Part shown: piece after piece, positions 1 through 64,000 of the stretch
Position numbering within the stretch: the first letter of the stretch is position 1
How the letters are laid out: every line of letters begins with the position of its first letter
Source: Desulfobacterales bacterium
Lineage (GTDB): Bacteria > Desulfobacterota > Desulfobacteria > Desulfobacterales > SG8-13
Direction of reading: 5' to 3'
NCBI GenBank assembly: GCA_051155755.1
Contig: DAXETY010000002.1
Span: forward strand, 26,860 to 90,859
DNA length: 64,000 bases
Made by a program: the position numbers and the translations under genes
Notes under the pieces: generated by a model
Database searches by the model: none
What the model was told of the DNA's origin: nothing
Seen by the model: only the letters and a program-made list of their open reading frames with translations

Positions 1-127
1 GCAAATCGTAGTTCCGGTGACCCATAATAAAGCCCGTGGCTCATGGGAAAAGGCAAAAAGGATTTTTCGCCGTTTCGCTCACTCGCCGTTTCGCCGTTTC
101 AATTTCTCCGCGGCACTCCAAATCAAT

Positions 128-163
128 AACCAATTGAACCAATAAAACCAATGAAACCGGTTC
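128..163. repeat. tandem 9-bp-register repeat, AACCAATNN x3 plus a degenerate fourth unit
   Basis: AACCAAT at 128, 137 and 146, and AACCGGT at 155, with exact 9-nt spacing. Read directly from the sequence. Confidence 0.6.
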
Positions 164-234
164 TCGCCGCGGCACCGGCGAACTCCCTTATCCCCCAGGT
201 CCCGCAGAAGTACCCGTACCCCATGCCCTGTGCC

Positions 235-858
235 CTATGCCCGTGATCCGCTGCTGACACCGATCAGCCGTTGGGCCAGCAGGGCGCCGACCATGGCCAC
301 GCATTCCATGTCGAGGTAGGATTCGACCCGCGTTTCGAACAGCACCGAACAATGGACCGGGAACATGCCGTCGGCATCGTTGAAGGTCAACAGCACCGGC
401 ACCCGGGGCAGGGGATCGAAACAGCCGGTGAAATCGTAATCGAGCACCAGGCCAGACCGGCGAACGCTTAAAGCGGCGGACGCCGCCGCCAGGGACGGCA
501 ATCGAGCGCGAAAATGATCGGCGATGCGCTGCTCGACATTGGCCCTGAAATAGTCCAGCAGCGGGGCGGCATTTTGAAAATCGCGAAACGCCCGCCACCC
601 GTCTCCTTTCGGAGCCTTGGACGGACATTGCAACAGGTAACGGCTGAGAATAACACCGGTACCGTAATCGGCCGGAACTCCCCGGGGAGCATAAATGCCG
701 TCTGCCGAAACCCGATAGGGCACTCCGAAAACCGGAACCGCGATCTCGTCCCCGCGGCGCTCCACACCCAGAAGATCCGGCAGTCGATCGAGGTCGATCC
801 GCCCGATCTGCGACAGGTAATCGCGATAGTGTTTTTCGAAAATCGGAGATTTCGTCAA
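235..858 (-). CDS. DUF3786 domain-containing protein
   Basis: 3' part of ORF 235..1026. TTG at 858 has GAGGTG 4 nt upstream and avoids overlap with the upstream gene's stop at 935. The pattern IFEKHYRDYL...VPVFGVPYRVS fits my memory of DUF3786 proteins. Confidence 0.55.
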   Translation of the reverse strand: MTKSPIFEKHYRDYLSQIGRIDLDRLPDLLGVERRGDEIAVPVFGVPYRVSADGIYAPRGVPADYGTGVILSRYLLQCPSKAPKGDGWRAFRDFQNAAPLLDYFRANVEQRIADHFRARLPSLAAASAALSVRRSGLVLDYDFTGCFDPLPRVPVLLTFNDADGMFPVHCSVLFETRVESYLDMECVAMVGALLAQRLIGVSSGSRA

Positions 859-934
859 GCCACACCTCGGCTTCGATCCGGCTGGGATCCCGGTCGTCGG
901 CTGCCGGCAAACCGGAAGCCACAGCGCCACACGT

Positions 935-2191
935 TCACCCGCGTTGGGGCAACTCCGGCTGCCCATAGACCGGAAACCGCCGGCATAGCGCGGCGACCTC
1001 CGCGGCAACCGCTTCCAGCACTTCATCGCCGGCTGCGGTCAACACCCGGTCGATCAGCTCGATAATTTTTTTAACCTCGGGAGAACCCATGTTCCGGGCA
1101 ACCAGTCCCGTGGTGCCGATTCGCAAACCGCTGGTAAGCGTTGGCGGTTGGGGGTCGTTGGGCACAGCATTGCGATTGGCGACGATTCCCGCGGCCTGCA
1201 GTCGCTGCTCGGCATATTTCCCGGTAATACCGCGGGACCGCAGGTCGATGAGCACCAGGTGGTTATCGGTGCCGCCGCTGACCAGTCGATATCCGCGCGC
1301 CTTGAGTTCACGGGCCATATCGGCTGCGTGCGTCAGGATCGCCCGCTGCATTGCGACGAAATCCGGTCCGGCGGCACGAGCGAAACACAGCGCCTTGGCA
1401 GCGATCTGATTGAGCGCCGGCGTCCCCTGGACCCCCGGAAAAACCGCGGCGTCAATCGCGGCGGCATGCGCCCGGCGGCACAGGATGACCCCGCCCCGGC
1501 CGCCCATCAAGGTCTTGTAAGTGGTAAAGGTCACAAAGTCGCTCCACGGCACCGGACTGGGAATCACCCTTGCGGCCACCAGGCCGGCAATGTGCGCCAT
1601 GTCCACCATCAGGTAGGCCGAACCGTCGGATGCGATGGTCGCCAGCCGTTCATAATCGATCAAGCGGGGATAGGCACTGGCGCCGGCGATCAACAATTTC
1701 GGCCGAAACGCCCGCACCAGTTTCCGGATGCGGTCATAGTCGATCCGGCCGGTCGCCGAGTCGACGCCGTAATGCCGGCAATCGAAAAGGCGACCGGTAA
1801 GCGATGCCCCGGCCCCATGGGAGAGATGACCGCCCTGGGAGAGCTCCAGGGCGACCATCTTGTCTCCCGGCTGCAGGATGGCGGCATATACCGCCAGATT
1901 GGCGGAAGTGCCGCTATGGGGTTGTACATTGGCGTGCTCGGCTTCGAAAAGCGCCTGTGCCCGCGCAACGGCCAGCGTTTCCAGCGCATCGGAAGGGCGG
2001 CAGCCGCCGTGAAAGCGCCGTCCGGGATAGCCCTCGGCCGTCTTGGCGCAGAATACCGACCCCTGGGCTTCCAAAATGCCGATGGGCGGATGGCTTTCGG
2101 CGGCAATCAGATCCAGGGTCGTCTCGATACGGCGGGCTTCGGCTTCGATCAGGCGGGCCAGCGCCGGATCGTCCTGCTGAAGCTGATTCAT
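935..2191 (-). CDS. serine hydroxymethyltransferase-like PLP enzyme (divergent GlyA family)
   Basis: ATG at 2191 (MNQLQQ) is preceded by AAGGAGG. The protein is full-length collinear with SHMT (ANVQPHSG, GGHLSHG, VDMAHIAGLVAA, TTYKTL, VSGGTDNHL, NAVPNDP, TSGLRIGT). Several consensus motifs are substituted, so I assign no gene symbol. Confidence 0.85.
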   Translation of the reverse strand: MNQLQQDDPALARLIEAEARRIETTLDLIAAESHPPIGILEAQGSVFCAKTAEGYPGRRFHGGCRPSDALETLAVARAQALFEAEHANVQPHSGTSANLAVYAAILQPGDKMVALELSQGGHLSHGAGASLTGRLFDCRHYGVDSATGRIDYDRIRKLVRAFRPKLLIAGASAYPRLIDYERLATIASDGSAYLMVDMAHIAGLVAARVIPSPVPWSDFVTFTTYKTLMGGRGGVILCRRAHAAAIDAAVFPGVQGTPALNQIAAKALCFARAAGPDFVAMQRAILTHAADMARELKARGYRLVSGGTDNHLVLIDLRSRGITGKYAEQRLQAAGIVANRNAVPNDPQPPTLTSGLRIGTTGLVARNMGSPEVKKIIELIDRVLTAAGDEVLEAVAAEVAALCRRFPVYGQPELPQRG

Positions 2192-2289
2192 GCCCCTCCT
2201 TTCCGCCGGGTCAATTGCGATCCGGCCGGCAAGGTACCGGCACCACCACTGGTTATTCGAAGGCCGCGCCCGGTTTGAGCAAAAGGCAA

Positions 2290-2814
2290 TCAGCGGTCGA
2301 AAAAGATGTTTTTGCCGGTCACCGACAGCGGCACGCCCATCACAAAATCCCAGTCGACGATGCCAAGCTGCCGGACCACCGCTCCAATGCGATACATGAT
2401 CCGGTTGTCCACGTTGAGCTGGCCGGCCGTTTTGACCGCCGATCCAAGGGCGATGCCCATGTCCAGCAAGCGGAAGGCGCACTGGGGGCCCACAAACTCC
2501 CCGTCGCTGCGCCGGCTTTTCTGAAGGGATTTACAGTCGGCAAATCCGCAGGCACCGCAGTCCAGGCCCACCACGGCGGCATTTAGGATACCGATCAACA
2601 CCACCACGGCCGATCGTCTGACGCCGGCGGCATCGCGGTCAAAATCCTTTTTGCCGGTTCGGCGGCCATAGTCTTCCATGGCATCGGCCAGCTTCGCGAT
2701 GTCCTGCCCCTCCAGCAGCCGGGTCTGGACGTAATTTTCACCCTTGCTTTTCGGCGCCGTTGTCGCCGCAATAACCATCAGTTTTGCCACCAGATCCACA
2801 CCGTCCATGGTCAT
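2290..2814 (-). CDS. DUF2148-type ferredoxin-like domain protein
   Basis: ATG at 2814 (MTMDGVD) has GAGGA 5 nt upstream. Cys cluster GLDCGACGFADC. Resembles DUF2148 proteins as I recall them. Confidence 0.6.
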   Translation of the reverse strand: MTMDGVDLVAKLMVIAATTAPKSKGENYVQTRLLEGQDIAKLADAMEDYGRRTGKKDFDRDAAGVRRSAVVVLIGILNAAVVGLDCGACGFADCKSLQKSRRSDGEFVGPQCAFRLLDMGIALGSAVKTAGQLNVDNRIMYRIGAVVRQLGIVDWDFVMGVPLSVTGKNIFFDR

Positions 2815-3050
2815 TTTCCTCTGGACCATCCAAAAAGGAGTCGATTTCAGCACCGATTCCGGCAGTCCATTCCGGAGCCGGGCCCAACCGGGGGAGGCCA
2901 TCGGCGCCCCTTACTTTTTTTCCACACTGAGCGTTTCTACAATTCGATTCGACGGGCTGTCAAGCCGGTGATTCCAGGTCAAACCGCGCGACGGCCGGCA
3001 GCAAGCGGATCCCGGGGTTCCGTCGAGCCAGGCTGAGATTATAAGATATT

Positions 3051-3070
3051 GAAATAAATGTTTTTATTTC
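3051..3070. promoter_or_regulatory. perfect inverted repeat GAAATAAA-tgtt-TTTATTTC in a divergent intergenic region
   Basis: 8-bp arms read directly. Lies between divergently oriented genes starting at 2814 (-) and 3238 (+). Confidence 0.3.
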
Positions 3071-3237
3071 TATCTCCGCCTGCCGATTTCGCGTTGACAT
3101 CCACGGATTCGATCTTACCTTAGGCGCGGACAAAAAACATACCGATTGCTACTGATCTTCGCCCTTCCGGCAGCGTATTCAACCGGAGATTCTGGGGCGC
3201 GGTGGTGGTAAGAAATTTGAAACTGGAGGAACAATCA

Positions 3238-3915
3238 ATGGCATTTGAAACCAAAGAGGAGGTTCTGGAACGCGTACTGGAGATGGAAAAACCCAGGTGC
3301 CCTCATTGCGGGGAAGTGATGAGCATCTGGGAGGTACCTCCCATCACCTACAGCGACGGACTGGGTTGGGGCACGCCGTATCTGTTCATCTGTTTTAACG
3401 ACCAGTGCTCCCTTTACGCCCAGGGATGGGAGAATTTGAAGGAAAACTACTCCCACAACGCCTCCTATCGCTGCATGAACTATCCCGGGACCGAACAGTT
3501 CGAACTGATCCCGGTATTCAGTCCCATGGGTGCTCGCGGACAGATCATCGACGATGAAGCCATCGCAGCCCAGGAAGCCCTGCAGGAGTCGATCAAACGG
3601 GGATTTTCGGTCCTGGCGGACTGCTATGTCTCCCAGGACGGTCCGGCGGTGCTCCGGATCCTGCTCGACCCCACCGAACCCATGCGGGTGCGGTTGAAGG
3701 CCGCCGACATGATCGGCGACATCGGAGAGACCGATGCCGTAGAGGCGCTGCGCAGCCTCAAGGTGGGGAACCAGCAGCTGCAAAAGCAAATCGAATCGTC
3801 CATCGACAAAATCCACGAACGCTACTACACCCGCGAGTGCCCGTTCTGCGCCGAGCTGATCAAGGCGCGGGCCAAGGTGTGCAAACATTGCGGACGGGAT
3901 GTCGCCGGAAAATAA
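3238..3915 (+). CDS. hypothetical protein with N- and C-terminal zinc-ribbon motifs and a HEAT-like repeat
   Basis: ATG at 3238 follows GGAGGA. Motifs CPHCGEVM, CFNDQC and CPFCAELIKARAKVCKHCG. Central DPTEPMRVRLKAADMIGDIGETDAVEAL resembles PBS-lyase HEAT repeats. Confidence 0.6.
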   Translation: MAFETKEEVLERVLEMEKPRCPHCGEVMSIWEVPPITYSDGLGWGTPYLFICFNDQCSLYAQGWENLKENYSHNASYRCMNYPGTEQFELIPVFSPMGARGQIIDDEAIAAQEALQESIKRGFSVLADCYVSQDGPAVLRILLDPTEPMRVRLKAADMIGDIGETDAVEALRSLKVGNQQLQKQIESSIDKIHERYYTRECPFCAELIKARAKVCKHCGRDVAGK

Positions 3916-3945
3916 CCGAAACTACGGATGCGATTTAAAACAAGC

Positions 3946-3996
3946 GGCCGCCGAACCAGGCAGAATTGCCATCACCATCCTGGCATATCGGCGGCC
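3946..3996. terminator. hairpin between convergent genes (GGCCGCCGA ... TCGGCGGCC)
   Basis: 9-bp perfect outer stem read directly. There is no clean T-run, so termination is uncertain. Confidence 0.3.
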
Positions 3997-4014
3997 TGAA
4001 TGTTTTCAATTTGG

Positions 4015-4590
4015 TTATTCTGCGGGCGGCAGGTGGCGGGCGACGTTGACGTTTTCCACGTCGTAGGTACGAAACACGAGCCGCTCTCTCCGCAGCCGTT
4101 CCGGTGGATAGGGTACGCGTCGAATTACCTCGAGGGTTTTCACCGCCGCCTCCCGGCTGGGAATGGCTCCGAGGCCTTCGCCGATTTTCTCTCCGGATAA
4201 CGTATCCATTACGATCGCCGTATCCCCGTCGGAGACCACGGCCAGTGGAATCTGGTAACGGTCCAGCAGCCGGGCGGCGGAAACCACTTCCCGTTCCCGT
4301 GATCCCAGTGATCCCGCCACGCATTTGAGCACCATAAACCGCGTCCGACCGCCGTCGGGGCTGACCACCAGATCGACGGTGGAGCGGTAGGGACGCCCGT
4401 CGATGTCAAAAGCGATTTCCGCATCGACTTCGATATCCCGTGGTCGGTAGCCTTTCTGTTCCACCAGCAGACGTTCCACTTTCTGGCGGTTGCCCTCGGC
4501 ACCCACCTCCGCAATCATTTCTCCGGTAATGTAGTCTCGTATCATGCGGTATGGTTTCGGAAGATCGACCACGACAATGCCTCCCTGCAT
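4015..4590 (-). CDS. HsdR N-terminal-domain-like (restriction-endonuclease-fold) protein
   Basis: ATG at 4590 (MQGGIVVVDLP). About 190 aa. The sequence pattern resembles proteins annotated as type I restriction enzyme HsdR N-terminal domain-containing. No R-M partner genes are nearby. Confidence 0.5.
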   Translation of the reverse strand: MQGGIVVVDLPKPYRMIRDYITGEMIAEVGAEGNRQKVERLLVEQKGYRPRDIEVDAEIAFDIDGRPYRSTVDLVVSPDGGRTRFMVLKCVAGSLGSREREVVSAARLLDRYQIPLAVVSDGDTAIVMDTLSGEKIGEGLGAIPSREAAVKTLEVIRRVPYPPERLRRERLVFRTYDVENVNVARHLPPAE

Positions 4591-4672
4591 CCTTTGATCG
4601 CAGCGATCATGCCGCCCGGCTTTTCCGCACAGCGATCGATCTGCGAGCCGCGGTCCGGATGGCCGCGGCGGT

Positions 4673-5077
4673 TTATTCTTCGTCGATATCCGGTTGCGAC
4701 GCTGAATCGGCCTGCGGTGCCGCCGCCATGCTGGCCGTGGTGATCCGGCGGGCATCCACCCAGAGCCCTTCCAGGTCATAGAATCGCCGCACGGGATCGT
4801 AAAAAACGTGTATGACCACCTCACCGTAATCGAGCAACACCCATTGTCCTTCCCGCGCCCCTTCGACGCTGAGGGGTTTCTTTTTGCGACGTTTCAATTG
4901 CTGTTGGATGGATTCGGCGATGGCCGTCACCTGGCGGTTGGAGCGCCCGCTGCACAGGATAAACGCGTCGGCGACCGAAGTCAGCTCCCGCACGTCGAGC
5001 ACCACCAGGTCAAAGGCCTTCTTTGCCAGTGTGGATCGGACATACAGATCCACGTCGGCCGTAAAGTCATCGCTCAT
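4673..5077 (-). CDS. rsfS: ribosome silencing factor RsfS
   Basis: 134 aa. DAFILCSGRSNRQV and GQWVLLDYGEVVIHVF are typical of the RsfS/iojap family. Overlaps the nadD stop. Confidence 0.9.
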   Translation of the reverse strand: MSDDFTADVDLYVRSTLAKKAFDLVVLDVRELTSVADAFILCSGRSNRQVTAIAESIQQQLKRRKKKPLSVEGAREGQWVLLDYGEVVIHVFYDPVRRFYDLEGLWVDARRITTASMAAAPQADSASQPDIDEE

Positions 5078-5730
5078 TCGTAGAGTCCGCCTTCGACGAT
5101 ATAATCGTGTACGGTTTCCGGCAGGAGGAATCGAACCGAACGGCCGGCCTTGCGCAAGTGCCGTATGCGGGTGGAGGAGATGTCGAGCAAAGGCACTTGG
5201 TAGGGATAAACGGCTTGAAACGATGGATGGCGGAACGAACCGTCCGATTTCTCATACCGGTATGCATTGGAAATCCGATTTTTCAGGTAGTCGGCCAGCC
5301 GACTCCAGCGATCGGCGGCGTTTGTACCGGGGCGGGCCATGACAATCAATGGAACGGCTTGCAGCAGTTCCCGATACGACTTCCAGGAGTCGATTTCCAG
5401 TACGGCATCCAGTCCCACGATCAAAAACAACCGGTCTTCCCCGTACATGCGCTTTCGAAAAAAATCGATCGTGTCGATGGTGTACGATGGACCCGAGCGC
5501 TGCAGCTCCACATCCGAGACCTGAAACGCCGGACAGGGCGCAGCGGCCAGTCGTGTCATTTCCAGGCGCTGGTCGGCGTCGGCCACAGGGCCGCCTGATT
5601 TGTGCGGCGGAGTGGCGGCGGGTACCAGCCAGCAGCGATCCAGGGGAAATCCTTCCTGGACTTCGAGCACAGATCGCAAATGACCGATATGAATCGGGTC
5701 GAAGGTGCCGCCAAATAATCCGATTCGCAT
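5074..5730 (-). CDS. nadD: nicotinate-nucleotide adenylyltransferase
   Basis: MRIGLFGGTFDPIHIGHL N-terminus (HxGH motif). An alternative GTG start at 5748 is possible. Confidence 0.9.
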   Translation of the reverse strand: MRIGLFGGTFDPIHIGHLRSVLEVQEGFPLDRCWLVPAATPPHKSGGPVADADQRLEMTRLAAAPCPAFQVSDVELQRSGPSYTIDTIDFFRKRMYGEDRLFLIVGLDAVLEIDSWKSYRELLQAVPLIVMARPGTNAADRWSRLADYLKNRISNAYRYEKSDGSFRHPSFQAVYPYQVPLLDISSTRIRHLRKAGRSVRFLLPETVHDYIVEGGLYE

Positions 5731-5877
5731 TTTTATCCCGTCGGCCACCGCCGGCCCCGGCGGTTTTTCTGGTTTCCGGTTTCATCCGCCCCGTCCTGGA
5801 ATCCGGCCCGTGGGCGCCGATGATTCGCCCTCCGCTGCGGAGGCGCCTGATGAAGCGCTTGGCCGATGGCGGATGTC

Positions 5878-7017
5878 TCAAGGGTTCAGTTCGGCGGTAA
5901 TGGCAAGATTGTCGCGATGAATGACTTCGTCAAAGGGTTTGTATCCCAAGCGATTTCGGATCTGGTTGGTTTTCAGCCCCATGATCTTCCTTATATCGGC
6001 GGCGCTGTAATTGACAAGTCCGATTCCCAATACTTCTCCGTCGCGTTGAAACTCCACCGGTGCACCCACCGAAAATTCCCCCGCGACGTCACTGACGCCA
6101 CTGGGCAACAGGCTCTTGCCCCGTTTCAAAACCGCTTCGGCGGCACCGCCGTCGATGATCAGAACGCCCTGGGGTTTGAGATTGAAGGCGATCCAGGATT
6201 TGCGGCTGGCCAGTTTTTCGGCCTTGGGCTCGAAAAAGGTTCCGTATTGCTTGCCGGCAAACAGCTTCAGCAGGATATCCGGACGGCCGCCGTTGGCAAT
6301 CACCATCGGAATGCCGGCCGCGGTCAATTTGCGGGCGGCCCGGATTTTGCTGAGCATACCCCCGCGGCCAAGCGCTCCGGGAATGTCGCTGGCATATTTT
6401 TCGATGCGCTTTTCAAAGCGGGTCACCAACGGTATCAGTCGGGCGTCTTTATGGGTCCGGGGGTCTTTGTCGTAGAGGCCGTCGATGTCGGTGAGATTGA
6501 CCAGCAGATCGGCATCCATCAGCAGGGTAATCATGGATGCCAGCGTGTCGTTGTCGCCAAACTGGATCTCTTCGACCATGACCGTGTCGTTTTCGTTGAT
6601 GATCGGAATGACCTGCCAGCTCAGAAGTGTGTTTACGGTGTTGCGGGCGTTGAGATAACGTTTGCGGTTGGCCAGGTCATCGCTGGTGAGCAGTATCTGA
6701 GCCACCTTTTTCTGCTGAGCGGCGAAAGCCTTTTCGTATTCGCGCATCAATCCGGTCTGACCCACGGCCGCAACCGCCTGGCGTTTTGGAACCTCATCCG
6801 GCCGACCGGGCAGCTCGAGCCGGCGGATTCCGGAAGCCATGGCGCCGGAAGACACCAGGATGACTTCCATCCCTCTGCGAATCAGGGTGCAGACCTGGCG
6901 GCTGATGGACCGAATCGCCTTCAGATTCAATCCGTTGGTTTCGGTCAGCACGTTGCTGCCGACCTTTACGACCAACCGCCGGGCGGTTTCAAAGCAATGT
7001 TTTCTCTCCGGACTCAT
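5878..7017 (-). CDS. proB: glutamate 5-kinase
   Basis: [10 protein letters not shown], the amino-acid kinase fold pattern and a C-terminal PUA-like region. The ATG at 7017 overlaps the obg 3' end. Confidence 0.9.
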
Positions 7018-8011
7018 TTTCGGCGTCCAGCGTTGCGATAATTTTCGAAAGCAGCCGGTCGATTCCATGACCGGTTTTGGCGGATATCTCCAGAACATCT
7101 TCTTCCGACATGGCGCGGCGCATCGCCGCCGCAGCGGCTTCGGCTCCGGGAAGATCCATCTTGTTCAGTACGATGATTTGCGGTTTGCGGGACAATTCTT
7201 CCCGGTATGCGGACAGCTCGTTGCGAATGATGCGATAAGTTTCCAGCGGATCTTCCGGGTCCAGGGAAGTGGCATCCATCAGGTGCACCAGGATCCGGGT
7301 CCGTTCGATGTGTCGCAGAAAGCGGGTACCCAGCCCGGCGCCGCGGTGGGCCCCATCAATCAGCCCCGGAATGTCCGCCACGACAAACGGTTCGCGCCAG
7401 CGGGTTTGAACAACGCCGAGATTGGGGTGGAGCGTTGTGAACGGATAGTCGGCAACCTTGGGGCGGGCGGCGGAAATGGTTCGGATCAGGGTCGATTTGC
7501 CGGCATTGGGCAGTCCCACCAGGCCAACATCGGCAATCAATTTCAATTCCAGTTTCAGTTTTCTGAATTCACCGGGTTGTCCGGGGCGCACCGTCCGCGG
7601 AGCCTGATTGGTGGCGGTCTTGAAGCGGGCGTTGCCGGCACCGCCGCGACCGCCGCGGGCCGCAACCCAGTTGTCGCCGTCGCCGATCAGGTCGGCCAGC
7701 AACCGCCCGGTTTCTTCATCGTGAATCAGTGTTCCCGGGGGAACTTCGATGGTGCAATCTTCACCGTTTCGACCGGTTTTCTGTTTTCCCTGGCCGGGTT
7801 TGCCGCTGGATGCCTTGAAATGCTGTCTGAAATGAAAATCGTAAAGCGTGCGCTTGCGGGATGTCGCTCTGAGCATGACATCGCCGCCCTTGCCGCCGTC
7901 TCCGCCATCGGGACCACCGCGCGGCACGTACTTCTCGCGCCGAAAACTCATACAGCCGTTGCCGCCGTCTCCGGCTTGAACGGTAATCGTCGCTTCATCG
8001 ACAAATTTCAC
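6989..8011 (-). CDS. obgE: GTPase Obg/CgtA
   Basis: Gly-rich Obg fold ([18 protein letters not shown]). G1 [10 protein letters not shown]3 DIPGLI, G4 NKMD. Confidence 0.95.
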
Positions 8012-8262
8012 TCGGCATGCACGCTCACTCGTTTGCGGCTGCGGCCCTGGCGCTCATATGACACAACACCGTCGATCTTGGCGAACAGGGTGTAGTCTTT
8101 TCCCAGCCCGACATTCAGGCCGGGGTGAATCTTGGTGCCGACCTGACGCACGAGGATGTTGCCGGCTTTGACCTTTTGGCCGCCGAAAATTTTGATGCCT
8201 CGCCGCTGACCGGCACTGTCGCGACCGTTTTTAGAACTTCCGGCTGCTTTTTTGTGGGCCAT
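8008..8262 (-). CDS. rpmA: 50S ribosomal protein L27
   Basis: [16 protein letters not shown]...[14 protein letters not shown] at 8262 with GGAGAA upstream. Confidence 0.95.
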
Positions 8263-8402
8263 GATCGTTCTCCATTTGCCTCTCAAGCTCCCACAAGCGG
8301 AGAGCCTGGATAAAAACCAACCCGTTTTCCGACGGTACGGGACCCCGGCGGTTGGAAAGGTGGGGGGCTTCGGTTCAATAAATCGGGGGCCGCCCGGCGG
8401 TG

Positions 8403-8714
8403 TCAGGCGTTTATGCCGGTAATCCGCACGGCCGTGTAATATTGTCGGTGCCCCTGCTTGCGGCGGAAACGCTTGCGGCGCTTGTACTTGAACACGAGCA
8501 CCTTTTTGGCGCGGTCCTGTTCGACGATGCGTCCGTCGACCGCCGCATTTTCCACCACCGGTTGGCCGATGGTGACATTGTCGCCATCGGAAATCATCAA
8601 TACCCGGTCAAATGAAACCGATTCACCGATCTCACCGGGTATTTTTTCGATGCGAACCACATCGCCTTCTTCCACTCTGTATTGTTTGCCGCCTGTGGCA
8701 ACTACCGCATACAT
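8403..8714 (-). CDS. rplU: 50S ribosomal protein L21
   Basis: [19 protein letters not shown]-terminus. 103 aa. Confidence 0.95.
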
Positions 8715-8770
8715 GACCTACGGCCTCCTTGATTGATATCCCCCGAGGGTCTATAGGATCGAAAAGTTGC

Positions 8771-8800
8771 TAATATGTCTGTTTTGCACTAACTTGTCAA
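8771..8800 (-). promoter_or_regulatory. sigma70-like promoter for the rplU operon
   Basis: On the minus strand, TTGACA (8800..8795), an 18-nt spacer, then ATATTA (8776..8771). About 55 nt upstream of the rplU ATG. Confidence 0.4.
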
Positions 8801-8945
8801 GTAAAACTTCCATCATGTCCATTATGGCGGCCGTCCCGTCGATGCAGCCCGGCGGCGTGCATCGACGCGATTGCCGACGACCGAAACCGACAATCTCGAA
8901 AACCCTTCAAATATCAGCCCGCCTTGCGGGTGATCGTGTGCAGAT

Positions 8946-9410
8946 ATGATAAAAATTGTCTCCATCGCAACCAGTGCTCGCAAAGGAACCCGAAAACGCT
9001 GTATCTCCAGCGCCGAGTTGGTCGCCGACCACGGCCTACGGGACGATGCCCATGCCGGTCCGTGGCACCGGCAGGTCAGCCTGCTGTCTTCCGAACGCAT
9101 CGCCGATGTCCGCGCGCAGGGTCTGGCGGTCGAATTCGGCGATTTCGCCGAGAACATCGCCACAACCGGCATTGATTGGCGGTCGGTGCCCATCGGCAGC
9201 CGCTTTCGCCTCGGCGATTCGGCCACCGTGGAAATCACCCAGATCGGCAAAGAATGCCACAATAAATGCGCCATTTATTACCGCACCGGCGATTGTATCA
9301 TGCCCCGGGAGGGCGTTTTTGCCCGGGTGCTGGAAGGCGGAACGATTCGGCTGGGCGACCGCGTCGTGCCCCTGCGCTCCCATGCCGCCGCCGAGGGTCG
9401 GCAGGAATGA
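8946..9410 (+). CDS. MOSC domain-containing protein
   Basis: 154 aa. The HGLRDDAHAG...RQVSLL...ENIATTGID pattern is typical of small MOSC proteins. Confidence 0.8.
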   Translation: MIKIVSIATSARKGTRKRCISSAELVADHGLRDDAHAGPWHRQVSLLSSERIADVRAQGLAVEFGDFAENIATTGIDWRSVPIGSRFRLGDSATVEITQIGKECHNKCAIYYRTGDCIMPREGVFARVLEGGTIRLGDRVVPLRSHAAAEGRQE

Positions 9411-9439
9411 TCATTAAAAATGACTGTAACCTAAACTGA

Positions 9440-9518
9440 GCGTTTCAAATTTTCCAAAATAATTTTTTATATTTATTCAAAGGATTTATATCGATTTCAA
9501 ATTTGAAAATTTGAAACC
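9440..9518. promoter_or_regulatory. AT-rich block with TTCAAA/TTTGAA palindromes
   Basis: Perfect 14-bp palindrome TTTCAAATTTGAAA at 9495..9508, followed by a second TTTGAAA. GCGTTTCAAATTTTCCAAAATAA at 9440..9462 resembles 62095..62117. Confidence 0.3.
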
Positions 9519-9524
9519 CTGCGG

Positions 9525-9624
9525 GATTGCCGATCTTACCGCATCTACTGCGTCAGAAGCCGCTCCGCATAGTACACTATAGCGGAACGACTTCTTCCTT
9601 GTATCTGCGGCAACCTCGACAATC
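9525..9624 (+). other. 100-nt extended imperfect hairpin (candidate structured RNA or DNA element)
   Basis: The outer arms 9525..9548 and 9601..9624 pair at 17 of 24 positions. Inner stems are CAGAAG/CTTCTT and CCGCT/AGCGG. An intrinsic terminator follows 27 nt later. Confidence 0.35.
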
Positions 9625-9650
9625 GCTCAGTTTCGGTGCAAGAAAAAAAA

Positions 9651-9686
9651 GGGGCTCCCGACGGCAGGGGGCCCCTTTTGTTTTTT
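9651..9686. terminator. bidirectional rho-independent terminator
   Basis: GGGGCTCCC-gacggca-GGGGGCCCC stem, flanked by A8 (9643..9650) and TTTTGTTTTTT (9676..9686). Sits 18 nt downstream of the dsrP stop on the minus strand. Confidence 0.75.
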
Positions 9687-9703
9687 AGGCTGTGTCCCCG
9701 GCT

Positions 9704-10867
9704 TCAGGCCCGGTTTTCCTCCTTGACCGAGACGGCGATCTTGAGCAGCAGCGTGAGCACGAAAAATCCCAGGGCCCAGATCGCAAGGGAGATCACCAAC
9801 TCGGGGATGGTGGGAATGTATTCGTTCACATGATGCAGGGGGTTGGGAACGAATCCGCCCGAAATCATCCCCAAGCCCTTGTCGATCCAGGTGCCGGCGA
9901 AAACCACCACGCAGGCCACCGCCAGCGTGCCTTCGTTTTTGCGGGTTACCGGATTGACCAGCAGGATGATGCCCAGCACCATCAGGGCCATCGCCGACCA
10001 CATCCAGGGCACGTAGGTTCCGTGGCCGTGCAGACCGAAAAACAGGTACTTGAAATGATCCATGTGTTCCGGAATCTGGCTGTAGAAGACCGTAAACACC
10101 TCGCACAATAGAAAAAACACGTTCAGGCAAATGGCATAGGCCACGGTTTTGGCCAGGGTTTGGATCTGCGCCCGGCCCGGATCGAAATTGGTGGTCTTGC
10201 GAATGATCAGGCACAGCAGGATCAGCAGCGCCGGTCCGGCGGCGAAGGCCGAAGAAAGAAAGCGCGGGGCCATGATGGCCGTCATCCAGAATCCCCGTCC
10301 CGGCAAGCCCGAGTAGAGGTAGGCGGTGACCGTGTGAATACTGATGGCCCACGGGATCGACAGATAGATGAAAGGCTTGAGCCAGGCCTGGTAGTGGACG
10401 CCGTTGCGCTCGGCCTCCAGCACGTTCCAGCCGACGATAATGTTTAGAAACAGGTACCCGTTGAGCACGATGGTGTCCCAGAACAGCACCGAATGCAGCG
10501 TGGGGTAGAGCCACACGTTGAAAATCCGCATGGGCTGGCCGAGGTCCACGATAATGAAGGTCAGGCACATCACCAGCGCCGCAATGGCCAGGAATTCGCC
10601 CAGAATGGTGATGCGGCCGTAGGCCTTGTAGTCGTGCAGGTAGTAGGGCAGCACCACCATCACGCCTCCGGCGGCCACACCCACCAGAAAGGTGAACTGG
10701 GCGATGTAGAATCCCCAGGAAACGTCCCGGCTCATTCCGGTGAGGCCGAGACCGAAGTCCAGCTGCTGGAGGTAGGTGATAAAGCCGACACCGACAATGG
10801 CCAGCAACAACCCCAGCCAGCCGTAATATCTTTTGCTTCCTCGAATCGCTAATTCAAGCATGACCAC
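9704..10867 (-). CDS. dsrP: DsrP, NrfD/PsrC-family integral membrane subunit of DsrMKJOP
   Basis: 387 aa polytopic membrane protein. Last gene of the M-K-J-O-P order. Confidence 0.85.
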   Translation of the reverse strand: MVMLELAIRGSKRYYGWLGLLLAIVGVGFITYLQQLDFGLGLTGMSRDVSWGFYIAQFTFLVGVAAGGVMVVLPYYLHDYKAYGRITILGEFLAIAALVMCLTFIIVDLGQPMRIFNVWLYPTLHSVLFWDTIVLNGYLFLNIIVGWNVLEAERNGVHYQAWLKPFIYLSIPWAISIHTVTAYLYSGLPGRGFWMTAIMAPRFLSSAFAAGPALLILLCLIIRKTTNFDPGRAQIQTLAKTVAYAICLNVFFLLCEVFTVFYSQIPEHMDHFKYLFFGLHGHGTYVPWMWSAMALMVLGIILLVNPVTRKNEGTLAVACVVVFAGTWIDKGLGMISGGFVPNPLHHVNEYIPTIPELVISLAIWALGFFVLTLLLKIAVSVKEENRA

Positions 10868-10868
10868 C

Positions 10869-11666
10869 TCACACGATGTAGTAGACCGCCGGCTCGGTAC
10901 CCAGAGCCTGCTTGCGTCGAATGGTAAAGTTGGTGCGAATCAATTCGCGGACCTCCGACTCGGGGTCGTAGAGGTCTCCGACGGTGAGCTTGCCCTCGGA
11001 AACCTCGACGCAGGCCGGCATCTGGCCGACGGCCAGGCGTTCCGCACAGAAATTGCATTTTTCGACCACGCCCTTCATCCGGGTGGGAAATTTTTTGTTG
11101 GTTTCGGCGATAAACGGGCGCGGGTCGCGGTAATTAAAGCTGCGGGCGCCGAAGGGGCAGGCCGCCATGCAGAAACGGCAGCCGATGCAGCGGTGAAAAT
11201 CCATGAACACGATGCCGTCGCTTGCGCGCTTGAAGGTGGCCTGGGTCGGACAGGCCCGCACGCAGGGCGGATTTTCACAGTGGTTGCAGAGCACCAGAAA
11301 CGGCTTGTGCTCCACTGCTTCCGACAGGAACTGCGCGTTTTTCGTTGGAAAAACGTTGTGGTAGTTGTCCGTCCAGAGCCACATGATCTCCTGTCGTTCG
11401 ATCGGCAACTCGGGCACGTTGTGGACCCTGTGGCAGGCTTCGATCAGCGGTTCAAAATCGGAGCGGGAATGAAACTTGCGCGTGTCGATGACCATCGCCC
11501 ATTGCCGGGCCGTCAGGGCCTGGTCGCCGTGCTTGATGACCGGTTGCGCTTCGGCACCGTGTCCGGCTTGCTCGGCGGCGAACGCGTTCCACACCGGCCG
11601 CGTGCTAAACGCCAGCGCGGATATGCCGAACAGTTTCAAAATATTCCTTCGACTGCTATCCATCAC
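10869..11666 (-). CDS. dsrO: DsrO, periplasmic 4Fe-4S ferredoxin-like subunit
   Basis: Twin-arginine signal SRRNILKLFGISALAF. Cys clusters CNHCENPPCVRACP, CIGCRFCMAACP and CNFCAERL. Confidence 0.85.
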   Translation of the reverse strand: MMDSSRRNILKLFGISALAFSTRPVWNAFAAEQAGHGAEAQPVIKHGDQALTARQWAMVIDTRKFHSRSDFEPLIEACHRVHNVPELPIERQEIMWLWTDNYHNVFPTKNAQFLSEAVEHKPFLVLCNHCENPPCVRACPTQATFKRASDGIVFMDFHRCIGCRFCMAACPFGARSFNYRDPRPFIAETNKKFPTRMKGVVEKCNFCAERLAVGQMPACVEVSEGKLTVGDLYDPESEVRELIRTNFTIRRKQALGTEPAVYYIV

Positions 11667-12052
11667 TTGGTCTCCTTCGGGTTATCGATGTGACAATCCC
11701 AGCAGTACGGTCTTACGGATGCATAGTCGTGACATCGGTCGCAGAACTCGGCCTTGTTGGAGTGGCAGTCCAGACAGGTGTTGGAAAGACTCATGTTGTA
11801 CTCTTTCCCGTCCGGGCTGACGTAAATCCGCTCGGCGTTGCGCACCACCGCATGCCGCCAGACATCCAGGAGCTGCATGTGGTTGGCCTGCATGTACTCG
11901 GTGGATCTAACGCACACCTTGGCTCGCTTGGCCTGTTCGGTCAGCACCACTTCCGGTGCCGGTGCGGCTTTGCCCCGGTTGTACCAGAACGGCAACGTCA
12001 CGATGACCAGAAAAATCGCGATTCCCAGATACAGAAGTTTTTTGTTACTCAT
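11663..12052 (-). CDS. dsrJ: DsrJ, triheme cytochrome c
   Basis: N-terminal TM/signal segment and three CxxCH motifs (CLDCH, CDRCH, CWDCH). 129 aa. Confidence 0.85.
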   Translation of the reverse strand: MSNKKLLYLGIAIFLVIVTLPFWYNRGKAAPAPEVVLTEQAKRAKVCVRSTEYMQANHMQLLDVWRHAVVRNAERIYVSPDGKEYNMSLSNTCLDCHSNKAEFCDRCHDYASVRPYCWDCHIDNPKETK

Positions 12053-13697
12053 CGGATTCGTCCTCCGTTTCCGGCGCGGTCCCCTGCAACTCTTCGAACT
12101 CCTCGCTGCGCAGGTTCATGGCCCGCTCGCCCTGCCCCGGCAGGTTCAGCGCGTTGGCCACCATTTCATGCACGCCGGTGACATCCACGTCACCGACCCA
12201 GTAATCCATCAGGTCCGGCAGCACGGCCCGGTCGATGGCACAGATGGTCGCCAGCATGTTCACCCCATGCTTGTCTTTGACGTACTTGACGGCGTTGGCT
12301 CGGGGCAGGCCGCCAGCCATGCGCAACTCCATGTCCTCGCCGGCATTCAGGCCGGATCCGCTGCCGCAACAGAAGGTCTGCTCCCGGATGGTATTGGCGG
12401 GCATGTCGTAAAAATTGCGGCACACGCTGTTGATCACGTAACGGGGTTCATCGAAAAGCCCCATTCCCCGGGCAGGATTGCAGGAGTCGTGAAAGGTGAC
12501 CTTCAGGTGGTCGTTGCGGCTCGGGTCCAGATCCAGTTTGCCATGCTTGATCAGGTCGGCGGTAAATTCGGTAATGTGCACCATTTTGGTGGACCGGGCG
12601 TTTTCGAACTTCGTGCCGGTAATCGGGTTGACCGGTACTTCGAGAAAATCCGCCGGGCCGTTCATGGTGTCCATGTACTGGTTGATCACCCGCCACATGT
12701 GACCGCACTCGCCGCCCAGGATCCATTTTACCCCCAGCCGCTTGGCCTCGGCGTACATCTTGGCGTTGAGCCGTTTCATGGTTTCGTGCGAGGTGAAAAA
12801 CCCGAAGTTGCCGCCTTCCGAGGCGTAGGTGCTCCAGGTGATGTCGAAACCGTATTTTTCTTTCAGGAAATGAAACAGGATCATGTAGCCCATGCAAGTG
12901 TAGGTACCCGGGTCGGCGAACACGTCTCCGGAGGGCGTAATAAAAAGGATGTCGGCGCCCTTCTTGTTGAACTCGGGGGTGACCCGCACACCGGTGACCT
13001 CCTCGATGTCGTCGACGAAAAAGTCGAGCATGTCCTTGTAAGCATGGGGCTGGATGCCGAGGTGGTTGCCGGTGCGGTAGCAGTTGGCCACCGGGGTGGC
13101 GATCCAGTCGATGTTGAGGCCCAGCAGGTTCAACAGCTCGCGGCCCATGATGGTGATCTCGGCGGTATCGATCCCGTAGGGGCAGTACAGCGAACAGCGC
13201 CGGCACTCGGAGCACTGGAACATATACGACCACCACTCCTTGAGCACGTTTTCGGTCATCGGACGCGATCCGTTCAGTTTGCCCAGGATGCGGCCGGCCC
13301 TGGAAAAATCATTGCGGTAAACCGAGCGCAGCAGCTCGGCCCGCAGCACCGGCATGTTCTTGGGGTCGCCGGTGCCGATGAAGTAATGGCACTTGTCGGC
13401 ACAGGCCCCGCAGCGCACGCAGATGTCCATGAAGATTTTAAAGGTTCGAAATTTTTCCAGCCGCTCCCGGAAGCCTTCGTGGATGATCTGCTGCCAGTTG
13501 TCGGGCAGCTGCCAGTCGTCGTCGAAGCAGCTCCACTGACGGGGGTTGGGCATACTCAGGTATTCCAGGCTCTTCGGGTTGGCCGCATAGCAGGCAATGC
13601 CCTTGCGGATCTCGGCTGGCACGTCCATCCAGTCTTTCGATGGAGGACTGTGTTCGATGTTTGTGAGATAATCGGTTGCAGTGGGAAGATCGGACAT
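12045..13697 (-). CDS. dsrK: DsrK, HdrD-like iron-sulfur subunit
   Basis: CVRCGACADKC and CSECRRCSLYCP ferredoxin motifs, plus CCG-domain signatures (FCCGSGSG). Confidence 0.9.
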   Translation of the reverse strand: MSDLPTATDYLTNIEHSPPSKDWMDVPAEIRKGIACYAANPKSLEYLSMPNPRQWSCFDDDWQLPDNWQQIIHEGFRERLEKFRTFKIFMDICVRCGACADKCHYFIGTGDPKNMPVLRAELLRSVYRNDFSRAGRILGKLNGSRPMTENVLKEWWSYMFQCSECRRCSLYCPYGIDTAEITIMGRELLNLLGLNIDWIATPVANCYRTGNHLGIQPHAYKDMLDFFVDDIEEVTGVRVTPEFNKKGADILFITPSGDVFADPGTYTCMGYMILFHFLKEKYGFDITWSTYASEGGNFGFFTSHETMKRLNAKMYAEAKRLGVKWILGGECGHMWRVINQYMDTMNGPADFLEVPVNPITGTKFENARSTKMVHITEFTADLIKHGKLDLDPSRNDHLKVTFHDSCNPARGMGLFDEPRYVINSVCRNFYDMPANTIREQTFCCGSGSGLNAGEDMELRMAGGLPRANAVKYVKDKHGVNMLATICAIDRAVLPDLMDYWVGDVDVTGVHEMVANALNLPGQGERAMNLRSEEFEELQGTAPETEDESDE

Positions 13698-13700
13698 TGA

Positions 13701-14786
13701 TTACTCCTTTTCCTCTGGTTCGGCTTCAGATTCTTCTTCACCTTCTTCCGGTGCGGCTTCCGGCATTTTTTCCACCGGCAGTCCGGCCTCCACCATCTTT
13801 TCTCTAAATTCATCCTCGTATTCGGCGTAGGTGTGCACCTCGACGGGATAGTTCCAAGGATTGACGTGCCGGCGGGCGCGCGTGTCGGCGGTGAGATTGC
13901 GGGTCGGGCTCATGAACACACCGCCCAGGTGCATCAATTTGCTGAAGGGAAAATAGGCCAGCAGGATGCTGACGAAAAACAGGTGAACGAAAAAGATCGC
14001 ACTCACATTGGCGGGCATCACGGGCCGAAAGGTCACCAAACCCATGCTCAGTTCTTTGGCGGCGGTCACGTCGATCTTGATGAAATACCGCATCAGAATT
14101 CCGGTAAAGGCGATTCCGAAGATCAGGATCAGGGGGAAATAGTCCGAAGCCAGAGAGATGTATTTCACGTTGGGGCCGAAAATCCGGCGCAGAAACAAAA
14201 AGGTGACGGCCGCCAACAGCACCAGCCCGGAGAGATAGACCCCGGGCAGCCCGATCATCACCGATTCATACAGGACTTCGAGGCGAAAAAAACTGTCGAC
14301 GTTTTCCACCAGCTGCACCGGCAGTGGCACCGGCTCGGTGAAAAAACGCAGGTGCCGAAACAGCACCGTGAAAAAAGCGTAGTGAAAGGCCAGGGCAAAC
14401 ACCCACAGGAAAAGCTCCAGCTTGTAGGAAATCCGGCCCTCCCGGAGCTTCATGCGCGTATTGCGAAAAAGCGAGCGAAACGCCACCACTTCCAGCAGCA
14501 TCCGCATGAAGACCCCACCCTTGGAGAAGGGATTGTCCCACTTGTTGGCCTTGATCCAGGGAAGCGACTGCTGTTGGCCGCCCGTGGTGGGGATGCGATA
14601 CGGCACCGGCACTTTCGACCACTGCAGGATTTTATAAACAAATCCCACAACGAAAGTAATCAGGGCCGCATAGGGGATGATCACCCCGAACAGCCATTTG
14701 AGCCCCGGAGCCGCTTCCACCCCCGCAAAGGCCAGCAGAAATAATACAATGACCGCGATGAGGGAAAACATGTACCTTCTGTTCAT
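13701..14786 (-). CDS. dsrM: DsrM, NarI-like membrane cytochrome b subunit
   Basis: Polytopic membrane protein. ATG at 14786 has GAGGAG 6 nt upstream. Acidic C-terminal tail. Confidence 0.85.
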   Translation of the reverse strand: MNRRYMFSLIAVIVLFLLAFAGVEAAPGLKWLFGVIIPYAALITFVVGFVYKILQWSKVPVPYRIPTTGGQQQSLPWIKANKWDNPFSKGGVFMRMLLEVVAFRSLFRNTRMKLREGRISYKLELFLWVFALAFHYAFFTVLFRHLRFFTEPVPLPVQLVENVDSFFRLEVLYESVMIGLPGVYLSGLVLLAAVTFLFLRRIFGPNVKYISLASDYFPLILIFGIAFTGILMRYFIKIDVTAAKELSMGLVTFRPVMPANVSAIFFVHLFFVSILLAYFPFSKLMHLGGVFMSPTRNLTADTRARRHVNPWNYPVEVHTYAEYEDEFREKMVEAGLPVEKMPEAAPEEGEEESEAEPEEKE

Positions 14787-14888
14787 TGAAACGCTCCTCG
14801 TCTCCAGTTTGCGCATCGGCGGGACCCGTTAATGCGCGTGAAATAGGTTGAACCGTTGCGGTATAAGAAAAAAACGGCATTCTTCGCA

Positions 14889-15416
14889 TCAGGGTTCCGA
14901 TTCGTCCTCGGGCGCCTCCTCAATCAGACCCGCTCGCTGGAACGCCCGGCGGATTCCCTTTCTTTCGAAATTGGTTTTCAGATCGTAGAGTTTCTCACGA
15001 CATTCCATGTAGATATCGAAGGCAAACAGACTCATCGAATCAACGCGGTCTTCAAATTGCCGCAGCTCCAGCGCCGTCTGTGAATCGCGCAGTTCGCGTC
15101 TCAGATGGGAGCGAACCACGGGCTTCAAGGCGAGCACGAAAGCGGTGGCCTGAGAGGGGGAGAATTTCTGCACGGCTCGAATCCGGACGATCGGATCGAG
15201 GTGGGTGCGGACAGCTTCTTTTTCGGGACCCCCGACCAGCTGGTCGTAGAGTCCATTCAAGCCGCTGTGCAGGGCGCCGCCGACGGGGTTGCTGAATGGA
15301 TCCAGATTGCCCTTGAGGAATTTGGCGGTGTCGGGGGCATAGGTGTTTACCACCATGTCAAGCCAGTCTTTGACGATGGCGCGCTTTTTCTTTGCCAGCA
15401 GCGCTTCAATCCCCAT
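14889..15416 (-). CDS. RsbRD N-terminal-domain-like protein
   Basis: MGIEALLAKKKRAIVKDWLDMVVNTYAPDTAKFL resembles RsbRD_N family starts as I recall them. The start is ambiguous (15416, 15473 or 15488). Confidence 0.55.
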   Translation of the reverse strand: MGIEALLAKKKRAIVKDWLDMVVNTYAPDTAKFLKGNLDPFSNPVGGALHSGLNGLYDQLVGGPEKEAVRTHLDPIVRIRAVQKFSPSQATAFVLALKPVVRSHLRRELRDSQTALELRQFEDRVDSMSLFAFDIYMECREKLYDLKTNFERKGIRRAFQRAGLIEEAPEDESEP

Positions 15417-15888
15417 GGGTTTTCGAGTTTCTGCCACCGTGGTCCATCGTTTGTGAGAGTGGTCTGAATTCATACGGATTTCAAACATATCCCGACTTCA
15501 CCAAGGTGAAGGCTATAAACGACTTGCCTTTTCCTGTCAAGGATAATCGACAGCCGAAACCCCGGGTTCAGAGGGGGTGACGACCGCCGGCTTGAATTGT
15601 TTTTTATCATATTTTCAATATCTTAAAAAACACATAGCCGCCGGCTACGATGCCGGCAACGCGCCGGCACCCGCGAGGTCTGCCGGTGCATTTTTGCTTG
15701 GTATTCCAGCCGGAAAACGTTACAATAAACATACAATGTATGGTCAAATAGCGGCGGATCCGGCTGGGGTTCCGCCGCTCGCACGACGGCCCTTTGTCGT
15801 TGCACGCGGTGTTGCAAATGCAACCTCGTAAACCCGATCCCGACACCGGACGTCTGAACCGACAGCACCGACTTGCAGGAGAATATCG

Positions 15889-16503
15889 ATGGCCATCGCT
15901 CGAAAAATCGCCGCAGGTGCATTGATTTTCTGGGCACTTGTGCTGTGTGCCTGCAGTTCCGCACCGCAGGTGGATCGCCGCAATGTATCCGAAACCATCG
16001 ACCTCAGCGGTCGATGGAACGATGCCGATTCCCGCATGGTCTCCGAGACGATGATCGCCGATTGTCTGGACCGGCCATGGCTGGAAGTCCACCGCGATGC
16101 CAGCGCCGGACGCGCGCCCACGATCATTGTCGGCCGGGTGCGCAATCGCAGCCACGAACACATCAATGTTCAGACGTTTATCAAAGACCTGGAACGGGCG
16201 ATGATCAATTCCGGGCAGGTGCAATTTGTAGCCTCGGCCGAAGAACGGATCGGTATCCGGGACGAACGCATCGACATGGCCGCCAATGCTTCGGAAGAAA
16301 CCATGAAGGGCCCGGGCCGCGAGATCGGTGCCGACTACATGTTGATCGGCTCCATCCAGAGCATTCGGGATGAGATTCCGGGCAAGGCCCTGATGTATTA
16401 CCAGGTGAACCTGGAGTTGATCGACTTGGAATCCAATCGAAAAGTCTGGATCGGTCAAAAAGAGATCAAAAAACTGATCGAAAGGCCCGAAGTTCGTTGG
16501 TAG
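15889..16503 (+). CDS. LpoB-like (COG3417) outer-membrane lipoprotein
   Basis: AGGAGA RBS. Lipobox LCAC. The domain pattern RWNDAD...IIVGRVRNRS...GADYMLIGSI...LELIDLESNRKVW parallels E. coli LpoB. Confidence 0.7.
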   Translation: MAIARKIAAGALIFWALVLCACSSAPQVDRRNVSETIDLSGRWNDADSRMVSETMIADCLDRPWLEVHRDASAGRAPTIIVGRVRNRSHEHINVQTFIKDLERAMINSGQVQFVASAEERIGIRDERIDMAANASEETMKGPGREIGADYMLIGSIQSIRDEIPGKALMYYQVNLELIDLESNRKVWIGQKEIKKLIERPEVRW

Positions 16504-16553
16504 GCGGGCGATCTGCCACCGAAACGGCCGTGCGAACGACGGGGAATGAAACT

Positions 16554-17912
16554 TTGCCGCAGCCGCTGAATGCCACCGCCCGATTGTTGCCGGCCATGTT
16601 GCTGGGGGTCGTCTTGACACTGTTGTTGAGTGCCTGTGGCTCCCGGCTCGATCATTACGTCCGCCTCGATCGCCAGATGTACAGGGGGGATTTCGATTCG
16701 GCCCTGTCGACGCTGCGGGACAACCAAACCCATTACGCCTCCGGCGACGCCGCGCTGTATTACATGGAAGAAGGCCTGCTGTCCCATTATGCCGGGCGCT
16801 ACGAAGAGAGCAGTTGGAGCCTGTTGCAGGCCGAAGCGATGCTGGACGATCTTTACACGCGCTCGGTGTCCCGCCAGACCGCCTCGTTTTGGATCAACGA
16901 TACCACGGTGCCTTACCGGGGCGAAAATTTCGAAGACGCCCTGGTGAACCTTTTCCTGGCGATGAATTACGCCAGCCTGGGCCTGCATGACGATGCCCTG
17001 GTGGAAGCCCGGCGGGTGGACAGCGAACTGGCGCAGTTCCAGTATCCGCAGACAGCCGAGCCGCAGGACGCATTCGTTCGTTTCATCATGGGCGTGCTCT
17101 ACGAAGCCGACGGCGAACTCAACGATGCGTTCATCGCGTTTCGCAATTCGGAACGAATCTACCGCACGAAATACCTGCCTTCCTACGGGATCGCAACGCC
17201 GGCGGTGCTGCTGGAAAAGCTGCTCTGTGCGGCGACACAGCTCGGATTCCAGTCCGAAATGGACCAAATCCTGCAGTACTATCCCGGTTTCCGGCCGCGT
17301 GTGGCGGCGGCACCGTTGCGATCGGCGGAAATTTTCCTGCTGCACTACAACGGCCCGGGGCCCGAAAAAGTCGAAACCTTTTGGACGGTGCCCATGCCGG
17401 ACGGATACGTCGCCAAAATTGCGTATCCGCAGTTTCGGGTTCGGGATTACGCCATCGACCGCAGTCGGGTGCGGATTCGGGATCGTGAAAGCGGGCGGCG
17501 ATACGATTTCGAAACCGAGCCGATGGAGCCGGTCGGCGCGATCGCGGCGGCGAACCTGGAACACCGGATCGAACAAACCAAGAGCAAGGCCGTGGCCCGC
17601 GCCACCGTCAAATATCTGACCACCAAAGCCGCCGCTGAAGCCGTCGGCCGAGAAGCCGGCGATTCCGCCGGCGCCCTGATCCAGCTCTTCGGCAATCTGC
17701 TGGGTCTGGTCACCGAAAACGCCGATATTCGGCATTGGCGGCTGCTGCCGGACGAAATTCGCCTGGGCCGCGTGCAGGTGCCCGCCGGAGGTTACGAGGG
17801 CGAAATCGCATTCGTCGATGCCCACGGCACCACGGTGCTGTCGGAAACGATGCCGCCGTTTCAGGTCGCCGCGGGTGAGAAAAAATTCATTCTGAGGCGA
17901 ACGCTGCAATGA
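16554..17912 (+). CDS. COG3014-like TPR-containing lipoprotein
   Basis: TTG at 16554 (alternative ATG at 16596). Signal peptide with lipobox LLSAC. N-terminal TPR-like helices and a long C-terminal domain. Family assigned from memory only. Confidence 0.55.
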   Translation: MPQPLNATARLLPAMLLGVVLTLLLSACGSRLDHYVRLDRQMYRGDFDSALSTLRDNQTHYASGDAALYYMEEGLLSHYAGRYEESSWSLLQAEAMLDDLYTRSVSRQTASFWINDTTVPYRGENFEDALVNLFLAMNYASLGLHDDALVEARRVDSELAQFQYPQTAEPQDAFVRFIMGVLYEADGELNDAFIAFRNSERIYRTKYLPSYGIATPAVLLEKLLCAATQLGFQSEMDQILQYYPGFRPRVAAAPLRSAEIFLLHYNGPGPEKVETFWTVPMPDGYVAKIAYPQFRVRDYAIDRSRVRIRDRESGRRYDFETEPMEPVGAIAAANLEHRIEQTKSKAVARATVKYLTTKAAAEAVGREAGDSAGALIQLFGNLLGLVTENADIRHWRLLPDEIRLGRVQVPAGGYEGEIAFVDAHGTTVLSETMPPFQVAAGEKKFILRRTLQ

Positions 17913-19123
17913 GACGAACCCAAAAACGGCTTCTTCGGCAACCGGTTGTCGCTGCCGTCATGGTCGGCGTTTGCCTGCTTTGCGGCTGTGCGGCGTCGCA
18001 GACGGAATCGGCCGCCCCGGACGGTGTTCGGCACCGCGCCCGGCAGGCCTTCTCTGACCCGCCGGCGAAGACGGCCGCCGCCGGGGATTCCGTCGGGCAG
18101 CCGCCCCTGTTTTCGGAGCCTGCCGGTGCGCCGGCCGCCGCGGTCACCACCCGGGGGGGAGCGCTTCCCGACTGGATCCGGGACGCTTCGGATGAATTTC
18201 CGCCCCGACGCTATCTGACCGCACTCGGTCGGGGAGCCGATCGCCTGGAAGCCGAGGACCGGGCCCGGGCCGATATCGCCCGCTTTTTCCACACGGAGAT
18301 CGAATCCAACCGCCAAACCCGCGAGTCGATTCGGCAACGGTCCGTGGCGCAGGGGGTGGAAACCGATCACCGCATCCGCTCGGTGGAGCAGCTGCGGATT
18401 TCAAGCCGCAAAATGCTGTCGGGCGTATGGATTGCAAGGGTGCATCAAAACACGGCTTCACCGGAGAGAGAATTTTACGTGCTGGCGGCCCTGGACCGCC
18501 GTCAGGCCGCCGCCGCGGCAGCAGCGAACATCCGGAGCCTGGATGCCGCCATCCAAAAGTCGCTGGAGGCCCTCGAGGGGCAGGACCGATGGAACCGGAT
18601 TCGAATGCTGCAGACCTGTCTCGAGCACCATGACCGCCGATCGTTGTATGCGGCTGAATTGCGGGTGCTGCAACCGGAAACCGGCGGCATCGATCCGGCC
18701 GTGTCGCGGAACGATCTGGAAAACCGGCTGGCCCGCTTGCTGCGGGAGGATTTACTTGTGGCCGTGGCCGTCACCGGAGCCGGTTCGGAGCGCGTCGGCC
18801 GGTCACTGGTCGATGCATTGACGCAAAAAGGCTTTTCGGTCACCGAACGCGTATCCCAGGCACAGTTGCTCGCCCGGGGGGCGGTTGACATCGAAGTCGA
18901 TACCGCCATCGAATCCACCTGGAAGTTTGTCCGCTGGCGGGTTCACTTCGACCTGATGGACGCCCGCGAAGAGACGATTTTCGCCAGCATCGGCCGGTCC
19001 GGACGGGAAGGTCACCTGACGGTCCCCAAGGCGGAGCAGCGCGCTCTGCGGGAAATCGAAGCGGCCCTGACAGGTGAAATCGCCGTTCGGCTGGACGATT
19101 TTATCCGGGGGAAAAAACCATGA
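17909..19123 (+). CDS. LPP20-domain lipoprotein with an extra C-terminal alpha/beta domain
   Basis: ATGA overlap with the upstream stop. Lipobox LLCGC. LPDWIRD...DRARADIARFF matches the LPP20 pattern (PDW ... A..AR). Confidence 0.6.
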   Translation: MRRTQKRLLRQPVVAAVMVGVCLLCGCAASQTESAAPDGVRHRARQAFSDPPAKTAAAGDSVGQPPLFSEPAGAPAAAVTTRGGALPDWIRDASDEFPPRRYLTALGRGADRLEAEDRARADIARFFHTEIESNRQTRESIRQRSVAQGVETDHRIRSVEQLRISSRKMLSGVWIARVHQNTASPEREFYVLAALDRRQAAAAAAANIRSLDAAIQKSLEALEGQDRWNRIRMLQTCLEHHDRRSLYAAELRVLQPETGGIDPAVSRNDLENRLARLLREDLLVAVAVTGAGSERVGRSLVDALTQKGFSVTERVSQAQLLARGAVDIEVDTAIESTWKFVRWRVHFDLMDAREETIFASIGRSGREGHLTVPKAEQRALREIEAALTGEIAVRLDDFIRGKKP

Positions 19124-20298
19124 GAAAACGCCACCTTCGAAATGCATGGCAGCCAACGGCTTCCAAATCGATTGCCGTGCCGGTGCCGGAGATTCCGGGA
19201 AAGACCATCATCGTGAACCTGTTTCGAACCGCCGTTCGAGCGGCCGTTCGGACGGCCGCCCTGGCGGTCGGCTTGACGGTGGCTTCGGCCTGGGCGGCCA
19301 CCCCCGGGGATATTTATCATCGGGCCGGGCCGGCCGTGGTTTTTATTCTGGCATCGGAAACACTGAAGACCGGCAACATCGGCACCGGTTCGATCATTCG
19401 CGCCGACGGTCTGATTCTCACCAACGCCCACCTTTTTCGGAAAGGCAACCGGGAGAGCCTTGTCCCAGACATTCATGTATATCTGAAACCACAACGGGTC
19501 ACCGGCGATCACCGCCGCGATCTTTCGAAAGGCTACAGGGCCCGACTGCTGGTCGCCGACCCGTCCCTGGACCTTGCGCTGCTGCAGATCCAGGTCCCGG
19601 ACGTCCAATTGTCGACCCTGGCAATCGCGGACTCGGAGCAGGTGGGCATCGGTGACCCGGTGTATGCCATCGGGCATCCGGAGCAGGGGGGATTGTGGAG
19701 CCTGACGGCCGGGGTGGTCAGTGCGGTGCGCCGGGACTTCGGCGGTATTGACGGCAAAAATCTTTTCCAAACCGATGCCAGCATCAACCGCGGCAATTCC
19801 GGGGGGCCGCTGCTAGACAAACATGGCCGCATGGTCGGCATCAACGCCATGATCGCACGAAAAGCCGCTGATGGAATGACTATCACGGACGTCAACTATG
19901 CGATCATGTCCAATGTCGCCCTGAATTGGCTGCGCGGGCAGGGGGTTTTTATCGCCGCGGCCGGTGCGTCAAGCGGTGCAGTCGAACCTTCGGCTTCGGA
20001 GGGCGTTGCGGTTTTGGAACCATCGCCGGAGGCCGTTTTGCCGCAGCCGGAGCCGGGACAGGACCCACCGGTCGACGACAGCGAACCTGAATCAAGGCCC
20101 GTCGCGCCGGAAAGCGGAACGGCGCTGCCACCGCCGGAAGCAGCTCCGCCTTCGAAGCCAGCCGAAGAATACGAACCGGAAAAACGAATTCTGACCCGCA
20201 AGCATCCCTACCGGATGCCGCGTTTGATCGAAGATATGCGCGAGATGGAAGGTTTCATGGAGGAAATGCGCCGAAAAGTGCGAACCCATCGAAATTGA
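19120..20298 (+). CDS. secreted trypsin-like (S1C-type) serine protease with a Pro/Glu-rich C-terminal region
   Basis: ATGA overlap with the upstream gene. Signal peptide ending ASAWA. Triad contexts TNAHL, DLALLQI and GNSGGPLLD. No PDZ domain is evident. Confidence 0.8.
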   Translation: MRKRHLRNAWQPTASKSIAVPVPEIPGKTIIVNLFRTAVRAAVRTAALAVGLTVASAWAATPGDIYHRAGPAVVFILASETLKTGNIGTGSIIRADGLILTNAHLFRKGNRESLVPDIHVYLKPQRVTGDHRRDLSKGYRARLLVADPSLDLALLQIQVPDVQLSTLAIADSEQVGIGDPVYAIGHPEQGGLWSLTAGVVSAVRRDFGGIDGKNLFQTDASINRGNSGGPLLDKHGRMVGINAMIARKAADGMTITDVNYAIMSNVALNWLRGQGVFIAAAGASSGAVEPSASEGVAVLEPSPEAVLPQPEPGQDPPVDDSEPESRPVAPESGTALPPPEAAPPSKPAEEYEPEKRILTRKHPYRMPRLIEDMREMEGFMEEMRRKVRTHRN

Positions 20299-20335
20299 AA
20301 TGACCATCAGTTCCATCGGAAAAGGAGGTTTTCCA

Positions 20336-20917
20336 ATGACAAATTCCCAAAAACCAAGTTGGCTTCTCGTCATGCTGCTGGCAGCCGTTGCACTGGCGGC
20401 GGCCGGCTGTGCCTCGAGCCCGGAACCAAGTGCCGATTCGGCCGCTTTAGGACCGCAGTGGGTCATGCAGGGCAGCGGTGCCTTCGATCAGGACGGTGAG
20501 CGGGTGTTTTACGGGGTCGGTGTAGCTTCCGGCATTCACAACAAGGCGCTGCTGCGCCAGTCGGCCGACGACCGGGCCCGACTGGAAATCGCCAAAACCC
20601 TGGAAGTATATGTGTCGGGGTTGAGCAAGGACTACATGGCCTCTACGACTGCAGGCGACATGTCCCGGTCCTCGGAAGAGCAACACGTGGAAACCGCCCT
20701 GAAAACCTTTACCAAAACCACGCTGCACGGCGCCACCATCACCGATCGCTGGGTGGACCCGGCCGACGGGTCGATGTATGCGTTGTGCGAGCTCGACCTG
20801 CTCTCGCTCAAAGAAGCCCTGAACGACTACCGTGAACTCGATTCCCAGCTGCGCGACTATGTGCGGGAAAATGCCGACCGGATGCACGAGGAACTCAACC
20901 GGATGGAAAACCGCTGA
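20336..20917 (+). CDS. LPP20 family lipoprotein
   Basis: AAAGGAGG RBS. Lipobox AAAGC. GPQWVMQGSGAF...DDRARLEIAKTL matches the H. pylori Lpp20-type pattern. Confidence 0.7.
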   Translation: MTNSQKPSWLLVMLLAAVALAAAGCASSPEPSADSAALGPQWVMQGSGAFDQDGERVFYGVGVASGIHNKALLRQSADDRARLEIAKTLEVYVSGLSKDYMASTTAGDMSRSSEEQHVETALKTFTKTTLHGATITDRWVDPADGSMYALCELDLLSLKEALNDYRELDSQLRDYVRENADRMHEELNRMENR

Positions 20918-20923
20918 AAAAGC

Positions 20924-21010
20924 GGCGGGCGTTCAAGGTTCGACCGAAAGCTTGCGATCGGCCGCGCACGGCAGTGCTCGTTAAGTAGAAGGTTGAATCT
21001 TGAACGCCGC
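20924..21010. repeat. palindromic GGGCGTTCAAG / TCTTGAACGCC module with a 60-nt loop, between convergent genes
   Basis: The arms at 20927..20937 and 20998..21008 are identical to the arms of the hairpin at 22792..22814. Confidence 0.6.
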
Positions 21011-21013
21011 GGC

Positions 21014-21697
21014 CTATCGGCTTTTCAGAAACCGTTTGCCTTTTTTCCAGGTCTGCTTGATCCATCCGGCCGCGGACTCCACCATGGTGCGCCGGTAAAA
21101 ATCCTGCTCGACGGCACTGAGCGCCCCCACCCGGCGGAGCTTGAGCTTGACCCAGGCGTTGTAGTCGAAACGCTGAAACAACCGGAAGCGATAGTGATTC
21201 AGCGGTGCGAGTCGATCCTTGCGCACCGCGGCCACCCCGAAGTCGATCAACCAGGGCTCCCGACCGTTCACCACCAGGATATTGTCTTTCTTTTTCAGGT
21301 CTCCGTGGGCGATGCCACGGTGATGCATCCTGCGAATTCGTTCCAACAGGGTGCCAAAGAAGTAATCGGGGTCGGATATTTCCGCGCTGCGCAGCGGAAT
21401 GCCCTCGATGCACTCGAGCACCAGATAGCGCCGGCCCAGAAAGCCATAGCAAACCGGAATTCCCGCCATGCCCTCAAGCCGGCGGTAGACCCGGTATTCG
21501 TTGTACAGCATCCAGCGGGAAACCCATGCGGTCAGACCGATTCCAAGCGGGGCCTTGACGGCCAGGGGCCGACCATCGAAACACAGGCGGTAGGTGTGGC
21601 CCTGGTAACCGTGACCGAGAATGTTGTCCCGGTCGGCGAGACAGGCTTCGATCCGTTCCAGCAAGACGCGCTCGGACCCGGGCGGTGGATTCGGCAT
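21014..21697 (-). CDS. protein-kinase-like fold protein (Kdo/WaaP/RIO-like)
   Basis: Catalytic-loop-like HGDLKKKDNILV followed by IDFG. 227 aa with no other domains. Confidence 0.6.
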   Translation of the reverse strand: MPNPPPGSERVLLERIEACLADRDNILGHGYQGHTYRLCFDGRPLAVKAPLGIGLTAWVSRWMLYNEYRVYRRLEGMAGIPVCYGFLGRRYLVLECIEGIPLRSAEISDPDYFFGTLLERIRRMHHRGIAHGDLKKKDNILVVNGREPWLIDFGVAAVRKDRLAPLNHYRFRLFQRFDYNAWVKLKLRRVGALSAVEQDFYRRTMVESAAGWIKQTWKKGKRFLKSR

Positions 21698-21713
21698 GCA
21701 GGCTCCCGGGATG

Positions 21714-22277
21714 TCAGCGTTTCCAATGAAGATAGTACAGGCAGGCGAGCAAAATCAGGGCGATGACGGGCTCTCCGTTCTGACGCAGGCTCTGACGAAA
21801 AGACCATCCGCCGACGGGACTGGAAAATCCCCGCAGGCGGGGAATCAGGGCCAGCGTGCGCTGGCTCCAGCGTTCCCAGTCTTCTCCGAAAAGACGGTGC
21901 AGTTTGTTGTCCTCCCGGCGGATGGCCGGAGGATAGAACAACAGCAGGATCAGAACAAAAGCCGGCAGACTCCACCACAAACCGGACGCCAGGCAGAAAC
22001 CCGCCCCCAGCAGGATATTGCCGACATACAACGGGTGGCGCACGTAGGCATAGGGGCCATCGGTGGCCAGCTCCTTGTTTTTTTTAATGTGACCGGAAGC
22101 CCACAGGCGCACCGCGATTCCGAGCCCCACCAGAAATACGCCGGGCCAGAACCAGCCGGGCCGGGGCTGACCGGCGGCCGTGACCAGAAAGACAAACAAG
22201 ATCCCGACAAATTGCCGGTATCGATCCCGGCGGTATCGCACATCGTGGGAAAACCGCTTCCATCCGATTTCTTTCAC
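21714..22277 (-). CDS. isoprenylcysteine carboxyl methyltransferase (ICMT/PEMT) family membrane protein
   Basis: Multiple TM segments and the motif GPYAYVRHPLYVGN. Confidence 0.75.
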   Translation of the reverse strand: MKEIGWKRFSHDVRYRRDRYRQFVGILFVFLVTAAGQPRPGWFWPGVFLVGLGIAVRLWASGHIKKNKELATDGPYAYVRHPLYVGNILLGAGFCLASGLWWSLPAFVLILLLFYPPAIRREDNKLHRLFGEDWERWSQRTLALIPRLRGFSSPVGGWSFRQSLRQNGEPVIALILLACLYYLHWKR

Positions 22278-22506
22278 CGCAAATATTCCTTTGTGTCCGA
22301 GTCGTCTGTTTGCCGCAAAACCGATGGGCGACCGGCGAATTTTACTCCGAAAAAGCTGCGGCAGTGCCGAGGGGGCGCCAGGGAATCTGCCGGGGCCAAC
22401 CGATTTGCAGGTACTTGGAAAAAATGTAGTTTGAAGGAAATGAACAGGAAAGTCAAGAATATCCTGTACTTCTCGGCCTTAAATATTTCAGTTACCCCCT
22501 GCAGGC

Positions 22507-22541
22507 AATAAAAAGGCTGACCGCTTTTGGAGCGGTCAGCC
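22507..22541 (-). terminator. rho-independent terminator (minus strand)
   Basis: 11-bp perfect stem GGCTGACCGCT/AGCGGTCAGCC with a 5-nt loop, followed on the minus strand by TTTTTATT. Confidence 0.6.
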
Positions 22542-22558
22542 TGAAAGGAGGAATACAG

Positions 22559-22618
22559 ATGAAGAATTTCGTGGCTTCGATCTGGATAATAAGCAACGAA
22601 TGTGCCAAAAGTGGCTGA
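22559..22618 (+). CDS. candidate 19-aa small ORF (MKNFVASIWIISNECAKSG)
   Basis: Consensus SD AAAGGAGG with a 6-nt spacer (AATACA) before the ATG. Too short for compositional support. Confidence 0.3.
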   Translation: MKNFVASIWIISNECAKSG

Positions 22619-22716
22619 AAATTCAAAAACGGCGCTAACCAGTTAGATTTCAATCAAAACGCGCGGTCCCGCCCCCGGTGGAGATGCTTTCATTCGAGTC
22701 GATCTTCCCCAGAAAT

Positions 22717-22732
22717 GTTCAAAATTTTGAAC
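22717..22732. promoter_or_regulatory. perfect 16-bp palindrome GTTCAAAATTTTGAAC
   Basis: Read directly. The half-sites GTTCAA/TTGAAC are the same as in the terminator stem at 22796..22811. Confidence 0.3.
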
Positions 22733-22791
22733 CAAATTTCAGCGAATTCACGACAACATTCTTATATAATTCATCATACTTAAAATTTGCC

Positions 22792-22822
22792 GGGCGTTCA
22801 AGATCTTGAACGCCCTTTTTTT
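22792..22822 (+). terminator. rho-independent terminator (strong on plus strand, weak on minus)
   Basis: Perfect palindrome GGGCGTTCAAGATCTTGAACGCCC followed by T7. Confidence 0.7.
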
Positions 22823-22929
22823 CGCAAACGGGCCACGATCATAACCAATCGGTATCACTTCGAATCGAATCGTTTACAGAAATGAACGCGTTGTCCGGCC
22901 GGCGGAATCGGACCGATCCGATGGCGGGT

Positions 22930-23943
22930 TTACAGCCCGACACCATCGATGGGGCTGCGGCAATAACGACAGCGGCCGTCTTCCAGATCATAGCTGCGAA
23001 TGGAAAACCCCCAGCGTTCGATGACCACGCGCCTGCATTCCGGACAATAGGTGTGCTCGCCGTCTTCCCCCGGAACATTGCCGGTGTACACATACCGCAG
23101 GCCGGCTTCGAGCCCGATATCCCGGGCCATCAACAGCGTTTTTACCGGTGTGGGCGGTCGGTCGGTGAGTTTGTAAGTCGGATGAAAGCGACTGATGTGC
23201 CAGGGGGTTTCCACTCCGAGTTCCCGTACCAGAAAGTCGGCCAGATCTCTGAGTTCTTCGGTATCGTCGTTCAATCCCGGAACGATCAAAGTGGTTACCT
23301 CGACAAAAATGCCTGCATTTTTCAGGTTCTTAAGACATTCGGTTACGTGCTTCAACCGGGCCTTGCACTGCTTGCGGTAGTAATCATCGCGGAATGCCTT
23401 CAAATCGACATTGGCGGCATCCAGAACGTCGCGAATCATCGCGACGGCTTCGCCGGTCATGTATCCATTTGTAACGAAAACGTTTTTAAGGCCCCGCTCC
23501 CGGGCAATGCGGGCGGTGTCGTGCGCCAGTTCGAAAAAGATGGTCGGCTCTGTATAGGTGTAGGCAATGCTCCGGCACTTGCCCTGGACGGCCGCCTGCA
23601 CCAATTCTGCGGGAGTGGTGCGTTCTCCGAGGATCATGCCGTCGCGATCCCCCGGCATCTGGGCAATGTCTGCATTTTGACAGAACCGGCAGCGGAAATT
23701 GCAACCCACCGTTGCCACCGAATACGAAAGGCTGCCGGGGAAAAAGTGAAACAGGGGTTTTTTTTCGATCGGATCGATGTGGTGGGCGATGATTTTGTCG
23801 TATACCAGCGTGTTCAGCACGCCTTCGCGGTTTTCCCGCACCCCGCATATTCCCCGTTTTCCGGTTTTGATGTGGCAGCGGTGGCTGCAGAGGTTGCAGC
23901 GAACGGACTGTTCCTCGGCCGGTTCCCACAGATAGGCTTCCAT
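22930..23943 (-). CDS. AmmeMemoRadiSam-system-type radical SAM enzyme
   Basis: ATG at 23943 (MEAYLWEPAEE). N-terminal CNLCSHRCHI, radical SAM CNFRCRFCQN, and C-terminal CPECRR...CRYC. Confidence 0.8.
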   Translation of the reverse strand: MEAYLWEPAEEQSVRCNLCSHRCHIKTGKRGICGVRENREGVLNTLVYDKIIAHHIDPIEKKPLFHFFPGSLSYSVATVGCNFRCRFCQNADIAQMPGDRDGMILGERTTPAELVQAAVQGKCRSIAYTYTEPTIFFELAHDTARIARERGLKNVFVTNGYMTGEAVAMIRDVLDAANVDLKAFRDDYYRKQCKARLKHVTECLKNLKNAGIFVEVTTLIVPGLNDDTEELRDLADFLVRELGVETPWHISRFHPTYKLTDRPPTPVKTLLMARDIGLEAGLRYVYTGNVPGEDGEHTYCPECRRVVIERWGFSIRSYDLEDGRCRYCRSPIDGVGL

Positions 23944-24047
23944 GAAAGCTCCAATCGTTGAAAAGTTGTCGGCACCGGCATTCCGATTCCGGGGAAACAC
24001 CGGATGTCGATGGCCGATTCGCGAACCGGATTTGAGCGGTTGCCGGT

Positions 24048-24803
24048 TCACGAAGTGTTGGGAGCCACAATTCCGGAGGTCTTCTTGGCGCGATAGCGCA
24101 GGGCCAGCGGGCGGGTACGAAACCGCGGCATCAGCGTCGCGACCACGCCCAGAAATGCACCGAAGGGACAGCGCTGAAGAATCGGCGAATATTCGAGGTT
24201 CTGGGCCAATCCGCTGCAGGCCGTGGGAAACTGATTGATGGTCCGCCAGGCAATCGGCACCGGTCCCGCTACCGACAACACCATGCGCTTGAGTTCCCAA
24301 ACTCCAAAAAACTGGGCTTTATTAAAGATGGATTCGGAAAACATTCCGGCAACCCTGCGATGGATGCTTTTGATGGCGTAGCGGTTCAATACGCCGATAA
24401 AGACGCGGTCCTTGGCGACGCGACAGGCTTCGGCAATGCTCTGCCGGGGGTCGTCGACGAATTCCAGGGTCGTCATCAAAACGGCATGATTAAATGAGTT
24501 GTCGTCGAAGGGAAGATCTTCGGCATGGGAGCGGTACAAGTCGACACGTGGGCCGAATCGCTGAAAACAGCAATCGAGCATGTAAGGAGACGGATCGAGA
24601 CCGGTGGGGCTGACGCCGCGTTCCAACAGGGCCTCGAAATGAATACCGGTGCCGCAGCCGATATCGAGAACGGTTTCACCCCGCGCCGGCTGGAGCATTT
24701 CGATCATCAGATGGCACTCGCGTTCGGCTTCCGACCGGCGTTCCGGCTCGCGGTGCCAGCGCTCATACATCATCGCATCTTTGAAATCGAACACGTAGCC
24801 CAT
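24048..24803 (-). CDS. class I SAM-dependent methyltransferase
   Basis: Motif I VLDIGCGTG and an acidic loop. About 250 aa. Confidence 0.8.
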   Translation of the reverse strand: MGYVFDFKDAMMYERWHREPERRSEAERECHLMIEMLQPARGETVLDIGCGTGIHFEALLERGVSPTGLDPSPYMLDCCFQRFGPRVDLYRSHAEDLPFDDNSFNHAVLMTTLEFVDDPRQSIAEACRVAKDRVFIGVLNRYAIKSIHRRVAGMFSESIFNKAQFFGVWELKRMVLSVAGPVPIAWRTINQFPTACSGLAQNLEYSPILQRCPFGAFLGVVATLMPRFRTRPLALRYRAKKTSGIVAPNTS

Positions 24804-25038
24804 GGCGCATTATCCGGACCTGATCGAGGCGGTTTTGAAAAATGGAAACGCCCGGCACAGGGCTGGAACCAGCGAATCCGGTCGGCAATATCTTCCGGTC
24901 TGCGCGCCGGCGCAGTGCGGCAAATCACCGCCGGTGACCGAAATCCTCAAGGCGCTCCGGTCAACGCACCGCAACCGTGCCGGCCGGTGGACGGCGACGG
25001 CACGATGCTGATGCGCTGCCACCTGGCCGCCGGCGCAC

Positions 25039-26565
25039 CTATTCCTTGCTTTCACCGGCCTCTGGTGTCGGCGGCTTTTTCTTGCGGCGACGACGGCGGC
25101 GCTTTTTCTTGGTCGCATCCACCGATTCTCCCGCCGGAGCGGCCTCCGCTTCCGGCGGGAAACCGAAGAAAGCCCCGGGATGGGTCTTCTGCCACAAGTC
25201 GTGTCGTTCGTCTTTTCCCTGCTGACGGGCCAATCGCTTTTTCACCCTCCCACGGCCGCGGGCGGCCTTGCCCTTGCGCCCCTTAACCGCCGTTTTCACC
25301 GGTCCGCAACGGTCATGGCCGAACCAGTCATCTTCCGGCCAGACCACCGGAATCTTGTAGCCGAGCATTTCTTCCACGGATTCCAGGTGATAGACATAGT
25401 CCTCGCAGGCCAGGGAAATCGCCTTGCCGGTTTTCCCCGCCCGGGCCGTGCGGCCGATCCGGTGGACGTAATTTTCCGAATCCTGAGGCAGATCGTAGTT
25501 GATGACATGGCTGATGTCTTCCACGTGGATGCCCCGGGAGGCCACGTCGGTTGCCACCAGAATCTTAATTTTTCCGTTCTTGTAACGCTCCATCAGCTGG
25601 AAGCGTTTTTTTTGGGGCAAATCGCCGGTGATGCCTTCCGCCGGCCAGCCGTTTCCTTTGAGCTTCTGCGTCAGCCATTCGACCCCGGCCTTGGTGTTGA
25701 CAAAAATCAGTATGCGGTTCCAGGTCTCATGTTCGAGTAAGCCCAGCATCAGCGCAAGCTTCTGGTTTTTGCCGATATGGTACAGTTCCTGGTCAATCCC
25801 TTCCACCGTCAGTTCTTCGGGCGTAACGGCGATGAATTCGGGCAGGTTCATGTACTCATAGGTGAGCTCCAGTTCGCGGTAGGACAGCGTGGCCGAAAAC
25901 AGCATCGACTGCCGGCGATCATAGGGCGGCAACTTGCGCAATATATAGCGCATGTCTTTGGCAAATCCCAGATCCAGCAAACGGTCGGCCTCGTCGATGA
26001 CCACGATCTTGATCCCGGCGGTCTTGAAAATCCCCTGCTTCATATAATCGATAATGCGACCGGGGGTGCAGATAATGACATCGACACCTTCTTTCAGAAT
26101 CTGGGCCTGTTTCTGGTAATCGATGCCGCCCACGACCTGGGCGATTTTCAGTCCCGTATAACCGCCGATGATTTCGGCTTCCTCGTGAATCTGAAATGCC
26201 AGCTCCCGGGTGGGGGCCACGATCAGGGCCGCAGGCAGACCGGGCTTCTCGGAGAGATGCTCGGCCAAACGGGTGAAGACCGTCACCAGAAACGCCCCGG
26301 TCTTTCCGGTGCCGGTCTGTGCCTGTCCGGCAACATCTCGATGCTTCAGGGAAACCGGCAAGGTCTGGGCCTGAATCGGCGTGCAATAGACAAAACCGGC
26401 GTCCTGGAGCCCGCGCATCACTTCCGCCGACAAATTGAATTCGGTGAACGGTATTCGCGTCAGGAATTTCGGTTTGCCGGCCCGGGGCGCCGCCGGCTGC
26501 AGGTCGGGTTCTTCCAAAGCGGTTTCCGGCTGGTCCTGGTTCGTTTCCATATGATTTTTTTCCAT
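25039..26565 (-). CDS. DEAD-box ATP-dependent RNA helicase with a basic C-terminal tail
   Basis: AQTGTGKT, DEAD (VIDEADRLLD), SAT and HRIGRTARAG motifs. K/R-rich tail KKKRRRRRRKKK. Confidence 0.9.
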   Translation of the reverse strand: MEKNHMETNQDQPETALEEPDLQPAAPRAGKPKFLTRIPFTEFNLSAEVMRGLQDAGFVYCTPIQAQTLPVSLKHRDVAGQAQTGTGKTGAFLVTVFTRLAEHLSEKPGLPAALIVAPTRELAFQIHEEAEIIGGYTGLKIAQVVGGIDYQKQAQILKEGVDVIICTPGRIIDYMKQGIFKTAGIKIVVIDEADRLLDLGFAKDMRYILRKLPPYDRRQSMLFSATLSYRELELTYEYMNLPEFIAVTPEELTVEGIDQELYHIGKNQKLALMLGLLEHETWNRILIFVNTKAGVEWLTQKLKGNGWPAEGITGDLPQKKRFQLMERYKNGKIKILVATDVASRGIHVEDISHVINYDLPQDSENYVHRIGRTARAGKTGKAISLACEDYVYHLESVEEMLGYKIPVVWPEDDWFGHDRCGPVKTAVKGRKGKAARGRGRVKKRLARQQGKDERHDLWQKTHPGAFFGFPPEAEAAPAGESVDATKKKRRRRRRKKKPPTPEAGESKE

Positions 26566-26712
26566 ATGCGATTATTTCTATCGGTTTTCGGAAGATATTG
26601 CAAGCCGCAACCGCTGCGCCTGTCCGTTGTCGGGACCCGCAGCCGCGGTTGGCCGACAGGCTGTCGCCGGCACGGGAACCGTTTCACTCGGCACACTGAC
26701 GATTTTGTTGCT

Positions 26713-26741
26713 AAATTAAGAATAATTTCGGTGATGATCAA
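26713..26741 (-). promoter_or_regulatory. sigma70-like promoter candidate for the helicase gene
   Basis: On the minus strand, TTGATC (26741..26736), a 17-nt spacer, then TAATTT (26718..26713). Implies a 5' UTR of about 150 nt. Confidence 0.35.
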
Positions 26742-26880
26742 GGAATTGCACGAACAGGGGACTTGCGCAAATCTTGATCCGCCCGCACCTTTGTGTTACC
26801 TAATGCCATCTACGTGTCACAGATGGCCATTCACGGAATCGAGTGGGCCCAAAACCGGAATACATCGATGGAGAACCCCG

Positions 26881-27444
26881 ATGGAAACACCCCGCTTCGA
26901 GTCACAACGCTTCCTGGCAGACCGGGATGACAGCGTGCTGATGGTGATCGATGTCCAAAGCAAGCTGACGCCGGTGATTTCCGAGTTTCCGAAACTGACC
27001 GCCAATCTGGTGAAACTGATCCGGACGGCCCGAATTCTCGACATTCCCGTTCTGGTCACCGAACAGCAGAATCTGGGGGCCACTGCCGATGAAATCCGCG
27101 CCGACCTGGAACCGTTTCAGCCGATTTCCAAAATTTCGTTCAGTTGCCTGGGGTCCACGGAAGTTTCCGACACACTGGAGGATCTCGGCCGCAGCACCTT
27201 GTTGCTCAGCGGAATCGAAGCTCACGTGTGCGTGTTTCAAACCGCCATCGAAGCTGCCCGCCGTTTCCGCGTGCAGGTGGTGGCCGACGCGGTTTCCGCA
27301 AGAGACCCCCGGAACCTGGACATCGCCATCCATCGCCTGCGGGCGGCCGATATCGCCGTCACTTCCACGGAAATGCTCATGTACGAATGGCTCCGAAGAG
27401 CTGGCACCGACCAATTCCGAGCGACCCTGCCGCTGCTGAAATAG
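26881..27444 (+). CDS. isochorismatase-family cysteine hydrolase
   Basis: Only the last 188 codons of ORF 25777..27444 are used. VLMVIDVQ and GIEAHVCV motifs. Confidence 0.8.
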   Translation: METPRFESQRFLADRDDSVLMVIDVQSKLTPVISEFPKLTANLVKLIRTARILDIPVLVTEQQNLGATADEIRADLEPFQPISKISFSCLGSTEVSDTLEDLGRSTLLLSGIEAHVCVFQTAIEAARRFRVQVVADAVSARDPRNLDIAIHRLRAADIAVTSTEMLMYEWLRRAGTDQFRATLPLLK

Positions 27445-27450
27445 GACCCC

Positions 27451-28680
27451 ATGAAAGAATTTTTTGAAGTCCAATCGTTGTCGGACGTTCTGCGCCTGAA
27501 AAGCCTTTTCCCGAGCGTATCCGCCGAAAGCGTTTCTCTGGAAAACGCCGTCGGCCGGGTACTGGCCGAAGAGATCACCGCCGCAGCCGACCTGCCGGAC
27601 TTTTGCCGGGCGACCATGGACGGCTATGGCGTGCGGGCGGCTTCGACCTTCGGTGCCTCGGACGCCAACCCGGCCTACCTGGACGTGGTGGGTTCGGTGG
27701 CCATGGGGGAGGTGCCCGCATTTTCGATCGGCCCCGGCCAAGCCTGCCGCATCGCCACCGGCGGCATGCTGCCGGAGGGTGCCGACAGCGTCGTTATGAT
27801 CGAGCACACCGACTCGCTGGACACAGCCACCATCGAAGTCTATCGAAGCGTCGCCCCCGGCCAGCACGTGCTGCTGGTGGGAGAGGATTACGCCCGCGGC
27901 CAAGTAATGCTGAATGCCGGACTGCCTATCCGGCCCCAGGAATCCGGCCTGCTGGCGGCCTTCGGTCATCGTCGCGTGAAAGTGTTTCGCCGACCGGTGA
28001 TCGGCATCCTGTCCACCGGCGACGAAATTGTGGCCATCGACGCCCAGCCGGGACTCGGCCAAATCCGGGACATGAACAGCTACACCCTTTCGGGTCAATT
28101 GCAGCAACTCGGTGCGGTGCCCGTGCGTTACGGCATCGTGGCAGACGACCCCGATGCGCTGTTTGCCGCCTGTCGCAGCGCCCTGGAGCAAAGCGACATG
28201 GTGTTGCTGTCCGGCGGCAGCTCGGTGGGCATTCGGGATTACACCGTCGAAATCCTCTCGAAACTGGAAAACGCCCATATCCTGGTTCACGGTATCGCCA
28301 TCAGTCCGGGCAAACCCACCATTTTAGCCCGCACCGGCAGTCAGGCCGTATGGGGACTGCCGGGTAACGTGGTTTCCGCCATGGTGGTCTTCCGGGTCGT
28401 GGTCGCTCCGTTTGTGGCGGCCATCCAGGGACAGGCCGCAGCGTATCCGAACCGGGTCAACATCCCGGCCGTTCTGAGCCGTAACATCGCCTCGGCCCAG
28501 GGGCGCAGTGATTTTGTGCGCGTGCGCCTGCAGCGCGAAGACGATGGGTACCTGGCCCAGCCGATTCTGGGAAAATCCGGTCTGATTCATACCATGGTTT
28601 CCGCCGACGGCCTGGTGGAGGTCGACGCCGATACCGAAGGTCTGGATGCCGGAACCGCCGTGGAGGTCGTTCCTTTTTAG
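27451..28680 (+). CDS. moeA: molybdopterin molybdotransferase MoeA
   Basis: MDGYGVRA, TGGMLPEGADSVV and LLSGGSSVG motifs. 409 aa. Confidence 0.9.
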   Translation: MKEFFEVQSLSDVLRLKSLFPSVSAESVSLENAVGRVLAEEITAAADLPDFCRATMDGYGVRAASTFGASDANPAYLDVVGSVAMGEVPAFSIGPGQACRIATGGMLPEGADSVVMIEHTDSLDTATIEVYRSVAPGQHVLLVGEDYARGQVMLNAGLPIRPQESGLLAAFGHRRVKVFRRPVIGILSTGDEIVAIDAQPGLGQIRDMNSYTLSGQLQQLGAVPVRYGIVADDPDALFAACRSALEQSDMVLLSGGSSVGIRDYTVEILSKLENAHILVHGIAISPGKPTILARTGSQAVWGLPGNVVSAMVVFRVVVAPFVAAIQGQAAAYPNRVNIPAVLSRNIASAQGRSDFVRVRLQREDDGYLAQPILGKSGLIHTMVSADGLVEVDADTEGLDAGTAVEVVPF

Positions 28681-28760
28681 AAAACGCTTTGAATGATCCC
28701 TTCCGGCCATGCTCGACTCCGCTCGGTCGGCATCGCCGGGAACCCGATAAGGAAAACGTA

Positions 28761-30698
28761 ATGCAGACCCAACGAAACATTTACCTGAAAATGAAATCTC
28801 TGCAAGAAGCCCGCAAGATCCTGCAGGAGACTTTTGCCGCGCCGCCGCTGCCCGGGGAAACCGTGCCGGTCTCGGAATCCGTGGGACGGGTGTTGGCCGA
28901 ACCGGTGTTCGCCAGGCTTTCTTCACCGCACTTCCATGCCGCCGCCATGGACGGCATCGCCGTGAAAGCCGATCAAACCTTCGGGGCCACGGAGACCCGA
29001 CCCCGGGAATTGATATTGGGAACCAATGCCTTCTTCGTGAACACCGGCCATGTAATGCCGCCGGGAACCGATGCGGTAATCATGATCGAACGGGTCCAGG
29101 AGCTGGCCGAAGGCCGGGTTCGCATCGAGGCACCGGCATTTCCCTGGCAATACGTCCGTAAGATGGGCGAAGATATTGTGGCCACCGAGCTGCTGTTTCC
29201 CCAGAATCACGAGGTGACCCCCTACTGCATCGGGGCGCTGATCTCCGGCGGCATCTTCGAGGTTGCAGTGCGTCGCAAGCCCAGAATCCTGATCATCCCC
29301 ACCGGATCCGAACTGGTGGACTGGCACAGGGATAAGCCGTCGGTCCTCGAACCGGGGCAGGTGCTGGAAAGCAACTCCTATGTACTGGGCAGCCTGGTGA
29401 ACCGATATGGGGGTTGCTGGGAAAAACACGACAAGATTTCCGACGACCTGGAGGCGATTACCGCTGCCACCGCCGACGGCCTCGGCGCTGATTTCGATGC
29501 CGTGCTGATCATCGGCGGATCATCGGCCGGCTCGGAAGACTACGGCCGGCGTGTCGTCGAGCGACTGGGCGAAATCCTGGTCCACGGGGTTACCATGATG
29601 CCGGGCAAACCGGTCATTCTCGGCCGGGTGCAATCCAAGCCGGTATTCGGCATGCCCGGCTATCCGGTGTCCGCAATTATCGCTTTCGAACAGCTGGTCA
29701 GACCCTGGATGCGCGGACGCATCGGTCTGCCGGACATCACACCGCAGACGGCGGAAGTGCAGCCGACGCGCAAAATTGCCTCCAAGCTGGGCATCGAAGA
29801 ATTCGTGCGCGTCAAGCTCGGTGAAGTCTCCGGCCGGATCGTGGCCACTGCGCTGCCGCGCGGAGCCGGAACCATTACCTCGATCACCGAAGCCGACGGC
29901 ATCATCCGGATTCCCAAATCACTGGAGGGACTGCCCGAACAGCAGCCGGTTCGCGCCGAGCTGCTGCGCCCGCTGGCAACCATCACCGACACCATCGTGG
30001 TGGTCGGCAGCCACGACAACACCCTGGATGTTCTGTCCGACCAACTGCGCGCCGGCGGCCGCGGCATCAGCCTTTCATCGAGCCACGTGGGCAGCATGGG
30101 TGGATTGATGGCGGTCAAAAAAGGCCTGTGCCATCTGGCCGGCACCCATCTGCTGGACACCGAAGACGGCAGCTACAATATCAGCTACCTGCGCCGCTAT
30201 CTCCCGGAACTTTACAACGAAGGTCAACTCCGGCTGGTCCACCTGGTCGACCGGCAGCAGGGGCTGATCCTGCCGGCGGGCAACCCCAAGGGCATCCGGG
30301 GGATCGAAGATCTCTCTCGCGAGGACGTCACCCTGATCAACCGCCAGAGTGGATCCGGGACCCGCATCCTGCTCGATTACCGTCTGAAATCACGATCCAT
30401 AGATCCGGCCGACATTCGCGGCTATGAAAACGAGGAGTTCACTCACATGGCCGTGGCCGTGGCCGTGCTCAGCGGAGCCGCGGACGTCGGGCTGGGCATT
30501 TATGCCGCTGCCCGGGCCCTGGGCCTGGATTTCATTCCGGTGGTCACCGAACAATACGACCTGCTGATGCGCGCGGATTTTTTCGAAAGCCGTCGCGGCC
30601 GCATTCTGTTGGAAGCCATCGGCAGCGCGGAATTCCAGAGGCGGGTGGCGGCGCTGGGCGGCTACCATACCGAAGGTATGGGCAAGGTCCTGCTCTGA
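28761..30698 (+). CDS. MoeA-family protein fused to a C-terminal periplasmic-binding-protein-like domain
   Basis: ATG at 28761 after AAGGAAA. MoeA motifs (MDGIAVKA, IIGGSSAGSEDY) followed by a PBP-like domain of about 230 aa (VVVGSHDN...NRQSGSGTR). Confidence 0.85.
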   Translation: MQTQRNIYLKMKSLQEARKILQETFAAPPLPGETVPVSESVGRVLAEPVFARLSSPHFHAAAMDGIAVKADQTFGATETRPRELILGTNAFFVNTGHVMPPGTDAVIMIERVQELAEGRVRIEAPAFPWQYVRKMGEDIVATELLFPQNHEVTPYCIGALISGGIFEVAVRRKPRILIIPTGSELVDWHRDKPSVLEPGQVLESNSYVLGSLVNRYGGCWEKHDKISDDLEAITAATADGLGADFDAVLIIGGSSAGSEDYGRRVVERLGEILVHGVTMMPGKPVILGRVQSKPVFGMPGYPVSAIIAFEQLVRPWMRGRIGLPDITPQTAEVQPTRKIASKLGIEEFVRVKLGEVSGRIVATALPRGAGTITSITEADGIIRIPKSLEGLPEQQPVRAELLRPLATITDTIVVVGSHDNTLDVLSDQLRAGGRGISLSSSHVGSMGGLMAVKKGLCHLAGTHLLDTEDGSYNISYLRRYLPELYNEGQLRLVHLVDRQQGLILPAGNPKGIRGIEDLSREDVTLINRQSGSGTRILLDYRLKSRSIDPADIRGYENEEFTHMAVAVAVLSGAADVGLGIYAAARALGLDFIPVVTEQYDLLMRADFFESRRGRILLEAIGSAEFQRRVAALGGYHTEGMGKVLL

Positions 30699-30796
30699 AC
30701 CCGACGATGCGCAGCGATTGAAAAAACGCCCCAACGGTGCCATAATTCATTTTTCGAACGTAACCTGCCAAAAAGTTTTGCGCGGAGAACACCGGA

Positions 30797-31627
30797 TTGA
30801 GCACGTGGCAAGCGGTTCTGCTGGGTATCGTTCAGGGGCTGACGGAATTTCTGCCGATCAGCAGTTCCGGGCACCTGGTCCTGTTTCAAAATCTGCTCGG
30901 ATTTCGAGAGCCGGAGCTGTTGTTGGACATCTGCCTGCACCTGGGAACGCTGGCAGCGGTCCTGATCGTCTTTCAACGCGACATCCGGGATATCCTGGCC
31001 ACCCTGATTCGCCTGCCGGTCCTGGCGGGACCGGCAGGCGGATTCAAAGCGTTGCTGCGGCAGGACCCGCATGTACGCATCTGTTTTCTCATCGGGGTCG
31101 GCTCGCTTCCGACGGCCGTGCTGGGGCTTTTGTTCCATCGTCTTGCCGACCGCATATTTGCCAACGTCACCCTGGTGGGTGCCATGCTGCTGGTCACCGG
31201 CTCCCTGCTTTGGTTCACCCGCCGGGCAAGGCCGGCGGCCCGTCCGCTGCAGCACATGCGGTCCCGGGACGCCGCTTGGATCGGCCTGGCCCAAGGACTG
31301 GCCATCCTTCCGGGAATCTCTCGATCGGGCGCGACCATTTCCACAGCCCTTTACCTGGGAATCGATCGCAGACTGGCCGGACGTTTTTCTTTTTTGTTGT
31401 CGATTCCGGCCATCGTCGGCGCACTGCTTCTGGAAATCAAATCCGCCGACCTGCACGCTTCGGCTACCGCCACAGCCATCGTGTTGGGGACCGTTGCGGC
31501 AGGGATCTCTGGATATTTCGCGCTGGTTGTGCTGCTGCGTCTGGTGGAGAAGGGCAAGATTCAATATTTTGCGCCTTACTGCTGGCTGCTGGGTTGCGCG
31601 GCCTTGATCTGGCAGGCCGTCTCCTGA
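30797..31627 (+). CDS. uppP: undecaprenyl-diphosphate phosphatase
   Basis: TTG start. LTEFLPISSSGHL motif. Polytopic, 276 aa. Confidence 0.9.
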   Translation: MSTWQAVLLGIVQGLTEFLPISSSGHLVLFQNLLGFREPELLLDICLHLGTLAAVLIVFQRDIRDILATLIRLPVLAGPAGGFKALLRQDPHVRICFLIGVGSLPTAVLGLLFHRLADRIFANVTLVGAMLLVTGSLLWFTRRARPAARPLQHMRSRDAAWIGLAQGLAILPGISRSGATISTALYLGIDRRLAGRFSFLLSIPAIVGALLLEIKSADLHASATATAIVLGTVAAGISGYFALVVLLRLVEKGKIQYFAPYCWLLGCAALIWQAVS

Positions 31628-31694
31628 ATCGACCGGGCACGACGGACCGAATCCAAAGCGAGCGCTTTCTGCCGCCGCCAAACCTGAGGCACCT

Positions 31695-32837
31695 TCAGCG
31701 GCGCCACGTCAATCCTGCCAGGCGACGGAGCACCACCGGCGGCATGAACTCCGCCCGGTAAGTCGTTGTCCCGGCAACCACCGCCAAATACCGCCGGAGC
31801 AGGTAATGCCGGCGCAGATCCAGAATCCGGTGACTGAGCCCCGGCAGGTGATACAGGAAAGCGCCCATCCAGCGGGCACAGGCGTTGTCGGCGCCGAAGC
31901 GGGATTGCACCCCGGCTTCATAGGCCGACAAAGCGCTGCGATTCGAAAAACAATCGCCGATGGTCTCGGCCGCCAAACGTGCCTGGCAGACGGCCGCATA
32001 AATGCCTTCTCCGGTGATCGGGTCACACAGTCCGGCGGCATCCCCCACCAGAATGCCCCGTTCTTTGGAAAGGTGAAATCTCAGGCCGGGGGTGCAGGGA
32101 ATCCGATGCGCGCGCAAAGCCAACACGTCGGCATCCTGAAAACCCTTATGTTGTAAATATTCGTAAAAACGGGATTTCATGGACCCGGGCCGGGAACCGC
32201 GAGACATAACGCCGACCGACAGCTCCGTTTTCTTTGGAAATACCCAGCCGTAGCCCATCCATTTGCGCTGAAAGTCGAAGTCGATCCGACTGCGAAACGC
32301 GGCCATTGCGCCCGGGCCGGATGGCCGTACCGTGGCCGCCAGGGCGACCATTGCCGCCAGCGGTCCGCGGCAGCCCAGTGCCTTTCGCACCCGGCTTTGC
32401 GTGCCGTCCGCACCGACGATCACCTGCGCTCGAAAAGTACCTTGAGATGTCTGGATGACCAGATTGCCGAAAGACCCGGTCAGGCCCCGAAACACGGTGT
32501 TGTCCTGAAACCGGGCGCCGGCCCGCAGGGCCTTTTCCAGCAAGAAGGCATCGAACCGCTCCCTGCGAACCAGAACGACCGGCGGCGGCGAAAAACGCCG
32601 CTTCATCAGCAGTCGCTCACCAATGCTCAGCTGAATCGTGTGGCCGACGTCTTCGATGACCTCGGAAAGGTCAAAGGGGATTTCCTGAAGGGCTCGACGC
32701 GTGAGCCCGCCGCCGCAGAGTTTGTGCCGTGGAAACTTCCGTTTTTCAATGATTTGGACCTGCAGTCCGAGCGCGGCCAGGTAAAAGGCCGTCATGGCAC
32801 CAGCCGGACCGGCGCCGACTACCGTAACGTCCGTCAT
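31695..32837 (-). CDS. geranylgeranyl-reductase-family FAD-dependent oxidoreductase
   Basis: MTDVTVVGAGPAGA dinucleotide-binding start, followed by KLCGGGL. The start overlaps the upstream stop (ATGA). Confidence 0.8.
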   Translation of the reverse strand: MTDVTVVGAGPAGAMTAFYLAALGLQVQIIEKRKFPRHKLCGGGLTRRALQEIPFDLSEVIEDVGHTIQLSIGERLLMKRRFSPPPVVLVRRERFDAFLLEKALRAGARFQDNTVFRGLTGSFGNLVIQTSQGTFRAQVIVGADGTQSRVRKALGCRGPLAAMVALAATVRPSGPGAMAAFRSRIDFDFQRKWMGYGWVFPKKTELSVGVMSRGSRPGSMKSRFYEYLQHKGFQDADVLALRAHRIPCTPGLRFHLSKERGILVGDAAGLCDPITGEGIYAAVCQARLAAETIGDCFSNRSALSAYEAGVQSRFGADNACARWMGAFLYHLPGLSHRILDLRRHYLLRRYLAVVAGTTTYRAEFMPPVVLRRLAGLTWRR

Positions 32838-33190
32838 CTTGGCTGCGCGCGGCATGCAAGCTCCGATTGGGATGCGAACCTGTCCGTTAAACGGACGCCG
32901 CCGGTTTCAATCCGTTCAAAAACTCTGGCCAGTTCCCTCTCGTTCAGTTCGGCGATTTCCAGGGGGGCGGCCAGAAACCGGCCGGCCGGCATGAATTTGG
33001 ACATCAGGTTGACAAAAGCACTGTAATCCGGAAATTCTGTCTTTGCATAGCGCTGCAGCATCCGACAACGATCCCGGGAGAACTGGAAAAAGATGTATTC
33101 GGTTGCCACTTCCAGAAAACCTCGGTATCCGCACCGGTAGCGATTCAGCGCAATGATTCCGGTTTTGGATGTTGCGGTTGCTGTCTGCAT
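32834..33190 (-). CDS. hypothetical protein (118 aa)
   Basis: The ORF is translationally coupled (ATGA) to the reductase gene. I recognise no family. Confidence 0.5.
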   Translation of the reverse strand: MQTATATSKTGIIALNRYRCGYRGFLEVATEYIFFQFSRDRCRMLQRYAKTEFPDYSAFVNLMSKFMPAGRFLAAPLEIAELNERELARVFERIETGGVRLTDRFASQSELACRAQPR

Positions 33191-33465
33191 ATGGAATCAT
33201 CCTCCCGTCATCCAATGCAATCGTGGCGATCGATTCCCCGGATGGGGAGCCTAAGTATTATTACGTATATTTAATGCGTAGTGCCACGGATTTTCAGATC
33301 GTCGATTTTCTGTTAGGAACATCACCTCGGTTATTGGCAATCCGGCGAAACGGTATTATCTGTTTTTGAGTGCTTTTTGCGTATCCGGAAAAAACAACCT
33401 TATGCTACCTATGTAATCAAACACCTCGATTCATGCAACAGCCAGACGCCATCGAAGGAGCCGCC

Positions 33466-33888
33466 ATGGCGAGCAGAGCCAAGGAGCAACGGCACTGCCG
33501 TAGATTCGAACACGAAACCCCGATTATCATTCAAACCCGGAACAATGGCTGCCACAACGGACGCATGTTCAACTTTTGCAAGGACGGAATGTACATCGAA
33601 ACGGACGTGGAGTGCTGCCCGGGCCAGGAGGTGGCCATCGTGGTCGAAGATCCGCCTTACGGCCGCGGCCCCTTTCTTCACCAGGCCCAAATTAGATGGT
33701 CCCGGGAACTGCCCGAAGCAGTTGAATTCTATCGATTTGGATGCGGCGCACAGTGGGATGTAACGATCGATTACTCCCTCAACCGCTCCAAGTTGCCCTT
33801 TCGGCGCCGCTCCGGACACGATCGACGTTCCGGCAAGGACCGCCGCTCGGGATTGAACTGCCGGCGAAACGACCCGTTCACCGACTAA
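33466..33888 (+). CDS. PilZ-like domain protein with a DRRSG-repeat tail
   Basis: GAAGGAG RBS 6 nt upstream. RHCRR (RxxxR) and NFCKDG in place of the (D/N)xSxxG motif. Paralog of 35258..35605. Confidence 0.55.
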   Translation: MASRAKEQRHCRRFEHETPIIIQTRNNGCHNGRMFNFCKDGMYIETDVECCPGQEVAIVVEDPPYGRGPFLHQAQIRWSRELPEAVEFYRFGCGAQWDVTIDYSLNRSKLPFRRRSGHDRRSGKDRRSGLNCRRNDPFTD

Positions 33889-33924
33889 AGCCGGACGCGA
33901 CCCATTTCCGGCCCCGAAAAATCC

Positions 33925-33953
33925 TTGACATGCCACGCAGTGGTATATATAAA
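33925..33953 (+). promoter_or_regulatory. sigma70-like promoter (TTGACA-17-TATAAA)
   Basis: TTGACA at 33925..33930 and a TATATATAAA tract at 33944..33953. No ORF lies downstream. Confidence 0.5.
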
Positions 33954-33959
33954 AAATAC

Positions 33960-34036
33960 GGTTAGACCATTGTGCCTAACTCAACCTCCTTTCATTGATG
34001 GACGGGCCGCTATACCCCGGCGGCCCGTCTTTTTTT
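33960..34036 (+). ncRNA. candidate small RNA 1 (about 77 nt) with an exposed ACCUCCUUU tract
   Basis: Bracketed by the promoter at 33925 and the terminator at 34001..34036. No plausible ORF. AACCTCCTTTC at 33983..33993. Confidence 0.4.
34001..34036 (+). terminator. rho-independent terminator
   Basis: Perfect 10-bp stem GACGGGCCGC/GCGGCCCGTC, 9-nt loop, then T7. Confidence 0.8.
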
Positions 34037-34150
34037 GGCTTCGGTGGATCTTCCGTGATCCGGGCCCTGCCGTTATACTGGAAAAATGGGAGACGCGGAA
34101 GCGTTGGCGGGGGAATCCAATCGGCAAACAAACCCTTGCCGGAGTGACGA

Positions 34151-34393
34151 TCAGGCGGAACTGGCGGGAGAATGGGGCACATCGGTGCGGTTTTTATACG
34201 AATCGTCCTCTCGGTACATTTTTTGGAAAAACCGCGCCGGCCGGAGTTTGCGAATCAGGTGTTTCGGTTTCCGTTTGGTGGAAGGACGGCGTTCGGTCCA
34301 GAGCCAGATTCTTTCAATCAGCAAAATGCCGACGACCACGGCCAGTACGGACGTCATCATCAACATTCCAAAAATTGCGGGATTTACGGTCAT
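34151..34393 (-). CDS. hypothetical small membrane protein (80 aa)
   Basis: One N-terminal TM helix (IFGMLMMTSVLAVVVGILLI) and a basic tail. The codon third positions look coding-like. Weak GGGGTGAA upstream of the ATG. Confidence 0.35.
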   Translation of the reverse strand: MTVNPAIFGMLMMTSVLAVVVGILLIERIWLWTERRPSTKRKPKHLIRKLRPARFFQKMYREDDSYKNRTDVPHSPASSA

Positions 34394-34600
34394 GGATATT
34401 CACCCCAATGAAAAAAATGATGGGTTTTTCCAGCCGGGCTCTGCCTCTCGCAACCGCGCGGTGCCACCGCGTACCGGCACGATCCTGGTAGAGCAAAGAC
34501 TGTGCCGGGGAAGCCTTTTCCAAAAATTATCAGCTTTAACAAATTGTTATCGTGTTGATTGACTTCAGTTGGCCGAGGATCCGCGCGGTATAATGGGAAA

Positions 34601-34698
34601 ATGGTTTCCGGATGTTGGGCAGTGTTTTTCCCATCCCACCCGCGGCAATTTCCAATCTCAGCAGATCGTGACGCCATCCGGGGGGTGGCATTTTTTTT
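34601..34698 (+). ncRNA. candidate small RNA 2 (about 100 nt)
   Basis: Perfect TATAAT at 34589..34594 but no properly spaced -35. Ends at the terminator 34673..34698. The only overlapping ORF reads through the terminator. Confidence 0.25.
34673..34698 (+). terminator. rho-independent terminator
   Basis: GCCATCC-GGGG-GGTGGC hairpin followed by A then T8. Confidence 0.7.
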
Positions 34699-34850
34699 CA
34701 CCGCATGGGGCAACCGGATTTGCGCACCCTGGCCGCCATCTCGGATGAATACCGGGTGCAAATCGTATTATTATGCAATGCGATACAAGTTCATTGAAAA
34801 CACAAAACGGAGCCGAATATGCAATCGAATCCGCACTTTACAAATAAGAG

Positions 34851-34878
34851 TTGACAAAGACCGCCAACTTGATATGAT
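34851..34878 (+). promoter_or_regulatory. sigma70-like promoter (TTGACA-16-TATGAT)
   Basis: TTGACA at 34851..34856 and TATGAT at 34873..34878. Confidence 0.5.
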
Positions 34879-34884
34879 ACTTTC

Positions 34885-35022
34885 AACTTTGGATATTCCC
34901 CGCCGGGGAGCATAGCTGGGGAGGGTTGGATTTGATCAGCAGCTTGCATTCCCTCCGAAATGAAAAATGCTAAAGCGCTTCTATCACCAGACCCTGTTGC
35001 GAGAGCAGCCGGGTTTTTTTTT
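34885..35022 (+). ncRNA. candidate small RNA 3 (about 140 nt), GGA-rich 5' half
   Basis: Downstream of the promoter at 34851. Four GGA motifs within 34893..34935. GGGAGGG/CCCTCC pairing. Ends in a weak stem plus T9 (35014..35022). Confidence 0.3.
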
Positions 35023-35257
35023 GCCGAAATCAGTCGATTTCGGTTTCGGCAACATGCGGAAGTCAATTACCCAGTGCTGGGAAATGCGGTTCCCAATCCG
35101 GGGTGCCGCGCGTTCTGAGTATCGACGGTAAACCCCCTGCCGGCGGGCCGTTCGCGGATCCGGTATGCAACCGCACGATGGTATGGTTCTTGCTCCCAGT
35201 CCCGCTACAACCGATGGACTTGCCTGTCGCTGTGATTGCATCCGGGAGGAGGGGGCA

Positions 35258-35605
35258 ATGCAAACCGATTCGGAAAACCGGGCCAACGAACGGACCTCGC
35301 TGGAAATTCCCATCATCGTCAACATTCGAGATGAAAAGCGAATATTCCTGGGCGTACTCTTTAATTATAATGAACAGGGCCTTTATTTCGAATCGAATCT
35401 TTCCCTGGCCCCCGGCACCGTTTTTCGCATCGGTGTCGACATTCCCGGCCTCTCGGTGCCGAATCTTTCCAATGCCGAAGTCCAATGGTGCGCGGAGCTC
35501 GAAGAGCCGGCCGGCTTTTTTCTTTACGGTGTCGGTGCCCGTTTTGCCAGTCCGCTGGACTACCAGCGTTTCTTTCTGCGCGGCCTCCGTCTTCTCCAGA
35601 CCTGA
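35258..35605 (+). CDS. PilZ-like domain protein
   Basis: GGAGGAGGGGG RBS. RANER (RxxxR) and NYNEQG in place of (D/N)xSxxG. Collinear with 33466..33888. Confidence 0.5.
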   Translation: MQTDSENRANERTSLEIPIIVNIRDEKRIFLGVLFNYNEQGLYFESNLSLAPGTVFRIGVDIPGLSVPNLSNAEVQWCAELEEPAGFFLYGVGARFASPLDYQRFFLRGLRLLQT

Positions 35606-35974
35606 AACCGGTTCGAATTCCGCCCGCCTGTCCTTGTTTCCGATGCAGGTATGAAAAGTCCGAGAATGCGGATCGCCCGTTGCAGCGACCTTACCCCGGT
35701 TTAGATTCGGGTTCGGTTGCGTGTCTGCGCAGGGCGGACCACCCGTAGCGGCCCGGCGGCAAGAAGCCGGCGCCCACAACCGGTCTCTTCGATGTTTCCC
35801 CGGTCCTCCATGCCGGGTCTTTTCGGGGCCACAGAAATCAGCGCACACCCTGTGCCAAATCGGGCCGATTCGTGTACCGTTCGGGTTGCAGGTATGCTAT
35901 AGCCGGTCCTAGATTGCCCGGGCCGGATTCCATTTCGGTTTCCCCGGCGGCGCGAATCGGAATGCTTCTCTCTT

Positions 35975-37165
35975 ATGCAAAAAGTCGACAAAGCGATTTT
36001 CGTCACCCTGTTTTTTTCCATATTCGCCACCATCACCGGGGTGGGCATCGTGGTGCCGCTGCTGCCGGTCTATGCGCGGAGCCTGGGTGCCGGCGGTTTC
36101 GCCATCGGACTGATTTTCGGCGCGTTTTCCCTTTCGCGGGTTTTTTTTCTGCCCTATTTCGGCCGTCTCTCGGATCGCAAAGGACGCAAACCACTGATCG
36201 TACCGGGACTGCTGGCATACACCCTGATCTCTTTTGCATTCATGGCCTCCAGCAACATTGTTGCCTTGATTGCGATCCGGTTTTTGCAGGGGATTGCCTC
36301 GGCCATGCTGCTGCCCGTCATTCAAGCGTATGTCGGAGACATCACCTCCGAAGGTCGGGAAGGGTTTACCATGGGACTGTTCCAGATGTCCCTGTTTTTC
36401 GGCTTGAGCCTGGGCCCGGTGCTCGGCGGGGTGATTCATGATCGTTTCGGTTTGAATGCGGCCTTTCTGGGAATGGGAACATTGTCTCTGTTCGGTTTCC
36501 TGCTCAGCATGTTTCTGTTGCCGCCGGCCCGCAAAGAAAGGGCCGTCTGCCGGGGGCGTCCGCCCGCCGAATGGAGGCGGTTGCTGCAGAGTCGGCAGAT
36601 CGCCGCTTTATTCGTGTTCCGTTTTGCCTACACGGCCTGCATCGGCATCATCTGGGGATTTCTGCCGGTCCTTGCCGCTGGTGAATTTTCGCTAACCAGT
36701 GCCATGATCGGCTTTCTGGTCATGCTGGGAATTCTAATCAGCGGAATCATCCACCTGCCCATGGGCTACCTGGCCGACCGCGTTAACAAAAAGTCCCTGG
36801 TGATCATCGGTGGATTGCTGGTCAGCTATGCCGTGGTTTCATACGCCTGGTCCGACAGCCTGATGGAGTTGATTCTGGCCAGTGCCGCCTTTGGGATTGG
36901 TGGCGGCATCTGCATGCCGGCACTCATGGCAGCCGCAGTGACCGTCGGCGACCGCAGTGACGCCATGGGTTCGGTGATGGCCCTGCTTACGGTGTCCCAC
37001 AGCCTCGGCATGCTCTTCGGCTCCATGTCCGCCGGATTGATGATGGACGTTTTCCGGCTGCGGGCCGCATTCCCGCTGGGGGCGATCCTCATGCTGGCCG
37101 GTTCGCTGTTGTTTATGATGCTGTCCCGCGAAGAACGCCCGTTTCACTCACCAAATCGTCTGTAA
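35975..37165 (+). CDS. MFS transporter
   Basis: 12-TM pattern. The GRLSDRKGRKP loop motif between TM2 and TM3. Confidence 0.85.
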   Translation: MQKVDKAIFVTLFFSIFATITGVGIVVPLLPVYARSLGAGGFAIGLIFGAFSLSRVFFLPYFGRLSDRKGRKPLIVPGLLAYTLISFAFMASSNIVALIAIRFLQGIASAMLLPVIQAYVGDITSEGREGFTMGLFQMSLFFGLSLGPVLGGVIHDRFGLNAAFLGMGTLSLFGFLLSMFLLPPARKERAVCRGRPPAEWRRLLQSRQIAALFVFRFAYTACIGIIWGFLPVLAAGEFSLTSAMIGFLVMLGILISGIIHLPMGYLADRVNKKSLVIIGGLLVSYAVVSYAWSDSLMELILASAAFGIGGGICMPALMAAAVTVGDRSDAMGSVMALLTVSHSLGMLFGSMSAGLMMDVFRLRAAFPLGAILMLAGSLLFMMLSREERPFHSPNRL

Positions 37166-37475
37166 AACCCTCCCGTTTTCGTTCGAAATCCGGCGAATAT
37201 CATCTTCACAAACCGGCGTGTTATCACCGGGGGCCGTGTTTGGGCCGATGGAGGGATCCGGTCGCGGTACCGCCCCTTCACCGGATGCCTTCCCGAACCG
37301 GCTCGGCGCTGGGGCGAACGGCTGCGAACTCCCGTAATAACAGGCATTCACAGTGATTGACATTCGTCCGTCTTGCATTACGTTAAAGTCCAGCAAAAAC
37401 CGGTCGATACCTAAAACCGGTGAATGAAAACCGCCTGCAATCATATTACCGACGGGACAGGTAGCTGGGGTCGCA

Positions 37476-38588
37476 ATGGCAGCCAAAAGGGATTACTACG
37501 AAGTGCTGGGCGTTCAGCGCAACGCCAGTGATTCGGAGATTAAAACCGCGTATCGAAAACTCGCCTTACAGTTTCACCCCGATCGGAACCCGGGAAGCAA
37601 AGAAGCTGAAGACAAATTTAAAGAAGCCGCCGAGGCTTACGAAGTGCTGCGGGATGCACACAAGCGCAATCTCTACGATCAATTCGGCCACCAGGGACTG
37701 GAGGGTACCGGCTTTTCCGGTTTCGGCGGCTTCGACGATATTTTTTCCAGTTTCGGGGATATCTTCGAAGACTTTTTCGGCTTCGGCGGTGGAAGACGCT
37801 CGCGCAGCCAAACTCAGCGAGGCGTGGACCTGCGCTACGACATGAGCCTGAGCTTTATGGAGGCGGCCTTCGGTACGGATACCGAAATCGAGGTCGAAAA
37901 GACCGCGCTTTGCGAGGCTTGCAGCGGCAGCGGCGCCGAGCCGGGCACCCGGCCGGAGACCTGCGGCCAATGCGGCGGCAGCGGGCAGATATCGCGCACT
38001 CAGGGATTTTTCACCGTCCGAACCGGCTGTCACACCTGCCGCGGCACCGGTCAAATCATCACCCATCCCTGCAGTGAATGCAATGGAGACGGTCGTGTCA
38101 GGGTTCGGAAAAAAGTGGCCGTTAAAATCCCGGCCGGCGTAGACACCGGCTCGCGCCTGAGGCTGACCGGAGAAGGAGAGGCCGGAATTTACGGCGGCCC
38201 GCCCGGCGATCTGTACGTGTTTATCCATGTCGAATCCCACGACCTCTTCGAGCGTCACAACACCGACGTGCTCTGTCGCATACCGATTTCGTTTGTGCAG
38301 GCCGCACTGGGCGATAAAATCAAGGTGCCGACGCTGACGGGTGAAAAACACATCGAAATCAGAAAAGGCACTCAGCCCGGCGATATTTTCCGCCTGCGCG
38401 GGGAGGGCATCCCCTCGCTGAGAAACGGCAGCCGAGGCGATATGATTTTCCAGTTCAACATTCGCACGCCGACGCACCTGAGCAAAAAGCAGGAATCTTT
38501 GCTCAAAGAATTCGCCAAGCTGGAAAATTCAAAGCTTTCCACGAAAATTAAAAACATTCTACGGGGCGATTCGGCCGGAGCGATGTAG
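37476..38588 (+). CDS. dnaJ: molecular chaperone DnaJ
   Basis: J domain with HPDRNPG, a G/F-rich linker, and four CxxCxGxG motifs ([32 protein letters not shown]). Confidence 0.95.
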
Positions 38589-38644
38589 CCGGCGTTTTTG
38601 CCGATGCCGGTTTATAACCAATCCCGGCCACCGGGGTACCCACT

Positions 38645-39040
38645 ATGTATGAATTAAAAATCGTGACGCAATTTTCCGCAGCCCACCAGCTTCGCATGGT
38701 TGCCGAAAAGTGTGAAAACCTGCACGGACACAACTGGAAAGTGGAAGTCTTTGTGCGGGGGGAATCCCTCGATCCGACCGCGGGAATTCTGATGGACTTC
38801 GGCGAGCTCAAAAAACACGTGGGTGCGGTGGTAAATCGCCTGGACCACAAATTTCTAAATGAAAACGGAATCTTCGGCGATGGATTTCCACCTTCTTCCG
38901 AAAACATCGCCCGCTACATCGCCGAAGCCCTGCAGCGAGAAATTCAATCCGAGGGCGTATGGGTCAGTCGCGTTTCGGCCTGGGAGTCGGAAAACGCCTG
39001 TGCGACCTACATCCCTGCAAACAACGAACCGCAGCCGTAA
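38645..39040 (+). CDS. queD: 6-carboxytetrahydropterin synthase
   Basis: 131 aa. FSAAHQL and CENLHGHNW motifs. Confidence 0.85.
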   Translation: MYELKIVTQFSAAHQLRMVAEKCENLHGHNWKVEVFVRGESLDPTAGILMDFGELKKHVGAVVNRLDHKFLNENGIFGDGFPPSSENIARYIAEALQREIQSEGVWVSRVSAWESENACATYIPANNEPQP

Positions 39041-39149
39041 ACCCGCAGAACCGAAATTCCATCTTCATTGCAGCACTGCTGCATGTTCTTTGCGGCCATA
39101 TCCGGCGCGTTTCCGCGCGGTGAAAGCGCCACCGGGTGGGAACATCGGC

Positions 39150-39725
39150 TCAGGGGCCGTCCCACGGCTCCTGTCGGCGGTATGCCGCCATGAGTTCGTC
39201 GCGGGTGACCACAGCGGACACATCGGCGACTTGCTCGCGGATATTTTCCAGCCCTCCCTCCTGACGATCCACCAGAATCACGGCCTTGACCACCACAAGC
39301 CCTTCGGATCGCGCGCGTTCAATGGCTTTGATCGTAGAGCCACCGGTGGTGGCCACATCGTCGATGATCGCCACCCGGCTTTTGGGGGGAACTTCGCCCT
39401 CGATCCAGCGCACGATGCCGTGGTCTTTCCGGGTTTTTCGAATGGAAAACGCATCGATGGGCTGCTTTCGGAGCTCGGAAACGAATGCGGTGGCCACCGC
39501 GATGGGATCGGCACCGAAGGTCAATCCGCCCACCGCCCGGATGTCCGCGTCCTGCAACGCCTCGAAGACCAGATGCCCCACCAGAAACATGCCGCGCGCA
39601 TTGAGCGTGATGGGTTTGCAGTTCACGTAAAAGCGGCTCGTCCGTCCGGAAACCAGCTTGAAAACGGGCGTCTCGCTGAAACGAAACGACTTTTCGCACA
39701 ACAGTCGGACCAGCTCTTCTTTCAT
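39150..39725 (-). CDS. pyrE: orotate phosphoribosyltransferase
   Basis: PRPP-binding motif [16 protein letters not shown] at 39725 (alternative at 39734). Confidence 0.9.
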
Positions 39726-39998
39726 TCGAACCATCCCTGGTTGATATTGATCCTGGAATTTGAGCGACCGGACAGCCGTGCAGTATATCGGGCCGGCGGC
39801 CGGCATCGCGCCGGGCGTTGACTTCCCGGTCGTATGTGCGATATAAAAAGCCTCCACCGAAAAGGAAGAAGCCGTTCTTTATGGGATTCAGTGGAGGCTT
39901 CGAGCAAGGAAAACTGGGGGCAGCACTCCTTGAACTCGGTCCAATTCCCTATCAGCTTCATTCGATCCGGTCAATTGCAAAAGTCTGGAGAGCCCAAC

Positions 39999-41360
39999 GT
40001 GCGGAGCCCTTATCTCAAGATCCAACGGTGCCTGCGGTTGTGTATGTCGATCGGTCTGATCGCGGCGGTTGGTTGGACCATTTCCGTTCGGCATGCAGGG
40101 GCTGAGCCGCCCGCCGATCCCGCGGCCATGTCCCTGGCTGCAGCGGTGGAAAACGCCATCGAAGCCAACCTGGAGTTGAAGCAGTCCCGGCAGGAAATCA
40201 GCGCTGCCGAGGCAAACCGTAATGTAGAGCGTTCCAACCTGCTGCCGATCTTTTCGACCGACTATCGGTATACGCGCAACGACGACGATACCGGCGGTGC
40301 GTTTGCCGGCGGCTTCAGCGGCACGCTGCGGGACGAATATTCGCTTTCCGCCACGGTCCGTCAGCCGCTGTTCGAGGGATTCTCCCTGATCAACCGCTAT
40401 GAGATCGCCGACATCGGCATCGATGTCGCCGGCCTGAACCAGCGGATTACCCGGCTGGAGGTGATTTTTCTGACCAAGCGGGCTTACTTCACCGTGTTGA
40501 AGAACCAGAAACTGGTGCTGGTGGCCCTCGATTCGGTCAAATTGCTGGAAGCCCAGGTAGACGTGGCCCGCAATTTTTACGAGGTGGGCATGACCCCGCT
40601 CAACGACCTGCTGCAGGTTCAGGTGGAGCTGGCCAACGCCAAACAGGACCTGACCGTTGCCCAGAACAATCTGAACATCGCCGAGTCGGAATTCAACATC
40701 ATCCTGCGCCGGCCGGTCAACGCACCGGTCAACCTGATCGACATTACCGAATATCAGCCACTGATCCGGGATCTCGACCGCTTTCTTTCGCTGGCCGAGG
40801 AAAACCGCTTCGACCTCCTGGTGGCCGACCTGCAGATCCAGGTTGCCGAAAAAGAAGTCACCGTTGCCCGCAGTGGTTACTATCCCTCGGTAAACCTGGA
40901 GGCCACGTGGTTCAGAAGGGGGGCCAACTGGGATCTGAGCGATCAGGAGGAATTCCTGGATCCGGACGGCTGGTCCGTGGCCGGTGTCGCCTCCTGGAAT
41001 TTCTGGGAGTGGGGCCGTACCGCTTACAACGAAAAGGAGAAAACCCATCGCCTGGCCCAGGTCCGGCTCGAAAAACAACGCACCCTGGATACGGCGCGCC
41101 TGGAGGTCGAACGCGCTTTTCTGAACGCGAAACAGTCGGAAAAAAACATCGTGACCGTGGAGGCCGCCATCGAACAAGCCCGCGAAAACTGGCGCATTAC
41201 CCAGGAGCGCTTCAAGGAACAGGTGGCCACGTCCACCGACCTGCTGGTGGCCCAGAACCTGCTGGTTCGCACCCAGAACAACTATTTCAATGCCCTCTAT
41301 GACTTCAAGATTGCCAAGGCCGCACTGCAGCGGGCGATCAATCTGGAAATGCGGGAATGA
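39999..41360 (+). CDS. TolC-family outer membrane channel protein
   Basis: GTG at 39999 after GGAGAG. Signal peptide. Two-fold internal repeat of long coiled helices, typical of the OEP family. Confidence 0.8.
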   Translation: MRSPYLKIQRCLRLCMSIGLIAAVGWTISVRHAGAEPPADPAAMSLAAAVENAIEANLELKQSRQEISAAEANRNVERSNLLPIFSTDYRYTRNDDDTGGAFAGGFSGTLRDEYSLSATVRQPLFEGFSLINRYEIADIGIDVAGLNQRITRLEVIFLTKRAYFTVLKNQKLVLVALDSVKLLEAQVDVARNFYEVGMTPLNDLLQVQVELANAKQDLTVAQNNLNIAESEFNIILRRPVNAPVNLIDITEYQPLIRDLDRFLSLAEENRFDLLVADLQIQVAEKEVTVARSGYYPSVNLEATWFRRGANWDLSDQEEFLDPDGWSVAGVASWNFWEWGRTAYNEKEKTHRLAQVRLEKQRTLDTARLEVERAFLNAKQSEKNIVTVEAAIEQARENWRITQERFKEQVATSTDLLVAQNLLVRTQNNYFNALYDFKIAKAALQRAINLEMRE

Positions 41361-42046
41361 TTCCGGAGGAAGAAAAAAACGCCATCGTCCGGCTTTTCCA
41401 CGTATACCGGAATTTCGGTGCCAAAAATGCCCTGATCGACATTACCCTGGACATCTATAAGAACGAATTTCTGTTCATCAGCGGCCCCAGCGGAGCCGGA
41501 AAGACCACGCTGCTCAAACTGCTCTATCTGGCCGAGACCCTGTCGGATGGTCAGATTCTGGTAAACGGCATCAACCTTGCCCGCATCCCCCGCAAAAACA
41601 TTCCGGCGTTACGGCGCAACTTCGGCATCATCTTTCAGGACTACAAACTGATACCGACCAAGTCCGTCTACGAAAACGTCGCCCTGGTGCTCGAAGCCGC
41701 GGGGCACAATCGCCGGTTCGTTCAGAAAAAAGTCAAAAGCGTCTTGCGAACGGTAGGGATGGAGCAGCGACTCGGCATGCTGCCACCGAGCCTATCCGGT
41801 GGAGAGCAGCAACGCGTTGCCATCGCCCGCGCCGTGGTCGGCGATCCGCAGATCATCCTGGCCGACGAACCCACCGGCAGCCTGGACAATGATGCTGCCG
41901 AACTGATATTCGACTTGCTGAAGAGCTTTCACACCCGCGGCGCCACCGTCGTCATCGCCACCCATGACAAGGAGCGCATCCGCAAAACCGGCGGGCGGGT
42001 CATTCACCTCAGCGGCGGCAGGCTGATCGAAACGCCCGATGTTTGA
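41357..42046 (+). CDS. ftsE: cell division ATP-binding protein FtsE
   Basis: Walker [10 protein letters not shown], signature LSGGEQQR, Walker B ILADEPTG. 229 aa. The ATG overlaps the tolC-family stop (ATGA). Confidence 0.85.
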
Positions 42047-42184
42047 TTTTCCTCGCCGGCAATGTGTGATATGATTGCAGCCGTAAACCGGATGCCGTTC
42101 GGAAGCACGGCTTCGAAAACTCCAGCGGGGGTGGTTGATTCGATCAACGGCGGCAGCGGCATTGATTCCCACCGGACCTGAAAT

Positions 42185-42321
42185 CTGAGTCAACAACCAC
42201 CCGCGAAGCGGGTGGCTTGAATTTTCTTCCTGCGGCACTCGCCGCGGGCAAGAAAAGGCAGAAGCATTTTTGTGCTTCGATGTTGAACTTGCACCGGGTG
42301 CATGGCACCCGGTTTGGGCAA
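42185..42321 (-). repeat. dispersed multi-hairpin intergenic repeat, copy 1
   Basis: The reverse complement aligns almost base-for-base with 55299..55428. Shares its first ~55 nt and its hairpin architecture with 61724..61884. Confidence 0.85.
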
Positions 42322-42332
42322 GAACCAAAAGA

Positions 42333-43208
42333 ATGTTTTACTTCAAACGCGCGATCCAGGACATACGACAGAACCGTTTTCTGAACCTGGTAACCATCGT
42401 TACCATTGCGCTTTCGATTCTGATCGTCAGCGCTTTCGTGCTCTTTTTGCTGAACACCAACGATCTGATCCAATCCTGGGAAAAGGGGATGCGGATCATG
42501 GTCTATCTGGAGTCGAATCTGCCCGGGCCGCAGATTTCGGGCATCGAGGACCGCATCCGCAAATTCGAAGGCGTGGAATCGGTGCGTTTTATCTCGCGGG
42601 AAGTCGCCCTGGCGCAGCTGAAGGAACAGATGGGGCGCCAGTCTTCCCTGCTGGAAAATCTGCGCGAGAACCCGTTGCCGGATTCATTCGAAATCAGCCT
42701 CACAGCCGGAAGACAAACCGCCGCAAGAATCGAATTGTTGGCCCGTCGAATCGAAACGCTGCCGGAAGTTGCCGAAGTTGAATACGGCCAGCGCTGGATT
42801 AAACGGTTTTCGGGCGTTTTGCAGCTGTTTCGCCTGGCTGGCTATGCCCTGGGAGGTCTGTTTTTCCTGGCGGCCATATTCTTTGTTGCCAATACCATCC
42901 GGTTGGTGCTCTACTCCCGCCGCGAGGAAGTGGCCATCATGCGACTGGTGGGCGCCGAAGACCGTTTCATCAAAACCCCTTTCTACATTCAGGGACTGAT
43001 TCAGGGGGCTTTGGGAGGCCTCATCGGTCTGTCCGGCCTGCTTCTGCTGTTTTTGCTGGTTTCCTCCAACGTGGAGCAAAGTCTGACAACCGGAATGTTT
43101 CAGATTCACTTCCTGCCGTTGCGCTGGCTGGCGCTCATCCTGCTGGCCGGCATGCTGGTGGGATGGCTGGGTTGTTTTTTGTCGCTGCGACAGCACCTGG
43201 AACAATGA
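42333..43208 (+). CDS. ftsX: cell division permease-like protein FtsX
   Basis: ATG at 42333 (MFYFKRAIQDIRQNRF). One TM, a periplasmic domain of about 100 aa, then three C-terminal TMs. Confidence 0.85.
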   Translation: MFYFKRAIQDIRQNRFLNLVTIVTIALSILIVSAFVLFLLNTNDLIQSWEKGMRIMVYLESNLPGPQISGIEDRIRKFEGVESVRFISREVALAQLKEQMGRQSSLLENLRENPLPDSFEISLTAGRQTAARIELLARRIETLPEVAEVEYGQRWIKRFSGVLQLFRLAGYALGGLFFLAAIFFVANTIRLVLYSRREEVAIMRLVGAEDRFIKTPFYIQGLIQGALGGLIGLSGLLLLFLLVSSNVEQSLTTGMFQIHFLPLRWLALILLAGMLVGWLGCFLSLRQHLEQ

Positions 43209-43236
43209 TACCGAGTTGCAAAAAGGAGTTGCGGTT

Positions 43237-44613
43237 ATGAAACGCTGCCGGCGTTGCCTTGTCGCCGCCCTATTCGTGTTTATTATCGGGCATGCACAGA
43301 GCCGGGCGGAAGAAATCGGTATCGTTTTGGTCGAAAATCTCAATCTCAGGCCACAGGCCGGCATGGAAACCCCGGCGCTGGACCAGCTGGGAAAAGGCAG
43401 TGCGGTCGTTATTTTGAGCCGCCACAACGGATGGCTGCAGGTCCGGCACCAAGACCGCGTCGGCTATGTCAAGGACAGCCCGGATTATATTCGGATCGTC
43501 ACGGTGGCTGCGGACGGCGACCACTCCAGATTGGACGGCTACCGCCAGGAGGCCGAAAAGCTCGACCGGGAGCTTCAAACCGCCGAAAATGCCTTGCGAC
43601 AGACCGCCCAGGAAGAAAGTGCGGTGCTGGACAAAATCGACGCCCTCGCACGCAACATTCACAGCATCCGACGCAAGATTGCCGCCGGCCGGATGGAACT
43701 GGAAGCACTGGAGAAGCAGATCGAAGCCAATCGAGACGCCTATGAGAAATTGAGGCAACACATCGAAAACAACGACGAGTACGTAGCCGGGCGCCTGGTG
43801 GCGCTCTTTAAATTAAACCGGTACGGCACACTTCCGTTTCTGGCCTCGGCGGATTCCCTATCCGAACTGCTCCAGCGCAAGAAATCCCTGGAGTATATTC
43901 TGCGACACGATGAAACGGTCCGCGACAAGCTGACGCAGGACCTGGAACAACGCCGGCGCATCGGCCAACAATTGCAGGACCAGAAAGCCCGCAGGCGCCG
44001 CGTAGAGATGACCTTGGAAACCGACCTGCGCGCCCTGGCGGATCGAAAATCGAAACGGGAACAAATACTGGCTCGCATTCGGAACGAAAAATCCCTGCAG
44101 CAGGAGGCGATCGATTCACTCAAAGAAGCGGCCGAAACACTGGATCGTACCGTGGCAAACTTGATGGAATCGGAGCCCAAAACCATCGAGAACCCTTCGC
44201 TGACGTCGTTCTCGTCGCTGAGGGGCTTGCTAAAAATGCCGGTACAGGGTAAGATTATTAACTTTTTCGGGCCTCAGAAAAACGCACGATTCAACGTCAC
44301 CGTCTTCCGCAGCGGGATCGACATACAGGCCGACTCCGGAGCGGTGATCCAGGCCGTGTTTGCTGGACGCGTGATGTATGCCGACTGGTTCAAAGGCTAT
44401 GGTAATCTGATCATTATCGATCATGGCGACAGTTACTACACCGTTTACGCACATCTGGAAACGCTGTTAAAAAAAACGGGGGAAACCGTAAATACCGGAG
44501 AGGATATCGCGACCGTCGGCGACACGGCACTGATGGCGGAGCCGGTTCTGCATTTCGAAGTCCGCCATCATGGCACCCCCCTGGATCCATTGGAATGGAT
44601 CATGCGGGGCTAG
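43237..44613 (+). CDS. EnvC-like murein hydrolase activator (SH3 + coiled coil + degenerate LytM/M23 domain)
   Basis: AAGGAG RBS and a signal peptide. Long coiled coil. C-terminal M23 fold in which the first metal-ligand context reads RSGIDI rather than HxGxD. Confidence 0.8.
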   Translation: MKRCRRCLVAALFVFIIGHAQSRAEEIGIVLVENLNLRPQAGMETPALDQLGKGSAVVILSRHNGWLQVRHQDRVGYVKDSPDYIRIVTVAADGDHSRLDGYRQEAEKLDRELQTAENALRQTAQEESAVLDKIDALARNIHSIRRKIAAGRMELEALEKQIEANRDAYEKLRQHIENNDEYVAGRLVALFKLNRYGTLPFLASADSLSELLQRKKSLEYILRHDETVRDKLTQDLEQRRRIGQQLQDQKARRRRVEMTLETDLRALADRKSKREQILARIRNEKSLQQEAIDSLKEAAETLDRTVANLMESEPKTIENPSLTSFSSLRGLLKMPVQGKIINFFGPQKNARFNVTVFRSGIDIQADSGAVIQAVFAGRVMYADWFKGYGNLIIIDHGDSYYTVYAHLETLLKKTGETVNTGEDIATVGDTALMAEPVLHFEVRHHGTPLDPLEWIMRG

Positions 44614-44615
44614 CG

Positions 44616-44676
44616 CCGCATGCATTCAGCCGCCCACCCTGCGTGGGCCGGCGGGTTTGCGGCTGGATTCATGCGG
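44616..44676 (+). other. 18-bp-stem intercistronic hairpin
   Basis: CCGCATGCATTCAGCCGC pairs with GCGGCTGGATTCATGCGG: 16 Watson-Crick pairs, one G-U wobble and one mismatch. The loop holds a nested CCCAC/GTGGG hairpin. No T-run follows. Confidence 0.5.
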
Positions 44677-44726
44677 ACGCGAAACGCTAAGAAAATACAG
44701 CGGAACCGGCATAAAGGAGAAACTTC

Positions 44727-46087
<1,361 letters not shown>

Positions 46088-46088
<1 letters not shown>

Positions 46089-47101
46089 TGACAACCCGCA
46101 AACCACGCAAAAAAGCACCAACGAAAGGCCGGCGGCGATCAACCAAAAGGCCGGCACTGGGTCTTTCCCTGCTGAAAGTGCTGGCCGGCCTGGCGGTGCT
46201 GGTGGCCCTGGTGGTGGCCGCCGGAATGCTGGCCCATCATTTCATTCAATACCGTCCGCAGACGGCCCGGCTTCTGCCGACGAGACCCCAGAAGCCGGAA
46301 CTGCCGTTGCACCGGCGGCCGGAGTTGGAACCGTCACCGGATCGGATCCCGGAGGTTCCCGCCCCGGACATGCGGCCGCAGCCGCCGGAAAAAACACCGG
46401 CGCCGCCGAAGGTGGCCATCATCATCGACGATATCGGCTATGATCGTGCCATGGCCCGCAAACTGCTCGCGCTGGATACGGACCTGACCTTCTCCGTCCT
46501 GCCCTTTGCCCCGCACAGCCGATCCATCGCCCTGGAAATCCGGCGCCGGGGCAATGAACTGATGCTGCATCTGCCCATGGAGCCCCAAGAGTACCCTGCC
46601 GTCGATCCGGGACCCGGTGCCCTGCTGTCGGCCATGACGCCGGACGAGCTGTTGCTGCAGTTGCGCAAAAACCTGGACGCCGTGCCGGGAATCAAAGGCG
46701 TCAACAATCATATGGGCTCGCGCCTGACCGCCGAATCCAGTCGGATGTATCAAATCTTCACCGTCCTGAAAGAAGAAGGGGTTTTTTTCATCGACAGCCG
46801 TTCCACCCCGCATACCATGGGCCGTTCGTCGGCGCGCATGTTCCGTCTGCCTTTTGCCGAACGGGATGTGTTTCTGGACCATGAAAAAGACCCGGATTTT
46901 ATCCGCCGCCAGATCGAGCAAACGATTCGGATTGCCAAAGAAAACGGGCAGGCGGTGGCCATCGGCCATCCTTACGCGGCGACCTATCAGGTGCTGCAGG
47001 AAATGTTGCCCGCAATCAAACGCCAAGTCCAATTGGTGCCGGCTTCTTCGGTCGTCAAAGTGCTGAAAGACGACGGCACGCAGGTCGCCCACTCCCGCTG
47101 A
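46088..47101 (+). CDS. divergent polysaccharide deacetylase family protein (YibQ-like)
   Basis: N-terminal TM, Pro-rich linker, then VAIIIDDIGY...HLPMEP...NNHMGS, typical of the YibQ family. Confidence 0.8.
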
Positions 47102-47249
47102 CCGCCCCCCCTAAGCGGACAACCGGTTCGAACACAGCCGGTTTTGCCAATCGACAAATCGATTCACGGTTTTCCCCGCTTTTCAACTTGCCAGCCGCTG
47201 GCAGGTGCTTACCATTGAAAAGAACCGTCATCGAAACCGGAATTTCATC

Positions 47250-49421
47250 ATGTTCGAAGTGGCTCTCGGCCAAGGTGAAGACATCGATTCCGGCAGCGCC
47301 GTACAAACGGCGATCGCCCAGTGCCGCAGGAATTTGTCAAACCATCAGCCCCGGGCCGGCATCGTCTTCAGCAGTGTCGATTTCAACCACTCCCTGATAT
47401 TGTCGGAAGTATTGCGCGCATTCCCGGACATCGAACTGATCGGCTGTACCACCGGTGGAGAGTTCTCTTCCGGCTTCGGATTCAGCGACGACTCGGTGAC
47501 GCTGGTGCTGTTCTGTACGGACACGGTGTCGATCCGGGCCGGTGTGGCCCGCCGGACCTCCGAAGATCCGCAATCGGCGGCCGCAGCGGCCATCCGGCAG
47601 GCCCGACGGGAACTGGGTTCACCAGCGGGGCTTTGCCTGGTGTTTCCCGACGGCATCGTCGGCTCGGCCAATGCGCTGGTCGCCGCCATGGACAAACTCC
47701 TGCAACCGGGCTGCCCCGTATTCGGGGGCGTGCCCAGCCGGGAGTGGGAAACCGACGCACCCACACTGCAATTTTTCCGGGATGAGGTCCTGGAAGATGC
47801 CGCACCCTTTCTGCTGTTTGAAAACAATATCCGCTATGCCTTCTCCATCAGCAACAGCTGGAAACCCATCGGACAGCGGTCGAAGGTTACCCGCTCCAGC
47901 GGATACGAAGTACTGCAGATCGGTGCCAAAAGGGCCCTGGATTTCTACCGCGAATACCTGGGCACCCATCGCCTGCCGGCCATCGAATTTCCTCTGGCCG
48001 TCTATCCGGACCTGCAGCAGTCCTTCTTTGTTCGTTCGCCCAGCGACTATGACGAGCAGCGCGGCAGCGTGTTTTTCTCCGGTCCGATTCCCGCCGGCAC
48101 CAGTGTGCAGCTGACCGAGGTCACCCGCAAACGCATCCTGGACGATACCCGCCGTTCGGCGGAGGCATTGTTGGGCGACCGGGCGATTGGATGGCATCCT
48201 TCGGTCGCCATGGCGTTTTCCTGTGCAACCCGCAAGCAGATTCTCGGCACCCAGACACCCGAAGAGTTGAAAACACTGCAACGGCAATTGCCCGCCACGT
48301 TGCCGTTATGCGGTTTCTACACGTTCGGCGAACTGGCGCCGCTGGCCCTCGATCAGCCGAGCCTGCTGCACAATTGCACCCTGGTGACCCTCGTTCTGGG
48401 GGCCGACGGCCCGGCGAGCGAAAAGCCGGATCCGGGTCAGAGGTTCTCGGAGCACAGCACCGCTCTGTCGCCGACGGCCGAAACGAATGCGGGCCTGCAG
48501 CGGGAAGTGCGCTTCCTGCAGAAAAAATTGCAGCGTTCCGAGCGGTATCGTCAACGCCTGGAACGCAACAAGGATCTCAATGACGCCCTGTTCCGCAAAA
48601 TCAACCGGGAAATGCGGCGCGCCCACCTCGAAATCAAACGGAAAAACGACCTGCTGCGAAAATCGCTGGCGCTGGCCAACGAAATCCAGCTCAATCTCCT
48701 GCCCAAGGCCGAACCCCACCACCGCCATCTGGACGTGGCCGGTCGAATCATCTACTGCAGTGCCACCGGCGGTGACTACTACGATTTCCTCTTTTCGAAC
48801 GATCCGAACCGGTTGGACGTGGTGATCGGCGACGTTACCGGACACGGTGTCGAAGCGGCGCTGTTGATGACCACCGCCCGTGCGCTGCTGCGCAGTCGCT
48901 TCCCGGATACGGACGCACTGGCAGAGACCATCACCGCGATCAATCGACACCTGGTGGCGGACCTGGGCGACTCGGGTCGATTTATCAGCCTTTTTTACCT
49001 GGCCATCGACCCGCTCGCGCGTCGCTTGAACTGGGTGCGGGCCGGCCACGATCCAGCCCTTTTCTATCGCCCGGCCGAGGACCGTTTTGAAGAGCTTCGC
49101 GGTGAAGGCCTTGCCCTGGGCGTCGATGCGCAATGGCAATACCGCGAGTATGAAACCGACGGGTTCAACCCCGGAGAAATGCTCTTTCTAGGCACCGACG
49201 GCATCTGGGAAACCCACAGCCCCCGGGGCGAAATGTTCGGCAAGCAGCGTCTGCTGGAAATCCTGCGCCGAAATGCGACCGAGCCCGCCGGCCGAATCGT
49301 CGAACGGGTGGTCGGCGCCCTGAACCGGTTCCGCGGCGACCGGGAACCGGAAGACGACGTCACCATGGTGGCCGTCAAATGGAAAGACCCGCCCGCCCCT
49401 GAAGGCGTTTCGTCAAAATGA
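47250..49421 (+). CDS. FIST-domain sensor fused to a PP2C/SpoIIE-type phosphatase
   Basis: FIST_N/FIST_C-like N-terminal 400 aa, a coiled coil, and C-terminal GGDYYDF...GDVTGHG...GTDGIWE...DDVTMV. Confidence 0.8.
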   Translation: MFEVALGQGEDIDSGSAVQTAIAQCRRNLSNHQPRAGIVFSSVDFNHSLILSEVLRAFPDIELIGCTTGGEFSSGFGFSDDSVTLVLFCTDTVSIRAGVARRTSEDPQSAAAAAIRQARRELGSPAGLCLVFPDGIVGSANALVAAMDKLLQPGCPVFGGVPSREWETDAPTLQFFRDEVLEDAAPFLLFENNIRYAFSISNSWKPIGQRSKVTRSSGYEVLQIGAKRALDFYREYLGTHRLPAIEFPLAVYPDLQQSFFVRSPSDYDEQRGSVFFSGPIPAGTSVQLTEVTRKRILDDTRRSAEALLGDRAIGWHPSVAMAFSCATRKQILGTQTPEELKTLQRQLPATLPLCGFYTFGELAPLALDQPSLLHNCTLVTLVLGADGPASEKPDPGQRFSEHSTALSPTAETNAGLQREVRFLQKKLQRSERYRQRLERNKDLNDALFRKINREMRRAHLEIKRKNDLLRKSLALANEIQLNLLPKAEPHHRHLDVAGRIIYCSATGGDYYDFLFSNDPNRLDVVIGDVTGHGVEAALLMTTARALLRSRFPDTDALAETITAINRHLVADLGDSGRFISLFYLAIDPLARRLNWVRAGHDPALFYRPAEDRFEELRGEGLALGVDAQWQYREYETDGFNPGEMLFLGTDGIWETHSPRGEMFGKQRLLEILRRNATEPAGRIVERVVGALNRFRGDREPEDDVTMVAVKWKDPPAPEGVSSK

Positions 49422-49621
49422 ACCTCCCTCATTCAGTGTATCTCTATTGACAATCGATAGCCGTTTGTGGTCTGGTTAGTTCCCGTATGCAGCCGCAAAG
49501 GCGCTTGGTTTGGATGTCCCGGTGGGTCGGATCGGCCCGGTCAAACGCAATGACGGGTCGCGACATTTGTTTTTCGCCACGCTGTTTCGTACCACGACAA
49601 CCGAAGGAGGAGGACGAAGCG

Positions 49622-50065
49622 ATGAAGTCTCTGCAACGGTTTTCCATTGGGTGTTCGTTGGGCATGCTCATCCTGGCGCTGGCCCTGGTCGGCTGCACCG
49701 GCCAATCGGTCCGCTACACGCCGGCCGACGCGCCGCAGGTGTTTCCCTGTGTGGCCGAAGACCGGCTCGAAAAGTCCATTGCGCCGGAGGCCGAACTGCG
49801 GGAGTTGTCGTGTTCCTTCAAGAAATATGAAGGGGCGGACACGCTGCATTTCAACGTCATGATCCGCAACGTGAGCACTACGCCCCAGCGCTTTCGGGTC
49901 AACATTTTCTGCGACAACGGCAAAGCGGTGGGCGGACTGATTCCGCGCAAAAGCGGCGACGGATTGGTGGCCCCCGGGGAAGACGCCCAATTCGTCTATC
50001 CGGTGGTGGATATGCCGGAAACCCCCGATTCGATGATGCTGGTCATTCGCACCGCAACGCCGTGA
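49622..50065 (+). CDS. hypothetical lipoprotein (147 aa)
   Basis: GGAGGAGGA RBS region. Lipobox LVGC. Beta-rich mature part. Confidence 0.55.
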   Translation: MKSLQRFSIGCSLGMLILALALVGCTGQSVRYTPADAPQVFPCVAEDRLEKSIAPEAELRELSCSFKKYEGADTLHFNVMIRNVSTTPQRFRVNIFCDNGKAVGGLIPRKSGDGLVAPGEDAQFVYPVVDMPETPDSMMLVIRTATP

Positions 50066-50191
50066 TGCCCGGAAGCCGGGGTTGGCTGAAAAACGATCCC
50101 CGAACGTACACCCACCGGTATCTTGCAGCGTCGCAGGGTCTGCGATTCGGGTGACCACATGAACAGCGATGAATCCAAAGGAGGTAGGCGT

Positions 50192-51166
50192 ATGATGCGT
50201 TCCAAATCGACAATTTTCTGGCTTCTTCTCTGCGCAGTTATGCTGGCGGCCGGACCGGCAGCGGCCAAAACCACGTTCATCGGCATCGGCACCGGCGGCA
50301 CCGGCGGGATTTATTATCCCTACGGCGGCGGGGTGGCCGAGATCTGGTCCAAACATGTGCCCAACGTGAAAGCCGTCGCCGAAGTCACCGGCGCCAGCGT
50401 GGAAAACGTGCGGTTGGCCCACCAGGGCGAAACGGTCATCGGTGAAGTCATGGGCGATGTCGCCGTGGCCGGTATGAAGGGTGAGGGCAAGTTCAAGGGA
50501 CAGAAGCAAGACATTCTGTCCATGGCCATCATGTATCCCAATCTGCTGCAGGTTGTGACACTTAAAAAAAGCGGCATCACGAACATCGAGCAGGTCAAGG
50601 GGCGCAACATCAGTACCGGCAGCCCCGGAAGCGGCACCAACTTCATGGCCGAACAGGTGTTGAAGGCCCTCGACATTCCACTGGATTCTTACAGCGATGC
50701 CCGCCTGTCATTCACCGAAAGCGCCAATGCGCTGCGCGACGGCACCATTGAAGTCGGCTTCTGGTCTGTGGGCCCCGGAACCAGCTCGATTCTGGATCTG
50801 GCCACCACCCACGACATTCGGATTCTGGAAATCACTCCCGAACAGGCCCAGAAAATCCTGGCCTACAACGACACCTACTCCGCCGTTGATTTGTCCGGCG
50901 GCGTCTATCCGGGCGTCGATGAAGCCGTGCCGACGATCGGTGTCTGGAACGTGATGATCTGCCAGGCATCACTGGACAGCGACCTGGTCTACAACCTGGT
51001 CAAGGCGCTCTACGAGCACAACGATTACCTGCGCACCATCCATCCCTCGGCGTCCTACACCACGCCGGAAAATGCCGTCAAATACTCCCCGATTCCATTG
51101 CATCCGGGAACCATCAAGTATTTGACCGAAAAAGGCATCCGTGTTCCGGCCGCGCTGAACCCTTAG
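50192..51166 (+). CDS. TAXI-family TRAP transporter solute-binding subunit
   Basis: AAAGGAGG RBS and a signal peptide. IGIGTGGTGGIYYPYGG is typical of the TAXI family. Confidence 0.85.
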   Translation: MMRSKSTIFWLLLCAVMLAAGPAAAKTTFIGIGTGGTGGIYYPYGGGVAEIWSKHVPNVKAVAEVTGASVENVRLAHQGETVIGEVMGDVAVAGMKGEGKFKGQKQDILSMAIMYPNLLQVVTLKKSGITNIEQVKGRNISTGSPGSGTNFMAEQVLKALDIPLDSYSDARLSFTESANALRDGTIEVGFWSVGPGTSSILDLATTHDIRILEITPEQAQKILAYNDTYSAVDLSGGVYPGVDEAVPTIGVWNVMICQASLDSDLVYNLVKALYEHNDYLRTIHPSASYTTPENAVKYSPIPLHPGTIKYLTEKGIRVPAALNP

Positions 51167-51178
51167 GGGGTCGCTCAA

Positions 51179-51730
51179 TTGACCGGGTCGCAGCTGAGCA
51201 AGTGGCTGGCCGTTTTCGCCGGCCCGGTCTGTTTGATCCTTCTGGCCGCCGGGCTGCTGCCCGGCGGCCTCGAACTGCAGATCCGCCCCGTGACAGAAGG
51301 CAGGCCGCCCTTGCTGGTGCTGCCGATGCAGGCCGGCGAACGCTTTACCCTGCATTACTATCACTCGGTGGAAAACGCCCCGATCTGGGAAACGCACAGT
51401 CTGGATGAAAACGGCACGATCTACATCGAAGAGGAACGATATCTGAAGTTCGGGGCCGGCATGGGCAAAATGCCGGGGGTGGGAAAAATGGTTCGCCGCG
51501 GCCCTTACGAAGTCATCGAAGACATGCACATGCCCACCGGCAATTTCGTGTTGCGGGTCGGGAGCCCCGGTGTGGACCACACCGTGATGTGGCGCGGCAC
51601 CCGTACGAATCTATCGGCAATGGTACCCCACGAGGCGGTGCAGTTCTCCGCCCGTCCGGTCAGCCTGCTGTACCGGCTGTGGCGCCGGTGGCTGCCGCAC
51701 CCCGCCACCCCGGCCGCAAGGAGTGCTTGA
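51179..51730 (+). CDS. DUF1850 domain-containing protein
   Basis: TTG start. HSVENAPIWE motif. Occupies the position between the TAXI binding protein and the fused permease, as I recall for DUF1850. Confidence 0.7.
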   Translation: MTGSQLSKWLAVFAGPVCLILLAAGLLPGGLELQIRPVTEGRPPLLVLPMQAGERFTLHYYHSVENAPIWETHSLDENGTIYIEEERYLKFGAGMGKMPGVGKMVRRGPYEVIEDMHMPTGNFVLRVGSPGVDHTVMWRGTRTNLSAMVPHEAVQFSARPVSLLYRLWRRWLPHPATPAARSA

Positions 51731-53739
51731 TGGCAGAAAACACCACCTCGGATACCGGAACGCAGCGTAATCAGACCCTGGTGACGGTCACCGCGGGCGT
51801 GGTCACGGCCGTGGCCGTGACCTTAAGCCTCTACCAGCTGTACACCGCCGGCATCGCTGCCCTGACCGCCCTGGTGCAGCGCTCGATTCACCTGGGGGCC
51901 ATTTTGACGATCACCTTTCTGACACGTCCGCCCTTCAAGGGCGTCCGCAAAGATCGTCTCAATTTCTGGTATGTCCTGGACGCATCTCTTGTGGCGGCTT
52001 CGATTTACTGCACGGCCTACATCTGTATCAACCTCACCGACATTTTCGAGCGCCAGGGAGCCTGGCTGCCCAGCGACCTGGTGGTCAGCGTCATCGGCAC
52101 GCTGCTGGTGATGGAAGCCTGCCGCCGGGTGATCGGCCTGGTGATGACCGGCATCTGCCTGACCGCCGTTGTCTATGCCATGTACGGGCCCTACATGCCC
52201 GAGTTGATCATCCACAAGGGCTACAGCATCACCCGCATCGCCACCACCCTGTGGCTCACCACGGAGGGCATCTTCGGCCTGCCCCTGGGCGTGGCGGCCA
52301 CCTTTGTCTTCGTATTCGTCCTTTTCGGTGCGTTTCTGGAAACCACCGGGGGCGGAAATTTTTTTATCGACCTGGCCTATGCCCTGACCGGCCGGTTTTC
52401 CGGCGGTCCGGCCAAAACCTCGGTGGTGGCTTCCGGTTTCATGGGATCGGTATCCGGTTCGGCCGTCGGCAATGTGGTGGCCACCGGCTCTTTCACCATC
52501 CCGATGATGAAAAAAGTCGGCTACCGGCCCCATGTGGCCGGGGCCATCGAAGCCGCCGCTTCCACCGGCGGCCAGCTCATGCCGCCGATTATGGGGGCCG
52601 GTGCCTTTTTGATGGCCGAGTTCACCAACATCAGCTACCTGAAGATCATCAAGGTCGCCCTGATGCCCGCCGTCATGTACTACCTGACGGTGTTGATCTT
52701 CGTTCACTACGAAGCCCAGAAGTTCGGCCTGATGGGCCAGGCCAAAGAAAACCTGCCGAGGGCCTGGCGCGTGATCAAAGAAGGACTGCACTTCATCATC
52801 CCGGTACTCATCCTGATCTACGTGCTGGTGGCCAATTACTCGCCCATGATGGCCGGTTTTGTGGCCGTGCTGAGCACGCTGGCCGCCAGCCTGGCCGCCA
52901 ACGCCGTGCGGTGGTCGGTGGGACGACTGCCGGAGCAGCGGGAGGGCCGGCACATCTCGCTGGCAGACTTCGTCCGCAAGGAAGGCCTGCTGATCTTCAC
53001 CGGGCTGGAAAAGGGTGCCAAAAATGCGGTGATGGTATCGGTGGCGTGCGCCGCCGCCGGCATCATCGTCGGTATGGTTACCCTGACCGGAATGGGGCTC
53101 AAGTTTTCCAGCCTGGTGCTGGATCTGAGCTTCGGCATCAAGGCCCTGGCCATCCTGCTGATCGGCGCCGCCTCGCTGGTACTGGGCATGGGGCTGCCGG
53201 TAACGGCCAGCTACATCGTGCTGGCAACCCTGGCCGGTCCGGCCCTGCTCGACATGGGCGTGCCCTTGATGGTTTCCCACATGATCGTGTTCTGGTATTC
53301 CCAGGATGCCAATGTCACACCGCCGGTGAGTCTGGCCAGTTTCGCCGGCGCCGGGGTGGCCCGGGCCAATCCCATGCGCACGGCCTTCACCTCCTGGAAG
53401 CTGGCCAAGGGATTGTACATCATCCCCATCATCATGGCTTACCGGCCGCTGCTGGGCATGGGGCCCGAATACGAACTGCTGCACTGGCCGGTCTGGTATA
53501 CCATCGCGATCACCTCCCTGGGCCTGATGGCGTTCGCATCGGGCATGGAGCGCTGGTGCCTGCGCCGAGCCACCTGGCCGGAGACCATCCTCTTCTGGCT
53601 GGCAGCCGCCGGGCTGTTCTGGCCCACCGTTCCAACCGACATCGCCGGATTGGCCTCACTGGCCGGTGCTCTGCTGCTGCAGAAGTTTTACCGACCGCAG
53701 GAAATCTCGGCCGCGCCGGTGGATACCGCCGGAGGGTAA
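51730..53739 (+). CDS. TRAP transporter fused 4TM/12TM permease
   Basis: ATG at 51730 overlaps the upstream stop (TGATG). About 670 aa, polytopic. Confidence 0.9.
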   Translation: MAENTTSDTGTQRNQTLVTVTAGVVTAVAVTLSLYQLYTAGIAALTALVQRSIHLGAILTITFLTRPPFKGVRKDRLNFWYVLDASLVAASIYCTAYICINLTDIFERQGAWLPSDLVVSVIGTLLVMEACRRVIGLVMTGICLTAVVYAMYGPYMPELIIHKGYSITRIATTLWLTTEGIFGLPLGVAATFVFVFVLFGAFLETTGGGNFFIDLAYALTGRFSGGPAKTSVVASGFMGSVSGSAVGNVVATGSFTIPMMKKVGYRPHVAGAIEAAASTGGQLMPPIMGAGAFLMAEFTNISYLKIIKVALMPAVMYYLTVLIFVHYEAQKFGLMGQAKENLPRAWRVIKEGLHFIIPVLILIYVLVANYSPMMAGFVAVLSTLAASLAANAVRWSVGRLPEQREGRHISLADFVRKEGLLIFTGLEKGAKNAVMVSVACAAAGIIVGMVTLTGMGLKFSSLVLDLSFGIKALAILLIGAASLVLGMGLPVTASYIVLATLAGPALLDMGVPLMVSHMIVFWYSQDANVTPPVSLASFAGAGVARANPMRTAFTSWKLAKGLYIIPIIMAYRPLLGMGPEYELLHWPVWYTIAITSLGLMAFASGMERWCLRRATWPETILFWLAAAGLFWPTVPTDIAGLASLAGALLLQKFYRPQEISAAPVDTAGG

Positions 53740-53952
53740 GAACCCGGCGGGTTTCCGCGCTTTTAAGGAGGTTCAACCAGTGTGTCAGTCCCGGTCCGAC
53801 GGAGCCCGGCCGGCCCCGCGTTGATTCCGGTCATCGGAGAATGGTTTTGTAGAAGGGCGGGTCACCGCGCCCGCCAATTGCCGGGGGAAAACTCCTTGCC
53901 CGTTCGCTCGCCGCGAAGCGATGTGGCCGGCTTTTGACAATGCCGGCATCGA

Positions 53953-55200
53953 TCAAGCCCCGTCTCCGGTATCCCGTGTAAAGCCATACAGGATCGCCGC
54001 GATTAGCAGGCTTGCTGCGCACACACCGAAGGCAGCTTCGAAAGCCGCCACGCCCAGTGAAGCCGTGGGAAACCAGGCCTGCATGAACAGGCCCAGTCCC
54101 TGTAGAATCACGGCCGGGCCGATCATGGTGAAAAAATTGATGCCGGTCATCGCCGTGCCGGCTTTTTCCAGGGGCATGCGCTCCTTGATATGGCTGTACA
54201 TGATGCCCCCGGTGCTGTTCACCAGACCCAGCAGAAAAAAAAGGGCGGCCAGCAGCGGCAGGCCGGCATGCACCGGCAGCAACGCCAGGACGGCAACCAC
54301 CACGGCCATGGCCGTGAGCCCCGGTCCCACCACCCGTTTTCGCGACCGAACGCCGCGATCCGAGATCGCTCCGAAGATCGGGCCCCCGCAAATGAAACCG
54401 ACGTTCATCAGCAGAATCACGTTGCCCGCGGCCACCGCCGGCAAGCCGGACACCTGCATGAGAAAAGGTCCGGCATACAGGGTTTGAATGGCGGCATACA
54501 CCCCATAGCGCACGAAGGTGCCCAGCGATATGATCCAGTAGTCGCGCAGGCGCAACAATTCCATCAAGGCCATCAGGGCCGGACGCATTCCGGCAGCGGC
54601 CGGCCGGCGGGACTCGGCGGCGGAAGGTGCCGGCGGCCGGCCGGGTACCGCCAGGGCAAAGGCCGCGATCAACAGCAGGTTGACGGCGGCGATGAAAACA
54701 AAGGCCATGCGCCAACCGACCGCCTGGGCCAGCAGCACCAGCGGCGTGGCCGCCATGATGTTGCCGGCCGTCCCCATGGAAAACACCACGGCCGTCAGGG
54801 TGGCAAACCGCCCGGGGCCGAACCAGACGGCCAGCAATTTGAAGGTTCCCATCAGATTGCAGGCCATTCCGATTCCGAGCAGTCCGCGCGCTGTCACCAA
54901 ACCGGCGGCGGAATCCGCACCAGCGAAGATTACGGCTCCGAGGACCGCCACCAGGTTCAACGCGATCATCGTCCGACGCGGACCGATGCGGTCCAGGTAA
55001 ACGGCGATGGGAATCTGCATCCCGGCGAAGGTATAGAAAAAGGCCGCCGACATGAGGCTCAATTGCCGGGCATCCAGGGAAAGGTCGGACATCAGCTGCG
55101 GGGAGATGACGGCGACAGCCGCACGATAGAATTGCGACAGGACGAACAAAAGCGAGGAGATGACAAACAGGAGCCAGCGTCGGTTCAATCGGATCGGCAT
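53953..55200 (-). CDS. MFS transporter
   Basis: 415 aa, 12-TM pattern. DRIGPRRT loop motif. Confidence 0.85.
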   Translation of the reverse strand: MPIRLNRRWLLFVISSLLFVLSQFYRAAVAVISPQLMSDLSLDARQLSLMSAAFFYTFAGMQIPIAVYLDRIGPRRTMIALNLVAVLGAVIFAGADSAAGLVTARGLLGIGMACNLMGTFKLLAVWFGPGRFATLTAVVFSMGTAGNIMAATPLVLLAQAVGWRMAFVFIAAVNLLLIAAFALAVPGRPPAPSAAESRRPAAAGMRPALMALMELLRLRDYWIISLGTFVRYGVYAAIQTLYAGPFLMQVSGLPAVAAGNVILLMNVGFICGGPIFGAISDRGVRSRKRVVGPGLTAMAVVVAVLALLPVHAGLPLLAALFFLLGLVNSTGGIMYSHIKERMPLEKAGTAMTGINFFTMIGPAVILQGLGLFMQAWFPTASLGVAAFEAAFGVCAASLLIAAILYGFTRDTGDGA

Positions 55201-55298
55201 GACGATTCAGCAGGTTTGATAGGTTGGACGGGCACGATCGATAACCGGTGGGATTCAAGTGAAACCATTCCGCCCGTGGAAACGCACCCGTTTCATTG

Positions 55299-55428
55299 TT
55301 GCCCAAATCGGGTGCTACTGCAAGTTCAACATCGAAGCACGAAAGTGCTTCTGTCTTTTCTGGCCAGCGGCAATTGCCGATGGCAAGAAAATTCAAGCCA
55401 CCCGCTTCGCGGGTGGTTGTTGACTCAG
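55299..55428 (+). repeat. dispersed multi-hairpin intergenic repeat, copy 2
   Basis: Near-identical to the reverse complement of 42185..42321, except for a deletion of about 9 nt that removes half of the first hairpin. Its last bases include the stop codon of the CDS ending at 55425. Confidence 0.85.
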
Positions 55429-56192
55429 CCCAGAATGAGTCGCTGGGGGTCGCAGACATCCCGCAGGATTCGCAGTTCCTCGGCCGAAGGAGGTGTAACT
55501 TCCTTCACGCGGGACACATCCACCGAAAACTCCATGTTTTCAAGCACCTGTCCGGAGGTGACGCCGGGATAACAGCCCTGCAGAAACATCTCGCGGCTGT
55601 GTTCATCGAAACCCATCACCGCCATGTTGGTGATCACCGCGGCCGGACCGCCGTCACAAAGCCCGGCCGCCTCGCGACCGCCGTCGCCGCCCAGCCAGCC
55701 GGGGCTGGTGAGATAATCGAGCCGGTTGACGAATTTGCGCTTTTCATGACGCATGAAAATCACCGTGCGTCCGACGAACGAAGCGACGTCACAGGCGCCG
55801 CCGCTGCCGGAAAAACGGACCCGGGGAGCTTCGTAGGGGCCGATGACCGTGGAGTTCAGATTGCCATAGCGATCGATCTGGGCCGCTCCCATGATGCCCA
55901 CCACCCGTCTTCCGGTGCGTCGATTCTGCATAAAAGCGAAGGCGTCGGCCAGTCCACCGTTTACCGCCGTCCAGAACATCACCCGCGGATCGGCTACGGC
56001 CATCGGGACCTCCTCGAGCCGGGAATCGACGGCACCGGTTTCAAAGAAAATCACGCTATTGGGGGCACTGATGTGCTTGGCCGCCATGGCGGCCAGCATG
56101 GAGATGCCGGTGCCGCAAAACACGATGTCGCCGTCGCGAATCTGCCGGGCCGCGGCAATTGTCATCATTTCCCGCCGAGTGTAGTTTTCCAT
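55425..56192 (-). CDS. CoA-transferase subunit B (glutaconate/3-oxoacid CoA-transferase family)
   Basis: 255 aa. The IVFCGTGISMLAA...VIFFETGAV pattern is typical of beta subunits. Confidence 0.8.
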   Translation of the reverse strand: MENYTRREMMTIAAARQIRDGDIVFCGTGISMLAAMAAKHISAPNSVIFFETGAVDSRLEEVPMAVADPRVMFWTAVNGGLADAFAFMQNRRTGRRVVGIMGAAQIDRYGNLNSTVIGPYEAPRVRFSGSGGACDVASFVGRTVIFMRHEKRKFVNRLDYLTSPGWLGGDGGREAAGLCDGGPAAVITNMAVMGFDEHSREMFLQGCYPGVTSGQVLENMEFSVDVSRVKEVTPPSAEELRILRDVCDPQRLILG

Positions 56193-56225
56193 CGTTACTC
56201 CCGGTATCCTTTTTGAACCAATCCA

Positions 56226-56250
56226 ACCAATTAAACGACTTGGACCAGGC
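56226..56250. repeat. AACCAAT 9-bp-register repeat (2 units plus a degenerate third)
   Basis: AACCAAT at 56226 and 56235, and AACGACT at 56244. Same register as 128..163. Confidence 0.4.
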
Positions 56251-57227
56251 TATCGGCGATCCAGGTTAACCGCATAGCCCGTGCGCGGATCGGCCTGGAT
56301 CATCTGCAGCCGTTCCCGGCCGACTTTCTCCAGCAGGCCGGCATGGTCCGAAACCCCGTGTATGAATTCTTCCAGGTAGCGCAGATGGGCGTCGTCATCG
56401 GAAGCGCATCTGCGATAATGGTTCAGATACAGTGGATCGTAATCGTAATGATGGTAGCAGGCCGTCGGGTAGGCTCCAAACGGCACCGGGACCACGGCAT
56501 CCACGCAGAAAAACGGAATCTGGTTGCGGTTCGACTCGGCACGCAGCCGATCGCTTTCCACCACCGACTCACAGGTGACGATCACACAGCGGGCCGCCTT
56601 GGCCTGTTCCACGTCCGCGAACGGCAGCCCTTCGATACGCAGCGTACCGGAGGCGTCACACTGCTGCACGTGCAGAATGGTGACGTCGGGATTGATCGCC
56701 GGCACCAGCACCAGTTGCGAAGAATCGGTCCAGGTGCCAAACGGGTTTTCAATGACGGCCAGTTTCCGGTCCGGGATCCGTGGATCGGAGGTTCGCAGGT
56801 CTTCGGAAAAGCCCCAGCGTTGGACGATATCGGTGCCGAGTCCCGATCGTGTCGGCAAAAACGGCAGTCCCATGGCGCCGGCCATAAAGCGCAGGGTCAT
56901 CTGGTAATTCGAATAGTCTTCGACTCGCAGCCGGCCGCTTTCCACCGCCCGCCGAAAACGAATGCAGGTCGGGGCGAACCGCCCGCTGCCGGCATAGGCG
57001 ATTTCCAGCCCGGCCACGCACCCGGCGCCGACCAGTTCGTCGACCCCCTGCCCGTTGGAATGCGCGTACAGATGCAGGTCGCGGCGTCTCTGCCGAATCA
57101 CCTCGTACACGGCCGCCATTGGATTGCGGTTGATGGTGAATCCACCGATGGAGATGTGGGCGCCGTCCGGCACGAATCGCCGCACCGCCGTCGCCAGATC
57201 CATTATTTTATCATTGCCGGGGTTCAT
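56250..57227 (-). CDS. CoA-transferase subunit A
   Basis: 325 aa. The DGAHISIGGF...AGSG pattern is typical of alpha subunits. Confidence 0.8.
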   Translation of the reverse strand: MNPGNDKIMDLATAVRRFVPDGAHISIGGFTINRNPMAAVYEVIRQRRRDLHLYAHSNGQGVDELVGAGCVAGLEIAYAGSGRFAPTCIRFRRAVESGRLRVEDYSNYQMTLRFMAGAMGLPFLPTRSGLGTDIVQRWGFSEDLRTSDPRIPDRKLAVIENPFGTWTDSSQLVLVPAINPDVTILHVQQCDASGTLRIEGLPFADVEQAKAARCVIVTCESVVESDRLRAESNRNQIPFFCVDAVVPVPFGAYPTACYHHYDYDPLYLNHYRRCASDDDAHLRYLEEFIHGVSDHAGLLEKVGRERLQMIQADPRTGYAVNLDRR

Positions 57228-58044
57228 GATCTCCGCTCCGTCGGGTCGAAGGCCGCATTGAATCCGGTCCCGGATGGCCGTATCCCATGGCCTCCGACAA
57301 CTGTGCCGCCGTTTGCCGCAATCGATCGAGGCAGGCGCGTCGATGGTCCCGATTCCGATAGCGAATCTCCGGTATCGCCAGGCTCAGGGCCGCCAGAACC
57401 AGACCGTGATGCCCCAGCACCGGTGCACTTAACGAACCGAGACCCGGCGTTCGCTCTCCCAGGCTGCCGGCATAACCGCGGCGCCGGATCCGTTCGATTT
57501 CGTCCCGCAGTGCCCCGGGGTCGGTGAGCGTGTTCTCCGTCAGCGCAACCAGGTTGACCTGCTGCAGATAATTCTGGATAAACTCCGGCGGACTGAAGGC
57601 CAACAGACATTTGGACGAGGCCCCGGCGTAAAGGGGAGAGCGGTGACCCAGCGGCATTCCGGCCTTCAATTGCTGGGCGGACTCGACATGCTCGATACAG
57701 ATTCGCTCCTCGCCGTCGATCACGTTCAAATGAACCGTTTCCTGGGTGAGAGACATTAAATCCTGCATTGGCGGCAGGGCCTGCCGGGTGATGGGATAGC
57801 GGCTTTGCAGCGCATTAAGAAAACGAAAGTAAACATGGCCCAACCGATACTGCCGGGTGTGTTCTTCCTGAACGACAAACCCGTATTCTTTCAGGTTCTG
57901 CAGCAGGCGCTGAACGGTTGCCGGACTGAGTTTCAGGGCCGCACTCAATTGCCGCACGCCCCAGACGGGCCGCTCTTCCGTAAATGCCAGGAGAATGCAA
58001 AGGGCCTTCTCCACCGAATTCAAGCTTGACGATTTTTGTTTCAT
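57211..58044 (-). CDS. IclR family transcriptional regulator
   Basis: N-terminal wHTH (SVEKALCILLAF...VRQLSAALKLSPATVQRLLQNL) plus a C-terminal IclR effector domain. An alternative start at 58056 is possible. Confidence 0.85.
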   Translation of the reverse strand: MKQKSSSLNSVEKALCILLAFTEERPVWGVRQLSAALKLSPATVQRLLQNLKEYGFVVQEEHTRQYRLGHVYFRFLNALQSRYPITRQALPPMQDLMSLTQETVHLNVIDGEERICIEHVESAQQLKAGMPLGHRSPLYAGASSKCLLAFSPPEFIQNYLQQVNLVALTENTLTDPGALRDEIERIRRRGYAGSLGERTPGLGSLSAPVLGHHGLVLAALSLAIPEIRYRNRDHRRACLDRLRQTAAQLSEAMGYGHPGPDSMRPSTRRSGDHEPRQ

Positions 58045-58046
58045 AA

Positions 58047-58065
58047 TATAAAACATTGTTTTATA
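58047..58065. promoter_or_regulatory. perfect palindrome TATAAAAC-ATT-GTTTTATA (operator candidate)
   Basis: Read directly. Abuts the IclR start codon in the divergent control region. Confidence 0.4.
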
Positions 58066-58134
58066 AATTTATGCCAGATCGAAAAAGCGGTGTCAACCGG
58101 ATTGTTTGGCTCTTACCGCCCGCGCCGAAAGCCC

Positions 58135-58164
58135 TTGACAGTCGGAACGGCGGATAGCTATAGG
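58135..58164 (+). promoter_or_regulatory. sigma70-like promoter candidate for the acyl-CoA dehydrogenase operon
   Basis: TTGACA at 58135..58140, an 18-nt spacer, then TATAGG. Overlaps the adjacent palindromes ATAGCTAT and GTAGCTAC. Confidence 0.35.
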
Positions 58165-58269
58165 GTAGCTACATCGATGGGCGATCGTCGCGGCACCGGC
58201 AGCTCGATGCATCGCGGCCGCAATCCGGAAAATCGAACCAATCTGATTCAACCCTCATGGAGGCTGGAA

Positions 58270-59439
58270 ATGCAATTCGCGTTAAGCAAAGAACTGGAAA
58301 TGCTGCGCAAGGCGGTAAGGGAATTTGCCGATAAGAAAATCGCACCCAATGCGGATGCCTGGGATGCCGATCATTATTTCCCCTACAAAGAGGCGGTGAA
58401 GCCCATGGCCGAGCTGGGTTTTTTCGGCACGGTCATCCCGGAAGAATACGACGGCGAAGGCATGGATGAAGGCTGGCTGGCGGCCATGATCGTCAGTGAG
58501 GAGCTTGCGCGGGTTTCCAGCTCGCTGCGCGTGCAGGTCAATATGCTGACGCTCGGATGCGCCTACACGATCTACCGTTACGGCAACGATGCGCTAAAAG
58601 AAAAATACGTTGCCAAGCTGGTCAACGCCGACTTCATAGGCGGCTTCGGCATCACCGAGCCCGACGCCGGCTCGGACGTGATGGCCATGCAATCCACGGC
58701 CGAAGACCGCGGCGACCACTGGCTGTTGAATGGATCGAAAACCTGGATTTCCAACGCAAACATCGCCGACGTTCTCATCTATTACGCCTACACCGACCCG
58801 GCCCAGGGTTCCAAAGGCATGTCGGCCTTCGTGCTGGAACCGAAAAATTTCAACGGCGTCAAGACCTCCGTGCTGGAAAAAATGGGATCCCACAGCTCGC
58901 CCACCGGAGAGATTTTTCTGACCGACACCCGCCTTCCCAAGGAAAACATCCTGGGCAATCCCGGTGACGGCGCCCGGATTTTGTTCAGTTCTCTGAATCA
59001 GACCCGCCTGTCGGCCGCCGCCGGGGCCGTCGGGCTGTCCCAGGCCTGCCTGGAGGAGGTCGTCAAATACTGCAAGCAGCGCAAGCAGTTCGGAAAATCC
59101 ATCGGCGACTTCCAGATGAACCAGGATTTGATCGCGCAGATGTCCACGGAGATCGAGGCGGCCCGGCTGCTGGTCTACAAAGCCGCCTGGGCCAAAGATC
59201 AGGGTCGGCTGAACAACGGGCTGGACGTCGCCCAGGCCAAATACTTCGCCGGTGAGGTCGCCGCCAAGTGCGCCAATTACGCCATGCGGATTCTGGGCGC
59301 CTATGGGTACTCGACCGAATATCCGGTGGCCCGTTTTTACCGGGATGCACCCACCTACACCATGGTGGAAGGCTCGGCCAACATTTGCAAATGGATCATT
59401 GCACTGGACCAGCTGGGCATCCGCAAAGCCAATCGTTGA
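58270..59439 (+). CDS. acyl-CoA dehydrogenase (possibly glutaryl-CoA dehydrogenase type)
   Basis: ATG at 58270 after GGAGG. GITEPDAGSD, WISNA and YTMVEGSANI (catalytic Glu context). Confidence 0.9.
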   Translation: MQFALSKELEMLRKAVREFADKKIAPNADAWDADHYFPYKEAVKPMAELGFFGTVIPEEYDGEGMDEGWLAAMIVSEELARVSSSLRVQVNMLTLGCAYTIYRYGNDALKEKYVAKLVNADFIGGFGITEPDAGSDVMAMQSTAEDRGDHWLLNGSKTWISNANIADVLIYYAYTDPAQGSKGMSAFVLEPKNFNGVKTSVLEKMGSHSSPTGEIFLTDTRLPKENILGNPGDGARILFSSLNQTRLSAAAGAVGLSQACLEEVVKYCKQRKQFGKSIGDFQMNQDLIAQMSTEIEAARLLVYKAAWAKDQGRLNNGLDVAQAKYFAGEVAAKCANYAMRILGAYGYSTEYPVARFYRDAPTYTMVEGSANICKWIIALDQLGIRKANR

Positions 59440-59502
59440 CGGCTGAAGCGATCAACCCCGGCGCCATCGAATGCCTCCCCGCGCAAGGAAAGGTAAAAGC
59501 CT

Positions 59503-59910
59503 TTGACCGACAAGGAAATCATCGAAAAAACCCGCAAGACCGCTTCCCTGTATTTCGAAAACGTGGAAGGGGAACGGCCCTTCGAGCTTTGGCGCGCGTT
59601 CGATCCGCAATTGGCCAAAGACATGTCGCTGTTTATCACCGGTCGGATGTACGCCCGGGAAAAACTGCCGCATCCCGTGCGCCAGCTGGTCACCGTCGCC
59701 GCGCTGACCGTGCTGGGACGGGAAGATGAACTGCGGCTGCATATTCAGGCGGCACTCAATGTGGGCTGTGCGCCCCGGCAGATCGCCGAAACGATTTTTC
59801 AAACCTTGACCTACGGCGGCGTGCCCACGGTCAACACCGCCCTGAAAGTCCTGCGGGCGGTGCTGCAAGAGCGGGGCATGTGGCCGCTGGCCGACGAGGA
59901 ACTCGCCTAG
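59503..59910 (+). CDS. carboxymuconolactone decarboxylase (AhpD-like) family protein
   Basis: TTG start. 135 aa. The helical LVTVAALTVLGREDELRLHIQAALNVG pattern is typical of the CMD family. Confidence 0.7.
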   Translation: MTDKEIIEKTRKTASLYFENVEGERPFELWRAFDPQLAKDMSLFITGRMYAREKLPHPVRQLVTVAALTVLGREDELRLHIQAALNVGCAPRQIAETIFQTLTYGGVPTVNTALKVLRAVLQERGMWPLADEELA

Positions 59911-59986
59911 CGAACGGCGCGCCCGCCATGCAGGGCGCCGGTGCGGAAATTGGGCCATCCAACGCAGAAAAACCGGGGGACCGAAT

Positions 59987-61720
59987 ATGAGACCGTATTT
60001 CGAAAAAATGACAGAGTTCGGACAGCCGCTGAACGAAGGGCAGATCAAAAGTACCGAAGAAAACCTTCGACAAATCCGGGAGGTCGAAAACGAGATTCGC
60101 CGGGAAGTCGAAAAGGTCCAGCAGGCCGGATTCCCGGAAGAAAAAATCAATGCCCGGGGCATGATGACGGTCTGGCAGCGGCTGCGCTACCTGGTCGATC
60201 CGGGAACCTGGTGCCCCCTGCACATGCTTTACAATCCGGAGGAAAATCCCGAGGGCACCACCAATGTCATCGACGGGCTGGGAAAAATCTCCGGCAAATG
60301 GGCGGTGGTGATCGGATTCGACAACAAGGTCTTCGCCGGTGCCTGGTTGCCGGGGCAGTATGAAAACATCCTGCGGGCCACCGATCTTTCCAAACGGCTG
60401 AACATCCCGCTGGTCTGGCTGGTGAACTGCAGCGGCGTAAAACTGACCGAGCAGGAAAAATTTTATGCCGACCGCCGCGGCGGCGGCACCACGTTCTTCC
60501 GCCACGCCGAACTGGAACAGCTGGGCATCCCGGTGCTGGCCGCCATCTACGGGACCAATCCGGCCGGAGGCGGCTATCAGGGCATCAGCCCCACGGTGCT
60601 GTTCGCCCACAAAAACTGCAACATCGCCGTGGGCGGAGGCGGCATCCTCAGCGGCATGTCGCCCAAGGGATACTTCGACCAGGAAGGCGCCGAACAGCTG
60701 ATCAAGGCCGCCAAACAGTACAAGGTCGAGCCGCCGGGCTCGGTCAAAATACATTACGACCAGACCGGATTTTTCCGCTATGTCTACGAGGAGGAAACCC
60801 AGGTCCTCGACGGCGTAAAGGACTTCATGGCCGACATGCCGGCTTACCATCCCAAGTTTTTCCGCGTCGCCGCACCCAATCCCCCGCGGTTCCCGTCCGA
60901 GGAGATCGCCCGCCTGGTGCCCTTCAATCAGAAGCAAATGTACGACTTCGACCAGGTGCTGGCACGCCTGGTGGACGGCAGTGAGCACATGGAATTCCGA
61001 CCGGACTACGGACCGGAAGTCTACACCGGCCTGTGCAAGGTGGACGGATTCCTGGTGGGCTGTATCGGCAACCGCCAGGGATATCTGGGCGAAGATTATC
61101 CCGAATACGCACCGTATCCGGGCATCGGGGGAAAGCTCTACCGCCAGGGGCTGATCAAGATGAACGAATTCGTCACCCTCTGCGGACGCGACCGGGTTCC
61201 GATCATCTGGTTCCAGGACACCACCGGCATCGACGTGGGCGACCTGGCGGAAAAAGCCGAGCTGCTCGGGCTGGGTCAGTCCTTGATTTACTCCATTCAG
61301 CAAACCGAGGTGCCCATGATGCTGGTGGTTTTGCGCAAGGGCAGTGCGGCGGCCCACTACATCATGGGCGGGCCCACCGCCAACCGGCACAATGCGTTTA
61401 CCCTGGGGGTGCCGACCACCGAAATTTACGTGATGCACGGCGAAACCGCAGCGGCGGCTTCGTTTTCGCGCCGGCTGGTCAAAGAAAAAGACGCCGGTCG
61501 TCCCCTGGAGCCGGTCATCGAGAAGATGAACGAAATGGTCCAGGAATATTACGACAAATCGCGCCCGATTTACTGCGCCCGTCACGGATTCGTGGACGAG
61601 GTCGTTGCCATGGCGGAAATCCGCCGGTACCTGACGGCCTTTGCCGGAGCCGCGTACCAGAATCCCAAATCCATCTGCCCCCATCACCAGATGCTGCTGC
61701 CCCGCAGCATTCGCGGTTGA
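59987..61720 (+). CDS. acyl-CoA carboxyltransferase, glutaconyl-CoA decarboxylase alpha (GcdA)-like
   Basis: 577 aa with two crotonase-like carboxyltransferase halves. The N-terminus and length resemble GcdA as I recall it. Confidence 0.8.
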   Translation: MRPYFEKMTEFGQPLNEGQIKSTEENLRQIREVENEIRREVEKVQQAGFPEEKINARGMMTVWQRLRYLVDPGTWCPLHMLYNPEENPEGTTNVIDGLGKISGKWAVVIGFDNKVFAGAWLPGQYENILRATDLSKRLNIPLVWLVNCSGVKLTEQEKFYADRRGGGTTFFRHAELEQLGIPVLAAIYGTNPAGGGYQGISPTVLFAHKNCNIAVGGGGILSGMSPKGYFDQEGAEQLIKAAKQYKVEPPGSVKIHYDQTGFFRYVYEEETQVLDGVKDFMADMPAYHPKFFRVAAPNPPRFPSEEIARLVPFNQKQMYDFDQVLARLVDGSEHMEFRPDYGPEVYTGLCKVDGFLVGCIGNRQGYLGEDYPEYAPYPGIGGKLYRQGLIKMNEFVTLCGRDRVPIIWFQDTTGIDVGDLAEKAELLGLGQSLIYSIQQTEVPMMLVVLRKGSAAAHYIMGGPTANRHNAFTLGVPTTEIYVMHGETAAAASFSRRLVKEKDAGRPLEPVIEKMNEMVQEYYDKSRPIYCARHGFVDEVVAMAEIRRYLTAFAGAAYQNPKSICPHHQMLLPRSIRG

Positions 61721-61723
61721 TTC

Positions 61724-61884
61724 CTGCCCGCACCGGGTGGTGCGCACCCGGTGCAAATTCCACATCAAAGCACAAAAGTGCTTTTTGACTCTGCCGGCCC
61801 CCGTCCCTTGCCGGGTCCGCCGCCCGGCAAGGCGATTTCCCGCATCCGATCCGGGGGGCTCGTCGCTTCGCGGTGTATCCCCCT
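61724..61884 (+). repeat. dispersed multi-hairpin intergenic repeat, copy 3 (divergent variant)
   Basis: Shares GCACCGGGTG..CACCCGGTGCAA(A/G)TTC(C/A)ACATC(A/G)AAGCACAAAA(G/A)TGCTT with copies 1 and 2. After that it has analogous but different hairpins (CCTTGCCGGG/CCCGGCAAGG; CGCTTCGCG). Confidence 0.7.
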
Positions 61885-62094
61885 GCAATGCTTCCCTGCA
61901 ATGAGCGCTTCCAATTTTCGAAAAAACCTAAATCTCAATTCGATCTCTCTGATAATAAAGGCCTGTTATTTCGAAATGCGCACGGGGACGTCCACCGCGC
62001 TGAAAGACATCGAAGTTTGGTTCGAATCGACCTTTTTTTCATCCCCCCGATGCTTATTATTGACCTTCGACGATTGATTCGTACCGTGAACGGA

Positions 62095-62117
62095 GTGTTT
62101 CAAATTTCTCGAAAATA
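62095..62117. promoter_or_regulatory. AT-rich motif GTGTTTCAAATTTCTCGAAAATA upstream of uvrA
   Basis: 40 nt upstream of the uvrA ATG. About 19 of 23 positions (one indel) match 9440..9462. Confidence 0.25.
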
Positions 62118-62156
62118 CCGTTTTGAATTCCATTAACCGGACAAACCAAGGAACCG

Positions 62157-64000
62157 ATGCAACCTCTGCAAGCCATCCGGGTTCGTGATGCCCGGCAAAA
62201 TAACCTCAAAAATCTGGACCTCGACATCCCCCTGAATCGAATCACCGTGATCTCGGGCGTCAGCGGTTCGGGAAAATCATCCCTGGCGTTCGACACCCTG
62301 TATGCGGAAGGCCAGCGCCGCTACGTCGAGACATTTTCCCCCTATGCGCGGCAATTCATGGACCGCATGGATCGCCCCCACGTGGGACGCATCGAAGGCA
62401 TACCGCCCGCCGTCGCCATTGACCGTAAAGACCCGGTGCGCACCTCTCGCTCCACCGTCGGCACCATGACAGAAATCACCGACTACGTAAAACTGCTGTT
62501 TGCGCGTCTGGCACAACTGCACTGCCGTAGCTGCGGTCGACCGGTGGTGGAAGACACTCCCGGTCGGATCTGGCAAAAACTGAAAGACCACCTCGGCTCC
62601 GAGCTGATTCTGACTTTCCCCTATGCCGGAGAAGGCACCGAGGCAGCCTCCGTTCGCCGGGAGCTGGCCCAGCTGGGATACGACCGCTGGTTCGACGGGA
62701 AACAAATCCGCCCCCTGGCCGATTGGCAACCGGCCGACACGGACCGCCCGGTGGATGTCGTGGCCGACCGGATCAAGCTTGCACAGCAGAGCCGCAGCCG
62801 CCTGATCGACTCGATCGAACTTGCTTTCCGATTCGGCGGCGACCGGATGGATGCCTGGGTGGCGCGCAACCGCCGCGTGCCCTTCAGCCGCCACCTGGAA
62901 TGCCCCCACTGCGAAATCTCCTACAGTCCGCCGCTGCCGAGCCTGTTTTCTTTCAACAGTCCGGTGGGCGCCTGTACGAACTGTCGGGGGTTCGGACGCA
63001 CCATCGACATCGATCTGGATCTGATCATTCCGGACCGGGACCGATCCATCGCAGGCGGCGCCATCAAACCCTGGGGGGACCGTCGGGAACACCGGGCCGA
63101 GTTCGAAGACCTGATGGAATTCTGCCGACGGCAGAAAATCCCGGTCGACCGGCCGTTTCGAAAACTCAGCGATGCCCAGCAACGGGCCGTCGTGGAGGGC
63201 GAATCGGGTTTTTACGGTGTCCGCGGTTTTTTCCAGTGGCTGGAAAGCAAAACCTACAAAATGCCGGTCCGCGTGTTTCTCTCCCGCTACCGCAGCTATG
63301 ATCTGTGCACCGAGTGCCGGGGGGCGCGCTTCAAACCCGAAACCCTGCTCTACCGGCTCGGCGGCCGCAACATCGCCGAAATTTACGCCCTGGACGTGGA
63401 CCGGGCGGCGGACTTTTTCCGCGAACTCGAGGTGGCTCCGCAGGACGAAGCCGGGATGCTGGTGCTGCAGGAGGTTCGCAGCCGCCTGCAATACCTGCAG
63501 GACGTCGGGCTCGGTTACCTGACCCTGGACCGGCAATCCCGCACGCTGTCCGGCGGCGAAGTCCAGCGCGTGGCCCTGGCCTCCTCGCTGGGTTCGTCGC
63601 TGGTCAACACGCTTTACATCCTGGACGAACCCAGCATCGGACTGCATCCGCGGGACAATCACCGGCTGATCCGCATCCTGAAAAATCTGCGCGACCTGTC
63701 AAATACCGTGGTGGTGGTCGAACACGACCCCGAAATCATTCGCTCCGCCGACTTCCTGCTCGACCTGGGGCCGCGGGCCGGCGAGCAGGGCGGGGAGGTG
63801 ATGTATTTCGGCCCGACCGCCAAGGTCAACGGATCCCTGACCGGTCAATACCTCAAGGGCAGCCGTCGCATTGCCCTGCCGAAACAGCGCCGAAGTGCTC
63901 CCCTCCGGGACCGGATCCGCATTGAAGGCGCGGCGGCCCACAACCTGAAGTCGATCGACGTGGAGATTCCGCTTCAATGCATGGTGGCACTGACCGGAGT
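62157..64000 (+). CDS. uvrA: excinuclease ABC subunit A family protein (5' partial, runs off the window)
   Basis: ATG at 62157. GVSGSGKSSLAFDTLYAEGQRRYVE, CxxC zinc modules, LSGGEVQRV, LYILDEPSIGLH. The second ABC module starts near the window end. Confidence 0.9.
   Translation, partial: MQPLQAIRVRDARQNNLKNLDLDIPLNRITVISGVSGSGKSSLAFDTLYAEGQRRYVETFSPYARQFMDRMDRPHVGRIEGIPPAVAIDRKDPVRTSRSTVGTMTEITDYVKLLFARLAQLHCRSCGRPVVEDTPGRIWQKLKDHLGSELILTFPYAGEGTEAASVRRELAQLGYDRWFDGKQIRPLADWQPADTDRPVDVVADRIKLAQQSRSRLIDSIELAFRFGGDRMDAWVARNRRVPFSRHLECPHCEISYSPPLPSLFSFNSPVGACTNCRGFGRTIDIDLDLIIPDRDRSIAGGAIKPWGDRREHRAEFEDLMEFCRRQKIPVDRPFRKLSDAQQRAVVEGESGFYGVRGFFQWLESKTYKMPVRVFLSRYRSYDLCTECRGARFKPETLLYRLGGRNIAEIYALDVDRAADFFRELEVAPQDEAGMLVLQEVRSRLQYLQDVGLGYLTLDRQSRTLSGGEVQRVALASSLGSSLVNTLYILDEPSIGLHPRDNHRLIRILKNLRDLSNTVVVVEHDPEIIRSADFLLDLGPRAGEQGGEVMYFGPTAKVNGSLTGQYLKGSRRIALPKQRRSAPLRDRIRIEGAAAHNLKSIDVEIPLQCMVALTG

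Follow-up and report, generated by a model that had tools for sequence, protein, structure and literature searches.

What function unites four lipoproteins and a secreted serine protease that are encoded side by side? The window, which is the whole 64,000-nucleotide stretch of Desulfobacterales DNA analysed here, contains at 15889-20917 five co-oriented open reading frames on the plus strand (g1 to g5), whose products carry consecutive NCBI accessions in the Desulfobacterales MAG. They form one operon, in which one gene encodes a secreted protease and the other four encode outer-membrane-type lipoproteins. A sequence-only reading of the locus had proposed, plausibly, a role in building or remodelling an envelope-associated assembly, and had found no described function for the five-gene combination, which remains the case. 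Our preferred interpretation is a tentative one, slightly short of an even chance: g1-g5 would constitute an outer-membrane-anchored periplasmic complex, with an LpoB-like/TPR core, an LPP20-fold scaffold and a docked protease, that serves envelope maintenance.

Operon organization and conservation

ATGA overlaps join g2 to g3 (17909-17912) and g3 to g4 (19120-19123), and spacers of 50 and 37 nt separate g1 from g2 and g4 from g5, as had been described from the sequence. The second spacer contains a ribosome-binding site (AAGGAGG, 20322-20328) ahead of the g5 ATG at 20336. An alternative TTG at 16497 would make g2 overlap g1 by 7 nt; the NCBI start is TTG 16554. A convergent gene lies 3' of g5. 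The sole plus-strand promoter candidate in the 400-nt intergenic region 5' of g1 is a sigma-70-type site (TTGGTA-17-TACAAT, 15698-15726), a weak match at 9 of 12 consensus positions in a region where promoter-like sites are no more numerous than in shuffled sequence.

The envelope location of the products is supported by lipoboxes on g1, g2, g3 and g5 (LCAC, LSAC, LCGC and AAGC, with Cys codons at 15952, 16635, 17987 and 20408) and by a Sec-type signal on g4. Profile searches support the earlier family labels for g1 (LpoB), g3 (LPP20) and g4 (Trypsin_2), but g5 taken by itself scores 23 bits against LPP20, below the cutoff of 25.9. The COG3014 label of g2 is borne by the NCBI name of an identical protein (P0001, 'COG3014 family protein'), though g2 itself matches no Pfam or NCBIfam model.

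The five-gene module is no chance cluster. Neighbourhoods were compared in 81 loci seeded on COG3014 and in a separate census of 32 g4-like genes seeded on the protease, and gene order is kept far beyond chance across phyla. g1 lies directly upstream of g2 in 80 of the 81 loci (79 of 80 related genomes), an adjacency that spans at least seven named lineages, and this pair, the two-gene core of the module, is found widely among bacteria with two membranes. The unit of five holds for its core only; many loci add LPP20 genes (g3 comes after g2 in about 50 of 81 loci, and g5 is found in about 37), and the protease is a minority component, present in 19 loci and missing from 62. Protease-bearing loci have the order g1-g2-g3-g4-g5 in Desulfobacterales and g5-g4-g1-g2-g3 in Nitrospirota. 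Neighbour clustering of the 81 loci reveals no further conserved neighbour gene.

The secreted protease

g4 (19120-20298, plus strand, 392 aa) is a secreted, PDZ-less HtrA-type (S1C) serine protease that matches Trypsin_2 with E = 4e-31. Its Sec-type signal peptide ends between AWA and ATP near 19282-19302, and the orthologues always have a signal peptide without a lipobox. The catalytic residues His104, Asp151 and Ser227 lie in motifs at 19420-19434, 19570-19584 and 19792-19809. The protease domain is followed by a disordered Pro/Glu/Ala-rich linker of ~85 residues and a conserved C-terminal amphipathic helix motif (ILTRKHPYRMPRLIEDMREMEGFMEEMRRK, 20188-20295). The Do/HtrA family model aligns with the protease domain only, over which DegQ/DegP structures match at about 1e-22. 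Triad and tail motif vary little or not at all among 17 orthologues from two phyla, and the best reading of the intact triad is that g4 is predicted to be an active HtrA-type protease. Because no homologue conserves the N-terminal 31 residues of the annotated protein, GTG 19213 is a plausible alternative start, with which the g3/g4 overlap would disappear.

Close relatives of g4 are also encoded beside LPP20 genes at a distance from g1-g2, or by themselves, and in a sister clade with this tail architecture the protease gene is surrounded by unrelated ones. Since the protease is also absent from most loci, it may be an opportunistic addition and not an integral subunit. It is unlikely, however, that g4 is a general periplasmic quality-control HtrA that lies by chance beside a four-gene (or two-gene) lipoprotein system. 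The many loci without a protease would fit such a role, as would the at least nine same-tail g4-like proteases found among unrelated genes on contigs with enough flank to judge. Yet g4 is kept beside g5 in two phyla despite operon rearrangement, and 12 of the 32 g4-like genes in the protease-seeded census adjoin module genes, ten of them with g5 adjacent. Furthermore, g4 has none of the PDZ domains with which housekeeping HtrA proteins sense their substrates and carries the conserved C-terminal helix on a leash in their place.

The LpoB-like lipoprotein

g1 (15889-16503, plus strand, 204 aa) is an LpoB-family lipoprotein with the lipobox LCAC and Cys22 encoded at 15952-15954. A tether of ~15 residues leads to an invariant DLSGRWND motif (from 16000), and the Pfam LpoB domain (PF13036, E = 5e-38) spans 16027-16467. 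The family has 59% mean column identity across phyla, with Cys22 and the lipobox invariant. NCBI names the protein (HHP7233043.1) 'penicillin-binding protein activator LpoB', and the first reading had also linked the LpoB-like type to PBP activation, which the comparison with E. coli does not support. g1 is ruled out as a true LpoB by its score against TIGR02722 (87.8 bits, under the equivalog cutoff of 110.55), by its short tether, in contrast to the disordered linker of ~55 residues in E. coli LpoB, and by the E. coli/Salmonella LpoB structures, whose match to the g1 family profile covers 77 residues and reaches no better than E = 0.13.

These differences also make it quite unlikely that g1 reaches through the wall like E. 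coli LpoB and activates a class A PBP, with the other proteins as accessories. The Pfam match and the NCBI label favor this role, as do the homology of g1 to an Aeromonas protein scoring above the cutoff of the LpoB equivalog model (25% identity, E = 5e-20) and the ties of HP0018, the probable g2 equivalent, to peptidoglycan enzymes. g1 and E. coli LpoB are both outer-membrane-type lipoproteins with PF13036, and their loci descend from the same ycfL-lpoB neighbourhood, the Aeromonas version of which still includes COG3014. Against PBP activation, g1 has the additional conserved N-terminal motifs DLSGRWND and SEHI, the latter replaced in E. coli LpoB in the alignment. The g1 family is also nearly invariant across phyla, whereas LpoB-dependent PBP1B with a UB2H domain is, to our knowledge, restricted to Gammaproteobacteria.

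The TPR lipoprotein and related operons

g2 (16554-17912, plus strand, 452 aa, TTG start) has the lipobox LSAC, nearly invariant in its family (at least 90%), with Cys28 encoded at 16635-16637. A TPR-like helical domain (16650-17279) precedes a β-sandwich (17322-17903) with an inserted long helical hairpin (17532-17714). The AF2 model has a pLDDT of 88.6, and its PDB matches (Rap, KLC1, MamA and PilF) are confined to the TPR half; TPR_2 is matched by 15 of 32 family members. We found 124 homologues of P0001, and the family comprises 3067 cluster representatives at E ≤ 1e-30.

The first reading described LpoB-like and LPP20-like proteins as known individually, but several related operons exist, and such relatives have been studied in part in Campylobacter and Helicobacter. 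The Aeromonas locus encodes COG3014 (hhalign E = 8e-41 to g2), DUF1425/YcfL and an LpoB equivalog (218 bits), and that of Azospirillum encodes COG3014 (hhalign E = 2.4e-20 to g2), YcfL and LpoB; both COG3014 proteins are homologous to g2. These triads correspond to the published Cj0089-Cj0090-Cj0091 operon of Campylobacter jejuni, which encodes lipoproteins of 453, 122 and 207 aa, with TPRs in Cj0089 (PMC3100323). The g1-g2 pair matches it in size, lipoprotein nature and TPR content: each operon co-transcribes a TPR lipoprotein of ~450 aa with an LpoB-family lipoprotein of ~205 aa. We take g2 as the probable equivalent of Cj0089 and HP0018 from COG name, size, TPR content and synteny. Compared with these three operons, that of the window is inverted, with the LpoB-like gene first; it lacks YcfL/DUF1425 and adds the LPP20-family genes and the protease.

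Helicobacter pylori has the same four protein types as g1, g2, g3 and g5. HP1457 is an LpoB homologue like g1, HP0018 a TPR lipoprotein like g2, and Lpp20 (HP1456) a small LPP20 lipoprotein like g5; HP1454, a multi-domain secreted protein with an Lpp20-like first domain, resembles g3 in fold. HP1454 and HP1456 share one operon (PMC11756786), to which HP1457 also belongs. In enterohepatic Helicobacter species, homologues of HP0018 and HP1457 are reported to be encoded next to each other in operons (PMC11394524). Unlike g2, HP0018 is unlinked in H. pylori, and no protease is reported for this set. Mutant phenotypes are known for HP0018 and HP1456 only. When HP0018 is deleted, cells change shape and outer-membrane vesicles form chains, and the protein co-immunoprecipitates with AmiA and MltD (PMC11394524); no phenotype was detected on deletion of hp1456, which speaks against our preferred interpretation.

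The LPP20-domain proteins

g3 (17909-19123, plus strand, 404 aa) is a large LPP20-domain lipoprotein with the lipobox LCGC and Cys27 encoded at 17987-17989. A disordered linker (17978-18136) provides a leash of ~55 residues (the model shows disorder at residues 24-76), followed by an LPP20/SHS2 domain (18143-18496), a helical hairpin (18497-18670) and a C-terminal α/β domain of LptE/PelC/GNA1162 type (18755-19105). The score against LPP20 is 26.2 bits (cutoff 25.9), and all 31 family members match this model. The AF2 model has a mean pLDDT of 72.5, and most 10-residue blocks in the folded residues 79-399 exceed 80. Foldseek aligns it with HP1454 (4kzs) over 298 columns with a TM score of 0.57 on the target; identity is ~9% and the sequence profile gives E = 0.36, a likeness of fold and architecture only. 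Further matches include FlgT, HpaA, GNA1162, PelC, LptE and CsgG. Although g3 is a lipoprotein in the Desulfobacterales type, most Nitrospirota g3 proteins have a signal peptide in which no lipobox was found, and the anchoring geometry is therefore not conserved.

g5 (20336-20917, plus strand, 193 aa) is a small LPP20-family lipoprotein with the lipobox AAGC and Cys25 encoded at 20408-20410. Its reading frame is open from 20300, and NCBI annotates the 193-aa form. A tether of ~14 residues precedes the LPP20 domain (20498-20797) and a C-terminal acidic helix (20813-20914). All 22 family members match LPP20, the best at 2e-8. The family has 53% mean column identity, and its lipobox is recovered by regex in 34 of 37 members and visible by eye in the remaining three.

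Comparison with flagellar, export and NlpI-Prc systems

The LPP20 domain has the FlgP family fold, and FlgP rings carry a docked lattice of the HtrA-derived PflC (PMC12222027). The flagellar disks formed by FlgP/FlgT, PflC and PflA/PflB resemble the module in placing LPP20, HtrA and TPR folds under the outer membrane. Nevertheless, it is very unlikely that the module is a flagellar motor accessory of H-ring or basal-disk type, like Vibrio FlgO/FlgP/FlgT or Campylobacter FlgP/PflC. HP1454 and HP1456 do interact with FlgP and FapH (co-immunoprecipitation and two-hybrid), and FlgT (3w1e) and a chain of the Vibrio LPHT ring are among the structures that align with the g3 model, but the TM score of the FlgT alignment is very low (0.19-0.21, rmsd 15.7). 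No flagellar gene family is conserved beside the module by neighbour clustering in the 81 COG3014-seeded loci, and hand-inspected neighbours are likewise non-flagellar, in contrast to the context of the disk proteins. The hp1456 deletion leaves flagella, motility and motor structure normal. Finally, structural PflC has lost the triad and kept two PDZ domains, whereas g4 has an intact triad and no PDZ domain.

An outer-membrane export or assembly apparatus for polymer or lipoprotein cargo, with roles like those of PelC/PelB, CsgG or LptE, is highly improbable: the g3 C-terminal domain matches PelC, CsgG, LptE and GNA1162 (Foldseek, E about 1e-4), one g3 homologue matches Pfam LptE, the g2 TPR domain resembles PilF and a signal-peptide protein of ~250 aa lies upstream of the module in five Nitrospirota loci, but this neighbour has no Pfam match, many periplasmic lipoproteins share the generic g3 fold class, and the module has no conserved neighbour gene for a β-barrel, synthase, ABC transporter or glycosyltransferase.

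E. coli NlpI-Prc, in which a TPR lipoprotein of the outer membrane acts as adaptor for a periplasmic serine protease and the two control peptidoglycan hydrolases, offers a precedent for the proposed docking of g4 on g2. NlpI is described as a scaffold for peptidoglycan hydrolases (PMC7049810), and HP0018 co-precipitates AmiA and MltD. The likeness is a functional analogy only; Prc belongs to family S41, unrelated to the S1C family of g4, and the TPR architecture of NlpI differs from that of g2.

A proposed complex

In the envelope-maintenance complex that we favor, the core would pair the short-tethered g1 with the TPR and β-sandwich domains of g2. g1, g2 and g5 would lie just beneath the outer membrane, and g3, on its long leash, could reach deeper, towards the cell wall. 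Like the related FlgP and FlgT, the LPP20-fold subunits may oligomerise into a sub-membrane scaffold. Within the LPP20 family, the ability to form rings goes together with a particular β-hairpin insert. This insert could not be made out in g3 or g5, and the g3 residues at its place, 145-161, fall below 50 in pLDDT. The C-terminal helix would hold g4 in the complex, with the TPR groove of g2 as a candidate receptor, and the docked protease could mature or turn over complex subunits or client envelope enzymes. We infer a role in cell-envelope maintenance, probably upkeep of the interface between wall and outer membrane, and neither flagellar function nor PBP1B activation.

The acidic helix at the g5 C-terminus contains the motif R-x-N-A-E-x-A-F-D-D-L-x-x-E-E. 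In Desulfobacterales-type g3 proteins the same motif follows closely on the lipobox, in degenerate form in the window's own g3 (VRHRARQAFSDPP), and it is also present on two g4-like proteases; the best i-E in the motif search was 6.7e-5 among 9079 ORFs. Because g5, g3 and g4-like proteases share this motif, their sequences hint at a common docking site.

Operon organization and surroundings

The five genes at 15889-20917 form a real and conserved cluster. All are ORFs on the + strand: g1, for the LpoB-like lipoprotein (15889-16503, 204 aa); g2, for the COG3014-family lipoprotein (16554-17912, 452 aa from the TTG start used by NCBI); g3, for the large LPP20-domain protein (17909-19123, 404 aa); g4, for the trypsin-like, HtrA-type serine protease (19120-20298, 392 aa); and g5, for the small LPP20 lipoprotein (20336-20917, 193 aa). 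The g1/g2 spacer is 50 nt, and an alternative in-frame TTG at 16497 would give g2 a 7-nt overlap with g1. The g2/g3 and g3/g4 junctions are ATGA overlaps. A 37-nt spacer separates g4 from g5, whose ORF is open from 20300 and whose ATG at 20336 is preceded by a strong AAGGAGG site. The gene order and junctions are those of the sequence-only reading; the lipoboxes it had assigned are all present, as is the Sec-type signal of g4, which ends AWA|ATP. The first 31 residues of g4 have no counterpart in any of 16 orthologues, and GTG 19213 is therefore a plausible alternative start. The exact five proteins are on record as consecutive NCBI accessions from a Desulfobacterales MAG (HHP7233043-47), named in order LpoB, COG3014 family protein, hypothetical, S1C family serine protease and hypothetical. 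The sole promoter-like site of the operon is a weak match at 15698-15726, and no convincing internal terminator was found within it.

Upstream and divergent lie an RsbRD_N-domain gene and DsrMK-type genes. The RsbRD_N-domain protein (14889-15488, - strand, 199 aa) is separated from g1 by a 400-nt intergenic region and could be a regulator or a mere syntenic neighbour; its gene is kept upstream of the operon in the compared loci L002, L003, L006 and L029. The intergenic region holds a terminator-like, GC-rich hairpin with a T-run at 15633-15660 (-), upstream of the RsbRD_N gene. The 400-nt leader gave no Rfam match to a regulatory RNA, and a scan of the whole 64-kb window returned no Rfam family at gathering score, tRNAs and riboswitches included. 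Adjacent genes at 12045-14816 (-) encode a DsrK/HmeD-like Fe-S protein with CCG domains (550 aa) and a NarI/DsrM-like membrane cytochrome b (371 aa), a pair typical of the electron-transfer complexes of sulfate reducers, which stays syntenic with the lipoprotein operon in its closest relatives (L002, L006 and L029). Downstream of g5, the cluster is closed by a convergent gene (21014-21697, -). The genes at 21014-24300 (-), which are convergent or unrelated, comprise a small ORF resembling protein kinases or Kdo kinases (227 aa), one for a membrane methyltransferase of the PEMT/ICMT type (187 aa) and one for a radical SAM protein (456 aa); other genomes keep none of them beside the module.

Conservation across genomes

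Scanning one genome per GTDB species with the COG3014 profile yielded 80 loci, whose six-frame ORFs were searched with our own HMMs of the five proteins. The neighbourhood proposed from the sequence proved to be conserved: in 79 of the 80 loci, as in the window, g1 immediately precedes g2. The g3 gene directly follows g2 in about 50 of these loci; g5 was found in about 37 and g4 in 19. Thirteen of the g4 loci, a count that includes the window, shortened variants and variants with extra LPP20 genes, have the Desulfobacterales-type order g1-g2-g3-g4-g5. In the other six, all from Nitrospirota, g4 precedes g1; the complete order g5-g4-g1-g2-g3 is seen in five, and the sixth ends at a contig edge. 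Since all five genes are kept through this rearrangement in two phyla, we argue that they are functionally linked. MAGs of Syntrophobacterales, Omnitrophota and Ignavibacteria/Bacteroidota often have g1-g2 alone, followed by unrelated genes. No further conserved neighbour beyond the five was found around the census loci.

Among 1.84 billion cluster representatives, the COG3014 profile matches 8006 at E<=1e-3 and 3067 at E<=1e-30, so the g1-g2 core is widespread. This known, functionally uncharacterised lipoprotein pair is among the more widespread of the conserved but unexplained envelope gene pairs.

A reverse census seeded on the protease and using metagenome contigs gave 32 loci with g4-like genes at about 200 bits or more on the g4 HMM (29 of them at 297 bits or more). 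Module genes adjoin the g4-like gene in 12 of the 32, with g5 adjacent in 10 of those 12. In L103, the g5-g4 pair occurs with no g1-g2 within the available contig flank of about 8 kb, and L093 and L110 are probably likewise. At least nine other g4-like loci with adequate flanks have unrelated neighbours; their proteases fall together in a sister clade whose tail, RPYNLD...EMRGK, is related. Because g4-g5 or g4 is thus found apart from g1-g2, the module looks like two separable sub-modules, g1-g2 on one side and the LPP20 genes with the protease on the other, which the window operon joins.

The protease

The family assignments of the sequence-only reading held up in profile searches, with g1 in Pfam LpoB, g4 in the S1C proteases, and g3 and g5 in LPP20 at the family level. 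The g4 product is a trypsin-fold S1C protease that aligns to DegP, DegQ and DegS over the protease domain only. Its active site is intact, and the motifs around His104, Asp151 and Ser227 are shared by all 17 orthologues. Pfam and NCBIfam searches found no PDZ domain of the HtrA/DegP kind, and every HtrA-type NCBIfam model aligns to the protease domain alone and falls well short of its cutoff (132.6 against 416.2 bits). The C-terminal 120 residues comprise a disordered Pro/Glu/Ala-rich linker of about 85 residues and one helix, ending in the conserved motif ILTxKxPYxMxxLIxxMxEMEDMMEEMR. That g4 is an unrelated housekeeping neighbour of the module is unlikely, given that its adjacency to g5 is kept across rearrangements and that its architecture is PDZ-less and tail-bearing.

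The LpoB-like and COG3014-family lipoproteins

The g1 product matches the full 147-position Pfam LpoB model (PF13036) with 130.7 bits and E=5e-38; on the LpoB equivalog TIGR02722 it scores 87.8 bits, below the cutoff of 110.55. The family shows 59% mean column identity from Desulfobacterales to Bacteroidota. In the 24 aligned homologues the lipobox Cys22 is invariant and lies about 15 residues before the invariant motif DLSGRWND; further invariant motifs are NRSxEHI, GADxML and KxWxG. The N-terminal disordered linker of E. coli LpoB, about 55 residues long, lets the globular domain cross the wall, and g1 has no such long linker. In a search of the PDB with the g1 family profile, the LpoB structures of E. 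coli and Salmonella are the top match, but at E=0.13. True LpoB-like activation of a PBP is unlikely to be the role of the module: g1 scores below the equivalog cutoff, its tether is short and it matches LpoB structures weakly. E. coli LpoB may be a derived branch of an older family with another task.

The g2 product has no match among Pfam and NCBIfam models; the identical protein is the one that NCBI names a COG3014 family protein, and half of its relatives match TPR repeat models in Pfam scans. A lipoprotein with a nearly invariant lipobox Cys28, it has its TPR region at the N-terminus, and its gene adjoins one of the LpoB family in 80 of 81 loci. The predicted structure (pLDDT 88.6) has a TPR-like helical domain at residues 33-242, followed by a beta-sandwich interrupted by a long helical hairpin. 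PDB matches are confined to the TPR half and comprise peptide-binding TPR proteins, including Rap, KLC1, MamA and PilF. A preprint lists a COG3014-domain protein among the predictors of Vibrio-phage co-sampling and suggests that it may take part in phage defence. An anti-phage role for the operon was rejected: PADLOC matched nothing but generic trypsin domains.

The LPP20-fold proteins

Against LPP20 (PF02169; gathering threshold 25.9 bits), g3 scores just above the threshold (26.2 bits) and g5 just below it (23.0-23.2 bits). At E<=0.01, all 31 relatives of g3 (best 2e-15) and all 22 relatives of g5 (best 2e-8) match. For g3, even a 31-sequence profile recovered no more than 5-6 proteins in word-indexed homologue searches, and its structure was therefore predicted from a shallow alignment of 8 sequences. 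The resulting model is of moderate confidence (mean pLDDT 72.5, and above 80 in most 10-residue blocks of the folded part). It features a disordered leash (24-76), an LPP20/SHS2 domain (79-196), a helical hairpin and a C-terminal alpha/beta domain. Foldseek aligns the model with H. pylori HP1454 (4kzs) over 298 columns (E=2e-5; TM 0.57 target, 0.38 query); at the sequence level the match is weak (E=0.36). As modeled, g3 would share the HP1454 arrangement of an N-terminal Lpp20-like domain followed by further domains. Other Foldseek matches are HpaA, FlgT, GNA1162, PelC, LptE and CsgG. An apparatus for polymer or cargo export, toward which such generic fold resemblance leans, is very unlikely, with no barrel or synthase conserved.

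A beta-hairpin insert in the LPP20 fold, linked to ring formation, marks the oligomerising subset, namely FlgP and FlgT (PMC12222027). At that position the g3 model has extra sequence, residues 145-161, modeled as a helix with pLDDT below 50. Anchoring of g3 varies, by lipobox and leash in the Desulfobacterales type and with a signal peptide and no lipobox found at most Nitrospirota loci. Homologues in two Nitrospirae MAGs (L039 3724-5241 and L056 2202-3698) carry an additional C-terminal extension of about 130 aa, for which a Pfam search gave no match. The g5 protein is a lipoprotein in essentially every family member, with a tether of about 14 residues and 53% mean column identity.

An HMM of the acidic helix at the C-terminus of g5 (R-x-N-A-E-x-A-F-D-D-L-x-x-E-E) was searched against 9079 ORFs. 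It matches Desulfobacterales-type g3 proteins 15 times, immediately behind the lipobox (best i-E=6.7e-5), and also the C-termini of g4-like proteases, notably two outliers only, L108 and L109; just six weak matches occur elsewhere. The motif is degenerate in the window's own g3. General homology of the g4 and g5 C-terminal helices was rejected, at an hhalign probability of about 1%. Directly after g3 in one Nitrospirota locus (L048 6663-6851) lies a 62-aa ORF with a g5-tail-like motif, IKQNAEKGMQDLKREED, matched weakly (E=0.5).

Relatives of the core pair

A tblastn search of annotated replicons brought up an Aeromonas caviae record with adjacent genes for a COG3014 homologue (hhalign to g2, E=8e-41), a DUF1425/YcfL lipoprotein and an LpoB that scores 218.6 bits, above the equivalog cutoff, with a ThiK-like gene next; the arrangement is that of ycfL-lpoB-thiK in E. 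coli, but with COG3014 retained. The record itself (L081, NZ_AP026896.1, pKAM479_3) is listed in PLSDB as a plasmid, spans 4.94 Mb with only 18 annotated features and, carrying ycfL-lpoB-thiK and other chromosomal loci, looks like a chromosome under the wrong label. On an Azospirillum plasmid the order is COG3014 (hhalign to g2, E=2.4e-20), YcfL, LpoB, DUF6844 and a weak LpoB-like protein. The last two (L162 4609-7210, NZ_CP039640.1; 448 and 402 aa) represent another lineage-specific expansion of the COG3014-YcfL-LpoB core. Kinship of g3 with the DUF6844 protein was also considered and finds no support, hhalign detecting no relationship.

The COG3014-YcfL-LpoB triad matches the C. jejuni operon cj0089-cj0090-cj0091, whose lipoproteins are 453, 122 and 207 aa long, with TPRs in Cj0089. 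Fractionation assigned Cj0089 to the inner and Cj0091 to the outer membrane, and mutation of cj0091 impairs both adherence and the colonisation of chicks (PMC3100323). HP0018 is the H. pylori homologue of Cj0089; its deletion leads to chains of outer-membrane vesicles and less helical cells, and AmiA and MltD co-precipitate with it (PMC11394524). In enterohepatic Helicobacter, the HP0018 homologue adjoins that of HP1457, an LpoB homologue and the orthologue of Cj0091 (PMC11394524). The few studied relatives have envelope phenotypes without mechanism, in vesicle chains and cell shape for HP0018 and in host colonisation for Cj0091. With 452 aa, g2 is close in size to Cj0089 (453 aa) and HP0018 (469 aa); like them it is a TPR-containing lipoprotein, and its gene adjoins that of an LpoB homologue. 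From COG name, size, TPR content and synteny we infer that g1 and g2 are equivalent to these Campylobacter and Helicobacter proteins.

The LPP20 additions have Helicobacter counterparts as well. HP1454 and HP1456 (Lpp20) are encoded in one operon and interact with FlgP and FapH; deletion of hp1456 leaves flagella and barrier function normal (PMC11756786). Given these family and fold links, the four non-protease products correspond to HP1457, HP0018, HP1454 and HP1456. What Helicobacter encodes at scattered sites is gathered in a single operon at the window locus, which adds an intact protease with a putative docking tail. The sequence-only reading knew of no described function for such a module with an embedded protease, and the searchable literature bears this out: we found no description of the five-gene form with its catalytically intact, tail-bearing HtrA-type enzyme.

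A possible periplasmic assembly

We propose, with somewhat less than even confidence, that g1-g5 make up an outer-membrane-associated periplasmic complex at the interface between wall and outer membrane. Given their short tethers, g1, g2 and g5 would sit just beneath the outer membrane; g3 would extend deeper, on its long leash or as a soluble protein in Nitrospirota. The LPP20-fold proteins may provide an oligomeric scaffold, as in FlgP and FlgT (PMC12222027). The C-terminal helix would retain the protease, with the TPR groove of g2 as the evident candidate receptor, and the enzyme may process or turn over subunits or client enzymes. The HP0018 phenotypes suggest that the site of action is where wall and outer membrane meet. 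Weak points of this model are that the protease is only facultative and that the Lpp20 mutant lacks a phenotype.

Two precedents make the association with a protease less odd. One is the C. jejuni motor, whose FlgP disk serves as docking site for the PflC lattice; PflC is HtrA-derived and has lost its triad, and the TPR proteins PflA and PflB lie alongside. The other is the E. coli TPR lipoprotein NlpI, which partners the protease Prc. It is also a scaffold for peptidoglycan hydrolases (PMC7049810). That the module is itself a flagellar accessory is improbable, since no flagellar gene family is conserved beside it in the COG3014-seeded loci and g4, unlike PflC, retains its active site.

The gathered operon gives concrete, testable partner predictions for the proposed complex. 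If LPP20, HtrA and TPR proteins do form a physical assembly, it would bear on the origin of flagellar periplasmic disks. A wider reading, to which we attach little credence, is that the operon represents a non-flagellar periplasmic scaffold from a widespread ancestral toolkit (LPP20 lattice, HtrA-type, TPR and LpoB-fold lipoproteins). This scaffold would be the source from which exaptation produced the basal and medial disks of flagella (FlgP, PflC, PflA/B) as well as LpoB, the PBP1B activator of enterobacteria, and the protease would be recruited through the short acidic helix motif common to several subunits.

Lineage-specific variants

The sole locus without a g1 match is L030, in which the g2 ORF (6927-9614) reaches 895 aa, perhaps as a fusion, perhaps because the ORF is over-extended. 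A g1-g2 fusion is ruled out here, as its first 470 aa resemble beta-propeller families (SGL, Reg_prop) and not g1. Five Nitrospirota loci (L059 7833-8585; L038, L048, L049 and L058) encode a conserved signal-peptide protein of about 250 aa just upstream of g5. A Pfam search of this protein gave no match; its sequence pattern suggests a possible outer-membrane protein, which could be a lineage-specific sixth component. Extra small LPP20 paralogues of about 156-173 aa are often added (L012 5311-5781, L013 4202-4672, L017 8706-9227 and L023 3982-4452), with the LPP20 match verified for those of L012 and L017. In L057 (3188-7080), a whole second set is present on the opposite strand.

Follow-up and report, generated by a model that had tools for sequence, protein, structure and literature searches.

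The 1369-bp gap (33889..35257) between two PilZ-like genes of a Desulfobacterales MAG is best read as a gene-loss mosaic around two true RNA genes (units 1 and 3), the second of which is a predicted aptamer of the SAM-II/SAM-V class and likely an OFF switch; we give this reading a probability of about 0.7. A preliminary description of the window, i.e., the whole stretch of 64,000 nucleotides analysed, had proposed that three promoter/terminator units in this gap suggest a small-RNA locus, possibly tied in function to the flanking genes. We compared the island across 6–7 related lineages. A global MAFFT alignment misaligned the 5' half because of a 1.2-kb indel, and the alignment was therefore done by segment. 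The features of the island are as follows.

33466..33888, plus strand: PilZ-A, a 140-aa PilZ-like protein (PF07238, E 7.6e-4, 20.2 bits)
33925..33953, plus strand: promoter of unit 1 (TTGACA 33925-33930, 17-nt spacer, TATAAA 33948-33953)
33958..34038, plus strand: unit 1 sRNA, ~80 nt (fold, covariation, matches to model R1)
33961-33980, plus strand: 5' hairpin of unit 1
33981-33999, plus strand: single-stranded CUCAACCUCCUUUCAUUGAU of unit 1
34000-34037, plus strand: terminator of unit 1 (stem 34000-34030, T-run 34031-34037)
34151..34393, minus strand: small membrane-protein gene, 80 codons (tblastn conservation)
34492..34507, minus strand: predicted sigma54-type promoter of the small-protein gene, CGGCACAGTCTTTGCT (1 mismatch to TGGCAC-N5-TTGCW)
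34589..34594, plus strand: orphan TATAAT of unit 2 (no conservation as a promoter)
34594..34633, no strand assigned: conserved block TGGGAAAATGGTTTCCGGATGTTGGGCAGTGTTTTTCCCA, at a distance of 86-141 bp upstream from the promoter at 34492..34507
34641..34749, plus strand: junction of a deletion, with what remains of the 3' end of a saccharopine-dehydrogenase-like (SDH) gene, including the hairpin/T-run at 34673-34698 (tblastn, DNA homology)
34785..34878, plus strand: sigma70 promoter of unit 3 with the DNA before it (scan 11/12; conserved)
34885..35022, plus strand: unit 3 RNA (RF01726 23.6 bits, invariant core)
35069..35104, no strand assigned: palindromes CCCAGTGCTGGG and GGGAA-N6-TTCCC upstream of PilZ-B (inverted-repeat search)
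35179..35194, plus strand: predicted sigma54-type promoter of PilZ-B, TGGTATGGTTCTTGCT (2 mismatches to consensus)
35258..35605, plus strand: PilZ-B, a 115-aa PilZ-domain protein (PF07238, 25.2 bits)

The flanking genes are PilZ-like paralogs, as had been proposed. Their products share 33% identity over 99 residues (E 2e-17) and both match PF07238, PilZ-B above the Pfam gathering cut-off of 22.5 bits and PilZ-A just under it, and the PilZ-A orthologs P0028-P0033 carry a precomputed match to the same family. The c-di-GMP motifs of the PilZ domain are RxxxR and D/NxSxxG. As in other PilZ domain proteins the first is kept in both (RHCRR, RANER), whereas the Ser of the second is replaced by Cys in PilZ-A (NFCKDG) and by Asn in PilZ-B (NYNEQG), and binding of c-di-GMP is putative. 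PilZ-B also shows a weak match to TIGR02266; the relatives found for it are close ones only (87-98% identity), and alignment searches of genome contigs and metagenome contigs returned none.

The individual signals reported for the gap were also recovered. One of the two sigma70-like promoters (34851-34878) was found by our scan, and the other, 33925-33953, falls outside the scan rule, which demands a T at position 6, but is conserved in relatives. The TATAAT at 34589-34594 is an orphan because it lies 24 nt after a TTGACT, and T-run terminators are present at 34000-34037, 34673-34698 and 34992-35022. Between 33000 and 36000 there are 11 terminator-like sites where 4.1 ± 2.0 are expected by chance, and promoter-like sites show no excess (3 vs. 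2.3 ± 1.8). It is conservation rather than signal density that provides the evidence for RNA genes, and comparison of the locus in relatives upholds the small-RNA interpretation for units 1 and 3 and contradicts it for unit 2, whose TATAAT is not conserved.

Unit 1 was identified in the window and in L001, L006, L258, L260, L261 and L251-L255, and its model R1 gives matches of 48-110 bits in seven lineages. The RNA folds with a minimum free energy of -30.1 kcal/mol (z -3.5). Across the alignment its 18 pairs are formed in 95.6% of cells, compared with 33-47% when the partners are slid by 1-3 columns, and five pairs have changed on both sides, a number equalled in 3 of 500 shuffles. The promoter spacer contains the palindrome CCAC-N3-GTGG, which is kept together with TTGACA in the window, L001, L006, L258, L260 and L261 while the central 3 nt vary; the L251 version is CTAC..GTGG. 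The -10 element may alternatively be read as an extended TGgTATATA. A reading of unit 1 as the 3' UTR or terminator of PilZ-A was rejected, given its own conserved promoter and its separation from PilZ-A in L251. Unit 1 has no match in Rfam.

Between hairpin and terminator lies an invariant single-stranded stretch (seed, CUCAACCUCCUUUCAUU) that is anti-Shine-Dalgarno-like, its CCUCCUUUC resembling the 3' end of 16S rRNA. Unit 1 is an independent, probably trans-acting sRNA of ~80 nt that would pair with ribosome-binding sites and block or modulate translation. Target pairing was assessed by seed-only scans rather than whole-RNA duplex predictions; the seed pairs with neighbouring ribosome-binding sites at -12 to -24 kcal/mol, as it would with any strong Shine-Dalgarno site, and no specific target emerged from these scans. 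CU-rich sRNAs that target Shine-Dalgarno sites include RsaE/RoxS, LhrC and AbcR. These resemble unit 1 in being short, in the hairpin at the 5' end, in a terminator and in a C/U-rich seed that is exposed and can pair with GGAGG, but have no sequence or Rfam relationship to it; the seed of unit 1 is a more literal copy of the rRNA anti-Shine-Dalgarno sequence (ACCUCCUUUC), and its family is confined to one Desulfobacterales subclade.

Unit 2, judging from alignments with relatives, is not an RNA gene, and its T-run "terminator" represents the 3' remnant of an SDH-like gene. By tblastn the SDH C-terminus is recognised at 34678-34749 (50% over 24 aa) and 34688-34729 (71% over 14 aa), and DNA homology to L009 begins at 34688, within the SDH gene of that lineage. 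The T-run aligns with FF(F) codons of SDH, the hairpin is weaker in L001, and the positions aligned to TATAAT read GCAATT in L006 and CGAATT in L009. L145 and L260 retain an intact SDH gene (369 aa and 356 aa, respectively), L006 and L009 carry frameshifts in it at different places, and what survives of it is the last 63 aa in L261 and about 24 aa in the window. The gene formerly stood between the small-protein gene and unit 3; its deletion in the window's lineage left the last ~70 bp, terminator-like by coincidence, and accounts both for unit 2 and for the scarcity of genes in the island. As a caution, leftovers of a gene lost not long ago can make up part of a dense cluster of orphan promoter and terminator signals. 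The preliminary description had named a decayed gene, recognisable by alignment with intact homologs, as an outcome that would overturn its interpretation, and this is what we found for unit 2.

Unit 2 shares sequence, in addition, with the control region that lies upstream of the minus-strand ORF at 34151..34393, the sole ORF in the gap conserved at the protein level, which had been singled out as the only plausible one and as encoding a membrane peptide. By tblastn the protein is found in L001, L006, L260, L261 and L251 (six lineages with the window). The conserved N-terminal ~45 aa contain a single transmembrane helix and, after it, E(K/R)IWL, while the lengths of the C-terminal tails vary from 49 to 80 aa. 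The protein belongs to no Pfam or NCBIfam family, and a small-peptide family search among 1.8 billion representatives yielded only 2 real relatives. We regard it as the product of a real, clade-restricted gene with a predicted sigma54-type promoter and a likely upstream activator site. The predicted promoter recurs in L006 (CGGCACAATCTTTGCT), L251 (TGGCATAGTGTTTGCA) and L261 (TGGCATGCCGGTTGCA); a previously considered site at 34621-34636 (minus strand) was superseded by this better, conserved one and is interpreted instead as belonging to an upstream activator site. The block at 34594..34633 is alignable with L006 and L009, visible in L261, and resembles the GGGAA-N6-TTCCC palindrome 5' of PilZ-B; it is likely a site for an activator (enhancer-binding protein).

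PilZ-B is likewise predicted to have its own conserved sigma54-type promoter, from which it would additionally be transcribed. Matches at this level are as frequent as chance predicts (35 found, 33.5 expected); however, TGGTA.G.TTCTTGCT of this site does not vary between lineages, although the sequence on either side of it does. The upstream GGGAA..TTCCCAA is conserved in L006, L009 and L260, and the palindromes at 35069..35104 are likely another activator binding site. At both 34492-34507 (minus strand) and 35179-35194 (plus strand) GG-N10-GC stands at a conserved position with dyads upstream; the two promoter calls are predictions from sequence and conservation. No activator (bEBP) signature motifs or activator gene were found within the window.

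Unit 3 hardly varies, with ~90 nt that contain few variable positions while the flanking coding DNA is 75-80% identical across lineages. Its promoter is TTGACA-16-TATGAT (-35 at 34851-34856, -10 at 34873-34878, TG before the -10); TTGACA is kept in 6/6 sequences covering it, and TTGATATGAT is invariant in 7/7. The RNA is predicted to consist of the following parts.

34898-34908, plus strand: small 5' hairpin
34920-34925 with 34951-34956, plus strand: P1 (GGAGGG with CCCUCC)
34929-34935, plus strand: U-rich strand GAUUUGA
34939-34943 with 34975-34978, plus strand: P2a (GCAGC with GCGC)
34944-34949 with 34967-34973, plus strand: P2 (UUGCAU with AUGC(U)AA, U34971 bulged)
34992-35022, plus strand: terminator (stem 34992-35013, T-run 35014-35022; scan; conserved)

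The preliminary description took unit 3 for an anonymous sRNA; we assign it instead to a SAM-II-like riboswitch aptamer with a terminator, for which binding of SAM is predicted. P1 encloses the loop of the pseudoknot strand, P2/P2a would join this loop to the 3' tail as a pseudoknot with the U-rich sequence as putative third strand of a triplex, and a terminator follows. P2/P2a, the bulged U, the AAA and GAUUUGA agree with the consensus of both RF01726 (SAM-II long loop) and RF00521 (SAM_alpha), and unit 3 shares with SAM-II/SAM-V the H-type pseudoknot layout, the U-rich strand, the A-rich linker and the GCAGC-UUGCA pairing with AUGC(U)AA-A-GCGC. Published descriptions of SAM-II/SAM-V (PMC1273637, PMC6061858) likewise accord with the stems P1, P2 and P2a, the bulged U and the AAA, and a sigma70 promoter on the 5' side and an intrinsic terminator on the 3' side are features of SAM-II as well (PMC1273637, PMC6061858, PMC2258182). 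Compared with known SAM-II members, P1 is offset from the core by an extra UUG and UU, the A-rich linker is longer, and there is an extra invariant 5' segment and hairpin. Against RF01726 unit 3 scores 23.6 bits over the full model (E 0.0093 on 141 nt), below the cut-off of 44, and RF00521 yields no hit even with E values of 10 allowed; a cmscan against Rfam, as had been suggested, gave no match at gathering thresholds over the whole window. Metagenomic copies of the same core type are also below the cut-offs (e.g., L151, 27.8 vs. 36 and 26.7 vs. 44), although nearly identical versions of the L151 core lie before metF and metA.

The core is invariant in 7 sequences, in which all six P1 pairs are standard with a single G-C to G-U change (L247). 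Two-sided covariation for P1, P2 and P2a was not found among these sequences because the aptamer is invariant within the clade; one pair of the terminator has changed on both sides. Folding by minimum free energy is unremarkable (z +0.3), which is no surprise for a pseudoknot. The small ORFs within unit 3 (34960-35118, 52 aa; 34967-35131, 54 aa) were rejected: their starts are lost in L247 and L261, L260 carries a +2 indel, and there is no Shine-Dalgarno site. No further copies of the SAM-II-like core were found in the window, L262 or L263.

Unit 3 is followed by PilZ-B and then an MFS gene in the window, L006, L009 and L260, whereas in L145, L247 and L261 a YgjP-like gene replaces PilZ-B, again with MFS next in L247 and L261. 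It does not lead genes of methionine/SAM metabolism, as SAM-II elements do, and we know of no link to SAM for PilZ, YgjP-like or MFS (efflux type) genes. Metagenomic copies that share GCAGCTTGCA...AAAAATGCTAAAGCG with unit 3 stand before metF and metA, the same core occurs upstream of a free-methionine-sulfoxide-reductase-like gene in metagenomes, and Flavobacterial long-loop copies precede metK. Described hosts of SAM-II are alpha-, beta- and some gamma-Proteobacteria and Bacteroidetes (PMC2258182, PMC2864571), in contrast to the Desulfobacterales host of unit 3; our literature search found no paper linking SAM-II to Desulfobacter*.

Most likely, unit 3 would act as a transcription-termination OFF switch under its own sigma70 promoter. 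From the aptamer match we infer that SAM or a close analogue, once bound, would let the aptamer fold and the terminator form; if no ligand is bound, the 5' strand of P1, which is rich in G, could pair with the CCC at the terminator start and allow read-through into PilZ-B and then MFS in the window, or YgjP-like and then MFS in other lineages. SAM-II is usually accompanied by terminators (PMC2258182, PMC1273637). In L261 the YgjP-like gene begins 86 nt beyond the terminator with no obvious promoter between, an arrangement typical of riboswitches.

In 6/7 sequences the anti-terminator pairing put forward above (-11 to -14 kcal/mol) does not stand out from shuffled controls, so the terminator may be constitutive, and unit 3 could then be a stand-alone riboswitch-derived sRNA, a ~130-nt SAM-binding RNA that acts in trans or titrates a factor, for which Listeria SreA/SreB and EutX/Rli55 are precedents. 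Its own strong and conserved promoter and terminator, the separate sigma54-type promoter at PilZ-B, the lineage-dependent gene 3' of it and the segment 5' of P1 (GGGAGCAUAGCU), invariant unlike in ordinary SAM-II elements, speak for this. We nevertheless consider it doubtful, though far from negligible, since an MFS gene always lies downstream on the same strand, the next gene in L261 has no recognisable promoter, and no trans target was found. Three independent sRNA units acting with the flanking PilZ genes, as first envisaged, are unlikely: units 1 and 3 are real, unit 1 adjoins PilZ-A in 5 of the 6 lineages covering both, and its seed can pair with the ribosome-binding site of PilZ-B, a very strong one, at -19.2 kcal/mol in the window (-24.1 in L006), but energies in this range come with every strong Shine-Dalgarno site, unit 2 is what a lost gene left behind, and the tie to the PilZ genes comes apart where unit 3 is retained without PilZ-B and where unit 1 lies ~5 kb from the PilZ-A ortholog (L251-L255).

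Rather less likely still is a type I toxin-antitoxin pair with the membrane peptide as hydrophobic toxin and unit 1 as RNA antitoxin. The two genes are convergent neighbours in every lineage covering both, the peptide is short with a single transmembrane helix, and the unit 1 hairpin with a U-run is a terminator-like site on the minus strand (33980-33961), so that the peptide mRNA could overlap unit 1. However, L251 has a separate terminator-like hairpin between them, the seed is predicted to pair weakly with the peptide's 5' region, at sites that are neither homologous nor conserved (-11 to -14 kcal/mol), and complementarity of the RNA to the toxin mRNA, through overlap or at a conserved site, was not found; the variable tails (49 to 80 aa) and the sigma54-type promoter, which to our knowledge is unusual for type I toxins, also argue against it. 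That the whole island is decayed pseudogene DNA with all signals arising by chance is hardly credible: ~110 bp are truly gene remnant and promoter-like sites are not enriched, but units 1 and 3 are conserved better than the coding DNA on the flanks, unit 1 shows compensatory changes, and both RNAs stand alongside an intact SDH gene in L260, as unit 3 does in L145.

As far as we know, regulatory RNAs have received little study in Desulfobacterota, and the island adds two conserved RNA genes whose boundaries, promoters, terminators and orthologs are described here at single-nucleotide resolution. We tentatively raise the possibility that a SAM-II-class aptamer was recruited away from methionine genes in a Desulfobacterales subclade, where it gates an operon of a putative c-di-GMP receptor (PilZ) and an MFS transporter, serves as a free SAM-sensing sRNA or binds another ligand, beside a new family of anti-Shine-Dalgarno-mimic sRNAs that would comprise unit 1 (sigma70-type) and a second RNA at 22500-22610 (sigma54-type). 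If true, a SAM-II-like aptamer beyond the known taxa and methionine metabolism would widen the range of this riboswitch class, and Rfam cut-offs would miss working variants; the same-core copies before metF and metA are also under the cut-off.

The second sRNA of the window is the following.

22500-22610: sRNA with a perfect TGGCAC-N5-TTGC promoter (22592-22607) and two upstream palindromes

An Rfam search showed no sequence similarity of this RNA to the Qrr and GlmY families, which are sigma54-dependent sRNA genes. Both share with it the TGGCAC-N5-TTGC promoter, the two upstream palindromes and the short RNA. It is itself a short hairpin-seed-terminator RNA whose seed is anti-Shine-Dalgarno-like.

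Both products that bound the island, PilZ-A and PilZ-B, match Pfam PilZ (PilZ-B over the cut-off, PilZ-A slightly under it, with the domain present in PilZ-A orthologs) and are 33% identical over 99 residues (E 2e-17). The 1369-bp gap between them holds a single ORF conserved at the protein level, on the minus strand with 80 codons, so the picture of two PilZ-like paralogs around a gene-poor gap stands. The signal density described earlier holds for terminator-like sites, which are in excess at 33000-36000 (11 vs. 4.1 ± 2.0 expected), but not for promoter-like sites (3 vs. 2.3 ± 1.8). The locus was obtained in several lineages via exact-protein look-ups and homolog searches.

Features in the window
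22500-22815, minus strand: second sRNA-like gene
33466-33888, plus strand: PilZ-A
33958-34038: unit 1 RNA
34151-34393, minus strand: small peptide gene
34492-34507, minus strand: its sigma54-type promoter, CGGCACAGTCTTTGCT, one mismatch
34589-34698: "unit 2", from TATAAT to T-run
34885-35022: unit 3
35258-35605, plus strand: PilZ-B

Related loci, identity to the window
L001, L003, L004: DNA, 92-95%
L006-L008: ~75%
L009, L010: ~79%
L260: MFS protein, 83%
L261: MFS protein, 73%
L145, L247: located by DNA pattern
L258: PilZ-A, 74%
L251-L255: PilZ-A, 67%; neighbourhood differs

Two of the three units proposed as a small-RNA locus, units 1 and 3, are real RNA genes conserved in related genomes, whereas "unit 2" is the scar of a lost gene, and the refuting case of a decayed pseudogene, checked by alignment to homologs, applies to it alone. 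Unit 1, with the promoter TTGACA-17-TATAAA, folds at -30.1 kcal/mol (z -3.5); it belongs to a known general type of sRNA but forms a new family, and its putative targets are ribosome-binding sites. A covariance model trained on three sequences matches L258 (90.7 bits), L260 (93.7), L261 (73.8) and L251 (48.1). In the model-fitted alignment 95.6% of cells are paired, vs. 33-47% with slid partners, and five pairs changed on both sides, a result matched by 3 of 500 shuffles; CUCAACCUCCUUUCAUU, which links the two hairpins, is invariant. A palindrome in the promoter spacer (33931-33947), CCAC-N3-GTGG, is kept in six lineages with its central 3 nt variable and is degenerate in L251; the variable centre suggests an operator, which may be that of a repressor. 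When the single-stranded, anti-Shine-Dalgarno-like seed was scanned alone, strong ribosome-binding sites, that of PilZ-B among them, gave duplexes of -19 to -24 kcal/mol; such pairing is generic behaviour. In L251 (11069-11100), a sugar-binding-protein gene that diverges from the ortholog of unit 1 carries UUGAAAGGAGGCC as its ribosome-binding site; 10 nt of it are complementary to the seed (-17.5 kcal/mol), perhaps by chance.

The convergent small peptide gene always follows unit 1. Its product is conserved in six lineages (M..NP.(I/V)(F/Y)G...T..VL...V.IL..E(K/R)IWL), belongs to no Pfam or NCBIfam family and has hardly any relatives among 1.8 billion representatives searched. Counterparts of its promoter are CGGCACAATCTTTGCT in L006, TGGCATAGTGTTTGCA in L251 and TGGCATGCCGGTTGCA in L261. 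A conserved block 86-141 bp upstream of that promoter (34594-34633), a putative activator site, is similar to the GGGAA-N6-TTCCC dyad upstream of PilZ-B, which has its own conserved sigma54-type promoter.

The reading of "unit 2" as an RNA unit rested on a TATAAT and a terminator. The TATAAT lies 24 nt from its TTGACT and shows no conservation in the alignment of relatives; the supposed terminator (34673-34698) has a window-specific hairpin, weaker in L001, and a T-run aligned to FF(F) codons of a saccharopine-dehydrogenase-like gene (SDH; Pfam Sacchrp_dh_NADP and Sacchrp_dh_C). Relatives have this gene in the interval from the small peptide gene to PilZ-B, in a lineage-dependent state.

State of SDH
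L145, 53-1159, reverse strand: intact, 369 aa
L260, 2718-3788: intact, 356 aa
L006, 3371-4566: split by a frameshift
L009, 248-1275: split by a frameshift at another point
L261, 3650-3835: final 63 codons left
Window and L001: ~24 codons left

The window's remnant (34678-34749) is 50% identical over 24 aa, and DNA homology to L009 starts at 34688, within the L009 gene. Deletion is the parsimonious direction because two lineages carry remnants with different break points, and gene loss explains "unit 2". Among close lineages the gene is intact in some and, in others, frameshifted at two points or truncated in two ways, which suggests repeated independent loss, although the L006 and L009 frameshifts could instead be assembly errors.

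The description that fits unit 3 best is a new SAM-II-class variant, with predicted ligand and switching, whose host group and gene context are likewise new. Few positions vary from ~34889 to 34978 in seven aligned sequences, and flanking coding DNA is 75-80% identical. The Rfam comparison returned a full-length match to SAM-II long loop (RF01726; E 0.16 on 2.4 kb, 0.0093 on 141 nt), but at 23.6 bits, under the cut-off of 44. Positions can be assigned on the sequence to P1, P2 with a bulged U, AAA, P2a and the U-rich strand, consistent with published descriptions (PMC1273637, PMC6061858). Internal covariation is lacking since the elements are invariant within the clade; in the conserved terminator, a single U-A pair is exchanged for C-G. 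In every lineage the 5' strand of P1 could instead pair with the 5' arm of the terminator (9 perfect bp in L009); this alternative pairing is no better than in shuffled controls.

The pattern from this match (TTGCA..CCTC..AAAAATGCTAAAGC) occurs in > 120 genomes, chiefly Flavobacteriia, before a gene whose product begins M(S/A)YLFTSESVSEGHPDK and which is recognisable as metK. A variant core identical to that of unit 3, GCAGCTTGCA...AAAAATGCTAAAGCG, is found on metagenome contigs L140, L151, L166, L179, L189, L216, L226 and L232, before metF-like (L179), metA-like (L232) and methionine-sulfoxide-reductase-like (L216) genes. None of five such loci tested gave a match at gathering score, and L151 falls below both cut-offs (SAM_alpha, RF00521, and RF01726; 27.8 vs. 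36 and 26.7 vs. 44), so standard annotation overlooks a fair number of variants that probably work.

Gene order after unit 3
PilZ-B, then MFS: window, L001, L006, L009, L260
YgjP-like, then MFS: L247, L261

In L261 the YgjP-like gene begins 86 nt past the terminator with no evident promoter between; unit 3 is absent from the more distant MFS-DnaJ loci L262 and L263. This exchange of neighbours, together with the ~5 kb between unit 1 and PilZ-A in L251, leaves the suggested tie to the PilZ genes unsupported. Upstream of the unit 3 promoter, 34785-34850 is conserved in closer lineages and holds two TATGCAAT..CGA copies ~27 bp apart, possibly transcription-factor sites. On the related JGI contig L001, automatic calls of 171-aa and 52-aa ORFs (1699-2214 and 2489-2647) cross the non-coding island, the shorter spanning the unit 3 terminator; both are probably spurious.

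The unit 1 model also scores 22.3 bits (E 0.0016) on the second sRNA-like gene. Its ~80-nt RNA (MFE -29.4 kcal/mol, z -5.5) comprises a 5' hairpin, single-stranded UAUUCCUCCUUUCA and a strong terminator; the window's only perfect sigma54 promoter, TGGCACATTCGTTGCT, lies at 22592-22607, and two palindromes upstream (22717-22732, 22792-22815) share GTTCAA-N4-TTGAAC. Read on the opposite strand, the interval offers a Shine-Dalgarno site and a 19-codon ORF; this reading appears less probable than an sRNA-like gene. Near PilZ-A, a 118-aa minus-strand ORF (32834-33190) without Pfam or NCBIfam family is also called in related contigs, and the 275 bp directly upstream of PilZ-A (33191-33465) are low in GC (0.45-0.48).

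Follow-up and report, generated by a model that had tools for sequence, protein, structure and literature searches.

What do positions 33925-34036 of this DNA encode, and how would the product act? The window analysed here, a whole stretch of 64,000 nucleotides from a Desulfobacterales MAG, had been read in an earlier note as holding at this place an independent small RNA (sRNA) whose functional element is a CCUCCU tract like the 3' end of 16S rRNA. We consider it probable that the locus is the gene of an independently transcribed sRNA of ~80 nt, which would act in trans as an anti-Shine-Dalgarno (anti-SD) repressor from a promoter controlled by a dimeric regulator. The parts of this reading differ in strength: it is very likely that the locus is a genuine sRNA gene, and the full mechanistic statement set out below is held with somewhat more belief than doubt. 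The RNA is conserved and had not been catalogued before, and its functional kind is already familiar. The best reading of its function, a trans-acting anti-SD RNA that is probably under transcription-factor control, and the transcription of the RNA itself are both drawn from the sequence. The proposal of an independent sRNA is supported by ten loci with promoter, hairpins and terminator; the terminator is probably shared with the PilZ-domain gene upstream.

The features of the locus are collected in Table 1. Both hexamers of the TTGACA-17-TATAAA promoter are present where they had been placed, but this is not the plain consensus promoter that had been described, as the spacer holds a palindromic, operator-like element. 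The perfect 10-bp GC-rich stem followed by U7 was found as well. It makes up 10 of the 12 pairs of the terminator stem (GACGGGCCGC/GCGGCCCGUC, all Watson-Crick), and the terminator scan ranked the hairpin as the strongest in 32-36 kb; on the minus strand no T-run follows it. The predicted RNA folds as two hairpins, and the tract with the CCUCCU core just 5' of the terminator, for which single-strandedness had been claimed, is indeed unpaired in both the MFE and the centroid structures. The fold energy is -28.3 to -28.5 kcal/mol, which none of 200 shuffles matched (z = -3.6 to -4.0). About seven variable bases separate the -10 region from the 5' hairpin, a hairpin that was missing from the earlier note.

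Table 1. Features of the candidate sRNA locus and of the genes beside it, in window coordinates.
Feature	Position	Strand	Description
Upstream PilZ-domain gene	33466-33888	+	140 aa, SD AAGGAG; Pfam PilZ match at E = 7.6e-4, narrowly short of the curated threshold
A-tract, UP-element-like	33917-33921	+	A-run 5' of TTGACA in 10/10 homologues
-35-like hexamer TTGACA	33925-33930	+	Identical in 10/10 loci, including three reached from synteny alone
Spacer palindrome ATGCCAC-GCA-GTGGTAT	33930-33946	+	Candidate operator of a putative dimeric regulator; kept in 10/10 loci
-10 region	33941-33953	+	TATAAA (33948-53, 17-nt spacer) or extended -10 TG-n-TATATA (33941-49, 13-nt spacer)
Predicted sRNA transcript	33955-34036	+	~76-82 nt; conservation drops between -10 region and hairpin 1
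5' hairpin (hairpin 1)	33960-33981	+	GGUUAG (33960-65) / CUAACU (33976-81), 6 pairs, 10-nt loop
Single-stranded tract CAACCUCCUUUCAUUGAU	33982-33999	+	18 nt; invariant core C-A-ACCUCCUUUCAU = 33982-33995; candidate seed
Terminator	34000-34036	+	12-pair GC hairpin (34000-34030), loop AUACCCC, then U7 (T7 34030-34036)
Convergent single-TM ORF	34151-34393	-	80 aa (80-102 aa across loci)

Other kinds of element were considered for the same DNA. Neither strand of the element has a conserved ORF. An SD-like AAAGGAGGU on the minus strand is followed only by ATG-GTC-TAA; a coding element was rejected on these grounds and because the length of the T-run varies between loci. A minus-strand terminator in the element was likewise rejected on inspection of the sequence. 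The plus strand has no gene for more than 1 kb downstream, and the element is therefore no leader or riboswitch. A search of the whole window against Rfam 15 at gathering thresholds gave 0 matches, and positions 33700-34300, searched at E up to 10, yielded no family (best E = 0.46 to 8.3); the sub-threshold matches to ncr1241, L20 leader, ncS16 and SorX align over the terminator only. The tRNA/tmRNA scan found none, and the Rfam search placed no 16S or other rRNA gene within the 64-kb window.

The unit was found in 10 distinct loci, of which five were reached via upstream PilZ homologues, three via synteny alone and two via the promoter pattern. PilZ homologues with 74-96% protein identity led to L002-L006 and L013, all of which carry the unit directly downstream, and the exact PilZ protein occurs on one other contig only (L001, a 2.2-kb Logan contig from SRR3280906 that is identical to the window). 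The gene for a neighbouring FAD-dependent reductase (60-64% protein identity) led to L140, L141 and L142, with the unit at the expected place; because they were reached through this gene, these three loci were chosen blind to the RNA. L023 and L052, which came from the promoter-pattern scan, have a context of their own, in which the sRNA follows a phosphomannomutase gene and a minus-strand ORF and precedes a saccharopine dehydrogenase gene. The covariance model R1 scores 112 bits at the window site and 43-114 bits at the homologues, with 82-97 bits for L140-L142 and 43-46 bits for L023 and L052. In all ten loci the conserved promoter-like block and the terminator delimit a short non-coding unit, as is characteristic of sRNA genes. 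The unit has a boundary within the PilZ proteins: in a 147-aa PilZ clade (51-67% identity; L007-L012 and L015) no sRNA lies downstream, and the gene is followed by a plain terminator or by nothing.

Variation among these loci supports the predicted structure. Across the ten aligned sequences, standard pairs fill 96.7% of the pair cells, compared to 24-51% in slid controls with the partners shifted by 1-3 columns. Changes on both sides are seen in 8 of the 18 pairs, a number that none of 500 shuffles reached, and RNAalifold finds both helices de novo. The 5' hairpin contributes three of its six pairs to this count; in L005, for example, GUUAG/CUAAC has become GUUCG/CGAAC, and L023 and L052 have an entirely different 5' stem. 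The terminator contributes five of its twelve pairs, with 100% of its cells paired in the ten sequences. The T-run is 7-9 long in nine homologues and is interrupted by one C in L141. The alignments were made by covariance model, as MAFFT misaligned the seed when L023 and L052 were included. Because the ten sequences share one narrow lineage, the covariation rests on few independent events; despite this narrowness the comparative evidence points unambiguously in one direction.

The sole invariant block in the RNA is C-A-ACCUCCUUUCAU. All 10 loci have it letter for letter, including L023 and L052 with their wholly different 5' hairpin sequence; the 5' leader and the loop of hairpin 1 (CCAUUGUGCC, CCUCGCGCC or CGAUGGGCC) vary between loci. 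A check of CCUCCU conservation that had been proposed earlier was thus run, and the core was kept in every homologue, with no locus seen to have the hairpin without the tract. In the window RNA CUCAACCUCCUUUCAUUG (33980-33997) is unpaired. Folding of six other homologues left the tract unpaired (MFE or centroid) in five; in the exception, L141, the 5' leader, which was arbitrarily chosen, pairs with part of it. Since invariance is confined to the unpaired stretch between two covarying helices, the tract is best taken for a base-pairing seed, and an accessible, conserved seed between elements of covariation-supported structure is what an sRNA would be expected to have.

The sequence of the seed points to its probable partners. 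It contains ACCUCCUUUC, the 3' tail of many bacterial 16S rRNAs, an identity of 10 nt. The related string ACCTCCTTT occurs in 3 copies in the window compared to 0.35 expected, and the two copies outside the tract are the antisense of AAAGGAGGT ribosome-binding sites. A search with the seed CAACCTCCTTTCATYGATGG against 185,579 species genomes gave only 3 matches, in an archaeon, an actinomycete and a Bacteroidota MAG; the promoter and terminator context is absent from them, and they were treated as chance matches and not as homologues.

The promoter is conserved in a manner that suggests regulation. Across the loci the palindrome in the spacer has the consensus ATRCCAC-N3-GTGGYAT. It is perfect in L013 and L140 (ATACCAC-N3-GTGGTAT), carries matching changes in both arms in L142 (ATGCCAC-GGT-GTGGCAT), and grows to an 11-3-11 arrangement (TGACATGCCAC-N3-GTGGTATGTCA) in L023 and L052. 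The simplest reading is that a dimeric regulator would bind the palindrome as its operator within the promoter; a literature search for the motif returned nothing relevant. In the 17-nt register the homologues have TATAAA, TACAAA, TATCAA or TATATA, and TCAGGA is found in L023 and L052, the -10 of which is poor in both registers. The palindromic spacer and the possible second -10 register make the exact transcription start (predicted at 33955-33961) uncertain. The promoter scan passed over this promoter because it demands a T at position 6 of the -10 hexamer, where TATAAA has none.

The presence of a PilZ gene directly upstream allows the element to be viewed mainly as the end of the PilZ mRNA (3' UTR plus terminator), with the tract acting in cis, for example on the PilZ SD, or with the RNA released by processing. 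The terminator scan found no terminator between 33889 and 33999, and since the PilZ gene thus has none of its own, its mRNA probably ends at the sRNA terminator. Linkage of PilZ to the element is seen in 8 of the 10 loci, among them L002-L006, L013 and L140, and for the ribosome-binding site of PilZ, CCAUCGAAGGAG, a duplex with GAUGG...CUCCUUU is predicted at -13.7 kcal/mol. We nonetheless think this account unlikely. L023 has the element and the full promoter but no PilZ gene upstream, its adjoining gene being on the other strand; the promoter block is conserved as the RNA is, whereas the interval from the PilZ stop codon to the -35 hexamer diverges; and the extended pairing with the adjacent PilZ ribosome-binding site, though present in the window, is not conserved, the CCAUC of the site being lost in L005 and L013. 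A dual origin of the sRNA, from its own promoter and from PilZ read-through, is likely and is compatible with the explanation we prefer. An even simpler account, in which a promoter-like sequence happens to stand before an ordinary terminator and no functional RNA is made, might draw on the 13 terminator-like sites (6.6 expected) and 3 promoter-like sites (2.4 expected) in the region scanned. It has almost no probability left, and is effectively refuted by the recurrence of promoter, covarying hairpins and invariant tract in 10 loci and at least two genomic contexts.

The neighbours on the other side suggest two further accounts. The convergent gene for a single-TM protein, kept at its position in L002, L005, L006 and L140, has no convincing minus-strand terminator between its stop codon and the sRNA, so that a read-through mRNA would be fully complementary to the sRNA, which might then be a cis-antisense or type-I-antitoxin-like partner. 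We regard this as improbable: in L023 the 2.4 kb that follow the sRNA lack the gene, the two 3' ends are 110-220 nt apart, and a protein of 80-102 aa is long for a type I toxin. Moreover, antisense pairing needs no set sequence and would leave the invariance of the 14-nt tract alone unexplained. The other account is that of a decoy or sponge, which would titrate a factor recognising the 16S 3' tail or CU-rich RNA, or would sequester an RNA bearing GGGGAGGG. The 10-nt identity with the usual 16S 3' tail fits the former version. For the latter there is a candidate nearby, a conserved RNA (34851-35018) that carries GGGGAGGG and GCUGGGGAGGGUU and that is syntenic with the sRNA in L002, L005 and L023. 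We know of no protein partner, and a hairpin followed by an unpaired seed and a U-rich terminator is how base-pairing sRNAs are usually built; the decoy has a small share of the probability.

The preferred reading, that of a trans-acting anti-SD RNA, implies the following mechanism. The sRNA would arise from a regulated promoter of its own, under the probable control of a putative dimeric regulator that binds ATRCCAC-N3-GTGGYAT; PilZ transcripts that read through into the element may be a further source, with the sRNA as their tail. The seed in the tract would then pair with purine-rich initiation regions that fit (G)AAAGGAGGU(UG) and would thereby keep 30S subunits off a subset of mRNAs; translation would be repressed, and mRNA decay would probably follow as a secondary effect. 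A second contact may come from the C-rich loop of the terminator (ACCCC). Since the promoter motif fronts many other short, CU-rich, terminator-ended units in related bacteria, the sRNA would be one member of an anti-SD sRNA regulon. PilZ domains are receptors for c-di-GMP, and the linkage to a PilZ gene hints that second-messenger signalling is tied to translational control.

The occlusion of ribosome-binding sites by the tract, which the earlier note had suggested, may therefore be selective, if it occurs. The GGAGG sites that had been called common in the window are moderately common but not pervasive: there are 25 instances of GGAGG followed at 3-10 nt by a start codon and an ORF of at least 60 aa, and several of these are shadow ORFs. 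The RNA would more likely act on a subset of sites with longer complementarity, in which pairing would go beyond GGAGG (e.g. CAAUGAAAGGAGGUUG), than on every GGAGG site alike. The window has two sense-strand AAAGGAGGU sites, each a genuine ribosome-binding site; one belongs to a lipoprotein gene (20336) and the other to a gene (50192) that, from its sequence, would encode a putative TAXI-TRAP binding protein. The site of the lipoprotein gene, CCAUCGGAAAAGGAGGUU, is predicted to pair bipartitely with the seed at -21.3 kcal/mol, and duplexes of -19.3 and -19.2 kcal/mol are predicted for the putative TAXI-TRAP gene and for a second PilZ gene (35258, SD GGGAGGAGGGGG). The latter was the best match among the neighbour genes in two of three genomes, though the initiation regions of neighbour genes produced no consistent winner across the three. 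When duplexes were folded across the 64-kb window, initiation regions were not clearly separated from the coding-region background and no target was assigned; because duplex energies in coding regions are similar, the matches in the window are not decisive. PMC5558911 reports U-tails of at least 7 for Hfq-binding sRNAs, a rule that the U-run of 7-9 in nine homologues fits.

Several known systems resemble the proposed one. In mode of action and layout the closest are the csRNAs of streptococci, a resemblance in mode of action only and not one of membership. The csRNAs have two stem-loops with an unpaired SD-complementary region between them, and this diverse group of sRNAs is recognisable by a CiaRH-dependent promoter motif and a close terminator (PMC3091779). 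Related units were found here in the same way, through a shared promoter motif and a nearby terminator. The csRNA promoters carry a direct-repeat CiaR box, whereas the promoter described here has a palindrome, and the csRNAs belong to Firmicutes, whereas this sRNA comes from Desulfobacterales. Unlike the csRNAs, it also has no anti-AUG (CAU) 5' of the anti-SD; its CAU lies 3' of CCUCC and would therefore pair upstream of the SD and not with the start codon. The Rfam search detected no sequence similarity to csRNAs.

In AbcR1 and AbcR2 of Rhizobiales, anti-SD modules lie single-stranded between hairpins, and most target mRNAs encode periplasmic binding proteins of transporters (PMC4152367). In a similar manner, one of the two perfect AAAGGAGGU sites fronts the putative TAXI-TRAP binding-protein gene. 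AbcR1 has UCCC motifs in two modules and three hairpins, whereas the sRNA described here has a single 12-nt CCUCCUUUCAU block and two hairpins, and the two share no homology. RsaE/RoxS of Firmicutes and the 6C RNA of Actinobacteria are conserved sRNAs (PMC6158497, PMC5419742, PMC6486639). Neither family gave an Rfam match at E up to 10. Both use C-rich unpaired motifs that pair with G-rich ribosome-binding sites. Their seeds are runs of C in hairpin loops, whereas the main seed here copies the 16S tail in linear, single-stranded form; the ACCCC of the terminator loop is a second C-rich element and is comparable to the motifs of those RNAs. Finally, DapZ and MicL of enterobacteria are embedded in 3' UTRs, with promoters of their own and terminators shared with the upstream gene. 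The present sRNA is like them in having its own promoter and a terminator in common with an upstream protein gene, but its promoter is downstream of the stop codon and not in the coding sequence, and in L023 the unit also occurs without the upstream gene.

Membership in the csRNA, AbcR1, RsaE/RoxS or 6C families is not supported by these comparisons, because the promoter motif and the phylum differ, there is no 5' anti-AUG, and neither sequence nor covariance-model similarity was detected. Desulfobacterales are important in the marine sulfur and carbon cycles and are mostly uncultured, and a literature search found no base-pairing sRNAs described for them. The sRNA of this locus is well defined, is supported by covariation and has an evident seed. 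Its promoter signature retrieves dozens more candidate sRNAs from metagenomes, which provides a route to a map of the post-transcriptional regulon.

To characterise the promoter class, the motif TTGACATNCCACNNNGTGGTAT was searched in JGI metagenomes, and at least 120 contigs matched. Among the matches listed there are 111 distinct sites, and in these the flanking positions that the motif leaves unspecified are also conserved. Positions -9 to -4 have 50-60% A, a C stands right before TTGACA, and the variable half-site position is R. In the logo of the same 111 sites TATWAT follows GTGG directly, which yields an extended -10 element, TGnTATWAT, 13 nt from TTGACA, and a second, TATTAT-like hexamer appears at 18-nt spacing. 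A terminator ends within 140 nt of the motif start at 56 of the 121 sites among the matches listed (~45%). For the analysis of units we took the 49 of these 56 whose terminator stem begins 60 nt or more from the motif start.

The 49 units among the matches listed fall into at least 16 sRNA-like sequence families. The 25 nt before the terminator were examined for anti-SD-like pentamers (CCUCC, CUCCC, UCCUC, CUCCU and UCUCC), and 39 of the 49 units listed contain at least one, compared to 11.8 expected from shuffles. When each family was reduced to a representative, 8 of the 16 had such a pentamer, compared to 3.4 expected among the same matches. SD-like pentamers were found in the same 25 nt in 0 of the 49 units listed, and CCCC or CCUCC stands in the terminator loop of 32 of them. 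From this pattern the promoter palindrome seems to be the signature of a fairly large group of anti-SD-type sRNAs in Desulfobacterales. Other sites with the motif drive small proteins, namely DUF1059-like proteins (64-69 aa), small secreted proteins and PilZ proteins. The iterated model R2 gives merely 18-28 bits for the other motif-driven families; these families share promoter and design, and their common descent is unproven, as is the breadth of the sRNA beyond its own narrow clade.

A more far-reaching interpretation, which we offer tentatively and regard as rather doubtful, is that one regulator binding the palindrome ATRCCAC-N3-GTGGYAT in TTGACA promoters would turn on a large regulon in Desulfobacterales. 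This regulon would comprise short RNAs of at least 16 families, the majority with CCUCC-type versions of the 16S anti-SD tail. Such a regulon would be csRNA-like and would have evolved independently, and it would re-programme translation globally. If this is true, the RNAs of the regulon compete with ribosomes for the strongest Shine-Dalgarno sites, the sRNA described here by copying 10 nt of the 16S tail.

Similar designs were also observed under other promoters. The window itself contains a minus-strand unit at 22607-22507 with a canonical sigma-54 promoter (TGGCAC-N5-TTGC), which shares the 10-mer CCUCCUUUCA; this sigma-54 sRNA candidate had no BLAST matches in the fetched loci. Another unit of similar design, again with a different promoter, is located at 6560-6642 of L098.

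The intergenic region at 33889-35257 is predicted to hold more than the ~80-nt anti-SD sRNA under study. A further promoter-plus-terminator unit, with the second PilZ gene downstream of it, is predicted to encode an RNA of ~130 nt. In four lineages the predicted RNA shows 82-90% conservation and keeps its synteny with the sRNA under study; it had no match in Rfam. This RNA contains CCCCGCCGGGGAGC, GCUGGGGAGGGUU and CAUUCCCUCC, so that internal SD/anti-SD pairing is possible. Between the two lies a unit that carries the C-rich stretch UUUUUCCCAUCCCACCC, and its conservation is limited to the closest relative, L002. With its inclusion, the sequence of this 1.3-kb region is read as containing three sRNA-like units.

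In three relatives (L005, L023 and L140), the sRNA under study and the longer RNA are separated by saccharopine-dehydrogenase genes. The window and L002 carry no such gene, and its place is taken by the extra unit at 34559-34697. The single-TM protein gene that converges on the sRNA under study is kept at the same position in four loci (L002, L005, L006 and L140) and is missing from it in L023; its product had no match in Pfam.

Features of the window and of related contigs (positions approximate where marked ~)
Feature	Locus	Position	Strand	Remarks
Second anti-SD-type sRNA candidate	window	22507-22607	-	promoter, tract and hairpin read in sequence
193-aa lipoprotein gene	window	start 20336	+	downstream of AAAGGAGGU at 20321-20329
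324-aa protein gene	window	start 50192	+	downstream of AAAGGAGGU at 50177-50185
80-aa single-TM protein gene	window	34151-34393	-	convergent with sRNA under study
sRNA-like unit	window	34559-34697	+	TTGACT-17-TATAAT; ~95 nt; terminator GCCAUCCGGGGGGUGGC + U8
Third promoter-plus-terminator unit	window	34851-35018	+	TTGACA-16-TATGAT; terminator at 34996
Counterpart of 34851-35018 RNA	L002	~1490-1680
Counterpart of 34851-35018 RNA	L005	7508-7775
Counterpart of 34851-35018 RNA	L023	6138-6275
Saccharopine-dehydrogenase gene	L005	6349-7544
Saccharopine-dehydrogenase gene	L023	4881-5993
Saccharopine-dehydrogenase gene	L140	3195-4265
Variant of sRNA family	L032	432-503	-	promoter immediately upstream
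sRNA-like unit without palindrome	L098	6560-6642	+	two anti-SD tracts (GAACCUCCUUCAAUCUCCUCG), then terminator

The palindromic promoter that fronts the sRNA under study was searched for in JGI metagenome contigs (L020-L139) as TTGACAT-N-CCAC-N3-GTGGTAT, and at the least >120 contigs match. Among the matches listed, the conserved flanks are an A-tract and TATWAT, the half-site keeps a purine, and 56 of 121 sites have a terminator ending ≤140 nt away. The 49 units analysed among these matches make up 16 or more sRNA-like families, and CCUCC- or CUCCC-type tracts, together with CAUAUCCCC-type terminator loops, occur in most of the motif-driven units listed; other sites listed front DUF1059-like, small secreted and PilZ proteins. 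Judged from their sequences, the motif sites are a candidate regulon of one putative regulator.

The variant on L032 has an altered half-site (TTGACATGTCAC-AAT-GTGGTAT) and a hairpin, GUUAGG...CCUAAC, followed at once by CUAACCUCCUUUCAAUUG and then by a terminator unlike that of the family. The layout of L058 and L101 resembles it (…CCUGACCUCCUUCAG…), and variants of this type could be remote homologues from relatives with a lower GC content. Contig L098 also has a palindrome-driven unit, and the sRNA-like unit without the palindrome lies ~60 nt 3' of it.

A basic, DRRxG-type repeat recurs in three proteins. Repeats of RRRSGHDRRSGKDRRSG type form the C-terminal end of the first PilZ protein (window 33790-33870), and ones of the same DRRxG type are found in an unrelated 112-aa ORF adjoining the sRNA in L023 (3658-3996, minus strand) and in a 63-aa protein behind the palindromic promoter in L114.

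The minus-strand candidate elsewhere in the window begins with a canonical sigma-54 promoter, TGGCAC-N5-TTGC (22607-22593). The ~70 nt that follow include GUAUUCCUCCUUUCAGG, with CCUCCUUUCA at 22551-22542, and the 3' end is a hairpin, GGCUGACCGC/GCGGUCAGCC, then U5AUU. A 10-mer is common to this candidate and the sRNA under study, and the covariance models of that sRNA (R1 and its iterated version, R2) match the candidate weakly, at 21-22 bits.

Sense-strand AAAGGAGGU sites number only two in the window, both on the plus strand and both ribosome-binding sites. By its sequence, the 324-aa protein is a putative TAXI-family TRAP solute-binding protein.

Follow-up and report, generated by a model that had tools for sequence, protein, structure and literature searches.

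The genes ftsE and ftsX lie 286 nt apart in the 64,000-nt stretch of Desulfobacterales DNA analysed here (referred to as the window), and part of the gap between them is taken up by a repeat that can fold into several hairpins. An earlier note on this DNA, made from the letters alone, offered two explanations: the repeat could attenuate the expression of ftsX and envC relative to ftsE, or it could be a neutral insertion resembling MITEs or REP sequences. The locus raises the question of how the gap arose, what the repeat is and whether its hairpins serve the regulation of ftsX.

The ftsE-ftsX spacer in the window and in relatives

The spacer (42047-42332, 286 nt) is situated in the following group of genes.

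39834-41360, + strand: TolC-like outer-membrane efflux protein gene (OEP; Pfam OEP, E 9.7e-65)
41357-42046, + strand: ftsE, ABC ATPase (Pfam ABC_tran, E 1.7e-32)
42333-43208, + strand: ftsX (Pfam FtsX_ECD, 3.6e-21; FtsX, 2e-14)
43237-44613, + strand: envC-like M23 peptidase gene (Pfam; synteny in L003-L011)
44727-46088, + strand: ctpA (Pfam; synteny in L003-L011)

Gene calls, repeat matches and folding agree that ftsE and ftsX are split here by a 286-nt spacer carrying a multi-hairpin repeat, as had been described. The order OEP-ftsE-ftsX-M23-ctpA is kept wherever the contigs of relatives extend far enough (L003-L011; contigs L007 and L008 start inside ftsE), and a polysaccharide deacetylase gene after ctpA is also syntenic in every relative with a sufficient contig. 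The stop codon of the OEP gene overlaps the ATG of ftsE by 4 nt (ATGA); such translational coupling of an OEP gene to ftsEX is unusual and may merit a separate look.

FtsX homologues were gathered, their contigs were fetched, and the spacers were then aligned. The lengths are given below with the FtsX identity to the window.

L010: FtsX identity 65%, spacer 67 nt
L007: FtsX identity 81%, spacer 76 nt
L009: FtsX identity 79%, spacer 77 nt
L004: FtsX identity 83%, spacer 79 nt
L011: FtsX identity 62%, spacer 123 nt
L005 and L006: FtsX identity 82%, spacer 191 nt
P0002: FtsX identity 95%, spacer 277 nt
L003: FtsX identity 96%, spacer 279 nt
Window: reference FtsX, spacer 286 nt

In none of the relatives examined are ftsE and ftsX adjacent, and element-free relatives possess spacers of 67-123 nt. 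The premise of the earlier note that the two genes are normally adjacent or overlapping thus fails in this clade. Judged from these alignments, the split is ancestral in the clade, and the novelty implied for it was overstated.

The aligned spacers share a common skeleton. Its 5' half consists of TTTTCCT, ~10 variable nt, ATnTGTGnTATnAT and a short variable stretch, and its 3' half of TTCCCACCGGA, a few nt and CTGA, followed by ACCAGACGA-ATG. Projected onto the window, this skeleton divides the spacer as follows.

42047-42076, + strand: ancestral 5' part of the spacer (TTTTCCT, variable ~10 nt, ATnTGTGnTATnAT)
42077-42147, + strand: lineage-specific, hairpin-rich, single-copy insert of ~71 nt, holding GGTGGTTGATTCGATCAAC
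42148-42188, + strand: ancestral 3' part of the spacer (GGCGGCAGCGGCATTGATTCCCACCGGACCTGAAATCTGA, ending in CTGA; aligns with L004, L005, L007 and L009)
42189-42323, + strand: repeat element copy 1, 135 nt, full type (GTCAACAACC ... TTTGGGCAAGA; nhmmer E 1e-46)
42324-42332, + strand: leader ACCAAAAGA directly before the ftsX ATG, corresponding to ACCAGACGA in empty sites

The 286-nt gap would therefore combine an ancestral spacer of ~75 nt with two lineage-specific insertions. No obvious Shine-Dalgarno sequence was seen in the 42324-42332 leader.

The boundaries of copy 1 were set by the empty sites in relatives. In the window and in L003, the element (135 nt in the window; GTCAAC...GGGCAAGA) sits exactly between CTGA and ACCA, while in L004, L005, L007 and L009 the CTGA is followed directly by ACCAGACGAATG with nothing in between, all four spacers ending in CTGA and then A(C/T)C(A/G)GACGAATG. 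The repeat placed by the earlier note at 42185-42321 is hence real, but its limits shift to 42189-42323, since the CTGA at 42185-42188 belongs to the pre-existing flank. The comparison of ftsE-ftsX junctions proposed at that time shows the element in the ftsEX spacer of the ~96%-identical relatives only, and an empty site in four lineages at 79-83% FtsX identity. The best-supported explanation for this distribution is that copy 1 represents a recent insertion into an already existing spacer.

The insert at 42077-42147 is found in the window and L003 only and is absent from L004, L007 and L009; no further copies of it were found. L005 and L006 carry an unrelated insert of ~115 nt at the same point, directly after TATGATT (L005 9840-9960), so that this point appears to be a hot spot for insertion. 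As several independent insertions have been accepted, the ftsE-ftsX spacer can be regarded as a tolerant site. The partial inverted match that had been reported at 42130-42148, just upstream of the repeat, has only ~8-9 nt (GGTGGTTG) in common with the element end, which was judged no better than chance, and it falls inside the single-copy insert. It was rejected as a second arm of the element.

When the 5' part of the spacer was compared at the same position in the window, L003, L004, L005, L007 and L009, TTTTCCT and ATnTGTGnTATnAT proved invariant in all six, and the bases between and after them vary. Within this region, TGnTATGAT at 42067-42075 reads as a putative extended -10 promoter with a weak -35 element; the promoter scan did not flag it because of the poor -35. 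This suggests that ftsX-envC-ctpA may own a promoter downstream of ftsE. A spacer with a conserved promoter-like motif that always separates ftsE from ftsX in this clade is arguably more telling for the regulation of FtsEX than the repeat.

A dispersed multi-hairpin repeat

The earlier note had described a first hairpin followed by three more, and folding recovered all four in copy 1.

42197-42215, + strand: H1, CCACCCGC-GAA-GCGGGTGG, 8 bp (7 GC), -14.6 kcal/mol, then CTTGAATTTTCTT
42222-42256, + strand: H2, TTTTCTTCCTGCGGC-ACTC-GCCGCGGGCAAGAAAA, -21.5 kcal/mol
42261-42278, + strand: H3, GAAGCA-TTTTTG-TGCTTC, -7.6 kcal/mol
42293-42313, + strand: H4, ACCGGGTGC-ATG-GCACCCGGT, -16.3 kcal/mol

The best-conserved core of the element, GATGTTGAACTTGCA, directly follows H3, and the 5' arm of H4 is missing from a whole subfamily. 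Two further candidates within the element were rejected. A sigma-54 promoter in H4 (TGGCACCCGGTTTGG) has GG instead of GC at -12 (by eye) and is not kept in copies 2 and 3, and a small peptide encoded by the element is contradicted by indels that break the frames between copies.

The description of the repeat as a dispersed element is borne out by three copies in the window and ten element-derived stretches elsewhere. The 44 nt at 42185-42228 are 100% identical to 55385-55428 on the opposite strand, and arms of 72 and 67 nt match 55319-55390 and 61717-61783 at 82-83%. Core patterns gave 3 and 2 matches in the window, compared with 0.00 expected in shuffles. An HMM of the element (nhmmer) detected exactly three copies in the 64-kb window (E 1e-46, 8e-48 and 2e-10), all of them intergenic. 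In addition to copy 1, these comprise the following features.

55297-55424, - strand: copy 2, 128 nt, subtype without the H4 5' arm (nhmmer E 8e-48)
55242-55296, - strand: 'tail' of ~55 nt that follows copy 2; L014 lacks most of it along with the element
61722-61789, - strand: copy 3, 68 nt, short form (nhmmer E 2.4e-10)

Copy 2 lies between a gene for CoA-transferase subunit B, whose TGA it follows immediately, and a downstream MFS transporter gene. A search for CoA-transferase B homologues led to three contigs (L013, L014 and L015). In L014, in which the CoA-transferase B gene is 97.8% identical at the nucleotide level (95.7% at third positions), the spacer measures 42 nt (ctgaGTCGATCG...) and contains no element; 182 nt are missing, corresponding to the element and most of the ~55-nt tail. 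The left boundary of this deletion or insertion coincides with the left end of the element. The evidence from L014 is one contig of 2.4 kb, stemming from the run that also yielded the more distant L009, and its empty site could also result from a secondary 182-nt deletion instead of never having been occupied. L015 (95.7% nucleotide identity) carries the element with an internal deletion of ~35 nt, by which H2 and about half of H1 are gone, and at this locus the spacer of L013 (88% protein identity) is 161 nt long and unrelated in sequence. On these three contigs, copy 2 is polymorphic and dispensable. The tail may be part of the element or of the ancestral spacer. It holds CGGGTGC, which is able to pair with the remaining H4 arm; its alignment with the L013 spacer is not significant (41/500 shuffles score as well). 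As a separate observation, the 9-mer TCCCACCGG occurs twice in the window (1.2 expected), at 42167-42175 (+) and 55245-55253 (-), both times less than 50 nt from an element copy and in the context TTGA(A/T)TCCCACCGG. The site by copy 1 is ancestral, being present in element-free relatives, and the one by copy 2 belongs to the tail, which L014 lacks.

In copy 3, the left end GTCAAA is joined directly to H3 and H4, and H1 and H2 are lacking. It abuts the stop codon of a carboxyltransferase gene on the + strand (59987-61720; Pfam E 1.8e-96). Next on the + strand comes a long ORF that extends from 62157 to the end of the window; a UvrA-like gene occupies this position in L013. Lying on the minus strand beside + strand genes, copy 3 is therefore inverted relative to transcription. 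Opposite the real carboxyltransferase gene, the minus strand contains a 685-codon open frame (59831-61888) with no Pfam match. Two other kinds of repeat were observed in the window. A motif of ~34 nt (core GAGYGYTTCMAATTTY) is present in three copies of 74-76% identity (9426-9459, 61891-61924 and 62081-62114), two of them within the 436-nt region upstream of the ORF at 62157, and could be a regulator-binding site or a promoter element. Furthermore, two pairs of direct repeats of 49-53 nt and 71-74% identity (27614-27662/28945-28993 and 28279-28331/29574-29626), each ~1.3 kb apart and in register, suggest two tandem paralogous genes or domains.

Outside the window, a protein-database query made of the five concatenated stop-free translations of copy 1 retrieved 10 'hypothetical proteins' (P0241-P0250) from public metagenomes. 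These are 121-218 aa long and largely consist of translated element copies and intergenic flanks, with an element stretch of ~25-45 residues read in one of the six frames and flanks unrelated to each other. Together with the window copies, the family comprises at least 13 loci. In P0001 and P0003 (FtsX, 329 aa; 96% relatives), 38 residues translated from the element have falsely been added at the N-terminus. Public annotation has thus already been corrupted by the repeat, through the false FtsX extension and at least 10 spurious 'hypothetical proteins'.

A local duplication or recombination of ordinary terminators, rather than a dispersed family, might also have produced the similarity between the copies. 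This explanation would fit the terminator-like hairpins on both strands of the copies and the stop codons abutted by two of the three copies, but it is highly improbable in view of a 135-nt four-hairpin unit found at 83-100% identity at unrelated loci 13 and 19 kb apart, at least ten other flanking contexts in other samples and the clean insertion junction in the ftsEX spacer.

At least two multi-copy subtypes can be distinguished within the dispersed family. The H4 5' arm is present in copies 1 and 3, P0241, P0245, P0246, P0248 and P0250, and lacking in copy 2, L015, L003, P0003, P0242, P0243, P0244, P0247 and P0249. Copy 1 is thus of the full type in the window and armless in L003 and P0003, pointing to gene conversion or to the replacement of one copy by another. 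The left end of the element is usually GA followed by GTCAACAACC, and the right end is GGGCAAGAA(T/C)CAA(C/A), so that the termini form imperfect 8-nt direct repeats (GAGTCAAC ... GAAYCAAC). A comparison by eye of the left end GTCAACAACC with the reverse complement of the right end (TCTTGCCCAAA) gave no match that would indicate terminal inverted repeats. Copies often lie immediately behind (C)TGA. CTGA pre-exists at two insertions (copies 1 and 2), and copy 3 follows CAGA; among the only ~13 loci available, a number that makes statistics on targets and orientation weak, the left flanks differ in some of the copies within spurious ORFs (P0243 and P0247; e.g. RTA, CAR). Both ends of copy 1, of copy 3 and of the copy 2 counterpart in L015 show GA at the junction, and on the left GA is near-constant across loci. 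It may be element sequence or reflect a target preference, and is ambiguous as a target-site duplication.

Searches of other collections returned no recognisable relative of the family. The core GTGCTTNGATGTNGAANTTGCA gave three unrelated chance matches (L001, L002 and L012) in GTDB species genomes and JGI metagenome contigs, in which the source genome is evidently not included; it had no match in IMG/VR, and BLAST against plasmids returned nothing. Rfam at gathering thresholds had no match in the whole window, and under relaxed settings the best match was CRISPR-DR15 with 20.9 bits, compared with a gathering score of 36, alongside a match to tRNA-Sec; no tRNA or tmRNA was found in the window. 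No transposase, including the Y1 type, was detected among the 26 window ORFs scanned against Pfam. In the literature, no repeat family was found described in Desulfobacter-type bacteria, and none between ftsE and ftsX. These results point to an intergenic repeat family not catalogued before, with small (68-135 nt), non-coding members that contain several hairpins, in an uncultured Desulfobacterales-like bacterium.

Constraint on the element and its possible effect in the ftsEX operon

The constraint on copy 1 was assessed by comparing the window with L003. At third codon positions, the two sequences agree at 94.3% of sites in ftsE and 91.1% in ftsX; identity amounts to 93.7% for the flanking spacer and 94.1% for the element, which has gaps at 11 positions, the largest being an 8-nt loss of the H4 5' arm. 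In L003, H1 (CCATTCGC) is weakened by two G.U pairs, and its stem is followed by an additional G. The element diverges at about the synonymous rate with structural decay, and no purifying selection is visible. The neutral MITE- or REP-like insertion put forward in the earlier note is supported by this rate of change, by the absence of the element in four lineages and by indels that destroy hairpins, as well as by the inverted copy 3 and by the presence or absence of copy 2 between near-identical contigs.

Combined, the evidence leads us to consider it probable (roughly 0.75) that the element belongs to a new intergenic repeat family of the REP/BIME/RIME or MITE kind, moved in trans, with copy 1 as a recent and near-neutral member. 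The element would have been moved or copied by an enzyme encoded elsewhere, its copies would exchange sequence by gene conversion, and within the ftsEX operon copy 1 would ride along as a recent and almost neutral insertion. It does not seem to be selected here, because it is absent in relatives, its structure decays, its orientation is mixed and it occurs in many unrelated contexts.

A selected cis-acting attenuator would require that H1 and its U-rich tail end part of the ftsE transcripts, possibly together with stabilisation of the ftsE 3' end by the hairpins, either of which would leave FtsX, EnvC and CtpA below FtsE. The element does lie within a conserved operon, and the E. coli malE-malF REP hairpins set differential expression within an ABC-transporter operon. 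In copies 1 and 2, a simple scan picked out H1, an 8-bp stem with 7 GC pairs, together with CTTGAATTTT as resembling a terminator on the sense strand, and H3 as resembling one on the antisense (minus) strand. The earlier note had likewise described an intrinsic-terminator-like module at the start of the element. The tail CUUGAAUUUUCUU passes the scan with 5 T in 8, but only 2 U fall in its first 6 nt; as the U-tract (CUUGAAUUUU) after H1 is interrupted, at most weak termination is to be expected. Each of the four one-sided changes seen in H1 replaces C by U and leaves a G.U pair on the sense strand, which might hint at constraint at the RNA level, in numbers too small to argue for selection. 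Against an attenuator, four related lineages with the same operon lack the element and with it H1 at the orthologous position, and the 96% relative shows neutral-rate divergence and hairpin-removing indels. The same sequence is found after the CoA-transferase gene, inverted after the carboxyltransferase gene and in at least ten other contexts. Moreover, since FtsE and FtsX work together in a 2:2 complex, lowering FtsX would bring no obvious benefit. We therefore regard a selected attenuator as unlikely.

A multi-copy structured RNA, either an sRNA or a riboswitch-like leader acting on ftsX and the MFS transporter gene, is very unlikely. Folding of the whole spacer is indeed stronger than that of dinucleotide shuffles, pairing is kept in 96.8% of ungapped cells, and copies 1 and 2 are sense-oriented upstream of genes for membrane proteins. 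Yet the two strands fold about equally well (z = -3.8 for the + strand and -4.1 for the - strand), and compensatory change is limited to 2 pairs across five sequences, a number reached by 29/500 shuffles; copy 3 contributes one compensatory G-C to A-U change in H3. Further points against an RNA function are the lack of an Rfam match, the orthologs with whole hairpins deleted, the inverted copy 3 without H1 and H2, the near-identical contig without copy 2 and the promoter scan, in which no outward sigma-70 promoter was detected in or next to the element.

Even as a near-neutral passenger, copy 1 could influence the operon. Transcription starting from ftsE or from the candidate post-ftsE promoter must pass the element to express ftsX, envC and ctpA, and H1 with its interrupted U-tract would cause at most partial termination or pausing. 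The element could also shield the upstream ftsE message from 3' decay, as REP hairpins do. Any such effect would probably be a by-product and not a conserved regulatory device. Should H1 prove to cause polarity, a comparison of strains carrying the element with those lacking it would reveal how far the divisome tolerates changes in the FtsE:FtsX:EnvC balance. The practical value of the element is modest; besides the annotation artefacts, its main consequence is its possible use as a strain-level marker for this uncultured lineage.

Comparison with known small repeats

In comparison with enterobacterial REP/BIME and Rhizobium RIME sequences, the element is likewise short, non-coding and strictly intergenic, and is built as a mosaic of GC-rich imperfect palindromes. 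It is also found between co-transcribed genes or after stop codons, varies between strains and has the potential to act as a weak terminator or mRNA stabiliser. However, REP sequences are defined by one palindrome type of ~35 nt (~20-40 nt) with a conserved head tetranucleotide, arranged in inverted pairs (REPIN), whereas here four different hairpins follow in a fixed order, and there is neither a conserved head of the GTAG type nor an inverted doublet of one palindrome. Rfam, pattern and BLAST scans revealed no similarity to catalogued repeat families.

The MITEs Correia/NEMIS of Neisseria, ERIC of enterobacteria and RUP of pneumococcus are alike in being dispersed, non-coding and ~100-150 nt long. 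They share presence/absence polymorphism, insertion within operons, subfamilies formed by internal deletion and possible terminator- or promoter-like signals. The element resembles them in its small non-coding form (68-135 nt) and in its presence or absence among close relatives (empty sites in L004, L007, L009 and L014). In contrast to their clear terminal inverted repeats and TA target duplications, its ends are imperfect direct repeats without terminal inverted repeats, and the only junction duplication is the ambiguous GA.

The PATEs derived from IS200/IS605 provide a third comparison. Here, too, hairpins are subterminal (H1 starts 8 nt from the left end and H4 ends 10 nt from the right), inverted repeats and a clear target duplication are lacking, and two insertions are located 3' of CTGA, with the third after CAGA. 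The element differs in that no parent IS or Y1 transposase is present in the window ORFs scanned, the CTGA flank is not universal, the short copy 3 lacks H1, and terminal direct repeats are foreign to PATEs. It is tempting to speculate that these are undescribed, hairpin-ended miniature elements mobilised as single strands by a Y1/RAYT-like or other site-directed recombinase, homing to (C)TGA or GAAYCA-like sequences at gene ends and spreading in two subtypes whose copies replace each other through gene conversion. The non-inverted termini, subterminal hairpins and CTGA-adjacent insertions favour such an IS200/IS605- or RAYT-type mechanism, while the terminal direct repeats, the variable flanks and the lack of an enzyme in the 26 ORFs argue against it or are left unexplained by it, and we consider it doubtful. 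Were it true, the terminator-like hairpins on both strands could re-partition the operon into OEP-ftsE and ftsX-envC-ctpA in some strains.

A fourth comparison is provided by the BOX elements of Streptococcus pneumoniae. These are modular, with whole modules present or absent, intergenic and predicted to form stable RNA or DNA structures, and a similar variation is seen here in copy 3 (left end, H3 and H4), in the subtype with an armless H4 and in L015, which is without H2. The differences lie in the absence of any sequence relation and of a tandemly repeated middle module, and in the different phylum. Lacking the hallmarks of both classical REP sequences and DDE-type MITEs, the element is best filed within the broad known class of small bacterial intergenic repeats.
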